A stretch of 64,000 bases of DNA from an uncultured Alphaproteobacteria bacterium (GCA_963822835.1 CAWGIZ010000010.1:29252-93251), one strand, 5' to 3'. Shown: positions 1 to 64,000, numbered from the stretch's first letter. The notes: generated by a model from the letters alone, not told the origin. Numbers and translations: made by a program.

Positions 1-1
1 A

Positions 2-1702
2 ATCGATGCCCTGGACGGCGTGATGGGCCGTGCGGTCGACCGCGGGGGCATCCAGTTTCGCATGCTCAACAGGCGGAAGGGCCCGGCGGTCAGGGGTCCG
101 CGGGCGCAGGCGGACCGGAAACTGTATGCGGCGGCCGTTCAGGACATTCTGCGGGAATATGAAGCGCTGGAAATTCTGGCGGCGAGCGTCGAGGATCTTG
201 ATCGTCGCCGAAGAGGGCGGAAAGCCGGTCGTTCGAGGCGTTGTGACAGGCGATGGGCGCGAAATTCGGGCGCACGCGGTGGTTCTGACGACGGGGACGT
301 TCCTCAGGGGTCTGATTCATATCGGCGAGAAGAAGGTTTCGGCGGGACGATACGGCGAGGCGCCCGCGATCGGGCTTTCGGACACCATTCGGGGCTTGGG
401 CTTTTCGGTTGGCAGGCTCAAGACCGGCACGCCGCCAAGGCTTGACGGCAGGACGATCGATTGGGCGGCGCTCGAAATTCAGGAAGGCGACGATCCCGCG
501 ATCCCGTTTTCGTTTCTGACGGATCGGATCACGACGCCGCAGATTTCCTGTCATATCACCACGACGACCGAAGCCGGGCATGCCCTGATCCGGGAGAATT
601 TGCACCGGGCGCCGCTTTATTCGGGCCAGATCGAAGGAACCGGCCCGCGCTATTGTCCGTCCATCGAGGATAAGGTCGTCCGGTTCAAGGAACGGGCGGG
701 ACATCAGATCTTTCTGGAGCCGGAAGGGCTGGACGACGACACGATCTATCCGAACGGCATTTCGACCTCGCTGCCGGAGGACGTGCAGCGGGCGCTGGTT
801 GCGAGCATCCCGGGCCTTGAAAAGGCGCTGATCAAGCGTCTTGGCTACGCGATCGAGTACGACTTCGTCGATCCCCGCGAGCTGATGCCGACACTGGAAA
901 CGCGCCGGGTGTCGGGGCTCTATCTCGCTGGTCAGATCAACGGCACGACCGGTTATGAGGAAGCGGCAGGGCAGGGGCTCGTTGCCGGCCTCAACGCAGC
1001 GCTCGCCGCCGGCGGGTCCGAGCCGTTCGTGCTGGACCGGGCCGAGGCCTATATCGGCGTGATGATCGACGATCTGATCACGCGCGGGACGGCCGAGCCC
1101 TATCGCATGTTTACCTCCCGCGCCGAATACCGGCTGCGGCTTCGGGCCGACAACGCGGATCAGAGACTGACCCCGCGCGGTATCGAGGCGGGTTGTGTCG
1201 GGGTGCGGCGCCGGGAGGCTTTCGGGACCAAGGCAGACGGAACTCCTGGAAGGCCGTAAGTTACTGGAAAATAATTCGATTTCTCCTTCCGAGGCCGGAC
1301 GGCACGGGATCAGGATCGTGCAGGACGGACAGCGCCGTTCGGGGTTCGAGTTGCTGGCCTATCCCGATGTGACGGTGGCGACCTTGGCGGGGATCTGGCC
1401 GGAATTGGGCTCGATCCGTCCGGCGATCGTCGAACAGCTGGAGATCGATGCGAAATACCGGTCCTATGTCGAGCGGCAGGAGGCGGATGTCGAGGCGTAC
1501 CGGAAAGATGAGGCGCTGGTGATCCCGGTCGGAGCTTTCCTACGCGGCGATCGGGGGGCTCTCCACCGAGGTGCGCGAGAAGCTCGAGCGCGCCCGTCCG
1601 GCGACACTCGGTGCGGCGGCGCGGATCCCCGGCGTGACACCGGCAGCCGTGATGTCGTTGCTGGTGCATGTCCGGCGCGGCGGGTGGCGGCGCAGCGCGT
1701 GA
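2..1702 (+). pseudogene. mnmG: tRNA uridine 5-carboxymethylaminomethyl modification enzyme MnmG/GidA; 5' end off-window, reading frame broken about 3 times as assembled
   Basis: Pieces in three frames join into one MnmG sequence ([23 protein letters not shown]; [14 protein letters not shown]; [21 protein letters not shown]; C-term [33 protein letters not shown]). Frame breaks near 200, 1235 and 1535. TGA at 1700-1702. Confidence 0.9.
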
Positions 1703-2401
1703 CCGGACCCGCGGCTCAACCGATTTTCGGTCCTGAAGAGTTTCGCCGGGCGACCGGTGTTCCACGTGGAACACTGGAGCAGCTCGAACGCTATGCCGAG
1801 CATCTCGTCACCTGGCAGAAACGATTGAACCTCGTCGCGCCGTCGACCATTCCCGATCTCTGGCGCCGCCATATGCTCGATTCGGCCCAGCTCTATCCCT
1901 TGATCAAGGACACAGGCCTCGTTGCGCCCGAGCGGCCGCTGGTCGATCTCGGAAGCGGAGCCGGGTTTCCCGGCCTGGTTCTGTCGATCATGGGTATCCG
2001 TCCGGCGATTCTCGTCGAATCGGATTCGCGAAAATGCGCGTTTTTGCGGGAAGCGATTCGGGTCAGCGAGGTGAACAAGAATCGAGTCGCGACCGATTCT
2101 GTGGATATCTTCCGCAACCGCATCGAGAACTCTGGCCCCGAGACCCGCCGGCGTGATCACCGCCCGCGCTCTCGCGCCACTGAAGGAACTCCTTGTCTTC
2201 GCAGAGTCTTTTCTCACTACAGATAGTATTTGCGTGTTTTTGAAGGGACAAGATGTAGAGGCTGAATTGACCGAGGCTACTAAATACTGGAAGATGGACG
2301 TCGATAAAGTTCCCAGCCAGACAGATCCTGCAGGAACGATTTTGTGCTTGAGAGGAGTGCATCGTGTCGGACGTCCTGAGTCGGCCAAGTCAGCCAAATA
2401 A
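1699..2401 (+). pseudogene. rsmG: 16S rRNA (guanine527-N7)-methyltransferase RsmG/GidB; one frame break as assembled
   Basis: GTG 1699 overlaps the mnmG stop (GTGA). SAM-binding motif VDLGSGAGFPGLVLSI. Frame switches near 2140 (..NRIENS | GVITARALAPLKELLVFAE..). Canonical position between mnmG and parA. Confidence 0.85.
1757..1774. promoter_or_regulatory. parS: parS-type centromere site (perfect 18-bp palindrome GTGTTCCACGTGGAACAC)
   Basis: Read directly. The 16-bp core TGTTCCACGTGGAACA differs from the ParB-binding consensus TGTTTCACGTGAAACA only at the symmetric T/C-A/G pair. It lies 0.6 kb upstream of parAB, inside rsmG. Confidence 0.7.
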
Positions 2402-3266
2402 TCAATCCGCTCAACCGGTTAACACCCAAATGGTGAGCGACGGCTCGCGTGCGCTGAGAAAGCGCGCCGGCCAGACCAAGATTCTGGTGGTTGCCAATCA
2501 GAAGGGCGGCGTCGGCAAGACAACGACCGCCATCAATCTGGCAACCGCGCTTGCCGCCGTCGGCCGCCGGGTGCTGATCCTGGATCTCGATCCCCAGGGC
2601 AATGCCAGTACGGGCCTCGGCATCGATCGCGTGAACCGCACGGTCTCCACTTATGAAGTGTTGCTCGGCTCGGCGAGCGTCGTCGAAGCGGCGGTGCACA
2701 GCAATATTCCGGGTCTCGATATCGTTCCGTCGACGGTCGACTTGTCCGGCGCCGAAATCGAGCTGATCGATCTGCCGCAGCGTTCCTATCGGCTGCGCGC
2801 GGCGCTCGACTCCGCGATCGGATCCGAGGGCGGCCTTCCTTATGACTATGTGCTGATCGACTGCCCGCCGTCGCTGAACCTCCTGACGCTGAACGCCCTC
2901 GTGGCGTCGGACAGCGTGCTGGTGCCGCTGCAGTGCGAATTCTTCGCGCTTGAAGGCTTGAGCCTGCTGCTCCGCACGGTTGAGCGCGTGCGGTCGGCCT
3001 ACAACCCGGATCTCGAAATCCAGGGCGTCGTGCTGACCATGTTCGATGTGCGCAACCGCCTGTCGGATCAGGTCGCGGCGGACGTCCGCAGCTATCTCGG
3101 CGACAAGGTGTACAATACCGTCATTCCGCGCAATGTGCGGATTTCGGAAGCGCCGTCCCATGGCAAGCCGGCGCTTCTCTATGATTATCGCTGCGCCGGA
3201 AGCCAGGCCTATATCAAGCTCGCGGGCGAGATCATCCGCCGCGAAAACCGTCCCCACGCAGCCTAG
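2364..3266 (+). CDS. parA: chromosome partitioning ATPase ParA
   Basis: Intact 300-aa ORF with deviant Walker A KILVVANQKGGVGKTTTAINLA, followed by parB. GTG start at 2364; an internal Met near 2430 is an alternative start. Confidence 0.93.
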   Translation: MSDVLSRPSQPNNQSAQPVNTQMVSDGSRALRKRAGQTKILVVANQKGGVGKTTTAINLATALAAVGRRVLILDLDPQGNASTGLGIDRVNRTVSTYEVLLGSASVVEAAVHSNIPGLDIVPSTVDLSGAEIELIDLPQRSYRLRAALDSAIGSEGGLPYDYVLIDCPPSLNLLTLNALVASDSVLVPLQCEFFALEGLSLLLRTVERVRSAYNPDLEIQGVVLTMFDVRNRLSDQVAADVRSYLGDKVYNTVIPRNVRISEAPSHGKPALLYDYRCAGSQAYIKLAGEIIRRENRPHAA

Positions 3267-3277
3267 AGCGAAGTCAG

Positions 3278-4198
3278 ATGAGTATCGACATGGTAGAAGG
3301 AAAATCCCGCCGCCCGATCGGTCTCGGCCGGGGCCTCTCGGCCCTCCTGGGAGATGAAGCGGCACCATCGGTTCCGGTGGCGAGCAGCGCGCCGGCCGGA
3401 GAGGCGAACAGCGGGGGCGAGACGCGCATCCCGATCGAGTTTCTGCGGCCCAACCGATATCAGCCAAGAACCTATTTCGACATCGAAACGATCCGCGATC
3501 TCGCGGCATCGATTCAGGAACAGGGCATTCTCCAGCCGATCCTGGTACGGCCGGTAAAGGGCGAACACGACGCCTATGAAATCATCGCCGGCGAACGCCG
3601 GTGGCGCGCCGCCCAGACCGCCCAGCTTCACGAGGTGCCGGTCATCATCCGCTCGATGACGGATTCGGAAGCCCTCGAAGTCGCGCTGATCGAAAATATC
3701 CAGCGCGAAAACCTGAACGCGATCGAAGAGGCGCTGGCCTATCGCCGGCTGCAGCGCGAGTTCGGCTATACGCAGGACCAGCTGTCGGACGCGGTCGGCA
3801 AGAGCCGCAGCCATGTCGCCAATCTGATGCGGCTGCTCGATCTGCCGCAGGTGGTTCAGGATATGGTGGCCGACGGCAAGCTCAGCATGGGCCACGCCCG
3901 CGCGCTGGTGACGGCGGCCGATCCCGCCGCGCTCGCCAAGCAAGTCGTCGCCAAGGGCCTCAATGTCCGCCAGACCGAACAGCTCGCGCAGCGCGCGGAT
4001 GCGGACAGGCCCGCCGCCAAGGCGAAGCCGCAGAAGGATGTGAACACGCTCGAACTGGAGCGTGACATCTCCTCGGCTCTCGGCCTCACGGTCGCGATCT
4101 CGGACAAGGGCAAGGGCGGTCAGGTCCTGATCCGCTATACGACGCTCGATCAGCTCGACGAAGTCTGCCGCCGGCTCTGCCATCACATCGACGACTAG
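3278..4198 (+). CDS. parB: chromosome partitioning protein ParB (parS-binding, CTP-dependent clamp family)
   Basis: Intact 306-aa ORF with ParB box motifs IPIEFLRPNRYQPR and IIAGERRWRAA, and HTH QDQLSDAVGKSRSHVANLMRLL. Confidence 0.93.
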   Translation: MSIDMVEGKSRRPIGLGRGLSALLGDEAAPSVPVASSAPAGEANSGGETRIPIEFLRPNRYQPRTYFDIETIRDLAASIQEQGILQPILVRPVKGEHDAYEIIAGERRWRAAQTAQLHEVPVIIRSMTDSEALEVALIENIQRENLNAIEEALAYRRLQREFGYTQDQLSDAVGKSRSHVANLMRLLDLPQVVQDMVADGKLSMGHARALVTAADPAALAKQVVAKGLNVRQTEQLAQRADADRPAAKAKPQKDVNTLELERDISSALGLTVAISDKGKGGQVLIRYTTLDQLDEVCRRLCHHIDD

Positions 4199-4228
4199 AG
4201 CCGAAAACGGGTCATCGTCCTCCGGCCG

Positions 4229-5306
4229 TCAGGCCCGCGCCGCGCGGGCGGCGGCCGCGAGCGCGATGCATTCCCGGCTGCAGATCGCTTCCGCCGGCAG
4301 GCCGGTCGTCTTGCACTGAACCTCGGCGCGGATCAGCCGTTCGAGCGCCGCGCCGATCTTCAGGCCGGCCACAGCCGTAATTGACGCTCGAAATTCGCCC
4401 GTTCCTTGAAAAAGACCGGCGGCCGCATGGCGGCAATCGCCTGGCTCGGCGGTTTCGCCCTTGGCAACCAGCCCGGCCGCCCGGTGAAGACGCTGAAAAT
4501 GGCGCATCACCGCCCGCAGCACCATGACCGGCTGCTCGCCTTCATCGAACAGGCGGGCAAGATCCCGGTCGAGCGCCGGTACGTCGCCATCCGCCACGGC
4601 CCGGACCACATTATCGAGCGCCAGAGCGGCCACATCGCCGATACAGGCGCGGACATCGTCCAGCGTCACGGGGCGCTTTCCGGTCCGCCCGTTGCTTTCC
4701 GCCAGCGGCCGTCGCCCTTGTACAGCACCAGCTTTTCGATCTCGCGCCGGGAGATCTGGCGGTCGGCGCCGAGATGGGCCGACCAGAAAATCGAGCGCGT
4801 CCTGCTCGGCGGCGAGCCCGGCGACGGCCAGCTCGTCCGAGAATCATGGATTCGAGACTGCCGGCATCGTCCGCGTAGCAGGGGATGGCGGGCGAAAGCT
4901 TGGCGTCCTCGAAGGCCTTGCGCAGCGAGGAGCGGGGCCCGAGATCGCCCGCGCTGACGATGACGAGCGAGACCGGCGCGCCCTTCGTCGCGTCGCAGTC
5001 CTCAAGAAACTTCCCCATGGGTGCGCCGAGCGCATCGGTAGCACCGGAAATCAGCACGACGCGCTTTCCTCCGATCATGGACAGCGCCTGCGCCTCGTCG
5101 TGAAGCCGCGCCGGATCGTCCTTGATGTCCGAAAGCTCAAGCGTCGCGACGCGGAACGGATCCTTGAGATCGCCGGCGACCGCCTTGCCGAGCATCTGGG
5201 TCCGCTCGCGCACCAGCCCCTCGTCCGGACCATAGATCAGCACGGCCGGTGCGGAGTCGCTCGGCTTTCTGAGGAAAGCCGCTATTTCCGAAGGCTTCAG
5301 CTTCAC
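4229..5306 (-). pseudogene. holA: DNA polymerase III delta subunit HolA; at least 5 frame breaks as assembled
   Basis: N-term MKLKPSEIAAFLRKPSDSAPAVLIYGPDEGLV. The middle reads only after frame changes (DELAVAGLAAEQDALDFLVG / LGADRQISRREIEKLVLYKG / VTLDDVRACIGD / QAIAAMRPPVFFKERANFERQL / KIGAALERLIRAEVQCKTTG). Conserved holA-lptE-leuS order. Confidence 0.85.
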
Positions 5307-5317
5307 GACGTCTGACC

Positions 5318-5847
5318 CTATTTGCCCGAGCTGGCTGAATAGCGGGTGCCGTATTCCTGGAAATGAGCGGCGAGCTGCAGGACGATCTGGTTGGCGACGT
5401 CGATCGCCATGCGCTCCTCGCCGTCGCGCTCCGCGGTCAGGGTCGAAAAGTCCTTCTGGACGACGTCGAAGGACGCGATCGAATTGCCCGAGCCTGAAAA
5501 GACCACTTTGTCGGCGGAATCGCGCAGCAAATAGGTCGCGTTCAGGCGCAGATTCACGCGGGTGATGGACTCGTCCCGGCGGTAGCCGACGCCCTGGCGA
5601 TGCAGGTCCAGCTTGACCTCGAGCCGGTAATCCGGCGCGCCGGGCTCGCCTTCGGGATTGATCTGATCGAGCAGGGTGTTGCGGACCTGCTGCCCGATCC
5701 GGTCCGGGATCGGCGCGATCTGGATGCGCGCGAGATCGGCCGGAAGATTGCGGGTGCCGCCATCCGAGCCGTAAAGCGGCTGAAATCCGCAGGCGCCAAG
5801 CATCGGCGTGATGAATAGAACCAGGAAAAGGGCCCTGACCGCCGCGC

Positions 5848-5851
<4 letters not shown>
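5318..5851 (-). CDS. lptE: LPS-assembly lipoprotein LptE
   Basis: Intact 177 aa. Lipobox signal [10 protein letters not shown]|GF. Start overlaps the leuS stop by 4 nt, the usual leuS-lptE-holA arrangement. Confidence 0.8.
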
Positions 5852-8543
<2,692 letters not shown>

Positions 8544-8615
8544 TTACTTGCCTGACGGCGCCCGTTTCAAAGCCGCGGCTCCGGCGCCGGCCCCGTCGCC
8601 ATCGATGGCCTCCGA

Positions 8616-9104
8616 TCAGCCGTTATCGATCTCGCGCAGGCGGAGTTGCCGGGCCATGGTGAGGATGGCGTCCTCGATCTTGTCCGCCGTGCCCGGCTGG
8701 GTCGTCGGCCGACGACCCAGAGCGCCGGTCTGGTTCCGGACCTGGCGGAACACCGAAACCCGCAGCGTGTCGGCTCTCAGATCGCGACCGAGAATGAAGA
8801 CCTCGACCTTGACCCGCTCGTTCTGAACATCGGGCGCGGAATACCAGTCCGACAGGATTACGCCCGGCGACGGGATCGGCCTTGCTGAGCGGCATGAATT
8901 TGAGCGTTTCGAGGCTGGCGCGCCATAGCAGGCCGTTGACGCGGGATGCCGGTCCCGAAGCTTCTCGCCGAGGCGAAAAACCGCGTGCCGAACGGATCCT
9001 CGCCTTCCTTGCCTTTGATGCGCGCAACCCGCGACGAGAACGGCACAAAACAGACCGGTCAACGCCATCCGCGCGGCGCCATGCGTCAAAACCCTAAAAT
9101 TCAT
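8616..9104 (-). pseudogene. DUF3576-family lipoprotein; about 3 frame breaks as assembled
   Basis: Signal/lipobox MNFRVLTHGAARMALTGLFCAVLVAGC. DUF3576-like blocks sit in other frames (NGLLWRASLETLKFMPLSKADP; VILSDWYSAPDVQNERVKVEVFILGRDLRADTLRVSVF). Usual neighbour of leuS in this order. Confidence 0.65.
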
Positions 9105-9439
9105 CGCCGATACGCTCCAATTCAACCGGCTTTCCGGTGCACTGTCACGATCCCGGAGACCGTCCGCCCTTTTACCGGTCCGGCGGGCAAAGAACAACAT
9201 CCTTCCGTCTGCGGTTCTCTTCCGGAAGGGCTTGCCGGCCCGCTTCATCCACAGCGCGCCCGGTCAAAACCGTAATCGAAATGTAACCAGAGTCCAAGAA
9301 AAATGAGAAATCGCGCCCAAATCCTGAATTATCGTGGCCAAACTCTTGATTTGTTAGGCGTTCTGAGGTGTACTAATACTGACTAATAAGCTCTCCGAGT
9401 ACGCCCGTGACGCGGAGAGCATAGGGATGGAAATAAGAC

Positions 9440-10499
9440 ATGCGGGAGAGTGGCAAAACCTCAAAGCGCATAGGCTTCGTCGCCGCCGGCCTTCTGGCCT
9501 GCCTCGCGACGACAAGCCTGACAGCGCCTGCTTACGCCGCCGGCAAGGGCGACGAGAGCCGGGGGTTTGCCGGAATTCTCCACATGTTCAACATCTTCTC
9601 GAGACACAAGGACGACGCGCCCAAGGCCGTCGAGCAACCGGCACCGGCCTCGTCCGATCGCCAAGGTGACCGTGACGAGCGACGCGGACGGCTCGACCAT
9701 GGGCATCGAGATCCCGCTCGACGATCCGGCCTCGCTCGCCAAGGGCGACGGCGCCTTCGTCTATCTGGAGACCGGGTCGAGCGCCGTGGATGCCGGCACG
9801 CTCAACAATCCGCTTCCCAAAACCATCGGCCAGTCCTCGACGTCGAACGCGGCGACATCGCTCGCCACGCGGGCCGCGACCTTCGGCGGCGCGGCGGCGG
9901 GCAGCGTTCCGTCTTCGCACGCTGTGGTGGACGGACTGCAGCCCGGATCGGTCTGGTCGTTCACGCCGCGCTACGCGACGCTGAATTTCGGCATTTCCTA
10001 TTTGTCGGACGGGACGGTCGAGGGCGACCGCAAGGGATTCGAAATCGGCGTCACCTCGTCCTTCCTGCGCAGCGATGTGTCGGGCGGGCTGAAGGGCGCG
10101 TTCCTCAATGCGCCGCTGCTGGGCACCGACCGCAAGATTTCCAATCTCGGCGTTCATCTCGGCTATGCGGGCGTGACTTTCGGCGCCTCGCTGCAGCGGG
10201 ACCGGACCGAGCTCGTGGGAACCCGGTCGGGTTACGATGTCGGCGTGAATTATCGCCGCGGCGCGTTCTCGACCAGCCTGCAGTTCTCGTCGACCACCAA
10301 TCAGAGCAGCAAGGGCCTGTTGTTCCGGGTCAATCCCGACAACCGCATCTACGCCTTCGAATTCGGCGCAGCCTATAATCTGCGTCCCGGCATCAGCTTC
10401 GGCGGCGGGCTGCAGTATTTCAATTACAACAGCGTGACGCTGACGCCCGAAAACGACGAGGCGGCGGTCGTCTTCTTTGGCGGTAACGTCAACTTCTAA
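9440..10499 (+). pseudogene. outer-membrane beta-barrel (porin-like) protein; one frame break near 9655
   Basis: Signal peptide MRESGKTSKRIGFVAAGLLACLATTSLTAPAYA. After the frame change there are alternating beta-strand-like segments and a terminal aromatic (..AVVFFGGNVNF). AT-rich 190-bp upstream region. Confidence 0.6.
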
Positions 10500-10514
10500 A
10501 CCCCCGCTTTCCGT

Positions 10515-11208
10515 CTAGATCTTGTGCGCCGGGGCGAATGCGCCGATCGCCGCGATACCTGCCGCGCCGCTGCCGCCAAGACGCCGCGCCGTCGCCGCCG
10601 TCACCCCGCCGAGGGCATAGACCGGTATTTCAGACGCCTGAACGAGCCGCGCGAACCGCAGCGGTCCGATACCCGGCGCGCCGGCATGGCTGTCGGTCGG
10701 GAAGACGGGGGACACCAGCGCCGCGTCCGCGCCGACGATTTTGGCTCGATGCAGCGCCGGCGAGGAATGGGCGGCCACACTGATCAGCCATCCCGGCCGC
10801 CGCTGGCGCCAGGCCCGGGCCCGGCGGGCAAGACCTTCGGGAAAGTGGACGCCGTCCGCCCGGATACGGGCCGCCAGCGCGCCCGATCCCGCCACCAGCA
10901 GCAAGACCCCGCGCCGGCGGCATTCGCGGAGCAGAAGCCGGGCCAGCCGCTCGCGGTCGGGATGGTCGGTAATCGCGCAGGATCACGGCGGATCCTTCGG
11001 GGAGCGCCTTGACGGCAGCCACAGGATCCTTGAGACGTTTCGAGTCCGTAACCATGATCAGCGCCGGAAGAGGCACGCCGTCGCGGGCGCGCCGGCGGGC
11101 GGCTGTGCAATTGAGCTTCCGCGCGTGCTTTGCTAGGGTCGCGACCGCGTTCAGGGGAGATCTCCCGCAATCCGGACGAGGGCGCGCGCGCCCAAGGAGT
11201 TCAGACAA
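10515..11208 (-). pseudogene. thiamine-phosphate synthase (ThiE/TenI) family protein; one frame break near 10975
   Basis: LPALIMVTDSKRLKDPVAAVKALPEGSAVILRDY joins, after a frame change, to ..LLVAGSGALAARIRADGVHFPE..VSPVFPT..PVYALGGV. Start uncertain: ATG 11208 or GTG 11076. Confidence 0.6.
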
Positions 11209-11210
11209 GC

Positions 11211-11904
11211 GTGACGGATGTTACCGCCAATCTCAAAGCGATCAAGGCGCGGGTCCGCGCGGCCGAGGCCGCCGCCGGCCGGTCGCCCGGGTTCGGCAGA
11301 ACTCGTCGCGGTCGTCCAAAACTCACACCGCCGAGGAAATTCGTCCGGTGCTCGAGGCGGGTCATCGTGTCTTCGGCGAGAACCGTGTCCAGGAAGCCGC
11401 CGGCAAATGGCCCGCGCTCCGGGACGCGTTTCCCGATATCGAGCTCCATCTGATCGGGCCGCTGCAGACCAACAAGGTCGCTCAGGCCGTCGCGCTGTTC
11501 GATGTGATCCAGACGGTCGACCGGGAAAAGCTCGCGCGGGCGCTTGCCGCCGAATTCGCCCAGCACCGGCATCAGCCGCCGCGGTCTTCATCCAGGTCAA
11601 CACCGGCGACGGAGCCGCAAAAAGCCGGCATTCTGCCCGAGCGACGCCGACGCTTTCATCCGCGCCTGCGTCGAGGATCACAAGCTGAATGCTCGGGTCT
11701 CATGTGTATCCCGCCCGTCGACGAGGAGCCCGCCCTTCATTTCGCGCTGCTCGCCAAGATCGCCACGCCGCAACGGCCTTGCGAAGCCTGAGCATGGGCA
11801 TGTCGGGGGATTTCGAAACCGCCGTCCGCATGGGCGCGACCCATGTCCGGGTCGGCACGGCCATTTTCGGCGCCCGGCCAGCCGCCGCCCAGGCGTCTAT
11901 CTGA
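11211..11904 (+). pseudogene. yggS: YggS-family pyridoxal-phosphate homeostasis protein; about 4 frame breaks as assembled
   Basis: AAGGAG 11 nt upstream of GTG 11211. Tiles VTDVTANLKAIKARV / VAVSKTHTAEEIRPVLEAGHRVFGENRVQEA..LHLIGPLQTNKV / IQVNTG / LMCIPP / [28 protein letters not shown] across frames. Confidence 0.8.
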
Positions 11905-11922
11905 ATCCGGCTTCGATCTGAA

Positions 11923-12442
11923 TCAGACTTCGATCCGGATCGTGTCGCCGGGCTCGGCGTCCCGCAGAATCTCGAGCAAATCCGCTTTGGCGAGCGCGAC
12001 GCATCCTTCGGTCGGCGCGTAGTCCGGCTTGGCGCAATGCAGGAAAACAGCGCTTCCTGCGCCGGGCACCGGCGGATCGTCATTGTGGCCGAGCACCACG
12101 ACAACGTCGTAAAGCCCGTCGTCCCGCCACATCGTCTCGGCGCTGGCCGGGTAGGGCAGGATCACCGGCCGGTTATAGGCCGGATCGTCCGGTGCGTCGC
12201 ACCAGCCGTCATGACGCTCGATGGCGCGTGTGCCGAGCCCGGTTTGCGGCCGCGCGTCCCGGTCGGCGCGGTACAGAACGCGGCGCAACGGGAAGGATCC
12301 CGGCGGGTGTCGCCCGGTCGCCCTCGCGCTTGTCGGTCTTGATCCCGGCCGGGCCGAGCGCGCAAGGATAGTCACGGCCGCGCCACGTCACGGTGCCTTT
12401 GGCCTCGCCGGGGCGGGCGCGGACCTCGATCGTGCCTGTCAC
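11923..12442 (-). pseudogene. L,D-transpeptidase (YkuD) family protein; one frame break near 12300
   Basis: N-term fragment MTGTIEVRARPGEAKGTVTWRGRDYPCALGPAGIKTDKREGDRATPAG. C-term fragment carries the catalytic region GSAVFLHCAKPDYAPTEGCVAL (H..C). Confidence 0.65.
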
Positions 12443-13581
12443 AGATAGTGCCCGCTGCGCTTCTTCTTGGTCGAGAGGTAGAATTCGTTGTGATTATTGG
12501 GCGGAAAGGCGTGCGCCACCCTCTCGGCGACGGTGATTCCCGCCGCCTCGAGCGCCGCAACCTTGTCCGGATTGTTGGTCAGCAGCCGGATCGCGCCGAA
12601 GCCCAACGCCTTGAGCATCTCCGCGGCCACGATGAATTCCCGCTCGTCGGCCTTGAAGCCGAGCCGCTCGTTCGCCTCGATCGTGTCGAAGCCCTGTTCC
12701 TGCAGCCGGTAGGCCCGGAGCTTGTTGACGAGGCCGATGCCGCGGCCTTCCTGGGCGAGATAGAGCAGCACGCCCGCGCCCGCCTTGGCGATGGTCCGGA
12801 TCGCGCCCCGGAGCTGCGCGCCGCAATCGCATTTGAGCGAGCCCAGAAGATCGCCGGTCAGGCATTCCGAATGCAGCCGCACCAGATACGGGCGCGTCCG
12901 GTGCGGGCTCGCCGATCACGATGGCGAGATGCTCCGGACCGCCGTCGCGCGGCCGGAAGGCGACGATCCGCGATGCCTCGGCATCCTCGAGCGGCGACTT
13001 TGGTCGCGACCACGCGTTCGAGAAGCGGCATGGCGCCCTGATCGCGGAACCGCCTGATCTCGGCCAGGGTCACGACGGAAACGCCGCGCGCGGATGCCCA
13101 GGCCTCGGGTTCCGCCGCGTTACTGACCGCGACGGCGACGACCGCCGGCAAAAGGAGCGCCGGCCTTCACCAGGTCCATCGCGCCGCCTGACGCCGCGCT
13201 CACCGGATCGCGGGAGCGCTTGAAAGGGCCCCTGACCGTGCCGTCCAGATCATGCATCGGATCGGCAACCGCGCGGATCGCCTGGGCCGTCAATTCAGTG
13301 CCGACCGGCAGACGCAGAATGTCCTCGCCGCTTGGCGGGATATGAAGAATGGCGGCCCGGTTCGCGGTGATCAGGAGGGCAGGGCGCGCGCCGCTCCACC
13401 GGCGCAGCAGATCGAGAGACTCGTCCTGCACGAGTTCGGCCGCGAGTACGACCTCCGGCGCTTCGCTCTCCGCGCCGGCGATCAAGACGGGATCGCCGCG
13501 CCGCAAGGCCGAGATGGCGGCCTCGACACGGCGGCTCGTCGCGGGTATCGCGGGATCTGTCTGGTCCGGTTCCATACGCAT
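12439..13581 (-). pseudogene. ribA: GTP cyclohydrolase II with N-terminal DHBP-synthase-like domain (RibA/RibBA-like); at least 3 frame breaks
   Basis: C-term domain LHSECLTGDLLGSLKCDCGAQL..LYLAQEGRGIGLVNKLRAYRLQEQGFDT. The N-terminal part lies in two further fragments (13120-13581, 12858-13151). Confidence 0.8.
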
Positions 13582-13795
13582 CCGATCTTGAACCGCGGGC
13601 GGCAGACCTCATCTTCAAGGAACGGCACCCGTGGTCGCTCAACTGGCGAGGCGGATCATAGCGCGAAGACTGCTGAAAACCATATGATTCCGGGTATAGT
13701 GTGGCTCCTGTAGTGTCGTGAGCGCAGGACATTCGGCCCGGATGGGCGGCGCGGGCCTTCGGGACAAACCGTGCCCAAGGGAGTGAGGGGAGACT

Positions 13796-14488
13796 ATGGC
13801 TGGTCAAAAGCACATTCTGTTGGTCGACGACGATTCCACCCTGGCGCATACGCTGGCCGACCAGCTGGTGCTGCACGACGAATTCGGCACGACGATCGTC
13901 AGCTCGGGCAAGGAGGCCCTGGACACCGTCAAGGGCGGGCCATGTCGATCTCGTGATTCTGGATGTCGGCCTGCCCGATATCGACGGCCGCGAGGTCTGC
14001 CGCCAGATGCGCCGGCAGGGCGCGTCATATGCCGGTGATCATGCTGACCGCCGCCGATTCCGATGCCGACGAGATCCTCGGGCTCGAATCCGGCGCCAAC
14101 GACTATGTCGCCAAGCCGTTCCGGTTCAACGTGCTGCTGGCGCGGATCAGGGCCCAGCTCCGCCAGCACGAGCAAAGCGAGGACGCGGTCTTCACGGTCG
14201 GCCGCTTCTCGTTCCAGCCCGGCCTCAAGATTCTGGTCGACAGCACGACCGACTGCAAGATCCGCCTGACCGAGAAGGAGACCGCGATCCTCCGCTATCT
14301 CTATCGCGCCGGGAAGGAAGCGGTCAGCCGCGAGGTCCTGCTGAACGAGGTCTGGGGTTACAACTCGGCGGTCACCACCCATACGCTCGAAACCCATATC
14401 TACCGGCTGCGTCAGAAGATCGAGAAGGATCCCGGCGAATGCGAGCCTTCTGGTGACTGACAAGGGCGGCTACCGCCTGATCCCGTGA
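13796..14488 (+). pseudogene. OmpR/PhoB-family response regulator (receiver + winged-helix); 3 frame breaks as assembled
   Basis: HILLVDDDSTLAHTL; VILDVGLPDIDGREVCRQMR; MPVIMLTAADSDADEILGLESGANDYVAKPF; LTEKETAILRYL..VWGYNSAVTTHTLETHIYRLRQKIEKDP. True C-term ..LLVTDKGGYRLIP* is in a third frame (TGA 14486-14488). Confidence 0.85.
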
Positions 14489-15365
14489 CGTCCGATCCCG
14501 CGACGCCGGAACCGGAGCAGCCTCCGGCGCCCTTCTCGGCCAAATTCTGGGGCGTCCGGGGGTCGGCGCCGACGCCGGGCCGCGACACGCGGTCTATGGC
14601 GGCAATACCTCCTGTGTCGAGGTGAGGTGCGGCGACGACGCGTCTCCTGTTCGACGCCGGCACCGGGAATCCAGTCCTTCTGCCGTTCGGATGGCGCAAG
14701 GCGACGGCGCGGATCTCGATCTGTTGCTGAGCCACAGCCATATCGATCACATCTGCGGCCTGCCTTATCTCGCGACCCACCGGCCGCGCGGCTCGACCTG
14801 CCGCCTATGGGTCGGCCATCTCGAAACCGAGGCCGAGGTCCGTCACGTTCTCGAAGCGGTCATGGGGGCGCCGATCTTCCCGATCCATCTCGAGGACATG
14901 CCGCTCCGCTTCGATATCCGCCTGTTCCGCGCCGGCGACGTGTTGCGGCCCCATACCGGCATCGAGGCCGGCATCGAGATCCGCACCGCGCCGCTCAGTC
15001 ATCCCGACCGGGCGACCGGTTACCGCGTCGAGTTTCGGGGGCAAGTCCATCGCCTATGTCACCGATACCGAACATGTGCCGGGACGGCGCGATCCTGCGA
15101 TCGTCGAGCTGATCCGCGGACGCGGATCTCTTCATCTACGACTCGACCTATTCCGACGACAAATTCGCGCCCAAGATCGGCTGGGGCCATTCGACCTGGC
15201 AGGAGGGCGTGCGGCTGGCGGATGCCGCCGGGCGTGAAGACCTATGTGGTGTTTCACCACGATCCGGAACGGAACGATGCCGAAATGGACGAGATCGCCC
15301 GCGCGGTGGCAGACGCCCGGCTCGGCTCCGTGGTCGCGCGGGATGGCATGGTGATTTCCCTTTGA
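14485..15365 (+). pseudogene. MBL-fold metallo-hydrolase; several frame breaks as assembled
   Basis: GTG 14485 overlaps the regulator stop (GTGA). KFWGVRGSAPTPG; LLLSHSHIDHICGLPYL (HxHxDH); TYVVFHHDPERNDAEMDEI. Confidence 0.7.
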
Positions 15366-16079
15366 AGGCTTTGTTCGAGGCCGCCGCGCCCGCCTTCCGG
15401 AAGACGCTTGGCCTTCTCGAACATTACAGGGACGAGCTGCTCGCTTTCGGATCGGAGCCTCCGCCCGCGCCGCGTTTCGAGCAGGACTGGTTTCCCCGGC
15501 TGGACGGCGCCGTTGCCTATGCCCTTGTCCGGTCGGCCAGGCCGCGCCGGATCATCGAGGTCGGCGCGGGGCATTCGACGCGGTTTCTGGCGCGCGCGAT
15601 AGCGGATGAAAGTCTCGCTACGGCACTCATTGCGGTCGATCCCGCGCCGAAGCGCTCCCCCGAATTCCTGCCGGTCGACCATCTCAAATGCCCGGTGCAG
15701 GAGGTGCCGATCGCGACGTTTCGAGGCGCTCGGGCCCGGCGATATTCTATTTGTCGATTCCAGCCACAAATATGCGCCCGGGAGCGACGTGGCCTTCCTG
15801 CTGGATGACGTCCTGCCGCGTCTTCCGGCCGGGCTGCTGGTGCATTTCCACGATATTTTCCTGCCCGATGAGTATCCGGCCGACTGGGCCTGGCGCGGCT
15901 ATAGCGAGCAACAGGCGCTGGTCCCGCTGCTTGCCTCGGGCAGGTTCGACTGCCTGTTCTCAAGCCACTATGTGGCGACGCGGATGGGTGAGGCTCTGGA
16001 GGCGAGCCTGATCAGGCGCTTGCCTTTGGTTGAAGGCGCGCGCGAAACAAGCCTCTGGCTTCGAATCGCGGCGAGGTAA
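15362..16079 (+). pseudogene. class I SAM-dependent methyltransferase (Methyltransf_24/CmcI-like); one frame break near 15725
   Basis: IIEVGAGHSTRFLARA; after the shift DILFVDSSHKYAPGSDVAFLLDDVLPRLPAGLLVHFHDIF. Candidate TTG start 15362 overlaps the MBL stop. The 3' end overlaps the convergent deacetylase ORF by 68 nt. Confidence 0.6.
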
Positions 16080-16833
16080 CTTCCGCGAGCGCCTCGTCGA
16101 AGCCGATCCAGCGGGCGCCGTCCGATTTGTCGATATGAACCGCCAAACGGTCGAGAAAGACTTCGGCGGCGCGGTCGTGCTGGCGATGATGGGTCAGCAG
16201 TCCGATCGGTTCGCCGGGATCGTTGGCGACGCGGGCCTGGGCCTCGAGGAGCCCGATCAGCTTCTCCAGAACCGTTTCGGTGCCTGCGAAGCGCCTGGTT
16301 CGCCAGTTCATGATGTCGACATGGCTGTTCAGGGTCGGCAGCACCGCCTTGCGCGGCCGCGGCCCGAAGGTCGAAACCGCGACATAGCCAATCGGCTGAA
16401 GCCGGGGCAGAAGGCCGGGCGCGATCCGGTTCCACGGCGGCACCAGCACGGCGCGGCCATGATCGGGCAGGATCGCCTGCAGCCGGTCGAGGCCCATGCG
16501 CAACTCGTCGCACATCCGTTTGATCGGCCGGTGGTCGCCGAATTCGGCGCGTTTTTCCGAATGCGGGGCGTAATTCTTGTGAGCGAAGCCGTGCACCAGC
16601 GCCGTCCAGTTGTCGCCGCGCGCCAGGACCGAGCGCAGTTCCTTGGACGCGCCGGCGGGCACGACCGCGAGGGTCAGGGGAATGGCATGGGCTTCCGCGC
16701 GCTCCGCGAGACGATTGAGCTGCGGCGTCACGATCTCGGCGTCGTCGTCGCGCCACCACAGCCGTGCGGCGCGGCCCTCGCGCCTGAAGCTCTTCAATGC
16801 GGCATCGAGCCGCCGCCAGGATGCGATGCTCAT
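16012..16833 (-). CDS. polysaccharide deacetylase-like protein
   Basis: 273-aa ORF with LWWRDDDA..PLTLAVVP..LVHGFAHKNY..LVPPWNRI, last gene of the GT operon. The 3' end may be over-extended, since it overlaps the convergent gene. Confidence 0.6.
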   Translation of the reverse strand: MSIASWRRLDAALKSFRREGRAARLWWRDDDAEIVTPQLNRLAERAEAHAIPLTLAVVPAGASKELRSVLARGDNWTALVHGFAHKNYAPHSEKRAEFGDHRPIKRMCDELRMGLDRLQAILPDHGRAVLVPPWNRIAPGLLPRLQPIGYVAVSTFGPRPRKAVLPTLNSHVDIMNWRTRRFAGTETVLEKLIGLLEAQARVANDPGEPIGLLTHHRQHDRAAEVFLDRLAVHIDKSDGARWIGFDEALAEVTSPRFEARGLFRARLQPKASA

Positions 16834-16842
16834 GATGGCCCC

Positions 16843-18004
16843 TCAGGCGCTCCGCTGGCCCGGCGTTTCCGCGAGCCAGTGAGCCAGCAGCCCGGTGGTG
16901 TCCCGAGCGCCGCCAAGCCGGATCGAGCGTGCGATCCGGCGGCGGTCCGGCGAGTGCTGTATCGATCGCCCGCGCCAGGCGCTCCGGCTCAAGCTCTGCT
17001 TGCGGCACCATCTGACACAGGCCGCGCGCCACGAAGGCGTCGCCGCGCTGGCGTTGTTCGGTCTCGCGCTCGGTCTCGAACGGCACGACGACCATGCGCG
17101 TGCCTGCGCCGATCCCTTCGATCATGGTGTTGTAGCCGGCCCGGCTGATCGATAGCCGGCTTCTCGACAGCAGATCCGGCAGGCCCGGCCGGAAGCGCTC
17201 GACGATGACGCCGGGTGCCGCCATGGCGCGGCGGGCATCGAATTCCGTCGCCGGCGCATCGGCGCCAAGCAACACCCGCCACGGACAGTTGCGGGCGCTG
17301 GAAAGCGGCCGGGCCGCGAGGGCCGCGTCCATCAGGCTCTTCGCCGCCGCGCCGCCGCCCACCGAGACGACGATCTCGAAGCGCTCCTGTTCCGGCACCG
17401 GTTCGGCGACATGTTCGCCGACATAGCCCGTGTAAAGCACCTTCCAGCGGAACCGGTCGGCGCGCGGAAAGCTGAGCTCGAGCGGCGCGATCGCCGGATC
17501 GCTGTGAACCAGCACAGCGTCGTAATAGGCCTCGACCCAGTCGACGCATTGCGCCGGATCCGAGGGCGGCACCAGGATGTCCCGCACGGAGGCCATGATC
17601 CGCGGCCGCTTGGCCCGGTTGCGGCATTTGTCCAGCAGTTCCAGGATCTCCTCGCGGAGCTGGCGGCGGCCGAAGGGAAAATGTTCGGTGATCACGACAT
17701 CCGGCGCGGTGGCCTCCAGCGTCTCCAGCAGGCGGATGCGCCGGGCGGTGAGAATGGCATCGGAGGCCGGCTTGCCGGTCTCGTCCACGAGCAGGGAAAA
17801 GCTGGCGTCGGCGGCTCGAAGCGGCGGCAGCTGGACGAACGCCGCGCCGCCGAGGTCGAGGCCGGGCACCGGAAGGCCGCCCGAGACCAGCGTGACGCGA
17901 AAGCCGGCGTCGCTTAGGGCGCGCGCGAGACAGGCCGCGCGTTTCACATGGCCGATGCCCAGCAGATGCTGGACATAGAACAGGATGGAGCCCCGGCGCT
18001 TCAC
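16843..18004 (-). pseudogene. MurG-like/COG4671-type glycosyltransferase (paralogue of 20461-21642); one frame break near 16930
   Basis: N-terminal 360 aa of the 678-aa ORF (SILFYVQHLLGIGHVKRAACLARAL..SRAGYNTMIEGI). After one shift the tail IRLGGARDTTGLLAHWLAETPGQRSA* (stop 16843-16845) aligns with the paralogue's C-terminus. The rest of the 678-aa ORF is read-through. Confidence 0.7.
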
Positions 18005-19182
18005 GACGCGGCCTTGATCGATTGGCTCTGCCAGGCGATCGGATCCGGCAGCAGCATCCGCAAACGGTCGACGGCGGTGGCGAAGCCGTGGCGGTCGCGC
18101 GCCGCTTCGAACGCGCCGTGGCTCAGCACGCCGCGCGTCTCGGAATCCGCCAGAAGCCGGCCGATCGCATCGGCGAAGGCCTCCGGCCCGTCCTCCTTTA
18201 CGAGGATGCCGCTTTCGCCGTCATGGACGACTTCGGCGACGCCCGGCTCGGCACAGGCGACGGAGGGAATGCCGGCGGCGGCGGCTTCGAGATAGGCCAT
18301 GCCGAAGGCCTCGCCCCGGCCCGGCCAGACGAAGAGGTCGGCGGTCAGGAAGCAGAGATCGAGCATGGCCGGCGAGGCTTCGCCGATCATGGCGATGCGG
18401 TTCGGCGGCAGGTCCCAGAAGCCCGCCTCGACATCGCCCCGCGCCGGGCCGTCGCCCGCGACGACGAGCTGCCAGCGGCGCTGCGGATAGCGGTCGGAGA
18501 GGCTTTTGAGCGCCCGGCCGAGCAGGTTGTAGTTATCGGCCTTGCGGCCCTCGCGCATCATCGCGACGGTGAGAAGCCAGGGCGTGCTCTGATCGAGGCC
18601 CGCGAAGCTGCGGCAGAGCGTCGCCCGCGCCGCCTTGTGGGCGCGCCCCGTGGTCGGCCCGCGGAAATCGATGAACGGGGTGAAGCGGCGGATCGGGGCA
18701 TCCGCGCCGAGCGCGTCGTGGAGACCCTCCTCGTCGCGCGCCGTCATGGCGAGCAGGAGGTCGGCCGAACGCGCCGCCTTCAACGCGCTGTCATAACCCT
18801 GGGCCCACGCGCCGGTCTTTTGTTTCGGCGCGATCGAGGCCTCGGCCACGACATAGGGGATCTGCAGCTCCCGGGCCACGATCGGCCCGATCCAGTCGGG
18901 GGCCTTGTGATAGAGATGATAGGTGAACCAGAGCGACGGCGGATTGGCGTCCACCGCCTTGTTTGCCGCCACGATATGCCTGGCGATCGCCTCGCTCTGA
19001 CGCTTCACGGCGGCCTGGAACTGCCGGTTGCCGATGCCGTCGAAGGTCGTGAGCGAGCTGGCCACATAGGGGTCGTGCCCGGCGGCCTTCAGCGCGTCGA
19101 AGAACAGCCGCGCGAGCCGCCGGTCGCCGGACGGCACCGGGTCGTCCATCAGTTTCATCGGCGTGTAGAAGGCGATCCGCAT
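18001..19182 (-). CDS. GT4-family (GT-B fold) glycosyltransferase
   Basis: MRIAFYTPMK..; C-terminal EAFGMAYLEAAAAGIPSVACAEPGVAEVVHDGESGILV (E-x7-E region). 4-nt overlap with the downstream gene. The upstream 29 codons of the track ORF are probably not translated. Confidence 0.8.
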   Translation of the reverse strand: MRIAFYTPMKLMDDPVPSGDRRLARLFFDALKAAGHDPYVASSLTTFDGIGNRQFQAAVKRQSEAIARHIVAANKAVDANPPSLWFTYHLYHKAPDWIGPIVARELQIPYVVAEASIAPKQKTGAWAQGYDSALKAARSADLLLAMTARDEEGLHDALGADAPIRRFTPFIDFRGPTTGRAHKAARATLCRSFAGLDQSTPWLLTVAMMREGRKADNYNLLGRALKSLSDRYPQRRWQLVVAGDGPARGDVEAGFWDLPPNRIAMIGEASPAMLDLCFLTADLFVWPGRGEAFGMAYLEAAAAGIPSVACAEPGVAEVVHDGESGILVKEDGPEAFADAIGRLLADSETRGVLSHGAFEAARDRHGFATAVDRLRMLLPDPIAWQSQSIKAAS

Positions 19183-19186
19183 GGGC

Positions 19187-20464
19187 TTACCCCGCTTTGG
19201 CAAGGGAGAGGGACACGGAAGAAGAGGCGGGCACGGCGTCGGAAACACCGAGCAGTTCCGCCAGGGCATCGAGGGTCGGCTCGGGGCTGAAATCGTGCAG
19301 CAGCCGCGCGCGGGCGGCCCGGCCGAGCCGCGTCCGGAGCGCGGGATCGCTGATCAGGCGGGCCAGCGCGGACGCAAGCGCATCGGGGTCGTCGGACGGG
19401 GTCAGCAGGCCGGTCTTCTGGTCGAGGATCAGCTCCGGAATCCCGCCCGCCGTGGTCGCGATGCAGGCGAGCCCGGTGGCCTGCGCCTCCATCAGCACGT
19501 TCGGAATGCCGTCGCGGTCGCCCGAAGCGGTGACGCGGCTCGGCAGAACGAAAAGATCGGCGGCGCCGTAATGGGCCATCACCTCGTCCTGCGGCTTGGC
19601 GCCGAGCCAGGAGACGCGGCCGCTCAAACCGCGCACCACGGTGTCCGCCATCAGGGGGACGAGCTCGTCGCCCGCGCCGACATGGACGAATTTCCAGTGC
19701 AGCCCGTCCGGCAGCCGGTTGAAGGCGCGCAGGAGGTTGTCATAGCCCTTCTTGGCGACGGCGCGCCCGACCGAAAGAATGACGACCGGATTGTCGGGAT
19801 CGCGGCCGTCGCGCGCGGACCTTTCGGGTGGCCGCTCGCAATAGGTTTCGCGGAGGCCGTGGCGCAGCAGATGCACCACGCCCTCGGGCGCGAGGCGGGT
19901 CAGGTCTTCCGCCGCCTCGGCGGTGCAGGTCGCGGCGAAACGGCAGGCGGCGAGCTTTTCCTGCTTGTCCCAGTCCGGCGTGGTCCAGACGTCCTTGGCA
20001 TGGGCCGAGACCGAGAAGGGCAGGCGGCGCATCAGCGCGGCATACCGTGCGACGGAGGCGGGGGTGTGCAGAAAATGGGCGTGGATATGCCGGCAATCGG
20101 GATCGAGCTCGGCCGCAAGGACCAGCGCCTGGCCGAACCGGCGGATGCGGCTCGCGCTCGGATCGCGTTTCAGATCGCGCAGCCAGGCCTGCCGGGCGGC
20201 CGGATAGCCGGGCCAGCGGCGGACGAGCCGCCAGGCGCTGGCGACGCGGCCGGGATCGTCCTTCAGATATTCCGGCAGATAGGCGACCGGCGCCTGAATC
20301 CGCTGGTGGATCGGATGGACCGCCGGGTCGTTTGGCGCGCGAAGCGCATAAAGGCGAAGCGCAAGGCCGCGGTCCTCGAGGCCGAGCAGCTCCCGCGCGA
20401 TGAAGGTCTCGGAAAGGCGCGGATAGCCCTTCAGCACGACCGCGATATGGCCCGGTCCACTCAT
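19187..20464 (-). CDS. GT4-family glycosyltransferase (WcaL-like)
   Basis: Intact 425 aa. HIAVVLKGYPRLSETFIARELLGLE; DGIPNVLMEAQATGLACIATTAGGIPELILDQKTGLL. Confidence 0.8.
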   Translation of the reverse strand: MSGPGHIAVVLKGYPRLSETFIARELLGLEDRGLALRLYALRAPNDPAVHPIHQRIQAPVAYLPEYLKDDPGRVASAWRLVRRWPGYPAARQAWLRDLKRDPSASRIRRFGQALVLAAELDPDCRHIHAHFLHTPASVARYAALMRRLPFSVSAHAKDVWTTPDWDKQEKLAACRFAATCTAEAAEDLTRLAPEGVVHLLRHGLRETYCERPPERSARDGRDPDNPVVILSVGRAVAKKGYDNLLRAFNRLPDGLHWKFVHVGAGDELVPLMADTVVRGLSGRVSWLGAKPQDEVMAHYGAADLFVLPSRVTASGDRDGIPNVLMEAQATGLACIATTAGGIPELILDQKTGLLTPSDDPDALASALARLISDPALRTRLGRAARARLLHDFSPEPTLDALAELLGVSDAVPASSSVSLSLAKAG

Positions 20465-21642
20465 CCCGCCGACCTCGCCGGAATGTCGGCGTCCTCGAGC
20501 CAGGGCGCGGCCAGACGGCAGGTTTCATCGAGCCCGTCGAGCAGCCCGGTGATGCCGGCGGCCGAAGGTCTGGCCTGGACGCAAAGGCCCTTGATGGCGG
20601 CGGCCATGGCGGCCGGATCGCGCATCCCGTCGTCGCACAGCATGCGGGCCAGACCCAGCTCGGCCGCCCGTTCGGCGCGGATTCTCTGCTCCCGCCGGGG
20701 GGCATCGCGCGGTACCAGCAGCGCGGGAAGGTCGTAGGACAGGATTTCCGCGAAGGTGTTGTAGCCGCCCATGGCCACGATGCCGGACGCTTGCGCGAGC
20801 AGCCTCTCCATACGGGGCGAGAACACCTGCATATCGATCTGTGGCAGCGCCGCCGCGCGGGCCGCGAAGGCGTCCTGGGCGGCCGAGGCCATGAACGGGC
20901 CGAGCAGGATCGTCGCGCGCGGCAAATCCGCTCCCGCCAGCTCATAGGCCGAGAGCGTCCAGTCGATCAGCGCAATGCCGTCGCCGCCGCCGCCGGGCGT
21001 GACGAGAAGCGGTCCGTCCGCCGTGTCGGGCTCCGGGGCCGAATCCGCGCCGCGCCGGTCGAGATAGCCGGTGAACCGCATCCGTCCGCGCGCCATCGGG
21101 CTCACATCGAGGCCGGTCAGCGGATCCCAGATATTTTCGAGCCCGAAGACCCAGATGTCGTCATAGAGAATCTCGATCGCGGCCAGCGCCTTCTTGCGCC
21201 GCCACTCGGCGGCGAGCCGCTTCGGATCGTCGAGAATGTCGCGCAGGCCCAGCACGAGGCGGGTTCCGCGCGATTTGAGAAAATGCAGCGTTTCGGTGAC
21301 CTCGCCGCGCAGCCCGAGCGGCTCCTTGTCGACGAGGAAGAGATCGGGATCGAACCCTTGGGCGGTGTGCCGGATGAGAGTGGCGCGGGCGGCTATGGTC
21401 CGCTCGATCGGCTCGGAGGGATCAAGGGAAACGTAATCGCCGTCCTTCTGCTTCACCACGGCCGGAACGCTGACGCAGGTTACGCGCTCGGGCAGATCGA
21501 AGCGCCCGATCAGGGGCGAGCCGGACAGGATCTTGACCTCGAGCGAGCCGAATTCCGCCGTCAGCGCGCCGGCGATCGCGAGGCAACGGCGGATATGGCC
21601 GAGGCCGAAGCTGTCATGGCTGTAAATCAGGACTCGCGCCAT
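20461..21642 (-). CDS. MurG-like/COG4671-type glycosyltransferase, first gene of the operon
   Basis: Intact 393 aa. ARVLIYSHDSFGLGHIRRCLAIAGAL; VAMGGYNTFAEILSYDLPALLVPR. 4-nt overlap with the next gene. Confidence 0.75.
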   Translation of the reverse strand: MARVLIYSHDSFGLGHIRRCLAIAGALTAEFGSLEVKILSGSPLIGRFDLPERVTCVSVPAVVKQKDGDYVSLDPSEPIERTIAARATLIRHTAQGFDPDLFLVDKEPLGLRGEVTETLHFLKSRGTRLVLGLRDILDDPKRLAAEWRRKKALAAIEILYDDIWVFGLENIWDPLTGLDVSPMARGRMRFTGYLDRRGADSAPEPDTADGPLLVTPGGGGDGIALIDWTLSAYELAGADLPRATILLGPFMASAAQDAFAARAAALPQIDMQVFSPRMERLLAQASGIVAMGGYNTFAEILSYDLPALLVPRDAPRREQRIRAERAAELGLARMLCDDGMRDPAAMAAAIKGLCVQARPSAAGITGLLDGLDETCRLAAPWLEDADIPARSAG

Positions 21643-21842
21643 ACAGGCCTCAACCTATTCCACTCGCTACCGACACCACCCGGCCACGGTGAGAGCCCCT
21701 CAACGCGCCGCCGTTTACGAATTCGTCAGGCCGGACCCGCTAGTCTTGGCGGACCCGTTGATCCCCGTCGCCGGCCCGTTTCGAGAAGCGCCGGGGTCAT
21801 CACCCGAAGCGCCTTTCAAATCAGCCGGCTGAAAGCCCCCAG

Positions 21843-24370
21843 ATGGAACCGAGCCTCTACCGATACGTGCTGCGTCAGAGTTGGCGGCAGCAGATCGTGC
21901 TGGTTCTCCTGGCTCTCGTCTCGTTCCCGTTCCTCTACGTCTTCTACGAACTCCCGAAGACCATCGTGAACCGCGCCATCGCCCCGGAAACGGCTCATTT
22001 CCCCGTTTCGCTGCTCGGCTTCGAGCTTTCCCAGCGCGATTATCTGCTCGCGCTGTGCGGCGGATTGCTGCTTCTGGTGTTCGTCAATCAGGGATTCAAA
22101 TACGCGATTAACGTGTACAAAGGCATAACGGCCGAGAAAATTTTGCGGCAGATGCGGGCCGATCTATACGCCCGGATCCTGAAATTTCCCCTGCCGGTCT
22201 TCCGCCGGATGAGCCAGGGCAAGATCATCCCGATGATCACCGGCGAGGTCGAAACGCTGGGCGGGTTCTTCGGTGACGTGCTTGGCGCTGCCGGCCTTCC
22301 AGGGCGGGACGCTCGTGGTCGTGCTCGGCTTCCTGTTCGTCCAGAATCCGATCATGGCCGCGGCGGCGGTGTCGCTCTATCCGATCCAGATCATCGTCAT
22401 CCCGCGCCTCCAGGCTCAGGTGAACCGGCTGGCCAAGGAGCGGGTGCAACTTATCCGCGGGCTTTCCGATCGCATCGGGGAGACCGTGCAGGGCGTCGAG
22501 GAGATCCGGGTTCACGGCACGGCGGGCCGGGAGCAGGAGGATTTCCGCGCGCGGCTGGATGAGATTTTCCGGGTCCGCTACGCGATCTATCTGAGGAAAT
22601 TCGTCATCAAGGCGATCAACAATTTCATCCAGCATCTCGGGCCGTTCTTCTTCTATTCGATCGGCGGCTATCTGGTGATTCAGGGCGAGCTCGATATCGG
22701 CACGCTGCTCGCCGCCGTCGCCGCCCACAAGGATCTCGCGGCGCCCTGGCGGGAGCTGCTGAATTATTACCAGACCCTCGCCGATGCCCGGATCCGCTAT
22801 CAGCAGGTGGTGACCCAGTTCAATCCCGAGGGCATTGATCGAAACCTCCGAACGCCCGGCCGCCCGGCCCGGAAACCACGGCCAAAACGCGATCCTGATC
22901 AGCCATCTGACGGTGCAGGACGATTGGGGGCGTCCGGCGCTCGACGACGTGTCGCTGACGCTTCCGGCGGGGGGCCGCATCGCCTTTCTCGGCGGCACGG
23001 CGAGCGGTGCGGACGAGGCCGCCATGGCGATCGCCGGTCTGCTCGCGCCGGAGCGCGGGCGGATCGATCTGCCGGCCGAGGTCACGGCGGGCGATATCGG
23101 CTATATCGGGCCGAACGGCCATGTTTTCGCGGGCAGCATCGGCCATAACCTGTTCTATGGCTCGGATGGCGGGATGCTCGGGCCTGACGACGACCTGATC
23201 GATCGCGGGCTGGAGGCCCTGGCTGTCGCTGGTCTTGGCGACGATGTCTATCGCTTCGGCCTGCGCGGAACGGTCGATCCGACCTCGGATCCCGATCTGG
23301 CCGAGGCACTGCTGGCGGCGCGCCGCCGGTTCAGGCGGCGGATCGAGGATACGGCCGGTCCCGCGGGGGCCCCGGCGCTGGTCGAGTTCTTCGACGCCGG
23401 CCGCTACAACTCGAATGCGACGCTGGCGGAAAACCTGCTGTTCGGCGTCGCCACGGACGAAACCTTCGCGGTCGAGAATCTCGCCGATCAGCCCTATGTC
23501 CGGCAGATTCTGGACGAAGCCGGGCTGGCCGAGCCCCTGCTCGACATGGGCTATATCATCGCCTCGACCATGGTCGAGATGTTCGCCGGACTGCCGCCCG
23601 GTCACCCGTTCTTCGAGCAGTTCAGCTTCATCTCCTCGGCCGATCTGCCCTATTTCCAGTCGCTCACGGAGCGGGTGGAGCGCCATGCGGTTGCAACGCT
23701 CGGGGAAGTGGACCGCGCCCGGCTGCTGGGACTGCCCTTCAAGCTGATCCCGGCGCGCCACCGGCTCGGCGTGCTCAACGAGGATACCGAGCGCCGGATC
23801 CTGTTCGCCCGGCGGCTGTTCGCGGCCGGACTGCCGGACGATCTCCGCTCCCGGATCGCTTTTTTCGATCCCGAGCGCGCGACAGCGGCGGCGAGCCTCG
23901 CGGACAATATCCTGTTCGGCAAGGTCGCCCACGGCGCGGCGGGCGCAGCCCGTCAGGTCGATCAGCTGCTCGGCGAGATCGTCGAGGATCTGGGCCTCGG
24001 CCGGCGCATCACGGCGGCGGGTCTCGATTTCGACGTCGGCGTGGGCGGCGCGCGCCTCACCGGCATGCAGCGCCAGAAACTCGCGCTGGCGCGTGGTCTG
24101 GTGCGCGCGCCCTCGGTTCTGGTGCTGGTCAACGCCACCGCCGGGCTCGACGCCGCAAGCGAGGCGAAGGTCTTCGATTATCTGTTTTCTGCCGGAACGG
24201 GGCCCCGGACCCTGATCTGGAGCCTGCATCAGCCGGTCTCGGCGGGCCGTTTCGATCATGTCGTGCGGTTTGCCGACGGGCATGTGGCGGGAGAAGGCGT
24301 GACGGAGGGGGGAGGCGCGGCCCTCGATCACGGTACATGCGGGATTGAAAGCGACAGGAGGAACGGGACG
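21843..24370 (+). pseudogene. ABC exporter-like protein (TMD + degenerate, insertion-bearing NBD); 2 frame breaks (about 22280, 22832); 3' end uncertain
   Basis: TMD: MEPSLYRYVLRQSWRQQIVLVLLALVSFPFLYVFYELPK..; NBD equivalents GGTASGADE (22991-23017), LTGMQ (24056-24070), VLVLVNATAGLD. No in-frame stop before the cNMP module. Stops in the other two frames at 24300 and 24343, next to a G-run (24304-24312). Confidence 0.7.
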
Positions 24371-24842
24371 ATGACGGTCAGCCAAGGCGCTGCGGCGGAA
24401 AATCTCAACGAGGAAGTCGCCGTCCTCGGGCGCGTGCCGCTGTTTCACAGCATCGATCCGGCGAAGCTGAAGCTGCTCGCCTTCACGAGCGACCGGGTGC
24501 GGTTCGCGCCCGATGACGCTGATTTTCCGGGCCGGCGAGCCCGGCGATGCGGCCTATGTGATTCTGTCCGGCACCGCCGGGATCTATGCCGAGGGCGATA
24601 CGGGTCCAGCGGGAAGTCGCCAAGGCCGGAACCCATGAGGTGGTCGGCGAGATCGCGGTCCTGTGCGACGTGCCGCGCACCGCCACCGTCAAGGCGCTCA
24701 CCGAGCTCAGCGCCTACGCCTCACCAAGGAGATGTTCCTCCAGATGGTGCGCGAATTTCCCGACATGGCGATCGAGATCATGCGCCATCTCGCCCGGCGG
24801 CTGGAGGAGACCACCGACCGGCTGCGCCGCGCCGGTATCTGA
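24371..24842 (+). pseudogene. cyclic nucleotide-binding domain protein (or C-terminal module of the ABC protein); 3 frame breaks
   Basis: AGGAGG 24356-24361, ATG 24371. LGRVPLFHSIDPAKLKLLAFTSDRVRF / LIFRAGEPGDAAYVILSGTAGIY / HEVVGEIAVLCDVPRTATVKALTEL / TKEMFLQMVREFPDMAIEIMRHLARRLEETTDRL; TGA 24840-24842. Confidence 0.75.
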
Positions 24843-24858
24843 CCGGCGCCGGATTCCG

Positions 24859-25650
24859 TCAGAGATCGACCGTCACCGATACCGGGACGTGGTCGGAAGG
24901 CCGGTCCCAGCCGCGCGCGTCTTTGAGCACTTCCAGCGTCCTGAATTTCGGCGCCAGGTCCGGCGTGGCCCAGACATGGTCCAGCCGGCGGCCGCGGTTG
25001 GACGCTTCCCAGTCCTTCGCGCGGTAGCTCCACCAGGTGTAGAGCTTTTCGTCGGGCGCGATGAAATTCCGCATCACGTCGACCCAGCCGCCCGCCTTCT
25101 GAGCGCTGGTGAATTTCTCGACCTCGACCGGCGTATGGCTCACCACCTTGAGCATCTGCTTGTGGGACCAGACGTCGTGCTCGAGCGGCGCGACGTTCAG
25201 GTCGCCGACCAGGATCGACGGCGCGCCGGCGGGCTTCTTGAAATATTTCGCGAGAGCGTCGATGAAATCGAGCTTGTGGGCGAATTTATCGTTTGCCTCC
25301 GGGTCCGGGATGTCGCCGCCTGCCGGGATGTAGAAATTGTGGAGATCGATGCCGCCCTGCAGCCGCACCCGGACATGGCGGGCGTCGTCCTTGCCGCACC
25401 AGTTGACCCGCTCGACCTCCTCGAAGGGCTTGCGCGACAGGATGGCGACCCCGTGATAGCCCTTCTGGCCGACCACCGCCGCGTGCTCGAAACCCGCCTT
25501 GCGCAAGGGCTTGTAGGGAAAGTCCTGCTCCTGGGTCTTGATCTCCTGGAGGCACAGCACGTCTGGCTTGGCCTCCTCGATCAGCCGGACGACATTGTCG
25601 ATCCGCAGCCGGACGGAATTGATGTTCCAGGTCGTGATCTTGACGGTCAT
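24859..25650 (-). CDS. xthA: exodeoxyribonuclease III
   Basis: Intact 263 aa. KITTWNINSVRLRIDNVVRLIEEAKPDVLCLQEIK..SDHVPVSVTVDL. Confidence 0.93.
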   Translation of the reverse strand: MTVKITTWNINSVRLRIDNVVRLIEEAKPDVLCLQEIKTQEQDFPYKPLRKAGFEHAAVVGQKGYHGVAILSRKPFEEVERVNWCGKDDARHVRVRLQGGIDLHNFYIPAGGDIPDPEANDKFAHKLDFIDALAKYFKKPAGAPSILVGDLNVAPLEHDVWSHKQMLKVVSHTPVEVEKFTSAQKAGGWVDVMRNFIAPDEKLYTWWSYRAKDWEASNRGRRLDHVWATPDLAPKFRTLEVLKDARGWDRPSDHVPVSVTVDL

Positions 25651-25684
25651 TCTTGGCCCCGATACGCGCTCGAAAAGCGACTGC

Positions 25685-26308
25685 TTAAAAAATGTGCAGG
25701 GAGGTTCCGATCAATCCGAGCGGCCAGCGGCCGGCCTCGAACAGGCGGAATTTATGCGCCGGCGCGGAATCGTCCTCGACGCCGGCGGCAAGCACCAGCG
25801 CGGCCTGATGGGCGGCCTGGATCGCGGCTCCGGCAGCGGCGCGGATGGTTTCCTCGTCGTCATAGCCGGCCCTGAGGGCGGCATCCGCTGCGGCGTTCTC
25901 GATGACCTCCGCGATCATGCCGGAGAGATGGGTGAGCGAGAACGTCAGCAATTCCTCGTCCGTCAGTTCCAGCGCTTCGGCGGTCAAGGCACTTCTGAGC
26001 TGCTCCTCGGCTTCGAAGGCGGGCGTATCGACGTCGAGATTGGTCGCGGCGAACGCGGCCTCGGACCAGTCGACGACCTCGGCGAGCTCGGTCTCGGGAA
26101 AACCCAGCGCTTCGACATAGGCCTTGGCCAGGGAGCGGTCCTGCGGCGTGATCCGCTCGCCGACCCGGGAAAACCAGGGGATGTCCCGGGCGATCCGCGC
26201 AAAGCGCCGCACCGCGTCGAGCGTCGGGAAGTCCTCCTTCAGATCGACCGCGTCGTCATCGTCTTCGAACAGATCTTCCGGGGTTTCGGGAAACCGGCCA
26301 GCCATCAT
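25685..26308 (-). CDS. acidic conserved hypothetical protein
   Basis: Intact 207-aa ORF with strong GC3 codon bias and no family I can name (..DAVRRFARIARDIPWFSRVGERITPQD..). Confidence 0.55.
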   Translation of the reverse strand: MMAGRFPETPEDLFEDDDDAVDLKEDFPTLDAVRRFARIARDIPWFSRVGERITPQDRSLAKAYVEALGFPETELAEVVDWSEAAFAATNLDVDTPAFEAEEQLRSALTAEALELTDEELLTFSLTHLSGMIAEVIENAAADAALRAGYDDEETIRAAAGAAIQAAHQAALVLAAGVEDDSAPAHKFRLFEAGRWPLGLIGTSLHIF

Positions 26309-26709
26309 GTCTCCGGTGCGCCATCGACGCCTGATAGAAATTCGAACATGGGCCCCGGACTATAGGGGAAAGAGCCCCTAAAAAAAAATGGACTTATGCG
26401 TTCCCCGTGCGCTCCCTCGTGCGCCCCCAATGCGCAATGCGCCCGCATGAAATCGAAAGCGCCCGGCCAGATACTCTGGGCCGGACGCTTCCATGCGCTT
26501 GTCGCGCGAGGCGCCGAGAGGGGAAGTCGGCGCCGGGCGGTGGTTCGCAAGGCACGTCAGGGGATCTTGCCTTGCTTTGGGGGGAGTGAACCGACCGCCG
26601 CTTGAGGGTTATATAGGTATTCACTCCGCCGGGTTCAAACCCTCCGCAAGACGCGCTGACGAAAACGTTACCGGACGGCGGTTTGGAGGCGAAAACCTTT
26701 TATTTGCAA

Positions 26710-27384
26710 TTATTTACGAAGGCCGGGCTTGAACGGCTTCATCGGGCGGGGATCGGTATAGGTGAAGGCTTTGGGGTCGATGGCGACGTTTTGTCGCGTA
26801 TCGCTCAGGGTCACCGTCGTCACCTGGCCCTGGGCGTCCATCACCCGCCATTGGCGGAGGTCCAGCGGACCCTTGGTGAAGACGAGGGTCATGGTGCCTT
26901 TGCCGGGCTCCTTCTTGTCGGCCACCGTGAGGCGGATGATGCCATCGGCATCCTCGAGCGCCAGAATATCCACGTCCTGCTCGAGATCCAGATTCTGCTT
27001 CACCAGCACACCAAGCGGCGTGTCGTTGATCGGCCAGCGCGACAGCTGGCGGACATGGGCGTCGATCATGGTGATCCAGTACCCGTCGGCCACTACCAGC
27101 ACCTCGGACGGCGGATCGTAGGCGAACCGCAGATGGCCGGGGCGCGACAGCACGAATTCGCCCGAGCTCAGCGAGCCGTTGGGCGCGAACTGGTCGAATT
27201 TGGCGGTCAGGGTCTTGATGCCGTTGAGATAATCCTGAATGTCGCGAAGGTCGTGCTTCTGCGTTTCCGTGAAGCTGGTCATCGGCTTCGGCACCGTGAT
27301 CGCTGCGCTCAGCGGCGCGGTGGCGAGCCCGAAGATCATGGCCGCGGCGAGGCCGGCCGAAAAAGTCAGGATTTTGCGTTTCAT
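26710..27384 (-). CDS. lolA: outer-membrane lipoprotein carrier protein LolA
   Basis: Intact 224 aa with signal peptide. LTAKFDQFAPNGSLSSGEFVLSRPGHLRFAYDPP. Immediately downstream of ftsK, as usual. Confidence 0.85.
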   Translation of the reverse strand: MKRKILTFSAGLAAAMIFGLATAPLSAAITVPKPMTSFTETQKHDLRDIQDYLNGIKTLTAKFDQFAPNGSLSSGEFVLSRPGHLRFAYDPPSEVLVVADGYWITMIDAHVRQLSRWPINDTPLGVLVKQNLDLEQDVDILALEDADGIIRLTVADKKEPGKGTMTLVFTKGPLDLRQWRVMDAQGQVTTVTLSDTRQNVAIDPKAFTYTDPRPMKPFKPGLRK

Positions 27385-27465
27385 AGGACCGATATGGGCG
27401 CTTGGGCCGGGTGAGAGAAGCGGAAAATGCTCACGCGGCCTTCACGATCGGTCGATGCGGCCGGC

Positions 27466-29820
27466 TCAGGCGCCATGATCCATCACCAGAACCTCGCGCT
27501 TGCCGACATGATTGGCCGGCCCGACGATGCCCTGTTTCTCCATCTGCTCGATGATCCGGGCGGCGCGGTTGTAGCCGATCTGGAGGTGCCGCTGGATGAA
27601 GCTGGTGGACGCCTTGCGCTCCGAGGCCACGAGCGCCACCGCGCGGTCGTAAAGATCGTCGCCGGAGGAGGCGAAGCCGCCCATGCCGTCCTCTTCCTCG
27701 TTGTCGACGGTGACGTCGTAGACATAGTCCGGCGTCGCCTGCTTCTTCAGATAGCCGACCACCCGCTCGACCTCGCCGTCGGAGACGAAAGGACCGTGCA
27801 CGCGGGTCAGCCGCCCGCCGGCCGCCATATAGAGCATGTCGCCCTGGCCGAGGAGCTGTTCGGCGCCCTGTTCGCCGAGGATCGTGCGGCTGTCGATCTT
27901 GGACGTGACCTGGAAGCTGATGCGGGTCGGGAAGTTCGCCTTGATCGTGCCGGTGATCACGTCCACCGAAGGGCGCTGGGTCGCCATGATCAGATGAATG
28001 CCGGCGGCGCGCGCCATCTGGCTCAAGCGCTGGATCGCGCCCTCGACGTCCTTGCCGGCGACCATCATCAGATCGGCCATCTCGTCGACCACCACCACGA
28101 TCAGCGGCAGCGGATTGAGATCGAGTTCCTGCACTTCATAGGTCGGCTGGCCGGTTTCGATGTCGAAGCCGGTCTGGACGGTGCGCTTCAGCTGCTCGCC
28201 TTTCTTGGCGGCCTCGGCGAGCCGTGCGTTATAGGCGGCGAGATTGCGCACGCCGAGCTTGGACATGGACTGATAGCGGTCTTCCATCTCCCGCACGGTC
28301 CATTTCAGCGCCACGACCGCCTTCTTCGGCTCCGTCACGACCGGCGAGAGCAGATGCGGAATGTCGTCATAGACCGAGAGTTCCAGCATCTTCGGGTCGA
28401 TCATGATGAAGCGGCACTGGTCCGGCGTCAGCCGGTACAAGAGCGACAGGATCATGGTGTTGATCGCGACCGACTTGCCCGAGCCGGTGGTGCCGGCGAT
28501 GAGCAGATGCGGCATGGCGGCGAGATCGGCGATGACCGGCGTGCCCGAAATGTCCTTGCCGAGAGAGAGCGCGAGCTTGGAGCTCGACCGTTCATATTCA
28601 GGCGTGGACAGCAGCTCGCGCAGGAAGACGGTCTCGCGCTTCGCATTGGGAAGCTCGATGCCGATCACGGTCTTGCCCGGAATGACGGCGATGCGCGCCG
28701 AGACCGCGCTCATCGAGCGGGCGATGTCGTCCGCGAGGCCGATCACGCGCGACGCCTTGGTGCCGGGCGCGGGCTCGAGCTCGTAGAGCGTCACCACCGG
28801 GCCGGGCCGGACCTTGACGATCTCGCCCTTGACCCCGAATTCGTCGAGCACGGATTCGAGCAGCCGCGCGTTCTGCTCCAGTGCCTCGGCGCTCGCAAGC
28901 TCGATCCGGTCGCTGCGCGACGGCTTGGTGAGGAGGTTGAGCGGCGGCAGCGCGAAGCCGGTCGCGGGTTCGAGATCGAGCAGCGGCTCGCGCTCGCGTT
29001 CCGCGCGGCGGCCGGTCTTGAGCTTCGGCGCGGCAGGAGCGACGCGGCTCCGGGCCGGCGCGGCGGCGATCTCGTCGTCCTCGTCGTCTTCGTCCTCGAT
29101 CGGGGTGACGGGTTTGCGGAGCCGTACGGGCCTTGGCTTGTCGAGCACGGGCTCGCGCCGGCTGGTGGCGAAAGAGGCGACCCGGGCGGTGCCGCGGCCC
29201 GCCGCCATCAGGCCGTTGCCGGTGACCCGGCCGACGGCGCGCCATTCGTGGAAGTGCAGTCCGAGCGCCAGATAGAGCGCGGCGAGCGCGAAGCCGGCCA
29301 GCACGGGTCCGATGACCCAGGGCGCGGGAGAGAGCTTGAAGGCGCCGAAAGCCGCGAGGATCTTGTCGTCGGCAAGCTGGCCGAGCCAGCCGCCATAGCC
29401 GGAATTGACCGGCCAGGACGCGCCATGCGGCAGCACCGCGGCGGTCATGGCGACCAGAATGGCGGCAAGGATCAGGCCGAGAAAGTTCAGCGGAAAGCGC
29501 GGCAGCCCGCGATGGGTCGCGACCTTCACGCCCCAGGTCAGCAGGGCGAGCGCGAAGACGCCCGCGCCGACGCCGAGGATCTGCAGCAGCATGTCGGCCG
29601 CATAGGCGCCGGGCACGCCCACCAGGTTTTCGGGCGCGGCGCCGGAGGCCGTGTTCAGGCTGGGATCGCCGGGGTTATAGCTCAAAAGCGCCAGGCCAAG
29701 GCCGAAACCGGCCAGGGCGATGAAAATCCCCCAGGCTTCGGTCAGGCGGCGCTTCAGGAAACGGGCCGTCGCTTCCGCGACGAGGACGCGTTTCGGGGTT
29801 TTCTTGCTCGTTCGAGCCAA
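27466..29820 (-). CDS. ftsK: DNA translocase FtsK
   Basis: Intact 784 aa with N-terminal TM segments and a Pro/acidic linker. Motor PHLLIAGTTGSGKSVAINTMILSL..LIVVVVDEMADLMM; gamma domain ..YNRAARIIEQMEKQGIVGP. Confidence 0.95.
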   Translation of the reverse strand: MARTSKKTPKRVLVAEATARFLKRRLTEAWGIFIALAGFGLGLALLSYNPGDPSLNTASGAAPENLVGVPGAYAADMLLQILGVGAGVFALALLTWGVKVATHRGLPRFPLNFLGLILAAILVAMTAAVLPHGASWPVNSGYGGWLGQLADDKILAAFGAFKLSPAPWVIGPVLAGFALAALYLALGLHFHEWRAVGRVTGNGLMAAGRGTARVASFATSRREPVLDKPRPVRLRKPVTPIEDEDDEDDEIAAAPARSRVAPAAPKLKTGRRAEREREPLLDLEPATGFALPPLNLLTKPSRSDRIELASAEALEQNARLLESVLDEFGVKGEIVKVRPGPVVTLYELEPAPGTKASRVIGLADDIARSMSAVSARIAVIPGKTVIGIELPNAKRETVFLRELLSTPEYERSSSKLALSLGKDISGTPVIADLAAMPHLLIAGTTGSGKSVAINTMILSLLYRLTPDQCRFIMIDPKMLELSVYDDIPHLLSPVVTEPKKAVVALKWTVREMEDRYQSMSKLGVRNLAAYNARLAEAAKKGEQLKRTVQTGFDIETGQPTYEVQELDLNPLPLIVVVVDEMADLMMVAGKDVEGAIQRLSQMARAAGIHLIMATQRPSVDVITGTIKANFPTRISFQVTSKIDSRTILGEQGAEQLLGQGDMLYMAAGGRLTRVHGPFVSDGEVERVVGYLKKQATPDYVYDVTVDNEEEDGMGGFASSGDDLYDRAVALVASERKASTSFIQRHLQIGYNRAARIIEQMEKQGIVGPANHVGKREVLVMDHGA

Positions 29821-29859
29821 GAGTCCTTCCCTCCTTAACGCCCCACCGCGTTGCGCGAT

Positions 29860-31064
29860 TTATAGCAGTTTGGCAATTCGGTTCAAGGCTTCGCCGACAA
29901 TGTCGGGCGGATCGACCATCGCGACGCGGACATAGGGCTTGCCGGGATTGACGCCCGTCCGGCGCCGGTTTCGCCGATATAGGCGCCGGGCAGAACCATG
30001 ACGGCCTGCTCCCGCCACAGCCTCTTGGCGAAGGCCTCTCCGTCGCCGACATCGAGCCAGAGATAGAACCCGCCCTTGGGCCGTTTGTATCCCGCCTTGC
30101 CCTTCAGGGCCGCCTCGGCCGCCTCGAATTTCTTGATATAGAGCGCCCGGCTCGCCTCGACATGGGTTTCGTCATTCCAGGCGGCGGCGGCGGCGGCGAG
30201 CACGGGGATCGGCGTGGTCGGGCCGGCGAGGCTCCTGAGCCGCTTGTAAGGCCGCGATGATGCGCTTGTCGCCGGCGACGAAGCCGGACCGCAGGCCCGG
30301 CAGGTTCGACCGCTTGGAGAGCGAGTGGAAGATCAGGACATTGGCGAAGGGATCGCCGAGATCGTTGGGAAGCGCCGGCGCAGGCCTCGAGCGCGCCCGG
30401 CGGAGCCTCGTACTCGTAGATCTCGGAATAGCACTCGTCCATGAACAGCACCGCATCGGCCGCGCGGACCCGCTCGATGGTCTCGGTGAGATAGGTCATG
30501 TCGGCGACCGAGCCCTGGGGATTGGCCGGCGAGCACAGGAACAGCGCCGACGCGCGGGCGAGATCCGCGCCCGGCAGCGCCGCGAAATCCGGCAGGAAGC
30601 CGGTATCGCGCCGTCGCGTCCAGCAGGATCGGGTCGGCATGGGCCGCGAGCGCCGCCGCGAGATAGCATTGGTAGAACGGGTTCGGCATCACGACGGCGG
30701 GCTTGTGGCCGCATTTCCGGGTCGGCGTCACCGCCAGGGCCGCGAGGAACAGGCCCTCGCGGGTGCCGGCGAGCGGCAGGATATTGTCGGCGCTGACCAT
30801 GCCGGGCGTGAGCTTGTAGCGCCGCGTCAGCCAGCCGGTTACCGCCTCCTGCCATTCCTCCGTGCCCTGGATCGGCGGGTATTTTCCGAAATCCGCCTCG
30901 CGCGCCTTCAGGATGTCGCCGACGAAGGCCGGGACCTTATGGCGCGGCTCGCCGAAGGTCATGTTGATCGGACCGAGATTGGCCGCCGGCGCGGTATCGG
31001 CGATCAGCGCGCGATAGCGCGGGAACATGTATTCGGGAAGATTGGCGAAACGGTCGTTCAGCAT
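29860..31064 (-). pseudogene. class I/II PLP-dependent aminotransferase (aspartate/succinyl-DAP aminotransferase-like); about 4 frame breaks
   Basis: MLNDRFANLPEYMFPRYRAL..; SPANPQGSV; IFHSLSKRSNLPGLRSGFVAG (PLP-Lys); GGFYLWLDV; tail NPGKPYVRVAMVDPPDIVGEALNRIAKLL* (stop 29860-29862). Breaks near 30605, 30385, 30255 and 29960. Confidence 0.8.
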
Positions 31065-31168
31065 GGCGCACACTCTAGTGAGGCGCGGGCGGGCGAACAA
31101 GCGGTCGCGTTAAGGTCCGGTGTTGTCGGGTCCGGTAGTTGCGCGGCGCAACTTCCCCCCAAAAGATT

Positions 31169-31194
31169 GAGGCCCGGGAGTTATCCCGGGCCTC
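31169..31194 (-). terminator. Rho-independent terminator downstream of amtB
   Basis: Perfect 11-bp stem GAGGCCCGGGA-(4 nt)-TCCCGGGCCTC, followed on the minus strand by AATCTTTTGG. About 80 nt after the amtB stop. Confidence 0.7.
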
Positions 31195-31275
31195 GGCTTG
31201 CGTTCCGGGGGGCAGAACGCATCGTTACCCCTCGGAACCGCCCCACCATCCAAGGGCGGCTCCGAGAGGATCTCG

Positions 31276-32576
31276 TTACGCCACACTCTCTCCGTGAAGC
31301 GCGGTGTCCAGGCCTTCGCGCTCCTGCGTCTTCCGTAACCCGAATGCCGATCACCATGTCGATGATCTTGAGCAGGACGAAGGTGACGATGGCGGTCCAC
31401 AGGATCGTGAAGATGCAGCCATAGAACTGCGTCCAGATCTGGCCGACATTGCCTTCGATCGCGCCGGAGTGACCGCCGATCGCGTTGGACGGCGAACACG
31501 CCGGTCAGCATCGCGCCGACGAAACCACCGACGCCGTGGACGCCGAAGGTGTCGAGCGAGTCGTCATAGCCAAGCTTGACCTTGAGCCAGATCGCGGCCC
31601 AGGCGCAGATGATGCCGGCGGCGATGCCGATCCAGAGCGCGCCCATCGGATCGACGAAGCCGGAAGCCGGGGTGATGGCGACGAGGCCAGCAACCGCACC
31701 CGAGATCGCACCGAGAACGCTGGGCTTCTTGTGGACGATCCACTCAACGAACATCCAGGCCAGCGCCGCCGCCGCCGGTGGCGATCTGCGTGACCAGCAT
31801 GGCCATGCCCGCGACGCCGTTGGAGGCAACCGCCGAACCGGCGTTGAACCCGAACCAGCCGACCCACAGCAGCGAGGCGCCGATGACCGACAGCACGCAG
31901 GTTGTGCGGGGCCATGTTCTCGGTCTTGTAGCCGAGACGCTTGCCGAGCATGATGCAGGCCACGAGGCCGGCCACACCGGAGTTGATGTGAACGACCGTG
32001 CCGCCCGCGAAGTCGAGAACGCCGGCAGTGCTCGAGGAAGCCGCCGCCCCAGACCCAGTGAGCAGATCGGGGAGTAGCACAGGATCGACCAGCCGGTGAC
32101 ATAGACAGAGCACCGCCGAGAACTTCATGCGGTCGGCCACCGCGCCGAAAATCAGCGCGGGGGTGATGATCGCGAAGGTCATCTGGAACATCACGAAGAC
32201 GCTTTCCGGAATCGTGCCGGAAAGGGTGTCGACACCGACGCCTTTCAGGAAGGCCGCGCTCAGGTCGCCGACATAGGCGCCGTCGCCCTTGAAGGCGAGG
32301 CTGTAGCCGAGAACCATCCAGATGATCGTCACGAGGCCGGTGATGGCGAAGCTCTGCATCACGGTCGCGAGCACGTTCTTCTTGCGCACCAACCCGCCAT
32401 AGAACAGGGCGAGGCCGGGAATGGTCATCATCAGAACGAGCGCGGTGGATGTCAGCATCCACGCGGTATCGCCCGTATCCAGCTTGGGCGCATCTTCGGC
32501 GAAGGCGGCCGCGCTCATGAGCGAGCGAGTCGCCCAGCGGTCCGAGGCCGATACAAGCTCTCTTCAACAGTTTCAT
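31276..32576 (-). pseudogene. amtB: ammonium transporter AmtB; at least 6 frame breaks as assembled
   Basis: DTGDTAWMLTSTALVLMMTIPGLALFYGG; [19 protein letters not shown]; [14 protein letters not shown]; VLGAISGAVAGLVAITPASGFV; DDSLDTFGVHGVGGFVGAMLTG; tail EREGLDTALHGESVA* (TAA 31276-31278). 10 nt downstream of glnK. Confidence 0.9.
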
Positions 32577-32585
32577 TGCTTCCTC

Positions 32586-32924
32586 CTACAGGGCGTTTTC
32601 GTCGGTCTCGCCGGTCCGGATGCGGACGGCTTGGCCGAGATCGAGGACGAATACCTTGCCGTCGCCGATCTGACCGGTTTTCGCCGCGGTCTTGATGGCA
32701 TCGACGACCTTGTCGACCTGCCCGTCCGGAACCGCGATATCGAGTTTGACTTTGGGGAGGAAATTCACGGCGTATTCCGCACCGCGATAAATCTCGGTGT
32801 GGCCACCTTGCCGTCCAAAGCCCTTGACCTCGGTCACGGTCATGCCCTGGATGCCAAGGGTCGTTAAGGCCTCGCGAACTTCGTCCAATTTGAACGGCTT
32901 TATGACCGCCGTTACGAGCTTCAT
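32586..32924 (-). CDS. glnK: nitrogen regulatory protein P-II (GlnK)
   Basis: [43 protein letters not shown] (T-loop Tyr). 112 aa from the second Met. Paired with amtB. Confidence 0.93.
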
Positions 32925-33027
32925 GCCTATCTCCCTCACTTAAGTGTGGTCGTGACAACCAAATCGCCCCTCCGGTTCCCCAGCCCCTCAGGAAGAGGAA
33001 AACGGTTCAAGAGCTTGCGCAGCCTTT

Positions 33028-33043
33028 TTCAAGAACCGTGCCG
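33028..33043 (-). promoter_or_regulatory. candidate sigma54 (-24/-12) promoter of glnK-amtB
   Basis: Minus strand reads CGGCACGGTTCTTGAA versus consensus TGGCACG-N4-TTGCW (GG correctly spaced; -12 GC is GA). About 100 nt upstream of the glnK start. Confidence 0.45.
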
Positions 33044-33116
33044 GAATCCGGTCCCATCGCTAAGCGCTTGGAATCTGCGGGTTGAATCCGAACGGGAATG
33101 AATCGGAAAGCGGCAA

Positions 33117-33146
33117 TGCGCATAATTTTTGCACTATTTTTGTGCA
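33117..33146. promoter_or_regulatory. NtrC-type enhancer sites (TGCAC-N7-GTGCA dyads)
   Basis: TGCACTATTTTTGTGCA (33130-33146) matches the 17-bp NtrC dyad TGCACC-N5-GGTGCA in both half-sites. Overlapping weaker copy TGCGCATAATTTTTGCA (33117-33133). More TGC..GCA motifs up to 33190. Confidence 0.5.
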
Positions 33147-33324
33147 GCAAAGACGGCATTGCATAAAAATAAGGCGCTAAATTATGCGCACCGAATAAGC
33201 ATTTGGTAATACAACCCGAACGAGCGCCTAAAGATAAGTCATCGCCGGACGCGGCGGGTGAAACGATCTGGCCCCACGGCGCGCGCTGGGCTAAGAGAGT
33301 CGGGAGGCGGATCGGAGGCGCGGG

Positions 33325-34539
33325 ATGATCGAAACGGACGTCATTATCGTCGGCGGCGGCATGGCCGGCCTGACGCTCGGGATCGCGCTGGTGCACGGGG
33401 GTGTCAGCGCGGCGGTGATCGACCGGGACGATCCGGCCCGCCAGCTGACCGCCGGATTCGACGGCCGGGTCTCCGCCATCGCGTTTGCCGCCTGGAACAT
33501 GTTCGAGGCGATCGGGATTGCCGACAAGCTTCGCGGCCGGGTGCAGCCGATCAACGATATCCGGGTTTCGGATGGCGGCTCGGCGCTGTTCCTGCACTTC
33601 GATCATCGCAGCGTCTCGTCCGAGCCCTTCGGTTTTATGGTCGAGAACCGCCAGCTCCGCCAGGCGCAGGACGCGCTGGCGCCCGGGCTTGCCGGAATGC
33701 AGCGGTTTGCGCCGGCCTCGGTCGCCACGATCGAGCGCGGCGATTTCGGCGTCGAGGTGACGCTGGAGGACGGCCGGGTGATCCGCGGCGCGCTGCTGAT
33801 CGGCGCGGACGGGCGCGGCTCGAAAATCCGCGAAAGCGCCGGGATCGCCGTCCGGGCCTCGTCCTACGGCCAGACCGGCATCGTCACCACGGTCGCCCAT
33901 GAGCTCGATCACAGGGGATTTGCCCAGGAGCGCTTCCTGCCCGCGGGCCCCTTCGCCGTGCTGCCGATGACCGGGCATCGCTCGTCGCTGGTCTGGACCG
34001 AGCCGACGGCGCGTGCCGCGGCGCTGATGGCGCTCGATGACGACGATTTCAATGCCGAGATGCGCGCGCGGCTCGGCGACTATCTTGGCGAGGCGCATTG
34101 CGTCGGCCCGCGCTGGTCCTATCCGCTGGGCGTTCAGATCGCCGAGCGCTATATCGACAAGCGGCTCGTGCTCGTCGGCGATGCGGCGCACGGGGTTCAT
34201 CCGATCGCGGGGCAGGGCCTCAATATGGGGCTGCGCGACGTCGCGGCGCTGGCGGAGGTTCTGTCCGACGCCAAGCTTCTCGGCCTCGATATCGGCGCGG
34301 ACGACGTGCTGGAGCGCTATCAGCGCTGGCGCCGGTTCGACAATGTGCTGCTGACGGCGGTCACCGACGGGCTGACCCGGCTGTTCTCGAACGACATCAC
34401 GCCGATCCGCGTCGCGCGCGATGTCGGCCTCGGCGTCGTGAACCAGATCCCGCCCTTGAAGCGCTTCTTCATTCATCACGCGCGCGGCAGCATCGGCGAC
34501 CTGCCGAAACTGTTGACCGGCCAGACGCTGCTGTCATGA
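33325..34539 (+). CDS. UbiH/UbiF/VisC/COQ6-family FAD-dependent ubiquinone hydroxylase
   Basis: Intact 404 aa. DVIIVGGGMAGLTLGIAL (FAD GxGxxG); LVLVGDAAHGVHPIAGQGLNMGLRD. Confidence 0.88.
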   Translation: MIETDVIIVGGGMAGLTLGIALVHGGVSAAVIDRDDPARQLTAGFDGRVSAIAFAAWNMFEAIGIADKLRGRVQPINDIRVSDGGSALFLHFDHRSVSSEPFGFMVENRQLRQAQDALAPGLAGMQRFAPASVATIERGDFGVEVTLEDGRVIRGALLIGADGRGSKIRESAGIAVRASSYGQTGIVTTVAHELDHRGFAQERFLPAGPFAVLPMTGHRSSLVWTEPTARAAALMALDDDDFNAEMRARLGDYLGEAHCVGPRWSYPLGVQIAERYIDKRLVLVGDAAHGVHPIAGQGLNMGLRDVAALAEVLSDAKLLGLDIGADDVLERYQRWRRFDNVLLTAVTDGLTRLFSNDITPIRVARDVGLGVVNQIPPLKRFFIHHARGSIGDLPKLLTGQTLLS

Positions 34540-36240
34540 GCGGCATCGGGCCGGGTATCGCGGGAGGCGCGCGGCCCTTTGGCCTGCCCGGCTTTGCCCG
34601 CAGCCCGGTCTTCGGCGAACACGGCATGGCGGCGACGGCCCATCCCTTCGCCAGCCGGATCGCGGTCGAGATCCTGAAGGCCGGCGGCTCGGCGATGGAC
34701 GCGGCGATCGCGGCCAATGCGGCGCTGACGGTGATGGAGCCGTCGTCCTGCGGGCTTGGCGGCGATCTCTTCGCGATCGTCTGGGATCCCGAGCGGAAGC
34801 GGCTCTGCGGCTATAACGGCTCCGGCCGCTCGCCCGCCTCGCGCAGCCTGGAGGACATGAAAAAGAAGGCCGGTCCGGCAGGCCTCGTGCCGGGACTCGG
34901 CAGCTATTCGGTCACCGTGCCGGGCGCGGTCGACGGCTGGTTCGCGCTCCACGATCAGTTCGGGCGGTTGGCGATGCATGACGTGCTGGCGCCCGCCATC
35001 GCTTACGCCCGGGACGGCTTTCCGCTCAGCCCGGTGATCGCCGCCGCCTGGGCGGACGAGATGGCGGCGCTCGCCGAGGCCGGGGATATCGTCGAGGAGC
35101 TCGACAACGCGCGGGCCACCTTCATGCCTGATGGCCGGGCCCCGCGCGCGGGCGAGATCTTCCGCAACCGCGATCTCGCCGCGACGCTGGAACTCATCGC
35201 CTGGTCGGGCCGCGACGCCTTCTACAAGGGCGAGGTCGCGCAAACCGTCGGCGGTTACATGAAGCGGATCGGCGGCCATCTGACGGCTGGACGATTTCGC
35301 CGCCCACGAAGGCGAGTGGGTGCAGCCGGGCACGGTCCGTTATCGCGGCTATGACGTGCACGAACTGCCGCCGAACGGGCAGGGCTATGCCGTGCTTCAA
35401 ATGCTGAACATGTTGAAGAATGTCGATCTCGCGCGCTGGCCGCGCGGCTCGGCCGAGGTGCTGCACTATCTTGTCGAGGCCAAGCGGCTCGCCTTCGAGG
35501 ATCTCGCGAAATTCTATGGCGATCCCGCCTTCTACGAGCCGCCGCTCGCGGCGCTGCTCTCCGACGCCTATGGCCGCCAGCGCTTCGCCGGAATCGATCC
35601 GCAACGCGCGATGCCCTCGGCCGGGCCGGGCGAACCCGCGATCGAGGGCAAGGGCGACACGACCTACCTCACCGTCGCCGACGGGTCCGGCATGATGGTC
35701 TCGCTCATCCAGTCGCCCTATCTCGGCTTCGGCTCGGGACTCGTGCCGGACGGCCTCGGCTTCATGCTGCAATGCCGGGGCGCGCTGTTTTCGCTCAAGG
35801 AGGGCAGCCCCAATCTTTATGCGCCGGCCAAGCGTCCGTTCCACACCATCATCCCCGGCTTCGTCACCAGGGACGGCGAGCCCTATATGAGCTTCGGCGT
35901 CATGGGCGGCTCGATGCAGGCCCAGGGCCATGTACAGGTGCTGGTCAACATCCTCGATTACGGCATGGATCTGCAGGCGGCGGGCGACGCCGCGCGGTTC
36001 TTCCATCACGGCGGCAATCAGCCGACGGGAGAGGCCGGCGATCCGGTCGGGTTGCTGCGGGTCGAGCCCGGCATCGCGCCTGAAACGATCGAGCGCCTGC
36101 GCGCCATGGGCCACAGGGTCGAGATCGAGACCGAGGGCGCGTGGTTCGGCGGCTATGAGGCGATCCGCCGCGATCCCGAAACGGGCGTCTACGAAGGCGC
36201 GACCGAAATGCGGAAGGACGGTCAGGCGGTCGGATACTAG
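34536..36240 (+). pseudogene. ggt: gamma-glutamyltransferase family protein; one frame break near 35290
   Basis: ATG 34536 overlaps the upstream stop (ATGA). GGSAMDAAIAANAALTVMEPSSCGLGGDLFAIVW; GDTTYLTVADGSGMMVSLIQS (Thr nucleophile); MSFGVMGGSMQAQGHVQVL. Confidence 0.88.
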
Positions 36241-36251
36241 CCGGCGTGGAC

Positions 36252-36626
36252 CTAGCGGTCCCGGCTCAGGCCCTTCGCTTCGAGCGCCTTGAGATAGGTC
36301 TCGAAAATGGCGTCCTGCCGCAGTCCGAGCTCATAGAGATAGTCCCAGGTATAGAGCCCGGTATCGTGGCCGTCGTCGAACAGGATGCGGAGCGCATAAT
36401 GACCGGCCGGGTCGAGCGCCTTGATCGCGACCTTGCGCTTGCCGGGCACGATCTTCTTTTCCTCGCCGCCATGACCGCGCACCTCGGCGGAGGGGCTTTC
36501 GACCCGCAAGAGCTCGGCGGGCAGCGAGAAGCTGGAGCCGTCGTCGAAATCGATCTCCAGCCGCCGTTCCTCCCGCTTGAGGCGCAGCTCGGTCGGCCAC
36601 GGCTTGCCGGGTTGGGGATCGGCCAT
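36252..36626 (-). CDS. DUF971 (gamma-butyrobetaine hydroxylase-like N-terminal domain) protein
   Basis: Intact 124 aa. LEIDFDDGSSFSLPAELLRVESPSAEV..ALRILFDDGHDTGLYTWDYLYELG. Confidence 0.75.
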   Translation of the reverse strand: MADPQPGKPWPTELRLKREERRLEIDFDDGSSFSLPAELLRVESPSAEVRGHGGEEKKIVPGKRKVAIKALDPAGHYALRILFDDGHDTGLYTWDYLYELGLRQDAIFETYLKALEAKGLSRDR

Positions 36627-36630
36627 GCGT

Positions 36631-36834
36631 CTAGCGCGCCAGCTTCTCGGGTTCGATCACGCGGGCCTCGTCCGGCAGCATGATCGGAATGCCGTCGCGG
36701 ATCGGATAGGCGAGCCCGGCCTTGTCGCTGATCAGCTCATGGGCCTCGCGGTCATAGCGGAGCGGCCGCTTGGTCAGCGGGCAAACCAGAATTTCAAGCA
36801 GCTTGGGATCGATTTCGGCGGGATCGGCGGCCAT
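36631..36834 (-). CDS. Trm112-family (UPF0434) small protein
   Basis: Intact 67 aa. [34 protein letters not shown]. Confidence 0.8.
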
Positions 36835-36915
36835 TCCGTGTCTCTCTGTTCTGTCGTTGCGGCGATACTAATGCGGCGCGGCGGGATTGCCCAGAAGGTA
36901 CCTGGCCCGGAGACG

Positions 36916-37575
36916 CTATTGCAGGGGCTTGTCGCCGCCGGCGGCGCCGGCCGCCGCCGCCATTTCGAGCAGCGCGATCAGGATCCGCGCCCGGTCGGCG
37001 CCGTCCTTCGCCTCGAGCAGGGCCTGCTTCTCGCCCGCCGCAAAGGGCACGCTCATGGCGAGCGCGTTGACCAGCGCGTCCGGCTTCATGCCGGTCAGGC
37101 TGTTCCAGTCGGCGTTCACGCCCTGCACTTCGAGAAAGCGCCGCAACGTGGCGAGCAGCGCATCGGGGTCCACCGGCTCCCCGGTTTCGGGGTGCAGATC
37201 GTCGAGAAAACGGTCGTAGCGCACCACCATCTGGCGGTAGGGCGTGGTGCGCTCGGTCAGCTCGCGCTCGATTTCGAAGCGGATGACGCCGCTGAGAGTG
37301 ATCAGGATGCGGCCGTCGGGCGTGTCGCGGTAATCGGACAGCCGCCCGACGCAGCCGATGGGATAGATCTCGGGCTCGAAGGCCTTGTCGAACGGATCGG
37401 CGGGCTGGACCATGCCGATCAGATGCGCGCCGGCGATCGCGTCGCGGGTCATGGCGAGATAGCGCGGTTCGAAGATGTTGAGCGGCAGATTGGCGCCCGG
37501 CAGCAGGATGACGCCGGTCAGCGGAAACACCGGAATAACTCCCGGCAGATCGAGCGTCGTTGCGGACTCGCCCAT
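36916..37575 (-). CDS. LON-peptidase N-terminal (substrate-binding) domain protein
   Basis: C-terminal 219 aa of the 487-aa track ORF (IPVFPLTGVILLPGANLPLNIFEPRYLAMTRDA..). The upstream part of that ORF is a shadow frame over the thioredoxin gene. Confidence 0.8.
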   Translation of the reverse strand: MGESATTLDLPGVIPVFPLTGVILLPGANLPLNIFEPRYLAMTRDAIAGAHLIGMVQPADPFDKAFEPEIYPIGCVGRLSDYRDTPDGRILITLSGVIRFEIERELTERTTPYRQMVVRYDRFLDDLHPETGEPVDPDALLATLRRFLEVQGVNADWNSLTGMKPDALVNALAMSVPFAAGEKQALLEAKDGADRARILIALLEMAAAAGAAGGDKPLQ

Positions 37576-37604
37576 CCCCGACCGTGATCCCCTCGCCATC
37601 CGTT

Positions 37605-38513
37605 TTAGGAAAACAGGATAGACGACATCCTGCGCCGCCCGTCCGCCGTCAGCGGATCCGTGGGTCCGAAGGCCTCGAACAGCGCGATCAGTTTCTTGCG
37701 CGCGGCCTCGTCGTTCCATTTGCGGTCGCGCCGGAGCAATTCGAGAAGCTCGTCGAGCGCCCCTTCCTTGTCGCCCGCGCCGAGAAGCGCGATGGCGAGA
37801 TCGAACCGCGCCTGATGATCCTTGGGATTGGCCTCGACCGCGGCCCGGAGATCGGCGGCGTTGCCGACGCCCTCCGTCTCGCGCGCCAGCGCCAGCGCCG
37901 AGCGCGCGCCGGCGATCGCGGCATGGTCGGCATTTTCCTTGGAGACGAGGCCGAGCGCCTGCTCGGCCTGATCGAGCTTGCCCATGGCGATGAAGCAGCG
38001 GGCGAGTCCGCCGGCCGCGTCCGGATTGCCGGGATCTTCCTGCAGCGCGGCGCCGTAGAGCTGCCCGGCGGTCTGCTGATCGCCCTGGGCGAGCGCCGTC
38101 GCCGCTTCCTCCATGATCTGGTCGAATTCCGACGGGCCGGCCTCGCCGCCGAGCCGCTGGATGAATTCCTTGATCTGGCTTTCCGGCAGCGCGCCCATGA
38201 AAGCATCGACCGGCTGGCCGCCCTTGAAGGCATAGACCGCCGGGATCGATTGAACGCGCAGCTGCTGCGCGACATGGGGGTTCTCGTCGATATTGATCTT
38301 GACGAGCTTTACCTTGCCCTTCGCGGCCACGACCTGCTTTTCGAGCAGGGGGCCGAGCTGCTTGCAGGGGCCGCACCACGGCGCCCAGAAATCGACGATC
38401 ACGGGCGTCTCGCGGGACTCATCGACGACATCGACCATGAACTGCTGGTCGGTCGAATCCTTGATGAGGGCTTCCGGCGCCGGTCCTCCGCCGCCGATGA
38501 TAGGTTCGCTCAT
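37605..38513 (-). CDS. thioredoxin-domain protein with TPR-like C-terminal domain (YbbN/CnoX-like)
   Basis: From MSEPIIGGGG: VIVDFWAPWCGPCKQLGP (WCGPC), then a helical-repeat C-terminal half. Confidence 0.85.
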   Translation of the reverse strand: MSEPIIGGGGPAPEALIKDSTDQQFMVDVVDESRETPVIVDFWAPWCGPCKQLGPLLEKQVVAAKGKVKLVKINIDENPHVAQQLRVQSIPAVYAFKGGQPVDAFMGALPESQIKEFIQRLGGEAGPSEFDQIMEEAATALAQGDQQTAGQLYGAALQEDPGNPDAAGGLARCFIAMGKLDQAEQALGLVSKENADHAAIAGARSALALARETEGVGNAADLRAAVEANPKDHQARFDLAIALLGAGDKEGALDELLELLRRDRKWNDEAARKKLIALFEAFGPTDPLTADGRRRMSSILFS

Positions 38514-38676
38514 GCGGTGTCTGCCTCTGTTCTCCCAGGTCCGGCGCGCCGAAGCGTCAGCCGATTGACCATACATAGGCCATACATAGGCCATTGACTC
38601 GGTGGTCACAAGGCTCGGAGGTCGCAAGGAATGAGACGCCGGACGGCGGTCCCGCCGCGAAGACCTCCGGCGCGTG

Positions 38677-39222
38677 TCAGGCGGCGCGCTCGGGGATCTC
38701 GACGATCAGCTTCTCGTGACCGCAGGCGTCGATGAACGCCAGCAGGTCGTCCGGCCGGATCGCGGTCGTCGCCCGGTTGTCGAGCGGGTGATAATGCAGG
38801 GGCGACATCGCCAGCATCTCCTTGTCGAGCACCACCGTGACGCGGTGGCCGGGATCGTTGATCAGCGCGAACGGCGTCACCGAGCCGGGAATGACGCCCA
38901 GCGTCTCGTAGAGCCGCTCCGGCGAGCCGAAGCTGATCCGCGCCGCGCCGATGCGATCCGCCAGCGCCTTGAGATCGACCGCCCGGTCCTCCAGAACCAC
39001 GGCGAGCCAGAGCCGGCCCTTCTTGTCCTTGAGAAAGAGCGACTTGCAATGGCCGCCCGGCAGCTCGCCCCGCAGCGAGCGGGCTTCCTCGACGGTGAAA
39101 ACCGCCGGATGCCGGATGGTTTTCGTTTCGATTCCCAAACGATCGAGATAGGCGAACAGTTCCGCCTCCGTCGCGGGATTTGGGCCGGCGGGCGCTTCGG
39201 TCACGGTTCGGGGCCTTTTCAT
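38677..39222 (-). CDS. YbaK/ProX-type aminoacyl-tRNA editing (deacylase) domain protein
   Basis: Intact 181 aa. GGHCKSLFLKDKKGRLWLAVVLEDRAVDLKAL..GVIPGSVTPFAL. Confidence 0.75.
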   Translation of the reverse strand: MKRPRTVTEAPAGPNPATEAELFAYLDRLGIETKTIRHPAVFTVEEARSLRGELPGGHCKSLFLKDKKGRLWLAVVLEDRAVDLKALADRIGAARISFGSPERLYETLGVIPGSVTPFALINDPGHRVTVVLDKEMLAMSPLHYHPLDNRATTAIRPDDLLAFIDACGHEKLIVEIPERAA

Positions 39223-39548
39223 CTGTTCTGGCGCCGTCGCCGGCGCGTTGGTACATTCGGACGAGGCGCGGCCCGAAGCCCGCGCCCGTTTCCCATCATG
39301 TTCAGGAATCCGGTCATGAAAAGTCCCAATCGGGGCTCTCCGTCGCGCGCGGCCAGGACTTGAGCCGGCACGGGGCGGGGACCGGGGTGGTGACGTGGGC
39401 GGTGAGGGGGCTTAAGCTTTTCTTATGGGGAGGCCGCTATAACGGGCCTCTGCGGCGTCGATCAGGAAGGCCGATTTGCCCTCTTGAAATGCGGAACTTA
39501 TCCCGTATGATCGCCGCCGTCCGAACGAACCCGGTTCGGAGTCGGAGC

Positions 39549-39623
39549 GCGGGCGTAGCTCAGGGGTAGAGCACAACCTTGCCAAGGTTGGGGTCGTGAG
39601 TTCGAATCTCATCGCCCGCTCCA
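39549..39623 (+). tRNA. tRNA-Gly (anticodon GCC), CCA encoded
   Basis: Folds by hand: acceptor GCGGGCG/CGCCCGC, D-arm GCTC-AGGGGTA-GAGC, anticodon arm CAACC-TTGCCAA-GGTTG, T-arm GTGAG-TTCGAAT-CTCAT, discriminator T, CCA. Confidence 0.93.
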
Positions 39624-39799
39624 TTTTCTTCCCCATTATCTGAAGTATCGGGCCGTCACGATCTCGTGGGCTGCGGCCGACGGCGGATTTTCGCGGGGCC
39701 TTTAATCGATAATTTCGAACGTTAATCCAATAACAATGAATTGGATTGATTGGTCGCGACCTGCCACCCTGCGGGCTCCGAATGTAAAGGAGTCGCGCC

Positions 39800-40870
39800 G
39801 TGACCATGATTGCCGAAGCCCGAGATACCGTCGAACCGTCCTGTCCTGAACCCGCGCCCGCCAGTGTTGCCGACTGGATCTCGCACCTTCTGCCCGGCCT
39901 GCTATTGACCGGCTCCATCGCGGGAGCGAGCTTCGCGCTTCGGGAACTGCCGGGCGTCGCGGCGTTCAGCCCGATGATCCTGGCGATCGCGATCGGGATC
40001 GCGTTTCACAATCTCATCGGCACGCCGCGGCGGGCGAAACCGGGCGTCACCTTCTCGCTGCGGCGGATCCTGCGCTTCGCGATCATCCTGCTGGGGCTTC
40101 AACTCACCGCGGAGCAGGTCGTCGAGGTGGGCGCGAGCGGCATCGCCGTCATCGCGATCACGCTGCTCGCCACCTTCACCTTCACGACCTGGCTCGGGCG
40201 GCTCCTCGGCATCGAGCGCAAGCTCGTGGAGCTGATCGCCGCCGGCACCTCGATCTGCGGCGCCTCGGCCGTGGTGGCGACGAACACGGTGACGGACGCG
40301 CCGGACGAGGATGTCGCCTATGCCGTCGCCTGCGTGACGGTGTTCGGCTCGATCGCCATGTTCGCCTATCCGCTGCTGCCGGGGCTTCTGCATCTGACGC
40401 CTCACGCGTTCGGGCTGTGGTCCGGCGCATCGATCCACGAGATCGCGCAGGTCGTGGCCGCCGCCTATCAGGATGGCAAACCCTCCGGCGATTTCGCCAC
40501 CATCGCCAAACTTTCGCGCGTCATGATGCTGGCGCCGGTGGTCATCGGGCTCGGGATCCTGAGCCGGGCGCGGCAGGATCGCACACACGGCCGTGCGCCG
40601 GGAAAAAGCAAGCCCGTGCCGCTGCCGTGGTTCGTGCTCGGCTTCGTGGCGCTTGTCGGCTTGAACAGCGTCATCACGGTGCCGGTCGCGCTCAAGACCG
40701 AGATCGTCACCGCGACGACCTTCCTTCTGGCGGTGGCGCTTGCCGCGATGGGGCTCGAAACCGATCTCCGCAAGCTCAGGGCAAAAGGTCTCAAACCCTT
40801 CGCGCTTGCTTTCGCCGCCTTTCTTTTCATCGCGGGATTTAGTCTGATGCTGATCGAGATGACGGCCTAG
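39800..40870 (+). CDS. yeiH: YeiH/UPF0324-family inner-membrane protein (putative sulfate exporter family)
   Basis: Intact 356 aa, polytopic. [16 protein letters not shown] motif. AAGGAG 7 nt upstream of GTG 39800. Followed by a LysR gene. Confidence 0.8.
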
Positions 40871-40892
40871 GGCCGAGAAACAACGAAAAGCG

Positions 40893-41777
40893 ATGACCCT
40901 CGAACAGCTTCGGATCTTCGTGGCGGTGGCCGAGCGCGAACATGTGACGCGCGCGGCCGAAGCCTTGAACCTCACCCAATCGGCGGTGAGCGCGGCGGTG
41001 AGCGCGCTGGAAGCCCGTCACGCCACCAAGCTGTTCGATCGCATCGGCCGCCGCATCGCGCTCACCGAGGCGGGCCGCCTGTTTCTGGTGGAGGCGAGGG
41101 CGGTGCTGGCCCGCGCCGCCGCCGCCGAGACGATGCTCGCGGATCTCGCCGGGCTCAAACGCGGCCATATGGCGCTCGCGGCGAGCCAGACGGTCGCCAA
41201 TTACTGGCTCCCGCCGCTCCTTCATCGCTTTCGCGCGGTCTATCCGGGCATCACGCTCGGCCTCGTGATCGGCAATACGGAAGAGGTGACCGCGATGATC
41301 CGGGACGGCTCGATCGATCTCGGTTTCGTCGAAGGCACGGTCAAGGATCCAACGCTTGAAATCGAGCCGGTTGCCGACGATCAGCTCGTACTCGTCACGA
41401 ACCGCGAGGTGGCGAAGGCGATGAAATCGAAAAAGCTCACGCCGAAAGATCTCAAATCACTGAGCTGGGTTTTCCGCGAGCGAGGCTCCGGCACGCGGGC
41501 GATGCTGGAGACGGCCCTGCAGGACATGGGGATCGCGCGTGATGATCTCCATGTGATCCTCGAACTGCCATCGAACGAGTCGGTGCGGGCGGCTGTGCTG
41601 GACGGGGCAGGGGCGACGGCGTTGTCGGAGCTCGTCGTCACTCCCTTGCTTGGCGCCGGCCGCCTCGTCGCCTTTGACGTCGATCTGCCCAAGAGGCAAT
41701 TCTTCGCTCTCCGTCACAAGGGACGCCATGTGAGCGAAATCGAGCGCGCCTTCCGGGCGCTGATCGCCGCCCCGTAG
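40893..41777 (+). CDS. LysR-family transcriptional regulator
   Basis: Intact 294 aa. MTLEQLRIFVAVAEREHVTRAAEALNLTQSAVSAAVSALE HTH plus substrate-binding domain. Confidence 0.9.
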   Translation: MTLEQLRIFVAVAEREHVTRAAEALNLTQSAVSAAVSALEARHATKLFDRIGRRIALTEAGRLFLVEARAVLARAAAAETMLADLAGLKRGHMALAASQTVANYWLPPLLHRFRAVYPGITLGLVIGNTEEVTAMIRDGSIDLGFVEGTVKDPTLEIEPVADDQLVLVTNREVAKAMKSKKLTPKDLKSLSWVFRERGSGTRAMLETALQDMGIARDDLHVILELPSNESVRAAVLDGAGATALSELVVTPLLGAGRLVAFDVDLPKRQFFALRHKGRHVSEIERAFRALIAAP

Positions 41778-41809
41778 ACCTCGGGACCGGCCCGATTCAG
41801 GGCCGCCAC

Positions 41810-42658
41810 TCAATCGAACACGGCGAAGGCGCGGGCCTCGATGCTGGCGCGCGGGGCGACATCCCCGGGGCAGGTCGGATCGTCGAAGGCGACATGGGGA
41901 ATGCCGCCGCCGTGATCGGCTTCGGTGTCGAAATTCTTGAACACCAGCGCCTCGGCCTGTGTCATGCCTGAGAAATAGGCCCAGCGGTGATGCGGATTGT
42001 GCTTCAGGAGAAAGGCCTCGAAGGTGAAGCCCGCGCCCTCTTCGGGGTCGAACATGGCGTCGGCCGGAACCCGGTCGCCCTCTTCGAGGCTGCGGATATC
42101 GCATACAGCCAGCGGCACGTCCTGCGGCGGCGCGGACAGCACGCGCCAGACATTGTAGCCGACGATACGCTGCGCCGGTGGCCAGGCGACCGACTCGCCG
42201 CCGATCCGCGACTTGAGAAGGACCGGCGCGGATTTCGGCGTCAGGTCGACATGGACGAAACGCGCGGGCCGTGAATTGAAGCTCTTGCGGTAATCGTCGG
42301 AGCGCTCGCCGAAACGGAGAATGGCGCTTGGCGACACGAGCACCTTGTTCGCCCCCGAAACGCACGCGATCAGTTCCCTGATCTCGGAGAGATAGGTGGT
42401 CTTGATCTGCTCCTCGTCGCGGAAATCGCTCACGCGCGTCTCGTGGTCGACGAGCCGGAAGCCTTCCGCGTCGAGACTCACGTCCTCGCGCCTCGAACGC
42501 AGGTCATGGACCGGCATGGTGACGCTGTCGATGACGAGATTGTCGCGCGAATAGTCGCGGGCGAAGAATTGCGGCCGCACGTTCATCTCGCCGACATAAT
42601 TCACCACGCCCTGAACAGTTGGCGCGCCTGCCCAGATCCCATCCGTTTCGTGATTCAT
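41810..42658 (-). CDS. CmcJ/NvfI/AsaB-like oxygenase-fold protein
   Basis: Intact 282 aa. Family assigned from memory of conserved blocks (..ARFVHVDLT.., NVWRVLSAPPQDVPLAVCD.., HRWAYFSGMTQAEALVFKNFD). Needs HMM confirmation. Confidence 0.55.
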   Translation of the reverse strand: MNHETDGIWAGAPTVQGVVNYVGEMNVRPQFFARDYSRDNLVIDSVTMPVHDLRSRREDVSLDAEGFRLVDHETRVSDFRDEEQIKTTYLSEIRELIACVSGANKVLVSPSAILRFGERSDDYRKSFNSRPARFVHVDLTPKSAPVLLKSRIGGESVAWPPAQRIVGYNVWRVLSAPPQDVPLAVCDIRSLEEGDRVPADAMFDPEEGAGFTFEAFLLKHNPHHRWAYFSGMTQAEALVFKNFDTEADHGGGIPHVAFDDPTCPGDVAPRASIEARAFAVFD

Positions 42659-42778
42659 CGCTGCGGCATCCTCCCCTCCGGCCCCGAGCTTAACGCCCGG
42701 CCATGCGGGGTCAATGCTACCGGTGTGAATCGGGCCCGCTCTCCCTTATATTGAAAGGCGTAACGGGAAAGGCGTGGA

Positions 42779-43267
42779 ATGCAGATCGTCGAAATCCTGA
42801 AGGTTCTGGTTCTGCTGATGATGGCGAACGGAACCCCGGTGATTCTGAAATGGCTGATGGGCGACAAATTCGCCTATCCGCTGGATGCCGGCGCGCGCTT
42901 TCCCGATGGCCGGCCGGTGCTCGGCGCCTCGAAGACCACGCGCGGCGTCGTCTCGGCGCTCGTCGTCACGACCCTCGCGGCGCCCGCGATCGGCCTCGAC
43001 TGGCGCATCGGTCTCGTCGTCGCGATTGCGGCGATGGCGGGCGATCTTTTGTCCAGCTTCACCAAGCGGCGCTTCGGCCTCGGCTCCGGCAGCATGGCGC
43101 TCGGCATCGACCAGATTCCCGAATCGCTGCTGCCCTATCTGGCGGTGAGGGGCGAGCTCGGGCTCAGCGGACCCGATATCGTGGCGGGCGTCGTCGCCTT
43201 CTTCATCGGCGAGCTGGTGATTTCCAGAATTCTCTATCGCCTCGGCGTGCGCGAACAGCCGCACTGA
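42779..43267 (+). CDS. CDP-archaeol synthase (CarS/DUF46, PF01864-like) family membrane protein
   Basis: Intact 162 aa, about 5 TM. ANGTPVILKW..DGRPVLGASKTTRGVV and AMAGDLLSSFTKRRFGLGSGSMALGIDQIPESL parallel the archaeal CarS blocks (..DGKRILGDGKTWRGF.., ..AMFGDLCGSFIKRRFG..VDQL..). Confidence 0.65.
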   Translation: MQIVEILKVLVLLMMANGTPVILKWLMGDKFAYPLDAGARFPDGRPVLGASKTTRGVVSALVVTTLAAPAIGLDWRIGLVVAIAAMAGDLLSSFTKRRFGLGSGSMALGIDQIPESLLPYLAVRGELGLSGPDIVAGVVAFFIGELVISRILYRLGVREQPH

Positions 43268-43286
43268 TCTCTCGCCGTGGCGGCCT

Positions 43287-44244
43287 CTATGATTGGCGCG
43301 TCAGCGTGTGCAGGGTCACTTCCGGCGGACAGTTGAGCCTGACGTCGACGATCGAGGTCCCCGCGCCGACCGAGGTGTAGCCGATCATCCGGTGATGGGT
43401 CCACGCTCCCCGGCCGAGACGGCGCGGCATGGTCGAATCGAGCGTGATCGGCACCTCGCCCGGCAGACAGATCTGGCCGCCATGGGTATGGCCGCACAGC
43501 ATCACGCTGAAATCGGCATGGGCCGCCTGACGAAAGATCTCCGGCGTGTGCGAGAGCAGGATCGAGACCTCGTCATGGGGGATCGCGGAGGCCGCCTTCT
43601 CGATATTGTCGGCATGGAAGAAATGCGCGTCGTCGATCCCGGCGAGGTGGAGACGCTGGCCGTCGCGCGTCAGGGTCACGGCCTCGTTCAGCAGCATCCG
43701 GATGCCCATCTCCTCGAGCGCCGGGCACCATGCGGATCGAATCGTGATTGCCGAGCACGGCATAGACCGGATTCTTGAGATGCGTCACGATCCGCGCCAT
43801 GCCCTCGAGCGCGGCCTCGTAAGGGCCATAGGTGCGGCCGCGATAGTCGCCGGTCAGGACGCACAGATCGTAGTCGAGATCCCGCACGATCTCGATCAGC
43901 CGGTCCATCGCGCGCGGATTGGTGTCGACATGCATGTCGGTGATATGCAGCAGGCGGTAGCCCTCGAAGGCGGGCGGCAGATCCTCGAGACGGATGGTGT
44001 TGTGCCGGAGCGCGAGCCGCGTCGCGTTGCGGCGGCCGAGCCAGTAAAGGCCGGAGAGCTTCAGCGCCGCGCGGATCAGGCCGTGGATCGAATACCAGTT
44101 CTCGACATGGAAGACATGCCGGCCGCGCTGGAAGATATGATGCTCGTATTCCGCCTCCAGCCCCAGCCGCTGGCGGGCGTGGAGACGTCCCAGTCGGGTT
44201 TCGAGCTTGGCGATCAGGTCGCCGGCATTGGCATCGTCATACAT
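43287..44244 (-). pseudogene. calcineurin-like metallophosphoesterase; one frame break near 43750
   Basis: YRLLHITDMHVD; DLCVLTGDY; YAVLGNHD; after the shift LLSHTPEIF..MLCGHTHGGQI. Start ATG 44244. Confidence 0.8.
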
Positions 44245-44339
44245 GGGCGCTTCCGGCCGCCCGCGGAGTGGCGGCTCAGAGCGTCCTATCACAAATGGAG
44301 CGGGGGCGGGGAGAGGGTTCTTGCCCGACGGGGCGCCGC

Positions 44340-45092
44340 TCACGGCTCGCGGAAGGTTGCCTGGAGGCGCGTGATCTCGTCGCACAAGGTCCGGCGCGCT
44401 TCCAGAAGACCGTTCGCAAGGCTCCAGCTCTGCATGTTGTTCTGCAGGCCCATCATGGCGAAGGCGCCGGTGATCTTGTTGGCGGTCAGCCCGGCGACAA
44501 CCTTCTCGCGGCGCACCGCGCATTCCCGGATCGTCGCCGTCGACGTGGCAAGCACGGCGGCGGTGTTCCTGAGATGCGCCGCAGTGATCGGCACGACCTT
44601 CGCCCGGCTCGCCGCGCGCGCGGCCTTGGCGCACGCCTCGTCGACGAACCCGCCCGGCATGGGGCAGGCCTGGATCGCCTTGGCGTGGGCGTCCTCGACC
44701 ACCTTCAAGGCCGCCTCGGTCTGTTCCGCGACCGGCTGGGTGGCGGTCAGTCCGCCGAGCCCATCGTCGCCGCACTGGCCGAGGCTCGAATCGTTCGCCG
44801 CCTCGATCGCCGCGCCCTGCTCGTCGCTCACCGGGCCGCTCATGGTGCTCATCATGGTCTGCTGGATCGCCGTCGCGCCCGCCTGCATCCCGGCCTGGAA
44901 GATCTCCTGCAGCGGCGCCTTCGAGGCCGGATCGAGATTGATCGCGGCGCAATTGAGCGCCGAGGGCGATGAAGGCAGGGGCGGGATCATGTCGATGGCC
45001 GCCGACGGCGCCATCCCGGCTTTCGCGCCCGCCGCTCCAAGGGAAACGCACGCGCAGAATACACCCGCCATCAGCCGAACGGCACGGTCCAT
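44340..45092 (-). CDS. secreted Cys-containing hypothetical protein
   Basis: Intact 250 aa with signal peptide MDRAVRLMAGVFCACVSLGAAGAKA and strong GC3 bias. The overlapping 492-aa same-strand ORF is Arg/Gly-rich nonsense upstream of 44244. Confidence 0.6.
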   Translation of the reverse strand: MDRAVRLMAGVFCACVSLGAAGAKAGMAPSAAIDMIPPLPSSPSALNCAAINLDPASKAPLQEIFQAGMQAGATAIQQTMMSTMSGPVSDEQGAAIEAANDSSLGQCGDDGLGGLTATQPVAEQTEAALKVVEDAHAKAIQACPMPGGFVDEACAKAARAASRAKVVPITAAHLRNTAAVLATSTATIRECAVRREKVVAGLTANKITGAFAMMGLQNNMQSWSLANGLLEARRTLCDEITRLQATFREP

Positions 45093-45255
45093 GACACTCC
45101 TCCCGGAGCGAGTTCAGTTATGAATAGAGCCAGCCACAACCCGCCGCTTCCCGCGTCAGACGAGCCGCGGCGGTGCGCGGAAACGATGCCGCGAAACGCC
45201 TCTCCGCGCAACGGGAATTGTACGCCTGAGGACGGGGCCAGGACGGCGCGGACGC

Positions 45256-45615
45256 CTAGTCCTTTTCCTCGATGGAATCGACCTTGTTCGGATAGAACGC
45301 GACGTGATCCTTGATCTCCTCCACCGCCTTGTGCGGCTTCTCATAGGACCATACGGCGTGCTGCCCGAGCTCGTGATCGAGGATGCTGAAATAGGACGCG
45401 TCACCCTTGTAGGGGCACTCGGTCGTGTGGGTGGTGCGGGCCAGCTTCAGCATGTCCACGTCGATGCGCGGAATGTAATGCACCGGCGGATAATTGGCTT
45501 CCTTCAGGGTCTTCGCATTGCGCGTATCCGCGATGGTCTGGCCCTTGACCTTCACGACCACCCGCTTCGGGTTCTTGGCGATCGTGATGGGATGATCCGG
45601 TCCGGGTTCTTTCAT
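45256..45615 (-). CDS. DUF427 domain protein
   Basis: Intact 119 aa. ..ANYPPVHYIPRIDVDM..TTHTTECPYKGDASYFSI..AVWSYEKP.. Confidence 0.75.
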   Translation of the reverse strand: MKEPGPDHPITIAKNPKRVVVKVKGQTIADTRNAKTLKEANYPPVHYIPRIDVDMLKLARTTHTTECPYKGDASYFSILDHELGQHAVWSYEKPHKAVEEIKDHVAFYPNKVDSIEEKD

Positions 45616-45764
45616 GGTGCTGTCTCCTTCTCCAGTGACCAGACTTTATCTGGTGTGCCGGTAACGTCCGCGCACGCTTTTTGTCGCGGTGGCCTCGTCG
45701 CTTGACACGCTTCGTCCGCAATTCGAGACTTCCGGAGCACCATCCGCGAACAAGGACAAGCAAC

Positions 45765-46763
45765 ATGGAACAGCGCCTGCTCGGCAGCACCGGCCGGACC
45801 GTTTCGGCCATGGGCCTCGGCCTCATGGGCATGTCGGCCTTTTACGGACCCCTGGACCGGACGGAATGCATCCGCACCATCCATCAGGCGCTCGACGAGG
45901 GCGTCACGATCCTCGACACCGGGGATTTCTACGGCATGGGGCACAACGAGCTGCTGCTCGGCGAGGCGCTCAAGGGGCGGAAGCGGGAGGATGCCTTCGT
46001 CTCGGTCAAGTTCGGCGCGCTGCGCACGCCGGACGGGGCGTTCATGGGCTATGACGCGCGGCCGCAGGCGCTGAAGAATTTCCTCTCTTATACGCTGGTG
46101 CGCACCGGCCTCGACTATATCGATCTCTATCAGCCGGCGCGCGTCGATCCGGCGGTGCCGATCGAGGAGACCGTCGGCGCGATCAAGGACATGATCGACC
46201 GGGGCTATATCCGCCATGTCGGCCTGTCGGAAGCGGGCTCGGACACCCTCCGGCGCGCGAGCAAGGTCCACCCCATCGCCTGGCTGCAGATCGAATATTC
46301 GCTCCTGTCGCGCGACATCGAGGAGTCGGTGATGCCGACCGCTCGCTCGCTCGATATCGCGATCAATCCCTATGGCGTCCTGAATCGCGGCCTGCTCTCC
46401 GGCAACTGGTCGCGCGAGCGCTCGATGGAAGGCACCGGTCTCCGCTCCGTCATGCCGCGCTTCACCGGCGATAATCTGGACCGGAACCTGCGTCTCGTCG
46501 AAGGTCTCCGGCGCATCGCCAACGACAAGCGCATCACCGTCGCCCAGCTCGCCATCGCCTGGGTGCTGGCGCAGGGCAAGGACATCATCCCGGTGATCGG
46601 CTCCCGGTCGCGGGGGCAACTGAACGATGCGCTCTCGGCGCTCAATGTCCGGCTGACGCCCGAGGATCTCGCGCGGATCGAGGCCGCGGTGCCGAAGGGT
46701 TCGGCCGCCGGCGACCGCTATCCCACCGAACATATGCACGCGCTCGACAGCGAAAGAGGCTGA
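45765..46763 (+). CDS. aldo/keto reductase
   Basis: From MEQRLLGSTGRTVSAMGLGLMGMS: LDTGDFYGMGHNELLLGEAL; IRHVGLSEAG; IPVIGSRSRGQLNDAL. Confidence 0.88.
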   Translation: MEQRLLGSTGRTVSAMGLGLMGMSAFYGPLDRTECIRTIHQALDEGVTILDTGDFYGMGHNELLLGEALKGRKREDAFVSVKFGALRTPDGAFMGYDARPQALKNFLSYTLVRTGLDYIDLYQPARVDPAVPIEETVGAIKDMIDRGYIRHVGLSEAGSDTLRRASKVHPIAWLQIEYSLLSRDIEESVMPTARSLDIAINPYGVLNRGLLSGNWSRERSMEGTGLRSVMPRFTGDNLDRNLRLVEGLRRIANDKRITVAQLAIAWVLAQGKDIIPVIGSRSRGQLNDALSALNVRLTPEDLARIEAAVPKGSAAGDRYPTEHMHALDSERG

Positions 46764-46798
46764 CCGCCCGCCGGAGGCTGACCGCCAGTCGGGGCCGG

Positions 46799-47815
46799 TC
46801 AACGATCAGGCGGCGCTTTGCGCGTCGTCCCTGGCCTGGTCCGCCGGTCCGCCCGGTGCAGCACGACCCGGTCGCGGCCTGCCGCCTTGGCCGCGTAGAG
46901 GGCCTGATCGGCCTGTTCGATCAGGGCGTCGATGCCGGACCCGGATCTCTCGACACTGGGCCTCTCGACACCGGATCTCTCGATACTGGCGAGCCCGATG
47001 CTGACCGTGACCTTGGCGGGCTTCGACCCGGCGCCGGCGGCGGTCTCCGGGATGGCCAGTTCCTGAACGCTTTGGCGCAGCCGCTCCGCCGCCGCGAGCG
47101 CCACGTCGGCGCTGGTATGGGGCAACAGGCAGATGAATTCCTCGCCGCCCCAGCGCGCTATCAGATCCGGTTTGCGCAGATTGGAGGCGAGGTGATGCGC
47201 GACCCCTATCAACACCTGATCACCCGTTGCGTGGCCGAAGCGATCGTTGAACGCCTTGAAGCGGTCGATATCGACCATGGCGAGGGAAAGATCCAGCTTG
47301 TAGCGCCGCGCCGCCTCGAATTCCTGTTCGGCGCGGGCCAGAAAGGCCCGCCGGTTCGCGATGCCGGTCAGCGGATCGGTGTTTGCGAGTTTTTCGAGCT
47401 TGGCTTCGAGCGCCACATGCTTGCTGACGTCGCGCACGATCGCGATATAGACCGGCTCGGCGCCGGCCGTCGTCTTCAGGATCGAGATGTCGGCGGGAAA
47501 TTTCCGGCCGTCGGCCCTGAGCCCGAATGTGTGAAGCAATCGGTCGCTCATGCTCCGGGAGTGCTCCCCCGAGCGGCGGAAGGCCTCGACATGGTGGGCG
47601 TGACCGGCGCGGAAGTCCTCGGGCATGAGAACCTCGATCGGCCGTCCGCGCAAGCGCCGGAGCGAATGGCCGAACATCTTCTGCGCCGCCACGTTCAGAT
47701 AGGCGATCCGCCCGTCCTCGGTGATGATCACGATCCCGTCAGCGCTATTCTCAACGATATAACGATAGAGCGTATCGGAGATGGCCTCCGCGCCCTTTGG
47801 CGGTTCCTCCGTCAA
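46799..47815 (-). CDS. PAS-GGDEF diguanylate cyclase
   Basis: Intact 338 aa. PAS (YRYIVENSADGIVIITEDGRIAYLN); GGDEF with I-site RKPD and active site GGEEF; ..ALYAAKAAGRDRV. Confidence 0.9.
   Translation of the reverse strand: MTEEPPKGAEAISDTLYRYIVENSADGIVIITEDGRIAYLNVAAQKMFGHSLRRLRGRPIEVLMPEDFRAGHAHHVEAFRRSGEHSRSMSDRLLHTFGLRADGRKFPADISILKTTAGAEPVYIAIVRDVSKHVALEAKLEKLANTDPLTGIANRRAFLARAEQEFEAARRYKLDLSLAMVDIDRFKAFNDRFGHATGDQVLIGVAHHLASNLRKPDLIARWGGEEFICLLPHTSADVALAAAERLRQSVQELAIPETAAGAGSKPAKVTVSIGLASIERSGVERPSVERSGSGIDALIEQADQALYAAKAAGRDRVVLHRADRRTRPGTTRKAPPDR
46941..46985. repeat. in-frame tandem repeat (15-nt units; A-B-A' pattern) inside the GGDEF domain
   Basis: ccggatctctcgaca / ctgggcctctcgaca / ccggatctctcgata, encoding SIERSGVERPSVERSG in the loop between ..TVSIGLA and ..ALIEQAD. 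Confidence 0.75.
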
Positions 47816-47936
47816 TCGACCCCCGTCGACATAAGTCCGTACAGATACAATCCCGAAGCCCGAACAGTAGCCGGTCCACCCCTAAGCAAGGATTAACCCT
47901 AATTCCGTTTCGCCCGGTCTTCCGGCGTTCATGGAC

Positions 47937-47992
47937 CGTTAATGCGAGTCATTTGCATTTCTTGTTGATTATGAGAATGACTCGCATTAACG
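47937..47992. promoter_or_regulatory. perfect 17-bp inverted repeat (22-nt spacer) in the TonB-receptor promoter; candidate metalloregulator operator
   Basis: CGTTAATGCGAGTCATT (47937-47953) and AATGACTCGCATTAACG (47976-47992). The spacer/right arm GATTATGAGAATGACTCGC matches 13/19 of the classical Fur box. AT-rich island about 107 nt upstream of ATG 48099. Confidence 0.5.
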
Positions 47993-48098
47993 TTCGCTTC
48001 GGCGGGTGGATCCAACGCCCCGCCCCGACCGTTCCCGGGACCTCCGCCCCGGATCGGTCCGGCCCACTGAAAAATCAAATCTCCACGGGGAAGTGACA

Positions 48099-50477
48099 AT
48101 GCTTACGAACGAAAGATCCGCCGCGATAGTTCCGGCCACGTTACGACGCTATGGCCGGCGGCCGGTGGCGGGTGTCGGGCTCGTGTCGGCCACGGCGCTG
48201 GCGCTTGCCGCCGGCCCTGCGCTCGGTGCGAGCGGTGCGGTCACCGCCGGCCAAGGCACCATCGGCCAAGCCACCATGGGTCAGGGCGCCGCCAGCCAGG
48301 CCGAAGCCGCCGCGCCGGTCACCGTCGCCCAGGCCGGCGAGCCCACCGACACCTATATCGTGACGGGCCATCAGGTGGGCGAGAACCCGTTCGCCGATCC
48401 CGCGGCGCCCTACAAGATCGACCGCTCGGCCTCCGGCAAGCTCACCGAGCCGCTGCTCAACACGCCGAAATCCGTGACCGTCATTCCGAAGGAGCTGATC
48501 GACGATACCGGCGCCACGAGCTTCAAGGACGTGATGCGGACCCAGCCCGGCGTCACCCTCGGCACCGGCGAGGGCGGCAACGCTTTCGGCGACCGCTTCT
48601 TCATTCGTGGCTTCGACGCCCGCAACGACGTCTATATCGACGGCGTGCGCGATCCCGGCGTCACCTCCCGCGAGACCTTCGCCATCCAGCAGGTCGAGAT
48701 CCTCAAGGGGCCGAGCTCGGCCTTCGCCGGCCGCGGCACCACCGGAGGGGCGGTCAGCCTGATCTCGAAGCAGCCGCAATCGATGCTGTTCGCCGACGCC
48801 GAGGCGACGCTCGGCACGTCGGACCTGAAGCGCGTGACCACCGACATCAACGCCCCGATCACGGACAATCTCGCGATCAGGCTGAACGCGCTCTATCACG
48901 AGTCCGACACGCCGGGCCGCGACTATGTGTTCGACAAGCGGAACGGCATCGCGGCGGCGGTTACCTACGACATGACCCCGCATGTGCGCCTGTCGGCCGA
49001 CTACTACCATCTCGACGAAGATTCGATGCCGGATTTCGGCATCCCCTACGACACCGCCAACAACCGGCCATTCGCGGTGGACCGCAGCAATTTCTATGGC
49101 CTGACCGCGCGCGACTTCCGCCACAACCGCGCCGATATCGGCACCGGCTCGGCCCGGATCAATGTCACCGACTGGGTCACCTTCAAGACGCTTCTCCGGT
49201 ACGGCGAGACCACGAACCGCTATGTCGTTTCGGCGCCGGAACGCCCGAATACCTCCGACCCGGATCCGGCGAACTGGACGGTTCAGGCGAGCCCGAAGAA
49301 CCGCAACGCCGAGAACAAATATGTCGCCAACCAGACCGACATGACGTTCGCCTTCGACACCGGCCCGGTCTCGCACGAAACGGTCGTCGGCTTCGAATAC
49401 AGCAACGAGAAGATCGTCAACCAGCCCTTCGCCTTCCTCGACTCCGAGGACCCGTCCACCGGCGACATCATCTCGCCCAACACCATCATCCAGAACATCC
49501 AGCACCCCAACGCGCTGCAGCCCTGGCCGTTCGGCGTGACGGCCGGCTCGAGCCTGACCCGCACCGAGGTCGATTCAAAAGCGGGCTATGTGCTGGAGAC
49601 CATGAAATTCGGCGACCGTTTCAGGCTGCTCGGCGGCTTGCGCTACGACAGCTATTCGATCGATCTCCTGTCCATCGGGGGGCGTTCGCCGGGCTCCCGC
49701 TCGAATAATTCGAGCTTCTGGAACTGGTATGCCGGCGGGGTCTACAAGCCGCGGGAAAACGGCAGCATCTATATCTCCTACGGCTCGTCCTCGAACCCGT
49801 CCGGCGCGGATGTGGACGCGACCGGCACGGCCTATGGCGGCCTTTCGGACAGCGTCGCGGGCCTCGATCCCGAGCGTAACAAGTCCTGGGAGCTCGGCAC
49901 CAAATGGAATGTGCTCGAGCAGCATCTCAATCTCTCGGCGGCGGTGTTCCGGATCGACAAGGTCAATGCCCGGGTCACCACCGGCGGCGGCTTCGGCGGC
50001 ACGCCGGAGGTGACCATTCTCGACGGCATGGTGCGGGTCGACGGCATCGAGCTCGGCGCGAGCGGCAACATCACCGAGCGCTGGAGCGTGTTCGGCGGCG
50101 TGACGCTGCTCGACACCAAGATCCGCCGCTCCGCGAACCCGGCCGAGGTCGGCGCCAAGCTTCCCAACGTATCCGAGACCAGCTTCAGCATGACCACGCG
50201 CTATCAGGTACTGGACAATCTCCATCTTGGCGGCACGGCGACCTATGCGTCGAAGAAATTCGGCGGCACCACGGTGGCGGGCTCGACCTATGTTCCGGGC
50301 TACTGGCGGTTCGATGCTTTCGGCGGCTACCGGGTCAGCGAAAAGGTGGGCGTCAGCTTCGCGGTGCTCAACCTGACCAACAAGACCTATTACGACGCCC
50401 TCTACCGCTCGTCCGCTCCCTTCACCTATGTCGCTCCCGGCCGTTCGGCGCAGGTGACGGTCGACGTCGACTTCTGA
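48099..50477 (+). CDS. TonB-dependent siderophore receptor (catecholate/Fiu-PiuA-like)
   Basis: From MLTNERSAAIV. Signal peptide and Gly/Ala-rich linker. Plug domain (TPKSVTVIPKELIDDTGATSFKDVMRTQPGV; FFIRGFDARNDVYIDGVRD). Terminal ..GRSAQVTVDVDF. Followed by a PiuC-type gene. Confidence 0.9.
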   Translation: MLTNERSAAIVPATLRRYGRRPVAGVGLVSATALALAAGPALGASGAVTAGQGTIGQATMGQGAASQAEAAAPVTVAQAGEPTDTYIVTGHQVGENPFADPAAPYKIDRSASGKLTEPLLNTPKSVTVIPKELIDDTGATSFKDVMRTQPGVTLGTGEGGNAFGDRFFIRGFDARNDVYIDGVRDPGVTSRETFAIQQVEILKGPSSAFAGRGTTGGAVSLISKQPQSMLFADAEATLGTSDLKRVTTDINAPITDNLAIRLNALYHESDTPGRDYVFDKRNGIAAAVTYDMTPHVRLSADYYHLDEDSMPDFGIPYDTANNRPFAVDRSNFYGLTARDFRHNRADIGTGSARINVTDWVTFKTLLRYGETTNRYVVSAPERPNTSDPDPANWTVQASPKNRNAENKYVANQTDMTFAFDTGPVSHETVVGFEYSNEKIVNQPFAFLDSEDPSTGDIISPNTIIQNIQHPNALQPWPFGVTAGSSLTRTEVDSKAGYVLETMKFGDRFRLLGGLRYDSYSIDLLSIGGRSPGSRSNNSSFWNWYAGGVYKPRENGSIYISYGSSSNPSGADVDATGTAYGGLSDSVAGLDPERNKSWELGTKWNVLEQHLNLSAAVFRIDKVNARVTTGGGFGGTPEVTILDGMVRVDGIELGASGNITERWSVFGGVTLLDTKIRRSANPAEVGAKLPNVSETSFSMTTRYQVLDNLHLGGTATYASKKFGGTTVAGSTYVPGYWRFDAFGGYRVSEKVGVSFAVLNLTNKTYYDALYRSSAPFTYVAPGRSAQVTVDVDF

Positions 50478-50499
50478 CGCGGTCGTCGCCTAAACTTCC

Positions 50500-50531
50500 G
50501 GTCCCGTCCGGTCTCCTTTCCGGGCGGGACC
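50500..50531 (+). terminator. hairpin downstream of the TonB receptor (weak T-tract)
   Basis: GGTCCCGTCCGG-(8 nt)-CCGGGCGGGACC (12-bp stem with one G-U), followed by GCCTTTG. Confidence 0.45.
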
Positions 50532-50561
50532 GCCTTTGTCGAGAATGGTGAAAACGGACAT

Positions 50562-51245
50562 ATGCTGCTCAGTATCCCGAATGTATTGACCGCTGCCGAG
50601 GCCGCGAGTTTCCGCGAAGCGCTCGAAGGCGCGGAATGGATCGACGGCCGGGTGACCGCCGGCACCCAGTCGGGCGCGGTGAAGCACAACCGGCAGCTTC
50701 CCGAGAAATCGCCCGTGGCGATCGAGCTCGGCAACCGGATCATCGACGCGCTGGGAGCCTGCCCCTTGTTCGTTTCGGCGGCGTTACCCTTGAAGACCTT
50801 CCCGCCGCTGTTCAATCGCTATGAGGGCGGCGAGCATTTCGGCACCCATATCGACAATGCGATCCGGCCGGTGAAGGGCACGTCGGTGCGCGTCCGCACC
50901 GATCTTTCGGCGACGCTGTTCCTCACCGATCCGGAGGATTACGACGGCGGCGAGCTGGCCATCGAGACCGCGTTCGGCGCGCAGGAAGTGAAGCTGCCGG
51001 CGGGCGACATGGTGCTCTATCCCGCCTCGAGCCTGCATCATGTAAAGCCGGTGACGCGCGGCGCGCGGGTCTCCTCCTTCTTCTGGATTCAGAGCATGGT
51101 GCGGAACGATTCCGACCGCGCCATCCTGTTCGATCTCGATCAGACGATTCAGGATCTCGCGGGCGAGCGCGGCGTCGACGATGCGCAGGTCGTCCGCCTG
51201 TCCGGCATCTATCACAACATGATCCGCCGCTGGGCGGATACCTGA
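50562..51245 (+). CDS. Fe(II)/2-oxoglutarate-dependent PKHD-type hydroxylase (PiuC/YbiX family)
   Basis: Intact 227 aa. [27 protein letters not shown] (HxD) ..[19 protein letters not shown]. Confidence 0.88.
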
Positions 51246-51372
51246 TCGCCGTCATCGCCATTTCCGTTAACCACGTTTCGTATATGATCGGCGGGACGGA
51301 ACCGGCGCGCGCCGGAGCCGTTGGTTGACTCGATCCTTCTCGAGGGACATCCGCGCACCCGGAGGCCCGATC

Positions 51373-53634
51373 ATGCTGAGAACCCTGCGACGCAACACGC
51401 TGACGCGCCCGATCTTCCGCTGGGCGCGCAAGGCGCTTCCGACCATGTCGGAGACCGAGCGCGAGGCGCTGGAAGCCGGCGACGTGTGGTGGGATGCGGA
51501 GCTTTTCTCGGGCAATCCCGACTGGGCGAAGCTGCGCGGCACGTCCGCGCCGGCTCTTTCGGAAGAGGAGCGCGCCTTCTTCGACGGGCCGGTCGCGGAG
51601 CTCTGCGCCATGCTCGACGACTGGAAGATCTCCTGGGAGCTGAAGGACCTGCCGCCCGAGGTCTGGGCGTTTCTCAAGAAACACAAGTTCTTCGGCATGA
51701 TCATCCCGAAGAGCGACGGCGGGCTCGGCTTCTCGGCCTATGCCCATTCCGAGGTCGTGCGCAAGATCTCGACCTATTCGGTCACCGCCGCGGTCACCGT
51801 GATGGTGCCGAACTCGCTCGGACCCGGCGAGCTTCTCCATCAGTTCGGCACGGAAGAACAGCGCAAATACTGGCTGCCGCGTCTCGCCGCCGGAGAAGAA
51901 ATCCCCTGCTTCGGGCTCACCAGCCCCGAGGCGGGATCGGACGCGGCCTCGATGATCGACACCGGCGTCATCTGCCGGGGCGAGGGGGCAAGCGGCAACG
52001 AGCTCGGCATCCGTCTCAACTGGCACAAGCGCTATATCACCCTGGGGCCCGTGGCGACGGTCCTGGGCCTCGCCTTCAAGCTGGAGGATCCGGACCATCT
52101 TCTCGGCAACCGGGAGGATCTCGGCATCACCGTCGCGCTGGTGCCGACGAATCTCAAAGGCGTCGAGATCGGCCGCCGCCATCTGCCCGCGCTGCAGGTT
52201 TTCCAGAACGGCCCGAACTGGGGCCACGACGTGTTCATTCCGATCGACCATGTGATCGGCGGCGAAGCCCAGATCGGCAAGGGCTGGAAGATGCTGATGA
52301 GCGCGTTGGCCGCCGGGCGGGGCATTTCGTTGCCTTCGCTCTCCGCCGCCGGCGCGGCCTTCACGGCGCATACGACCGGCGCCTATGCGCGCGTCCGGCA
52401 GCAGTTCAACATCGCCATCGGCAAGTTCGAGGGCGTGCAGGAGCGCCTGGCCGCGCTCGCGGGCAATGCCTATCTGCTCGATGGCGCGCGGCGTCTGACC
52501 TGCGCGGGACTGGACGAAGGCCGCAAGCTCGCGGTCGTCTCGGCGATCCTCAAATCCCATGCGACGGACCGGCTGCGCGACTCCGTCAACGACGCGATGG
52601 ACGTTCATGCCGGCAAGGCGGTGATCGAAGGACCGCTCAATTATCTCGGGAGCCTTTACCGCGCCGTGCCGGTCGGCATCACCGTCGAGGGCGCGAATAT
52701 CCTGACCCGGAATCTGATCATCTTCGGCCAGGGCGCGATCCGCTGCCATCCTTATCTCCTCGCCGAAATGACGGCGCTGGAGAAGGCCGACCGCAAGGCG
52801 GCGCTCGCCGAGTTCGACAAGGCATTCTGGAGCCACGTCGCGCACAGCGTCGCGACGCTGGGCCGCGCCTGGGCGCGTGCCTGGACCGGCGGGGCCACAT
52901 CACCCGCGCCGGATATGCCTCGTCTTGCAAGGCATTATAAGGCGCTCGGCCGCTATGCCGCCGGTTTCGCGCTCACCGCCGACATCGCGCTGTTGACGCT
53001 CGGCGGCGCCCTGAAGCGCAAGGAGATGCTGTCGGCGCGCCTGGGAGACATTCTCTCCGAGCTCTATCTTCTCTCGGCGGTGCTGAAGCGCTGGGAAGAC
53101 GAAGGCAGGCACGACGAGGATCTGCCGATCGTCGATTATTGCTGCGAACGCGGCTACGCCACGATCGAGCGCCGCTTCGCCGGGATCTTCGCCAATCTGC
53201 CGAGCCGGGGCATGGCGTGGCTGCTCAAGGTCATCGTGCTGCCGCTCGGCGCCCGCGCGAAAGGGCCGAGCGACAGGCTGGCCCGGACCTGCGCCGAATT
53301 GCTTCTCGAGCCGTCGGCGACGCGCGACCGGCTGACGCCCGATATCAACCGGGGCAACGGCGCCAATGGCGTCGGCCTGCTGGAGGCTGCCTTTCGGCTG
53401 TCTGTCGAGACGGAGCCCTTGCAAAAGAAGATCAAACAGGCGCGGATTCGCGACATTTCGGAAGCGCTTGCCGCCGGGGTGCTGACCAACGAGGAAGCCG
53501 AGCGTCTCGGCGAGGCCGCGGCCGCGGTCAGGGCCGTCGTCGCGGTCGATGATTTCGCCCCGTCGGATCTCGTCTCCGGAAATGCCGCCGCCGCGACGCA
53601 CGGCCACGAACGGAAAACAGCGACTTCCAGTTGA
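51373..53634 (+). CDS. fadE: large FadE-type acyl-CoA dehydrogenase
   Basis: GGAGG 8 nt upstream of ATG 51373. RPIFRWARKALPTMSETEREALEAGDVWWDAELFSGNPDW; CFGLTSPEAGSDAASM; ..TVEGANILTRNLIIFGQG. Confidence 0.9.
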   Translation: MLRTLRRNTLTRPIFRWARKALPTMSETEREALEAGDVWWDAELFSGNPDWAKLRGTSAPALSEEERAFFDGPVAELCAMLDDWKISWELKDLPPEVWAFLKKHKFFGMIIPKSDGGLGFSAYAHSEVVRKISTYSVTAAVTVMVPNSLGPGELLHQFGTEEQRKYWLPRLAAGEEIPCFGLTSPEAGSDAASMIDTGVICRGEGASGNELGIRLNWHKRYITLGPVATVLGLAFKLEDPDHLLGNREDLGITVALVPTNLKGVEIGRRHLPALQVFQNGPNWGHDVFIPIDHVIGGEAQIGKGWKMLMSALAAGRGISLPSLSAAGAAFTAHTTGAYARVRQQFNIAIGKFEGVQERLAALAGNAYLLDGARRLTCAGLDEGRKLAVVSAILKSHATDRLRDSVNDAMDVHAGKAVIEGPLNYLGSLYRAVPVGITVEGANILTRNLIIFGQGAIRCHPYLLAEMTALEKADRKAALAEFDKAFWSHVAHSVATLGRAWARAWTGGATSPAPDMPRLARHYKALGRYAAGFALTADIALLTLGGALKRKEMLSARLGDILSELYLLSAVLKRWEDEGRHDEDLPIVDYCCERGYATIERRFAGIFANLPSRGMAWLLKVIVLPLGARAKGPSDRLARTCAELLLEPSATRDRLTPDINRGNGANGVGLLEAAFRLSVETEPLQKKIKQARIRDISEALAAGVLTNEEAERLGEAAAAVRAVVAVDDFAPSDLVSGNAAAATHGHERKTATSS

Positions 53635-53740
53635 GAGGCGGCCCTATTCGCGCCATGATGCGCGGCGAAACTGGCGGCGACTGGGGAAGCGCGCGCCGGA
53701 TCTTGGATGAGACATCTGGAATCTTTTGGGAGGCCACACA

Positions 53741-54805
53741 ATGAAAGCACCGATCGTCACGACATTTCTTCTGGCGGCTTTGGGATTGAGCCTGTCCGTT
53801 CTTGCGTCCGGCAAGGCACGGGCCGAAGAGTTCAAGACCTGCGGCCAGGAAGGCAAACTGACCCTCTTGTGCGGTCCCGAAGGCGTCGAGGACATGCAGT
53901 GGATCGAGGGCACCGATTGGGTGATCGGCAGCGGCATGCGCGCCAAGGACACCGACGGACTGCGCCTCATCAATATCGCCAGGAAGACGTGGTCCCGGTT
54001 CTATCCGAGCCCGGAGGCCAAGACCGATCAGGACAAGAAGGATTACGCGAAGTGCCCCGGCGCGCCCGATCCCAAGACCTTCTCGGCGCATGGTATCGCG
54101 CTCAAGCAGACCGGTCCGAATGCCTATCAGGTGCTCGCCGTCAATCATGGCCGCGAGGCGGTCGAGGTCTTCAACGTCGATACCAAATCCGGCACCCCGG
54201 CGATCACCTGGATCGGCTGTGTGGTGATGCCGGACACCGTCTATATGAATTCGGTGACGTTCCTGCCCAAGGACGGCTTCGCCACTACCCAGTTCTATAA
54301 CCGCGCGGACAAGCGGGGCATGATCGCGATCTTCGCCGGCGAGAACACCGGCGGCGTCTACGAATGGCATGCCGGCACCGGCCTGACCGAATTACCGGGC
54401 ACCGATATGAGCGGCGCGAACGGCATTGCGATCTCGCCGGACGGCAAGCGGCTCTATGTCGCGGCCTGGGGCGGCCACAAGATCGTGCGCTTCTCGTTCG
54501 AACCCGGCGGCACCACGAAGGCCGAGGCCGATGTCGATTACTCGCCGGACAATGTCCGCTGGGCGCCGGATGGCTCGCTGCTGGTGGCCGGCCAGCACAG
54601 CACGCGCGACCCCGAGGCGGCGTCCCCCGTGTTCAAGGGCTGGGAAGTCGTGAGGCTCAACCCGGACACCATGGCGGTGACCAAGATCGCCGAAGGCGCG
54701 CCGGACTCGATGCTGCAGGGCGTCAGCAACGCGATCGAAATCAACGGCACCCTGTGGCTCGGTGCTTTCGCCGGAGACAAGATCGGCTATATGCCGCTGA
54801 AATAG
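53741..54805 (+). CDS. secreted six-bladed beta-propeller protein (SMP-30/gluconolactonase/LRE-like), paralogue 1
   Basis: Signal MKAPIVTTFLLAALGLSLSVLASGKARA. SGANGIAISPDGKRLYVA; PDNVRWAPDGSLLVAG; ..GTLWLGAFAGDKIGYMPLK. Confidence 0.7.
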   Translation: MKAPIVTTFLLAALGLSLSVLASGKARAEEFKTCGQEGKLTLLCGPEGVEDMQWIEGTDWVIGSGMRAKDTDGLRLINIARKTWSRFYPSPEAKTDQDKKDYAKCPGAPDPKTFSAHGIALKQTGPNAYQVLAVNHGREAVEVFNVDTKSGTPAITWIGCVVMPDTVYMNSVTFLPKDGFATTQFYNRADKRGMIAIFAGENTGGVYEWHAGTGLTELPGTDMSGANGIAISPDGKRLYVAAWGGHKIVRFSFEPGGTTKAEADVDYSPDNVRWAPDGSLLVAGQHSTRDPEAASPVFKGWEVVRLNPDTMAVTKIAEGAPDSMLQGVSNAIEINGTLWLGAFAGDKIGYMPLK

Positions 54806-54860
54806 CCCGATGAAATGGCCGGGCCATTCGCATGGAAACGATATTAGGGAGACGACCGAG

Positions 54861-55940
54861 ATGAGGACTCTGGCTCTGTGGGGATCGGCGCTGGCGGGCG
54901 TTCTCGCCACCGGCATCCTGATTCTTGCTCCGGGCGGCGGCGTGGCGGCGGACGAGACCGCCGCCAATAGCTGCGCGCCCTACGGCAAGATGAAACTCAT
55001 CTGCGGCCTCAAGAATCCCGAAGACCTGATGCCGATCCCGGGCACCAAATGGATCATCTCGAGCGGCATGTCCGGCCAGGGCACGTCGGGTCATTTCTAT
55101 CTGGTCGACGGCGTCGCCAAGACCTTCGAGATCCTGTTTCCCGGCGACGATCCGAAGCTCAAATGGAATCAGGAGATGTTTCCGAATTGTCCTGGTCCGC
55201 TCGACCTGACCAAGTTCTCGGTGCACGGGCTGTCGCTCCGGGCCGAGGGCGAGGCCGGTCATTACAAGATGTACATCACGAGCCACGGCGCCCGGGAGGC
55301 GGTGGAGGCCTTCGACCTCGACGCCAGCGGCGACAAGCCGGCGCTCACCTGGGTCGGCTGCGTCACGCTGCCGGAGAAGACGTTCTCCAATTCGGTCGCG
55401 ATCCTGCCCGATGGCGGTTTCGTGGTGACCAAGTTCATGGATCCGACCGTGCCGAACGCCTTCGCCGGCATCATGCAGGGCAAGGTGACCGGCGTGGTGT
55501 TCGAGTGGCATCCGGGCGACGCCGAGGTGAAGCCGATCCCGGGCACCGAGCTTTCCGGGCCGAACGGGATCGAAGTGTCGCCGGACGGCAAGACGATGTA
55601 TGTCGCCGTCAGCGGCGCGCAACAGGTCAACGAATATGCGCTCGGCGACGAGCCCAGGCTGCTCGGCTCGGCGAAGCTCGATATCCGGCCCGACAATATC
55701 CGCTGGGGACCGTCCGGCAAGCTCTGGGCGGCGGGCGGTGTCGCGATGGCGCCGGCGCAGGGCGGTCCGGCCGGCTGGCAGGTCGTGGCGATCAATCCGG
55801 AGACGATGGAGGCGAATACGCTCGTGGTCATGGACGGCAAGAGCCCGATCCCGACCATCAGCGTCGGCGTGCGCGCCGATGGTGCGGTCTGGGTCGGCAG
55901 TTTTTCCGGCGACAAGATCGGCTATGTGGAAATGAAATAA
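54861..55940 (+). CDS. secreted six-bladed beta-propeller protein, paralogue 2
   Basis: Signal MRTLALWGSALAGVLATGILILAPGGGVAA. Colinear with paralogue 1 (SGPNGIEVSPDGKTMYVA; PDNIRWGPSGKLWAAG; AVWVGSFSGDKIGYVEMK). Confidence 0.7.
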   Translation: MRTLALWGSALAGVLATGILILAPGGGVAADETAANSCAPYGKMKLICGLKNPEDLMPIPGTKWIISSGMSGQGTSGHFYLVDGVAKTFEILFPGDDPKLKWNQEMFPNCPGPLDLTKFSVHGLSLRAEGEAGHYKMYITSHGAREAVEAFDLDASGDKPALTWVGCVTLPEKTFSNSVAILPDGGFVVTKFMDPTVPNAFAGIMQGKVTGVVFEWHPGDAEVKPIPGTELSGPNGIEVSPDGKTMYVAVSGAQQVNEYALGDEPRLLGSAKLDIRPDNIRWGPSGKLWAAGGVAMAPAQGGPAGWQVVAINPETMEANTLVVMDGKSPIPTISVGVRADGAVWVGSFSGDKIGYVEMK

Positions 55941-55953
55941 GGAAAGTTTGTTT

Positions 55954-56610
55954 ATGGAGTACGATCCCGCGCAGGACGATCACGGCCTGCCGTTCAACCC
56001 GTTCAAGGCCTGTGTCGTTCCGCGCCCCATCGGCTGGATTTCCACCACGAGCGCCGATGGCCTCGATAATCTGGCGCCCTACAGCCAGTTTCAGATGGTG
56101 ACCTACGATCCGGCGATCGTGATGTTTTCGGCCAATCTCACGCCGGACGGCCGCCGCAAGGACACGGTGCTGAATATCGAGGCGACCGGCGAGTTCGTCT
56201 GGAACATGGCGACCTATGATCTGCGCGAGGCCGTCAATCTGTCCTCCACCTTCCTCGATACGGGGGTGGACGAGTTCGAGTTTACCGGTCTCGCCAAGGC
56301 GCCGTCCGTCAAGGTAAAGCCGCCGCGCGTCGCGGCGTCGCCGGTGCATTTCGAATGCGTCCATATGAACAGCCTGCGCCTGCCGGGCGACAGCGTCATG
56401 GGCACGGTCGACGTGGTGTTCGGCAAGGTGGTGCGGATTCATATCGCGGACGAGGCGATCAAGAATGGCCGCCTCGATTATCCGAAGATCCGGCCTCTGG
56501 CCCGGCTCGGCTATTATGACTATACCTCGGTCAATTCCGTCTTCGAATTGAAGCGGCCGGGAGAGTCGCGGCACCAGCTTCGCGGCATGGAGGGATTGCG
56601 GGATCGCTGA
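55954..56610 (+). CDS. flavin reductase-like FMN-binding (split-barrel) protein
   Basis: AAGGAAAG upstream of ATG 55954. FKACVVPRPIGWISTTSADGLDNLAPYSQF..; ..RPLARLGYYDYTSV. Confidence 0.8.
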   Translation: MEYDPAQDDHGLPFNPFKACVVPRPIGWISTTSADGLDNLAPYSQFQMVTYDPAIVMFSANLTPDGRRKDTVLNIEATGEFVWNMATYDLREAVNLSSTFLDTGVDEFEFTGLAKAPSVKVKPPRVAASPVHFECVHMNSLRLPGDSVMGTVDVVFGKVVRIHIADEAIKNGRLDYPKIRPLARLGYYDYTSVNSVFELKRPGESRHQLRGMEGLRDR

Positions 56611-56659
56611 GATGCGGGTCCAATGTCCTCAAGCGGGGAGGGGGAACGACGGGGAAAGG

Positions 56660-57846
56660 ATGAGCGCGAGAATGTGTAGGCTCAGTTCGATTGTCGCCGG
56701 CGCCCTTGCCCTGGGGCTGACCGCATCCGGCATTGCCGCAGCGCAGGCCCAGACCGCAGACACAGGCTCCCTACGATGCGTCGCGGCCGCCAGCGGGCGT
56801 GACCCTCAGCCTTGGCGATCCGTTCTCCGGTTTGGTCTGCGGCGGCGCCCTTCAGCCGAGCTGGAATCTCTCGCTCGATCAGGTCGCCCGCTTCGCCTCG
56901 AGTCAGCTCGCGGCCTGCGATCTCGATCTGACGCTCGCCACCATCGACGGTCATGTCTCGACCGCTTATGACGAGATCATGGCTGCCGAGGCGGAAAACT
57001 GGAACGCCTGGAACGCCGCGGCGGCCTTTCTGCCCGGTCCCGCCGATGCCGCGGCCGATGATCGCACGGCCCGGGTTCACGACGCGCAAAATCGCATCCA
57101 GAACGACCGGAACGGCCTCCGCTTCCTCGCCAAGCTTGCCGCCGTGCTGCAATTTCCGCCGCCGCCCAAGCCAGTGACGTTGCCGACCGGGCAGGGCGTG
57201 ACCGATCTTCTGGGCCAGCCGCAGGCACCCGCCGGTCAGACGCCCGTTCAGAATCCGGGCCAGATCCGGCCAGAATCCGGCCCCATCCGCCAATCAGAAC
57301 TACGAACCGGGCGCGGTCGCCGCTACCCAGCTTCCACCGGTGCCGGGGGATGCCGCCGCGGCGCTGGAAACGCCGCCTGCCATCGCGCCGGCCGATGCCG
57401 GTCACGATGCCGGTCTTGGCGCGACTCCCGCCGAACCGAGCCCCCAGATCGCTTGCGTCAACAACACGTCCTGGGTCATCGCGGCGCGTCCGGCGCAGAA
57501 CAAGGATCAGCTGGTGGTCGACGATCCGGTCGCCGGTCAGGCTTTGGCCTGGCTTGCGAATCAAGCGGCCAGCGACGCCGGCTCGCCGGTATTCCACAGC
57601 TTCGCCGCCTGTCCGGGCGCCGTGCCGCAATATCAGACGGCCGCTCAGGCGCCGTCGCCGGGCGCCGCGCAAGGCATCATTCCGCCGGCCCTGCCGCTGG
57701 AGCCGCAACCCGGAGTTCAGCCGGCCGAAACCGTGCCTTCCGGGACCGTTCCGTCGCCCGATGGCTCTCAAGCCTTGCCAACGGGCGGCGATACGGGGCA
57801 ACAAGGGGCTTATCCGGCCCCGCGGCCGGGCGGACAACAAGATTAA
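56660..57846 (+). pseudogene. secreted Pro/Ala/Gln-rich hypothetical protein; 2 frame breaks (about 56770, 57265)
   Basis: Signal MSARMCRLSSIVAGALALGLTASGIAAAQA. Middle and C-terminal parts in two other frames, both with strong GC3 bias (..ATIDGHVSTAYDEIMAAEAENWNAWNAAAAF..; ..ACVNNTSWVIAARPAQNKDQLVVDD..). Confidence 0.5.
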
Positions 57847-57858
57847 CTCAAGGTTAAC
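57843..57858 (+). promoter_or_regulatory. full CtrA-box consensus TTAA-N7-TTAAC
   Basis: TTAACTCAAGGTTAAC read directly, 68 nt upstream of the PAS gene start (57926). Overlaps the stop codon of the preceding gene. Confidence 0.5.
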
Positions 57859-57925
57859 TGAGCCCCGTTAGGGTCGCTCAAATGAGCCGGGCTCCGCCCC
57901 GGCCACAGGTTTTCAGGGTGCTTTC

Positions 57926-58426
57926 ATGAGCGATAACGCCGCCTCGCAAGTCGACCTCAAGGCCGGTTCGGAACGCCGGATGATCAACCGGGTCGCCTCC
58001 TATTGGGAAGAGATCCGTGGCGAGCGGCATTTCCCCGCGATGACCGATATCGAACCGCATCGGCTCGACGACATCAGATCGAACTGCTTCGTGCTCGATG
58101 TCAGCGGCTCCGTCGAGGAACCGATCGTCCGTTTCGTCGGCGAAACGTTGTCGGAGGGCGGCAAGGTGGCGCGGGCCGGGGAATCGCTCAACACGGTGCC
58201 GAAGCGGACCCTGTTCGGCCGCGTCTCCGATCACTTCCTGGAATGCGTCGCGCATGGCGCGCCGGTCGGCATCGAGGCCGAGTTCGATGACGACAAGGGC
58301 GAGACGATCATGTATCGCGGCGTGTTGCTGCCGTTCAGCGACGACGATGCCAGCGTCGATTTCGTTCTCGGCGCGATCAATTTCAAGAACAAGGCGGACG
58401 AGAGCTGGACATTCCGGACGGGATGA
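57926..58426 (+). CDS. stand-alone PAS-fold (PAS_5-like) protein
   Basis: Intact 166 aa. ..RVASYWEEIRGERHFPAMTDIEPHRLDDIRSNCFVLDV..MYRGVLLPFSDD.. The stop overlaps the next start (ATGA). Confidence 0.7.
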   Translation: MSDNAASQVDLKAGSERRMINRVASYWEEIRGERHFPAMTDIEPHRLDDIRSNCFVLDVSGSVEEPIVRFVGETLSEGGKVARAGESLNTVPKRTLFGRVSDHFLECVAHGAPVGIEAEFDDDKGETIMYRGVLLPFSDDDASVDFVLGAINFKNKADESWTFRTG

Positions 58427-59314
58427 CCGACGACGAGATCGAGCTGGAGCCCGGCGCCGAGGAAGACGAATTCGCCGCCGAAATGATCGCCGGCAATGAC
58501 GACGAGCCGCCGGCCGCCGAAGAAATCCTCCACACCGGACGAATTACCGGCTCCCGAATTACCGGCGCCCGAACAGCCGGAACAGGAACCGCCCGCCACC
58601 GAGATGCCGAGCGCGGGCGAGCTGCTCTCGGCGCTGTCCCGCTGCCAGACCCTGGCGCGCGAGGCGAACGAGAGCCAGAGCCGGTCGCGCGACGCGCTCT
58701 ACACCGCGCTCGCGGAAGCCTACAGTTTCCGTTTCGAAGCCGAGGCCGCGCCCGAAGCCTATGCAGAGATCCTCGCGGATGCCGGGATCGAATGGCAGGA
58801 CCGCGCGCCCTATACGCCGATCGTCAAGCTGGTGTTCGGTGCCGATTACGACAAGACCCGCATTTCGGAATACGCCACCGCCCTGGCCTACGGCCTGCGT
58901 CACGGCGTGCCCCAGCACGAGTTCAAGATCTTCCTCGAAATGCAGGAAGGCGGCATCAAGGCCTGCGTGTCGGCCGAACGCGCCGCCAAGCGGGCCGAAA
59001 AGGGCGAAGCCTGGGATTCGATCGCTTTCGCACGCTCGGTCCTGCGCGACCAGCCGTCGCTTGCCCGTCTCTACGATCTCGATACCGGCGACGACGAATC
59101 CGAGTTCGTGCTGATCCTCGCCCGCCGCGAGCCCGACCGGCAGGCGGTCGATATCGTCAAGGTGCTGCACGAGAAGCCGTCGATCGTGGACGGCATCCTG
59201 CGCCGGGCGGCGATCGGCGTGTCCAGCCCGGCCCGGTCTGACGACGAACTGGGTGGGGACGAGCTGGGCGGGGACGGCTCCTCGCTGCCGGATCCGGACG
59301 AAACCCGGGACTGA
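58423..59314 (+). pseudogene. acidic hypothetical protein, translationally coupled to the PAS gene; probable frame break near 58535 (alternative: intact ORF from ATG 58496)
   Basis: 58423-58530 has coding-type GC3 bias in frame 1 (MTDDEIELEPGAEEDEFAAEMIAGNDDEPPAAEEILH). The body is in frame 2 (DELPAPELPAPEQPEQEPP..YSFRFEAEAAPEAYAEILADAGIEWQDRAPYTPIVKLVFG..). Confidence 0.55.
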
Positions 59315-59482
59315 GCTCCGCCGTTTCCGGCTCCACCTTGTCTTCACGGCTCCACCGCTCGTAGACTAAGGTTAACGAGGCGGATATGCCGTGCTTCATA
59401 TTTCGGCAATCCTGATCGCTTAGGGTTAATCCGCGCACGGCCGGTACGCAGCAATCCGGCCCCATCCAGCGGGGACGCATCC

Positions 59483-62400
59483 GTGACCCACGATTTCTGG
59501 AAGCCCAAGGACGCCCATATCGGCAAGGTCATCACCTATGCCGAATCCCGGCTCGGGCCCAACGATGCCCGGCCGGTGACCGATTTCATCAGGCTTTATT
59601 ACGCCCATGTCTCCCCGGACGACGTGCTCGACGTTCCGGTCGAGACGCTCTACGGCGCGGCGCTCTCCGCCTGGAAGCTGGCCGCGCGCCGGCTGCCCGG
59701 CGAGGTGAAGCTGCAGATCCTCAATCCGAACCTTTCGGAGCATGGCTGGAGCTCGGCTCACACCGTCATTCAGATCGTGAATGACGACATGCCGTTCCTG
59801 GTGGATTCGGTGAGCAACGCGCTCGCCTATATGAAGCACAAGGTGCATCTGGTCATTCACCCGGCGATGTATATCGGCCGCGACGCGGAGGGCCGCCTGA
59901 TCCGGGTGCTCGACCGTGCCGATGCCGGTGCGGAGAAGGCCGCCGAGGCCGAGGGCGCGCGGCTTGAGTCGATCATGCATATCGAGATCGACGAGCAGAT
60001 CGAGCCCAGGGTGCTGACCGACATCCAGGACCGTCTGCGCCTGGTGCTGTCCGATGTCCGGCTCGCGGTTCAGGACTGGCGCGCGATCGTCGGCCGGCTG
60101 AACGGCATTGTCGAAGAGCTCGAATCCGCGCCGCCGCCGATCGAGAAGGCCGAAATCTCCGAGACCGTCGATTTCCTGAAATGGCTTTCCGACAATAACT
60201 TCACCTTCCTCGGCTATCGCGAATACGAGCATGTCGGCAAACGCGGCGACGAGAGCATCAAGGCGGTCGAGGGATCGGGCCTCGGCATGCTGCGCGATCC
60301 GGAGCGGCATGTGCTTGAAAGCGCCGAGGAGCTCGCGGCGCTCTCGCCCGAAGTGCGCGATTTTTTCCAACTGCCGGAGCTGATGATCATCACCAAGGCG
60401 AATGTCCGGGCGACCGTGCATCGCGCGGTGCATATGGACTATGTCAGCGTCAAGCGGCTCGACGCCAAGGGACGGCTCAAGGCCGAGCATCGCTTCGTCG
60501 GACTCTTCACCTCCGCCGCCTATAATCTGAGCCCGCGTGCGATTCCGGTGCTCCGGCGCAAGGTGCGCCACATGCTGGAGCGCGCGAATTTCCTGCCCGC
60601 GAGCCATGACGGCAAGGCGCTGCTCAACGTGCTCGAAACCTATCCGCGCGACGAGCTGTTCCAGATCGACGAGGAGACGCTGTTCGACACCTCGATCGGC
60701 GTTCTCCGTCTGCAGGAGCGGCCGCGCGCCAAGGCCTTCCTGCGCTATGACAAGTTCGAGCGCTACGTCTCGGCGCTGGTCTACGTGCCGCGTGAGGTCT
60801 ACGACACGGATCTCAGGGTCAAGATCGGCGACATTCTCTGCGCCGCCTTCAATGGCGCCATCTCGGCGCATTACGTTCTTCTCGGCGAAGCCGCGCTCGC
60901 GCGGATTCACTTCATCGTCAAGACCCGGCCCGGCGACGTGCCGGCGGTCGACGTGGCCGAGATCAACGAGCAGATCGCGGAAGCGGCGCGCAGCTGGAGC
61001 GACCGCTTGCGCGACGCCGTCGTCACCAAGCATGGCGAGGGCATCGGCAACCGGATCTGGACCCGTTTCACCGGCGCGTTCTCCGCCGGGTATCGCGACA
61101 CCTTCAGCCCGGAACTCGCGCTCTACGACATCGAGCGCATCGAGGGGCTGGAGAACGCGGGCGACGTATCGTTCAATTTCTACCGGCCGATCGAGGACCC
61201 CGCCAGCCAGCTGCGACTCAAGATCTATCGCTCGGGCACGCTCATTCCGTTGAGCGATTGTCTTCCCATGCTGGAGCATGTCGGGCTCAAGGTGCTCGGC
61301 GAACAGGCCTTCGAGGTCCGCACGAACGAGCAGACGGAATATTGGGTGCACGACTTCCGCATGGAGGACCGCGACGGCGGCGAGATCGATCTCGCGGCGT
61401 GCCGCGCCCGGCTCGAGGAAACCCTCGGACGGGTGTGGGCCGGCGAGGTCGATGACGACGGCTTCAACGCGCTGGTGCTGAAAGCCGGTCTCGACTCGCG
61501 CCAGACCGTGATCCTGCGCGCCTATTTCGCCTATCTGCGCCAGATCGGCCTTACGTTCAGTCCGGCCTATGTGCAGGAGACCCTGATCCGCAACCCGGCG
61601 GTCGCCTCGCATCTCGTCGAGCTGTTCGAGACCCGCTTCAATCCCGAGCTCGACATCACGGTGGAAGAGCGCGCGGCGAGCGCCGACGTGATCGCCAAGG
61701 AGATCGAGGGCCTGCTCGAAAAGGTATCGAGCCTCGACGAGGATCGCATCCTGCGGCGCTATCTGAACGTCGTGCAGTCGATCCTGCGCACCAACTATTT
61801 CCAGCGCGACGAGCACGGCGCGCCGAAGCCGCAGCTTTCCTTCAAGCTCTCCTCCCACGGGCTCGACGAGATGCCGCTGCCGCGTCCCTTTGTCGAGATC
61901 TTCGTATTCTCGCCGCGCGTCGAGGGCATCCATCTGCGCGACGGGCAAGTGGCTCGCGGCGGCATCCGCTGGTCGGACCGGCGCGAGGATTACCGCACCG
62001 AAATTCTGGGCCTCATGAAGGCGCAGCGGGTGAAGAACACCGTCATCGTGCCGGTCGGCGCCAAGGGCGGCTTCCTGCCGAAACGACTGCCGCAGGGAGA
62101 CCGCGAGGAGATCTTCGCGGAGGGCGTGGCCTGCTACAAGACCTTCATCTCGAGCCTGCTCGATCTCACGGACAATATCGTGAAAGGCGTGATCGTGCCG
62201 CCGGCGCGCGTGGTGCGCTGGGACGGCGACGATCCCTATCTGGTGGTCGCGGCGGACAAGGGCACGGCGAGCTTCTCCGACATCGCGAACGGCGTCGCCA
62301 AGGAACATGATTTCTGGCTCGGCGACGCCTTCGCCTCCGGCGGTTCCGCCGGCTATGATCACAAGAAGATGGGCATCACCGCGCGCGGTGCGTGGATCAG

Positions 62401-64000
62401 CGTGCAACGTCATTTCCGCGAGATCGGCATCGACGTTCAGGAGAAGCCGATCCGCGTGGTCGGCATCGGCGATATGTCTGGCGACGTGTTCGGCAACGGC
62501 ATGCTGATGTCGCGCCAGATCAGGCTGGTGGCGGCGTTCGATCACCGTCACGTCTTCATCGATCCGGACCCCAATCCCATGGAGAGCTTCGTCGAGCGCG
62601 AACGCCTGTTCACGCTGCCGCGCTCGTCCTGGGCGGATTACAACGCGGCGCTCATCTCGAAGGGCGGCGGCATCTTTCCGCGCACCGCGAAATCGATCGC
62701 GCTCACCGCCGAGATGAAGGCGCTGCTCGGTGTGGATACCGACAAGCTGACGCCGAATGAACTGATCCACGCGATCCTCAAGGTCGACGCGGATCTGCTG
62801 TGGGTCGGCGGCATCGGCACCTATTGCAAGGCCCATGACGAGACTCATGCCGAAGCCGGCGACCGCGCCAACGATCCGGTGCGGGTCGATGGCCGCGATC
62901 TCCGTTTCAAGGTTGTGGGCGAGGGCGGCAATCTCGGCTTCACGCAATGCGGCCGGATCGAATACGCGCGCCACGGCGGCCGCATCAATACCGACGCGAT
63001 CGACAATTCCGCCGGCGTCGATTGCTCCGATCACGAGGTCAATATCAAGATCCTGCTGAACGCGGTCGTCGCCGAGGGCGAGATGACCGAGAAGCAGCGC
63101 GACCGCCTGCTCGCCGAGATGACGGAGGAAGTCGGGAGCCATGTGCTGACCGACAATTACCTGCAGACCCAGGTGCTGTCCGTCACCGAGACGCAGGGCA
63201 CGAAACACCTCCAGCGGCAGATCCGGTTCATGCGCTCCATGGAGCGCGAGGGCATGCTCGACCGCGATGTCGAATTCCTGCCCGACGACGAAGCCCTGGC
63301 CGAGCTCGCCAACGACCGCCAGGCGCTGACCCGGCCGGAGCAGGCGGTGCTTCTGGCCTATGCCAAGATGGAGCTCTATCACCGCCTGGTCGGCAGCGAC
63401 ATCGGCGGCGACCCGGCGCTCAAGCGCGATCTCGCGGGCTATTTTCCGGCGCCGCTCCGGGACCGGTTCGCTAGTGCGATCGAGTCCCACCGGCTCAAGA
63501 ACGAGATCACCGCAACCGTGCTCTCGAACGAGATCGTCAATCAGGGCGGCGCGGCCTTCGCCTATCGCATTCAGGAAGAATCGGGCGCCGATTACGCCGA
63601 GATCGCGCGCGCCTATATCGCGACGCGCGAGATCTTCAAACTGAAGGATCTGTGGTCCTCGATCTACGCGCTCGACAACAAGGTGCCGGCCGCGATCCAG
63701 TATCTCATGCTGATGGAAACGGTCGCGCTGCTGCATCGCTCGACATTGTGGTTCCTGCGCAACCGCGAGCAGCCCATGGCGATCGGCGACACGGTCGAGG
63801 CGTTCCTGCCGGGTGTCGAGCAGCTGAAGGAAAACGCCCGCAAGATTCTGACCGAAAGTCAGGTCGAGACGCTCACCGAACGCACCGCGACCTATGTCGA
63901 GCAGGGCGTGCCGAGGGAGATCGCGCTTCATATCGCGGGCGCCGAGCCGCTCGCCTCGGCCTGCGATATCGTCTATGTCGCGAACGAACTGAACCGCGAC
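59483..64000 (+). CDS. gdhZ: NAD-specific glutamate dehydrogenase (large ~1600-aa GdhZ/GdhB type); 3' end off-window
   Basis: Hand translation of plus frame 2 from GTG 59483: VTHDFWKPKDAHIGKVITYAE..KLQILNPNLSEHGWSSAHTVIQIVNDDMPFLVDSVSNAL.. and at the window end ..QGVPREIALHIAGAEPLASACDIVYVANELNRD. No stop in the window, so it is absent from the ORF track. Confidence 0.9.
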   Translation, partial: MTHDFWKPKDAHIGKVITYAESRLGPNDARPVTDFIRLYYAHVSPDDVLDVPVETLYGAALSAWKLAARRLPGEVKLQILNPNLSEHGWSSAHTVIQIVNDDMPFLVDSVSNALAYMKHKVHLVIHPAMYIGRDAEGRLIRVLDRADAGAEKAAEAEGARLESIMHIEIDEQIEPRVLTDIQDRLRLVLSDVRLAVQDWRAIVGRLNGIVEELESAPPPIEKAEISETVDFLKWLSDNNFTFLGYREYEHVGKRGDESIKAVEGSGLGMLRDPERHVLESAEELAALSPEVRDFFQLPELMIITKANVRATVHRAVHMDYVSVKRLDAKGRLKAEHRFVGLFTSAAYNLSPRAIPVLRRKVRHMLERANFLPASHDGKALLNVLETYPRDELFQIDEETLFDTSIGVLRLQERPRAKAFLRYDKFERYVSALVYVPREVYDTDLRVKIGDILCAAFNGAISAHYVLLGEAALARIHFIVKTRPGDVPAVDVAEINEQIAEAARSWSDRLRDAVVTKHGEGIGNRIWTRFTGAFSAGYRDTFSPELALYDIERIEGLENAGDVSFNFYRPIEDPASQLRLKIYRSGTLIPLSDCLPMLEHVGLKVLGEQAFEVRTNEQTEYWVHDFRMEDRDGGEIDLAACRARLEETLGRVWAGEVDDDGFNALVLKAGLDSRQTVILRAYFAYLRQIGLTFSPAYVQETLIRNPAVASHLVELFETRFNPELDITVEERAASADVIAKEIEGLLEKVSSLDEDRILRRYLNVVQSILRTNYFQRDEHGAPKPQLSFKLSSHGLDEMPLPRPFVEIFVFSPRVEGIHLRDGQVARGGIRWSDRREDYRTEILGLMKAQRVKNTVIVPVGAKGGFLPKRLPQGDREEIFAEGVACYKTFISSLLDLTDNIVKGVIVPPARVVRWDGDDPYLVVAADKGTASFSDIANGVAKEHDFWLGDAFASGGSAGYDHKKMGITARGAWISVQRHFREIGIDVQEKPIRVVGIGDMSGDVFGNGMLMSRQIRLVAAFDHRHVFIDPDPNPMESFVERERLFTLPRSSWADYNAALISKGGGIFPRTAKSIALTAEMKALLGVDTDKLTPNELIHAILKVDADLLWVGGIGTYCKAHDETHAEAGDRANDPVRVDGRDLRFKVVGEGGNLGFTQCGRIEYARHGGRINTDAIDNSAGVDCSDHEVNIKILLNAVVAEGEMTEKQRDRLLAEMTEEVGSHVLTDNYLQTQVLSVTETQGTKHLQRQIRFMRSMEREGMLDRDVEFLPDDEALAELANDRQALTRPEQAVLLAYAKMELYHRLVGSDIGGDPALKRDLAGYFPAPLRDRFASAIESHRLKNEITATVLSNEIVNQGGAAFAYRIQEESGADYAEIARAYIATREIFKLKDLWSSIYALDNKVPAAIQYLMLMETVALLHRSTLWFLRNREQPMAIGDTVEAFLPGVEQLKENARKILTESQVETLTERTATYVEQGVPREIALHIAGAEPLASACDIVYVANELNRD

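Follow-up and report, generated by a model that had tools for sequence, protein, structure and literature searches.

The window, the 64-kb stretch of DNA analysed here, carries on its plus strand two adjacent genes whose products appear to belong together. The upstream gene (21843-24374) is ABC-exporter-like, with the Pfam domains ABC_membrane and ABC_tran, and encodes 842 aa once 1-base insertions at 22285, 22835 and ~24336 are removed; the downstream gene (24371-24842) encodes a stand-alone cyclic-nucleotide-binding (CNB) protein of 156 aa after correction of indels at 24517, 24608 and 24713. A Shine-Dalgarno sequence on the same strand, AGGAGG (24356-24361), stands 9 nt before the CNB start codon (ATG, 24371), and the TGA stop of the ABC gene overlaps this start in an ATGA at 24371-24374, as it also does in the two nearest relatives. 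The initial annotation had the ABC gene continue into the CNB gene in the same frame without a stop, which is true of the raw sequence but is caused by the 1-base insertion near 24336, whose removal restores the TGA. With the overlap and the Shine-Dalgarno sequence kept and both nearest relatives unfused, the in-frame fusion is most likely an artefact of that indel, and the pair most likely represents two translationally coupled genes in this lineage. The frame-corrected proteins exceed the Pfam cut-offs for all three expected domains, ABC_membrane (PF00664, 82.7 bits against 28), ABC_tran (27.7 against 25) and cNMP_binding (PF00027, 69.8 against 27.5), and every peptide and coordinate in the initial annotation proved accurate.

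Is this a working locus? All frame shifts in the pair are single-base indels at the six positions given above, and indels of the same type break the YkuD, response regulator, MBL, methyltransferase, aminotransferase and AmtB genes elsewhere in the window. Because equivalent indels split unrelated genes and dN/dS is normal, the frame changes are assembly noise and not gene decay. No in-frame stops are found after indel correction; the ABC protein is 81% identical to an orthologue (P0001), and the CNB protein is 86% identical to its orthologue in L001, with a dN/dS of 0.17. Both genes are under purifying selection: dN/dS is 0.20-0.28 for the ABC gene, the level seen between two intact relatives, and 0.17-0.32 for the CNB gene, compared with 0.11-0.32 for neighbouring genes. 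By region, the ABC gene ranges from 0.08-0.16 in the transmembrane domain to 0.25-0.33 in the insert described below.

The transmembrane domain (21843-22830, plus strand; PF00664) has the type IV (type I exporter) fold and, with the lowest dN/dS, is the best-conserved part of the protein. An AF2 model of the orthologue P0001 (pLDDT 85, pTM 0.81) matches TM287/288, TmrAB, PCAT1 and P-gp at E values of ~1e-15. Membership in a named exporter family was rejected: for the MsbA, HepA, ChvA-NdvA, PglK and CydDC equivalogs, the best whole-protein scores are 150-195 bits against NCBIfam cut-offs of 329-1000, including 150-195 bits against 602 for the MsbA model and 119-192 against 725 for the HepA model. 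None of 87 loci has a second type IV exporter gene or transmembrane domain within 7 kb, so the ABC protein is presumably a homodimer.

The nucleotide-binding domain (NBD), read along the plus strand, is degenerate at most of its catalytic positions. At the A-loop position (22919-22921), alignment to BSEP NBDs places an Asp where the adenine-stacking aromatic residue is expected, a further degeneracy absent from the initial annotation. The Walker A equivalent, GGTASGADE (22991-23017), within the wider region RIAFLGGTASGADE (22976-23017), has Ala for Lys and Asp for Ser/Thr, and the Q-loop region, IGYIGPNGHVF (23096-23128), has Pro for Gln. The signature equivalent, LTGMQ (24056-24070), is a partial match to LSGGQ followed by a conserved RQK, and it does lie 355 codons from Walker A, as had been noted. 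In the Walker B and D-loop segment, VLVLVNATAGLD (24116-24151), the Asp-Glu pair is replaced by Val-Asn (VLVLVN), with the LD kept; the earlier reading of Asn-Ala was off by one in register, as alignment to canonical NBDs makes clear. The H-loop, SLHQP (24221-24235), keeps its His. The initial statement that every catalytic NBD motif is lost therefore stands for Walker A, the Q-loop and Walker B, which are substituted, but not for the H-loop His and D-loop LD, which are retained. Judged from these residues, calling the window clade non-hydrolysing appears well founded, provided that the term is confined to this clade and not applied to the whole family.

The distance between Walker A and the signature is taken up by an insert of ~286 aa (23165-24022, plus strand), which hhalign repeat detection resolves into the rest of one repeat unit, all of a second and the start of a third. 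Unit 1 begins with the Q-loop strand carrying the Gln-to-Pro change, followed by GSIGHNLFYG (23096-23161, plus strand); unit 2 has ATLAENLLFG (23417-23446) and an extended helical region, and unit 3 has SLADNILFGK (23894-23923). Profile-profile comparison of the units (E values of 1.8e-10 for units 2 and 3, 8.9e-6 for 1 and 2, and 5e-4 for 1 and 3) rules out chance as the source of the threefold post-Q-loop motif that had been spotted by eye. The insert, 250-295 aa long, is a tandem triplication of the Q-loop and helical-subdomain segment. It is predicted confidently (AF2 pLDDT 92.9, pTM 0.88), and a PDB search with its sequence gave chance-level matches only (best E 0.03), while a PDB fold search with its model gave no match (best E 0.86, TM <0.2); the insert would thus be an elaboration of the NBD without a PDB counterpart.

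These features are shared across a large, unnamed family comprising at least 362 clusters at 50% identity (E<=1e-30) and at least 237 species representatives. We found no curated family among NCBIfam models and no published description in the full-text literature, in line with the earlier remark that no system of this design had been characterised; the family is apparently unstudied. Close and distant orthologues alike share the degenerate motifs and the insert, and canonical, insert-free orthologues were not found among close relatives. Family-wide, the A-loop aromatic is replaced by Asp (230/272 members), the Walker A Ser/Thr by Glu or Asp, and the Walker B Asp by Ser or Asn; the window clade additionally lacks the Walker A Lys, the catalytic Glu and the Q-loop Gln. 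Lys and catalytic Glu occur together in about 40% of members (109/272), fully canonical Walker A and B motifs in 4 of the 272, and the second Gly of LSGGQ, mostly lost, in 29. The Walker A Lys has been lost repeatedly and independently, in ~20 separate lineages, and the best-kept NBD motifs are the signature QRQK helix and the D-loop. The degeneracy is graded across the family, parts of which may still bind or hydrolyse ATP. There is also a pattern in the substitutions: Ser/Thr in Walker A pairs with Asp in Walker B, and Glu/Asp with Ser/Asn (odds ratio 10.5, Fisher p 8e-6, uncorrected for phylogeny), so that the prevalent combination, an acidic residue following the Walker A Lys with Ser/Asn in Walker B, could represent a swapped pair of Mg2+ ligands rather than a loss.

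The CNB partner carries an intact phosphate-binding cassette, GEIAVLCDVPRTATVKA (24646-24696, plus strand). Across 81 partner proteins, the G, R, T and A of the cassette GEIAVLCDVPRTATV never vary, and all but one of the proteins (80) have the Glu, the exception having Asp. The invariant Arg-Thr-Ala resembles, we presume, the cGMP-selective cassettes of PKG and CNG channels, which we take only as a lead. The association between the two genes is strict, and the syntenic partnership proposed in the initial annotation is borne out: the CNB gene is directly downstream of the ABC gene in 79/80 loci, at a median gap of ~20 nt, and all 23 long relatives are natural fusions of transmembrane domain, NBD and CNB domain, an arrangement that Pfam confirmed in 9/9 tested, two of these with a GGDEF domain. 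From its sequence, the CNB protein is a candidate for a direct cAMP/cGMP effector in bacteria, where few non-transcriptional effectors of these nucleotides are known to us.

Divergent from the pair, across an intergenic region (21643-21842) that separates the minus-strand operon from the plus-strand ABC gene on the ORF map, lies a set of glycosyltransferase genes. The first is a GT-B, Glyco_tran_28_C-like glycosyltransferase (20461-21642), whose nearest solved structure, by a weak match, is MurG; it is followed on the minus strand by a GT4 enzyme (19187-20464; nearest solved structure PimB'), a second GT4 enzyme (18001-19182), a second Glyco_tran_28_C enzyme (16928-18004) and a conserved hypothetical protein with a WWRDDD...HGxAH pattern (16036-16833), assigned to the operon by synteny and, on weak evidence, putatively deacetylase-like. 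The operon hypothetical protein (254/274 aa) has a sub-threshold DUF2334 match, seen in orthologues only, and no PDB relative was found for it; a 187-aa protein of the operon has weak matches only, to a bacterial PH domain. Both MurG and PimB', to which the operon's glycosyltransferases are closest among solved structures, are lipid-acceptor enzymes. Further along, a plus-strand MBL-fold gene split by assembly indels (14518-15362; HSHIDH at 14733) encodes an Apyc1-like putative cNMP phosphodiesterase. MBL phosphodiesterases of this kind cleave cNMPs (PMC9117128), and the Apyc1-like family lies directly beside the ABC-CNB gene in three loci (L075, L084 and L085); we regard a link between the window's MBL gene and the module as tentative.

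How general is this neighbourhood? The divergent intergenic layout recurs in L001, L002 and most of L003-L082, vertical inheritance has kept the locus between xthA/lolA/ftsK and the biosynthetic operon across orders, and the operon, recognised earlier in the window alone, is syntenic across Alphaproteobacteria down to ~45% identity and a tight partner of the module in at least 70 alphaproteobacterial loci. Its genes, seven in most lineages but five in the window clade, appear to encode an uncharacterised glycoconjugate pathway carried by many marine and soil Alphaproteobacteria. Several module-bearing lineages (L075 and L083-L087) have no such operon, and glycoconjugate export therefore cannot be the universal function. 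Because in these lineages the module instead adjoins class III cyclases and Apyc1-like phosphodiesterase homologues, the invariant core is the ABC protein together with the cNMP sensor, and the polysaccharide link is clade-specific. In the window itself, a tblastn match to class III cyclases (45133-45597) proved to be a DUF427 domain, and no cyclase was found there.

What might such a locus do? We judge the chances to be about even that the two proteins it encodes form a device in the membrane, namely a glycoconjugate translocase or regulator that is gated by cNMP and hydrolyses no ATP. In this proposal, the first component would be a half-transporter of type IV ABC-exporter fold whose NBD, in the window clade, serves as a structural or regulatory module and not as an ATPase, and the second would be the 156-aa CNB protein, which we infer docks to the ABC protein's cytoplasmic portion. 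Binding of a cNMP to the CNB partner would move the degenerate NBD dimer from open to closed or back, and this shift would gate the conserved transmembrane domain so that a glycoconjugate, probably lipid-linked and made by the four glycosyltransferases of the divergent operon, is flipped or exported. Transport would then be facilitated or gated, not powered by ATP hydrolysis. We extend the idea to the family only as a doubtful possibility: a widespread group of ABC proteins may have swapped its ATP engine for a second-messenger switch, in which the triplicated helical-subdomain domain lets a CNB subunit, whether a separate protein or a fused one, drive or gate the NBD dimer, yielding a cNMP-gated translocase or channel, probably for a lipid-linked glycoconjugate. 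Cultured carriers of the module, Oceanibacterium hippocampi CECT 7691 and several Sneathiella strains, make the proposal testable.

Several other explanations deserve consideration. SUR regulates a channel and transports nothing, and the ABC and CNB proteins could likewise form a membrane signalling scaffold or receptor without transport, with the exporter fold acting as a sensor or anchor in the control of cyclases, of a GGDEF output or of the glycosyltransferases. We think this unlikely, while giving it real weight, since it would accommodate the repeated erosion of catalytic residues and the fused relatives that end in GGDEF, which have class III cyclases and an Apyc1-like MBL gene on their flanks but lack the glycosyltransferase operon; it sits poorly, however, with the retention of the full exporter architecture, in which the transmembrane domain is the most constrained part, and with a tight partner that is a biosynthetic operon in those at least 70 loci rather than a set of signalling enzymes.

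Alternatively, the ABC protein might be the non-catalytic half of a heterodimeric exporter, with a canonical partner encoded elsewhere and one consensus ATP site powering transport. The halves of a bacterial heterodimeric exporter normally come from neighbouring genes, and yet none of the 87 loci has a second exporter gene within 7 kb; moreover, the loss of the second signature Gly in all but 29 of 272 members, and the placement of a ~270-aa insert in the helical subdomain, where the NBDs of a dimer meet, count against such pairing. The strong conservation of the signature QRQK helix and D-loop is what one would expect of a non-catalytic subunit, which contributes these elements to its partner's consensus site, and the known degenerate sites do occur in heterodimeric or full-length exporters (PMC7756269). 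On balance we give this explanation little credence.

Less credence still goes to an ATP- or NTP-driven pump with an unconventional site, in which the acidic residue after the Walker A Lys/Arg and the Ser/Asn at Walker B form the swapped Mg2+ pair and the CNB protein only modulates activity. The correlated Walker A and Walker B states, with the phylogenetic caveat attached to them above, and the co-occurrence of Lys and catalytic Glu in 109 members speak for it. The window clade, however, has Ala for the Lys and no Walker B acidic pair (Val-Asn/Val-Asp), Q-loop Gln or A-loop aromatic and is nonetheless under equal purifying selection, and the ~20 separate losses of the Lys across the family are likewise hard to reconcile with an active site of this kind.

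A Pycsar-like or Pucsar-like anti-phage effector, in which a CNB-controlled membrane protein responds to a cyclase-made cNMP trigger, or else a cNMP efflux pump, seems very improbable. In its favour, class III cyclases beside the fused relatives match PycC models with partial coverage (1e-24 to 1e-26), the CNB protein matches PycTIR models in their CNB portion (1e-16), and several loci have an Apyc1-like MBL gene as a neighbour; the PADLOC matches, however, are domain-level and reflect generic homology, the window has no cyclase, and vertical conservation in a housekeeping neighbourhood is unlike a defence island. Finally, that the ABC gene is a decaying pseudogene of an ordinary exporter, as six single-base indels in 3 kb and lost catalytic motifs might suggest, can practically be dismissed given the equivalent indels in unrelated and likely indispensable genes, the stop-free corrected frame with dN/dS of 0.2-0.3, and intact orthologues that share the motif states and the insert, with no intact canonical orthologue found in close relatives.

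The proposed cNMP-gated device can be set against several known systems. By NCBIfam and PDB, its best relatives are MsbA, PglK, ChvA/NdvA and HepA, type IV half-transporters that flip or export glycoconjugates, which share the six-helix ABC_membrane domain and NBD on one polypeptide and are also genomically tied to glycosyltransferase genes; the window protein differs in falling far below the equivalog cut-offs, in its substituted catalytic motifs, in the 250-295 aa insert that splits its NBD and in its obligatory CNB partner. Physical or genomic coupling of a bacterial ABC exporter to a domain of the cNMP-binding fold is also known from HetC (Nostoc PCC 7120) and from NHLP/NHLM bacteriocin exporters, which have CNB domains or CNB accessory proteins (TIGR03896). 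HetC carries its CNB domain at the N-terminus beside a C39 peptidase, its ATPase residues are canonical and essential, and its in vitro ligand is ppGpp, so that CNB-fold domains can bind ligands other than cNMPs (PMC10986499). The window CNB protein scores 35-42 bits against the TIGR03896 cut-off of 161 and has a single CNB domain where that model requires two. With Pycsar effectors, in which a CNB domain is fused to transmembrane or TIR domains, and with PycC and Apyc1, the module may be compared by analogy in that a CNB domain would control a membrane protein and cyclase and MBL homologues lie beside fused relatives; it is unlike them in its cyclase-free window, its vertically inherited housekeeping neighbourhood and its membrane part, a complete ABC exporter fold over 800 aa long.

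Heterodimeric exporters with one degenerate ATP site (TM287/288, TmrAB, BmrCD, CFTR and SUR) match in fold, and on both sides there are non-canonical Walker B, H-loop or signature residues. They illustrate how an NBD site can be kept for regulation, not hydrolysis (PMC7756269). These exporters nevertheless keep one consensus site, and their degenerate site binds ATP through an intact Walker A; the window protein is encoded by a single gene with its A-loop, Walker A, Q-loop and Walker B all substituted, and a homodimer would therefore have no consensus site. CFTR (ABCC7) is an exporter fold turned channel, with cAMP control through PKA and the R domain, a degenerate site and a large regulatory insertion within its NBD or behind it, and the window module can be likened to it in combining an ABC-exporter scaffold, a degenerate site, a large NBD insertion and putative cyclic-nucleotide control. 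CFTR, however, senses cAMP indirectly by phosphorylation, keeps one hydrolytic site and has a disordered R domain, whereas the window module would have the CNB protein as a direct partner, and its insert consists of repeated NBD elements. ATP-driven dimerisation of the NBDs is the defining feature of ABC exporters, and to our knowledge degenerate sites always accompany a working one; an apparently single-gene family whose catalytic residues have eroded repeatedly under purifying selection, and which is locked to a cyclic-nucleotide sensor, would, if the doubtful family-wide idea is correct, contain the first ABC transporter known to be under direct cyclic-nucleotide control and to work without any consensus ATP site. 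Such a family would show how the exporter scaffold can be placed under another kind of control, in a bacterial parallel to the way CFTR and SUR work.

The ABC and cyclic-nucleotide-binding (CNB) genes at 21843-24842 belong to a family that is real, widespread, conserved and uncharacterised in design, a large one without a curated name. Among 5.8 billion proteins searched, hundreds of relatives of ~870-890 aa came up, 45-81% identical and generically named in their sources; they align to the transmembrane (TMD) and nucleotide-binding (NBD) domains, which make up ~82% of the joined ABC-plus-CNB query. Exhaustive HMMER searching with the NBD plus insert gave 362 clusters (50% identity) at E<=1e-30. 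When one genome was scanned for each species, at least 237 species proved to carry the family, and among the 80 loci collected are some from Sneathiella, Oceanibacterium hippocampi, Inquilinus, Kiloniellales, many alphaproteobacterial MAGs and one Immundisolibacterales MAG. No NCBIfam model reaches its cut-off for the window's ABC protein, the best of them (MsbA, HepA, CydC/D, NHLM exporters and ChvA) all scoring a fraction of what is required, and we found no description of the family in the full-text literature. What the initial annotation had observed, an exporter with degenerate motifs and a CNB neighbour, was confirmed in its motifs and coordinates. The testable parts of its interpretation are supported, but the fusion, the Walker B register, the loss of every motif and a general link to polysaccharides needed correction.

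Six-frame translation of 21.7-25.1 kb traced a single coding path on the + strand with several frame switches, along which all the quoted peptides lie at their coordinates and the Walker A and signature equivalents are 355 codons apart, as claimed. Pfam already matched ABC_membrane, ABC_tran and cNMP_binding on the raw pieces, and the frame-corrected proteins score 82.7, 27.7 and 69.8 bits, respectively, all above the gathering scores. Alignment of the window DNA with its two closest relatives, the loci L001 and L003 (75-81% protein identity), maps single-base insertions to 22285, 22835, ~24336, 24517 and 24608 and a single-base deletion in the CNB gene to 24713. When all proteins of the L001 neighbourhood were compared with the window by tblastn, six further genes proved to be frame-split relative to their orthologues, encoding a YkuD-domain protein (11926-12436), an OmpR-type response regulator (13796-14442), an MBL-fold hydrolase (14518-15362, +), a Methyltransf_24 protein (15368-16070), an aminotransferase (29958-31064) and AmtB (31279-32521), and the four glycosyltransferases, xthA, lolA and ftsK were unbroken. 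Because six unrelated genes are split while others are intact, the indel noise is patchy and assembly-wide, and the frame changes in the ABC/CNB region are assembly noise rather than decay. The corrected ABC ORF has zero internal stops. By the Nei-Gojobori method, the window compared with L001 and L003 gives dN/dS 0.20-0.28 for the ABC gene (TMD 0.08-0.16, N-terminal NBD part 0.24-0.29, insert 0.25-0.33, C-terminal NBD part 0.22-0.23) and 0.17-0.32 for the CNB gene; these values agree with the comparison of L001 with L003 and fall within the range of neighbouring genes (0.11-0.32).

One gene or two? Raw frame 2 runs uninterrupted from the NBD into the CNB domain, the observation that had raised the question of a fusion. 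Removing one base near 24336 instead ends the ABC ORF in ...GLKATGGTGR*, its TGA lying within the ATGA at 24371-24374, and the fusion gives way to two genes with a 4-nt overlap that is also found in L001. AGGAGG stands 9 nt 5' of the CNB ATG, and in L003 a complete 156-aa CNB ORF begins where the 839-aa ABC ORF ends; in the wider family, the CNB start lies a median of ~20 nt past the ABC stop.

The partnership itself is nearly universal. Of 80 genome loci, 79 have a 148-160-codon CNB gene behind the ABC gene, which upholds the expected synteny, and the phosphate-binding cassette of the CNB protein reads G-E-I-A-I-L-x-D-V-P-R-T-A-T, with Gly, Arg, Thr and Ala invariant in 81/81 sequences and Glu in 80/81 (Asp in the remaining one). 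The Arg-Thr-Ala, invariant here, is similar to the cGMP-selective cassettes of PKG and CNG channels and would predict that cGMP is preferred, which is only a lead. Genuine fusions do occur elsewhere: all 23 representatives of at least 980 aa end in a domain that aligns with the whole of the window's CNB protein at 30-45% identity, and the nine long representatives tested with Pfam all carry ABC_membrane, ABC_tran and cNMP_binding. Such natural fusions speak strongly for joint action of the two proteins as a single unit. Two of the nine (P0174 and P0202) have an additional GGDEF domain at the C-terminal end, a link between the module and c-di-GMP output.

The motif register was set by profile alignment to solved exporters, and motif states were counted in 272 diverse family members. 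In the window the A-loop aromatic (Tyr/Phe) is Asp, as in 230 of the 272; Walker A Lys is Ala (K in 131, R in 87, A in 30) and Walker A Ser/Thr is Asp (E/D in 200, S/T in 27); the Q-loop Gln is Pro (P in 100, Q in 76); the signature Ser is Thr (S in 149, T in 55) and its second Gly is Met (G in 29); and Walker B Asp is Val (S/N in 197, D in 23) and the catalytic Glu is Asn (E in 155, D in 47, Q in 29). The Walker B assignment had been off by one residue, Asp-Glu being replaced by Val-Asn and not by Asn-Ala. Walker A, Walker B and the Q-loop are thus substituted, but the D-loop Asp (D in 232) and the H-loop His (H in 130) are kept. Walker A and Walker B are both canonical in only four members, the Walker A Lys has been lost in ~20 separate sequence clusters, and few parts of the family are more degenerate than the window's clade (the window, L001, L003 and P0002-P0004), whose nearest relative with this Lys is 55% identical. 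Within the family, degeneracy is graded. Walker A Ser/Thr tends to pair with Walker B Asp and Glu/Asp with Ser/Asn (odds ratio 10.5; Fisher p 8e-6, phylogeny ignored), the co-varying positions in the family alignment being window residues 389 (23015-23017) and 761 (24131-24133), and the pairing could reflect a swapped Mg2+ ligand pair in less degenerate members.

The fold is predicted with confidence. An AF2 model of P0001, an intact orthologue 81% identical to the window's ABC protein, built on a 119-sequence alignment, has pLDDT 85.4 and pTM 0.81, with pLDDT >90 across the NBD and insert, and as a whole resembles type IV exporters (TM287/288, TmrAB, PCAT1, MsRv1273c/72c and P-gp; E ~1e-15). 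The window's 286-aa insert (23165-24022), modelled by itself, reaches pLDDT 92.9 and pTM 0.88 and matches nothing in the PDB, whether its sequence (best E 0.03) or its fold (best E 0.86, TM <0.2) is searched. We divided the family alignment into three units, each made of a short strand and an xNxLFG helix plus the helical subdomain's first helices. In hhalign, units 2 and 3 match at E 1.8e-10 (probability 96.9%, 59 columns), units 1 and 2 at E 8.9e-6 and units 1 and 3 at E 5e-4, which indicates that the insert is a tandem triplication of the Q-loop/helical-subdomain segment. Unit 2 carries extra helices; unit 1 has an additional ~45-aa segment in most of the family, though the window's clade lacks it.

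The pair is divergent from a glycosyltransferase operon (window 16036-21642, -) in the window, in L001, in the Oceanibacterium locus (L002, 50% identity) and in almost every locus whose flank is long enough. The operon's genes encode, in order, a GT28_C-like glycosyltransferase, two GT4 glycosyltransferases, a histidine phosphatase (missing from the window's clade), a second GT28_C-like enzyme, a conserved protein of 254/274 aa with a WWRDDD...HGxAH pattern, and a 187-aa protein that has a single hydrophobic segment and is likewise not seen in the window's clade. The closest solved structures are MurG for the first glycosyltransferase, a weak match, and PimB' for the second, both of which use lipid acceptors. 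The conserved set includes no priming phosphoglycosyl transferase, Wzx/Wzy or Wza gene. The WWRDDD protein (window 16036-16833, -; L002 1719-2483; L001 4251-5075) has no Pfam family above threshold, DUF2334 being weak and sub-threshold, and no relative in the PDB; a carbohydrate deacetylase is one possible identity. Together with the GT4 enzymes and histidine phosphatase, this protein recalls pathways for GlcN-containing glycosides or glycolipids. The proposed polysaccharide link holds as synteny within one clade, but not in the several lineages that lack the operon.

There, cyclic-nucleotide metabolism genes are neighbours instead. Fused ABC-CNB genes have class III nucleotidyl cyclase genes beside or overlapping them in L083 (12171-13451, overlapping the fusion gene end) and L084 (7565-8992 and 12608-14215), and a putative cNMP phosphodiesterase, an Apyc1-like MBL protein (HxHxDH), recurs beside the module in unrelated lineages: in L084 (6803-7573), immediately upstream in L085 (5192-5971), and in L075, where an MBL gene (5895-6692) and a cyclase both lie upstream. 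MBL phosphodiesterases of the Apyc1 kind cut cNMPs (PMC9117128). L087 has only the ABC-CNB pair, and L086 the ABC gene alone. In the window's clade an Apyc1-like MBL gene (14518-15362, +; HSHIDH at 14733) lies just past the glycosyltransferase operon.

Several other features accompany these loci. Opp/Dpp-type ABC importer genes recur beside the cluster in a number of lineages (L002 1-1166; ~500-1100 in many Sneathiella loci; L084 832-6772; L087 674-1813). Between xthA and lolA lies a conserved 206-aa protein without a Pfam family (window 25685-26308, -; L001 13954-14574; 85% identical, dN/dS 0.13). The only Rfam/ARAGORN match in the window is a tRNA-Gly (GCC) at 39549-39623 (+). Farther along are ORFs for a calcineurin-like phosphoesterase (43573-45051, -), a DUF427/NTP_transf_9 protein (45256-45612, -) and a PAS-GGDEF diguanylate cyclase (46799-47815, -); the DUF427 ORF was rejected as a class III cyclase, its match being confined to the N-terminal domain of an L084 cyclase.

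What does the module do? Its invariant core is a degenerate-NBD exporter with a CNB sensor. Conservation is strongest in the TMD, and this favours a role in or across the membrane; the fold, D-loop, signature helix and insert persist as the catalytic residues drift, which speaks for the NBD as a platform for dimerisation and regulation. For this locus the best-supported reading, to which we give about an even chance, is a translocase that would be gated by a cNMP and would carry the glycoconjugate made by the divergent operon, without classical ATP hydrolysis. A signalling scaffold that performs no transport is a lesser prospect. It seems doubtful that the ABC protein is the silent subunit of a heterodimer whose partner is encoded far away; none of 87 loci has another exporter-type ABC gene within 7 kb. 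We consider it improbable that the protein is an unconventional NTPase that is still active, the reading favoured by the possible Mg2+ ligand swap, and very improbable that the module is a Pycsar-like effector or a cNMP pump. A pseudogene is effectively ruled out by the same kind of indels in other genes, the lack of stops after correction and dN/dS like that of neighbours.

The module departs from known systems in several respects. The window's ABC protein shares its fold with exporters of the MsbA, PglK and ChvA types, but fails every equivalog test. It is set apart from known degenerate-site exporters, in which one consensus site is kept and the degenerate site still binds ATP (PMC7756269). 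The ABC-CNB pair also differs from HetC, in which the CNB domain is N-terminal, the ATPase is canonical and essential, and ppGpp is the ligand in vitro (PMC10986499).
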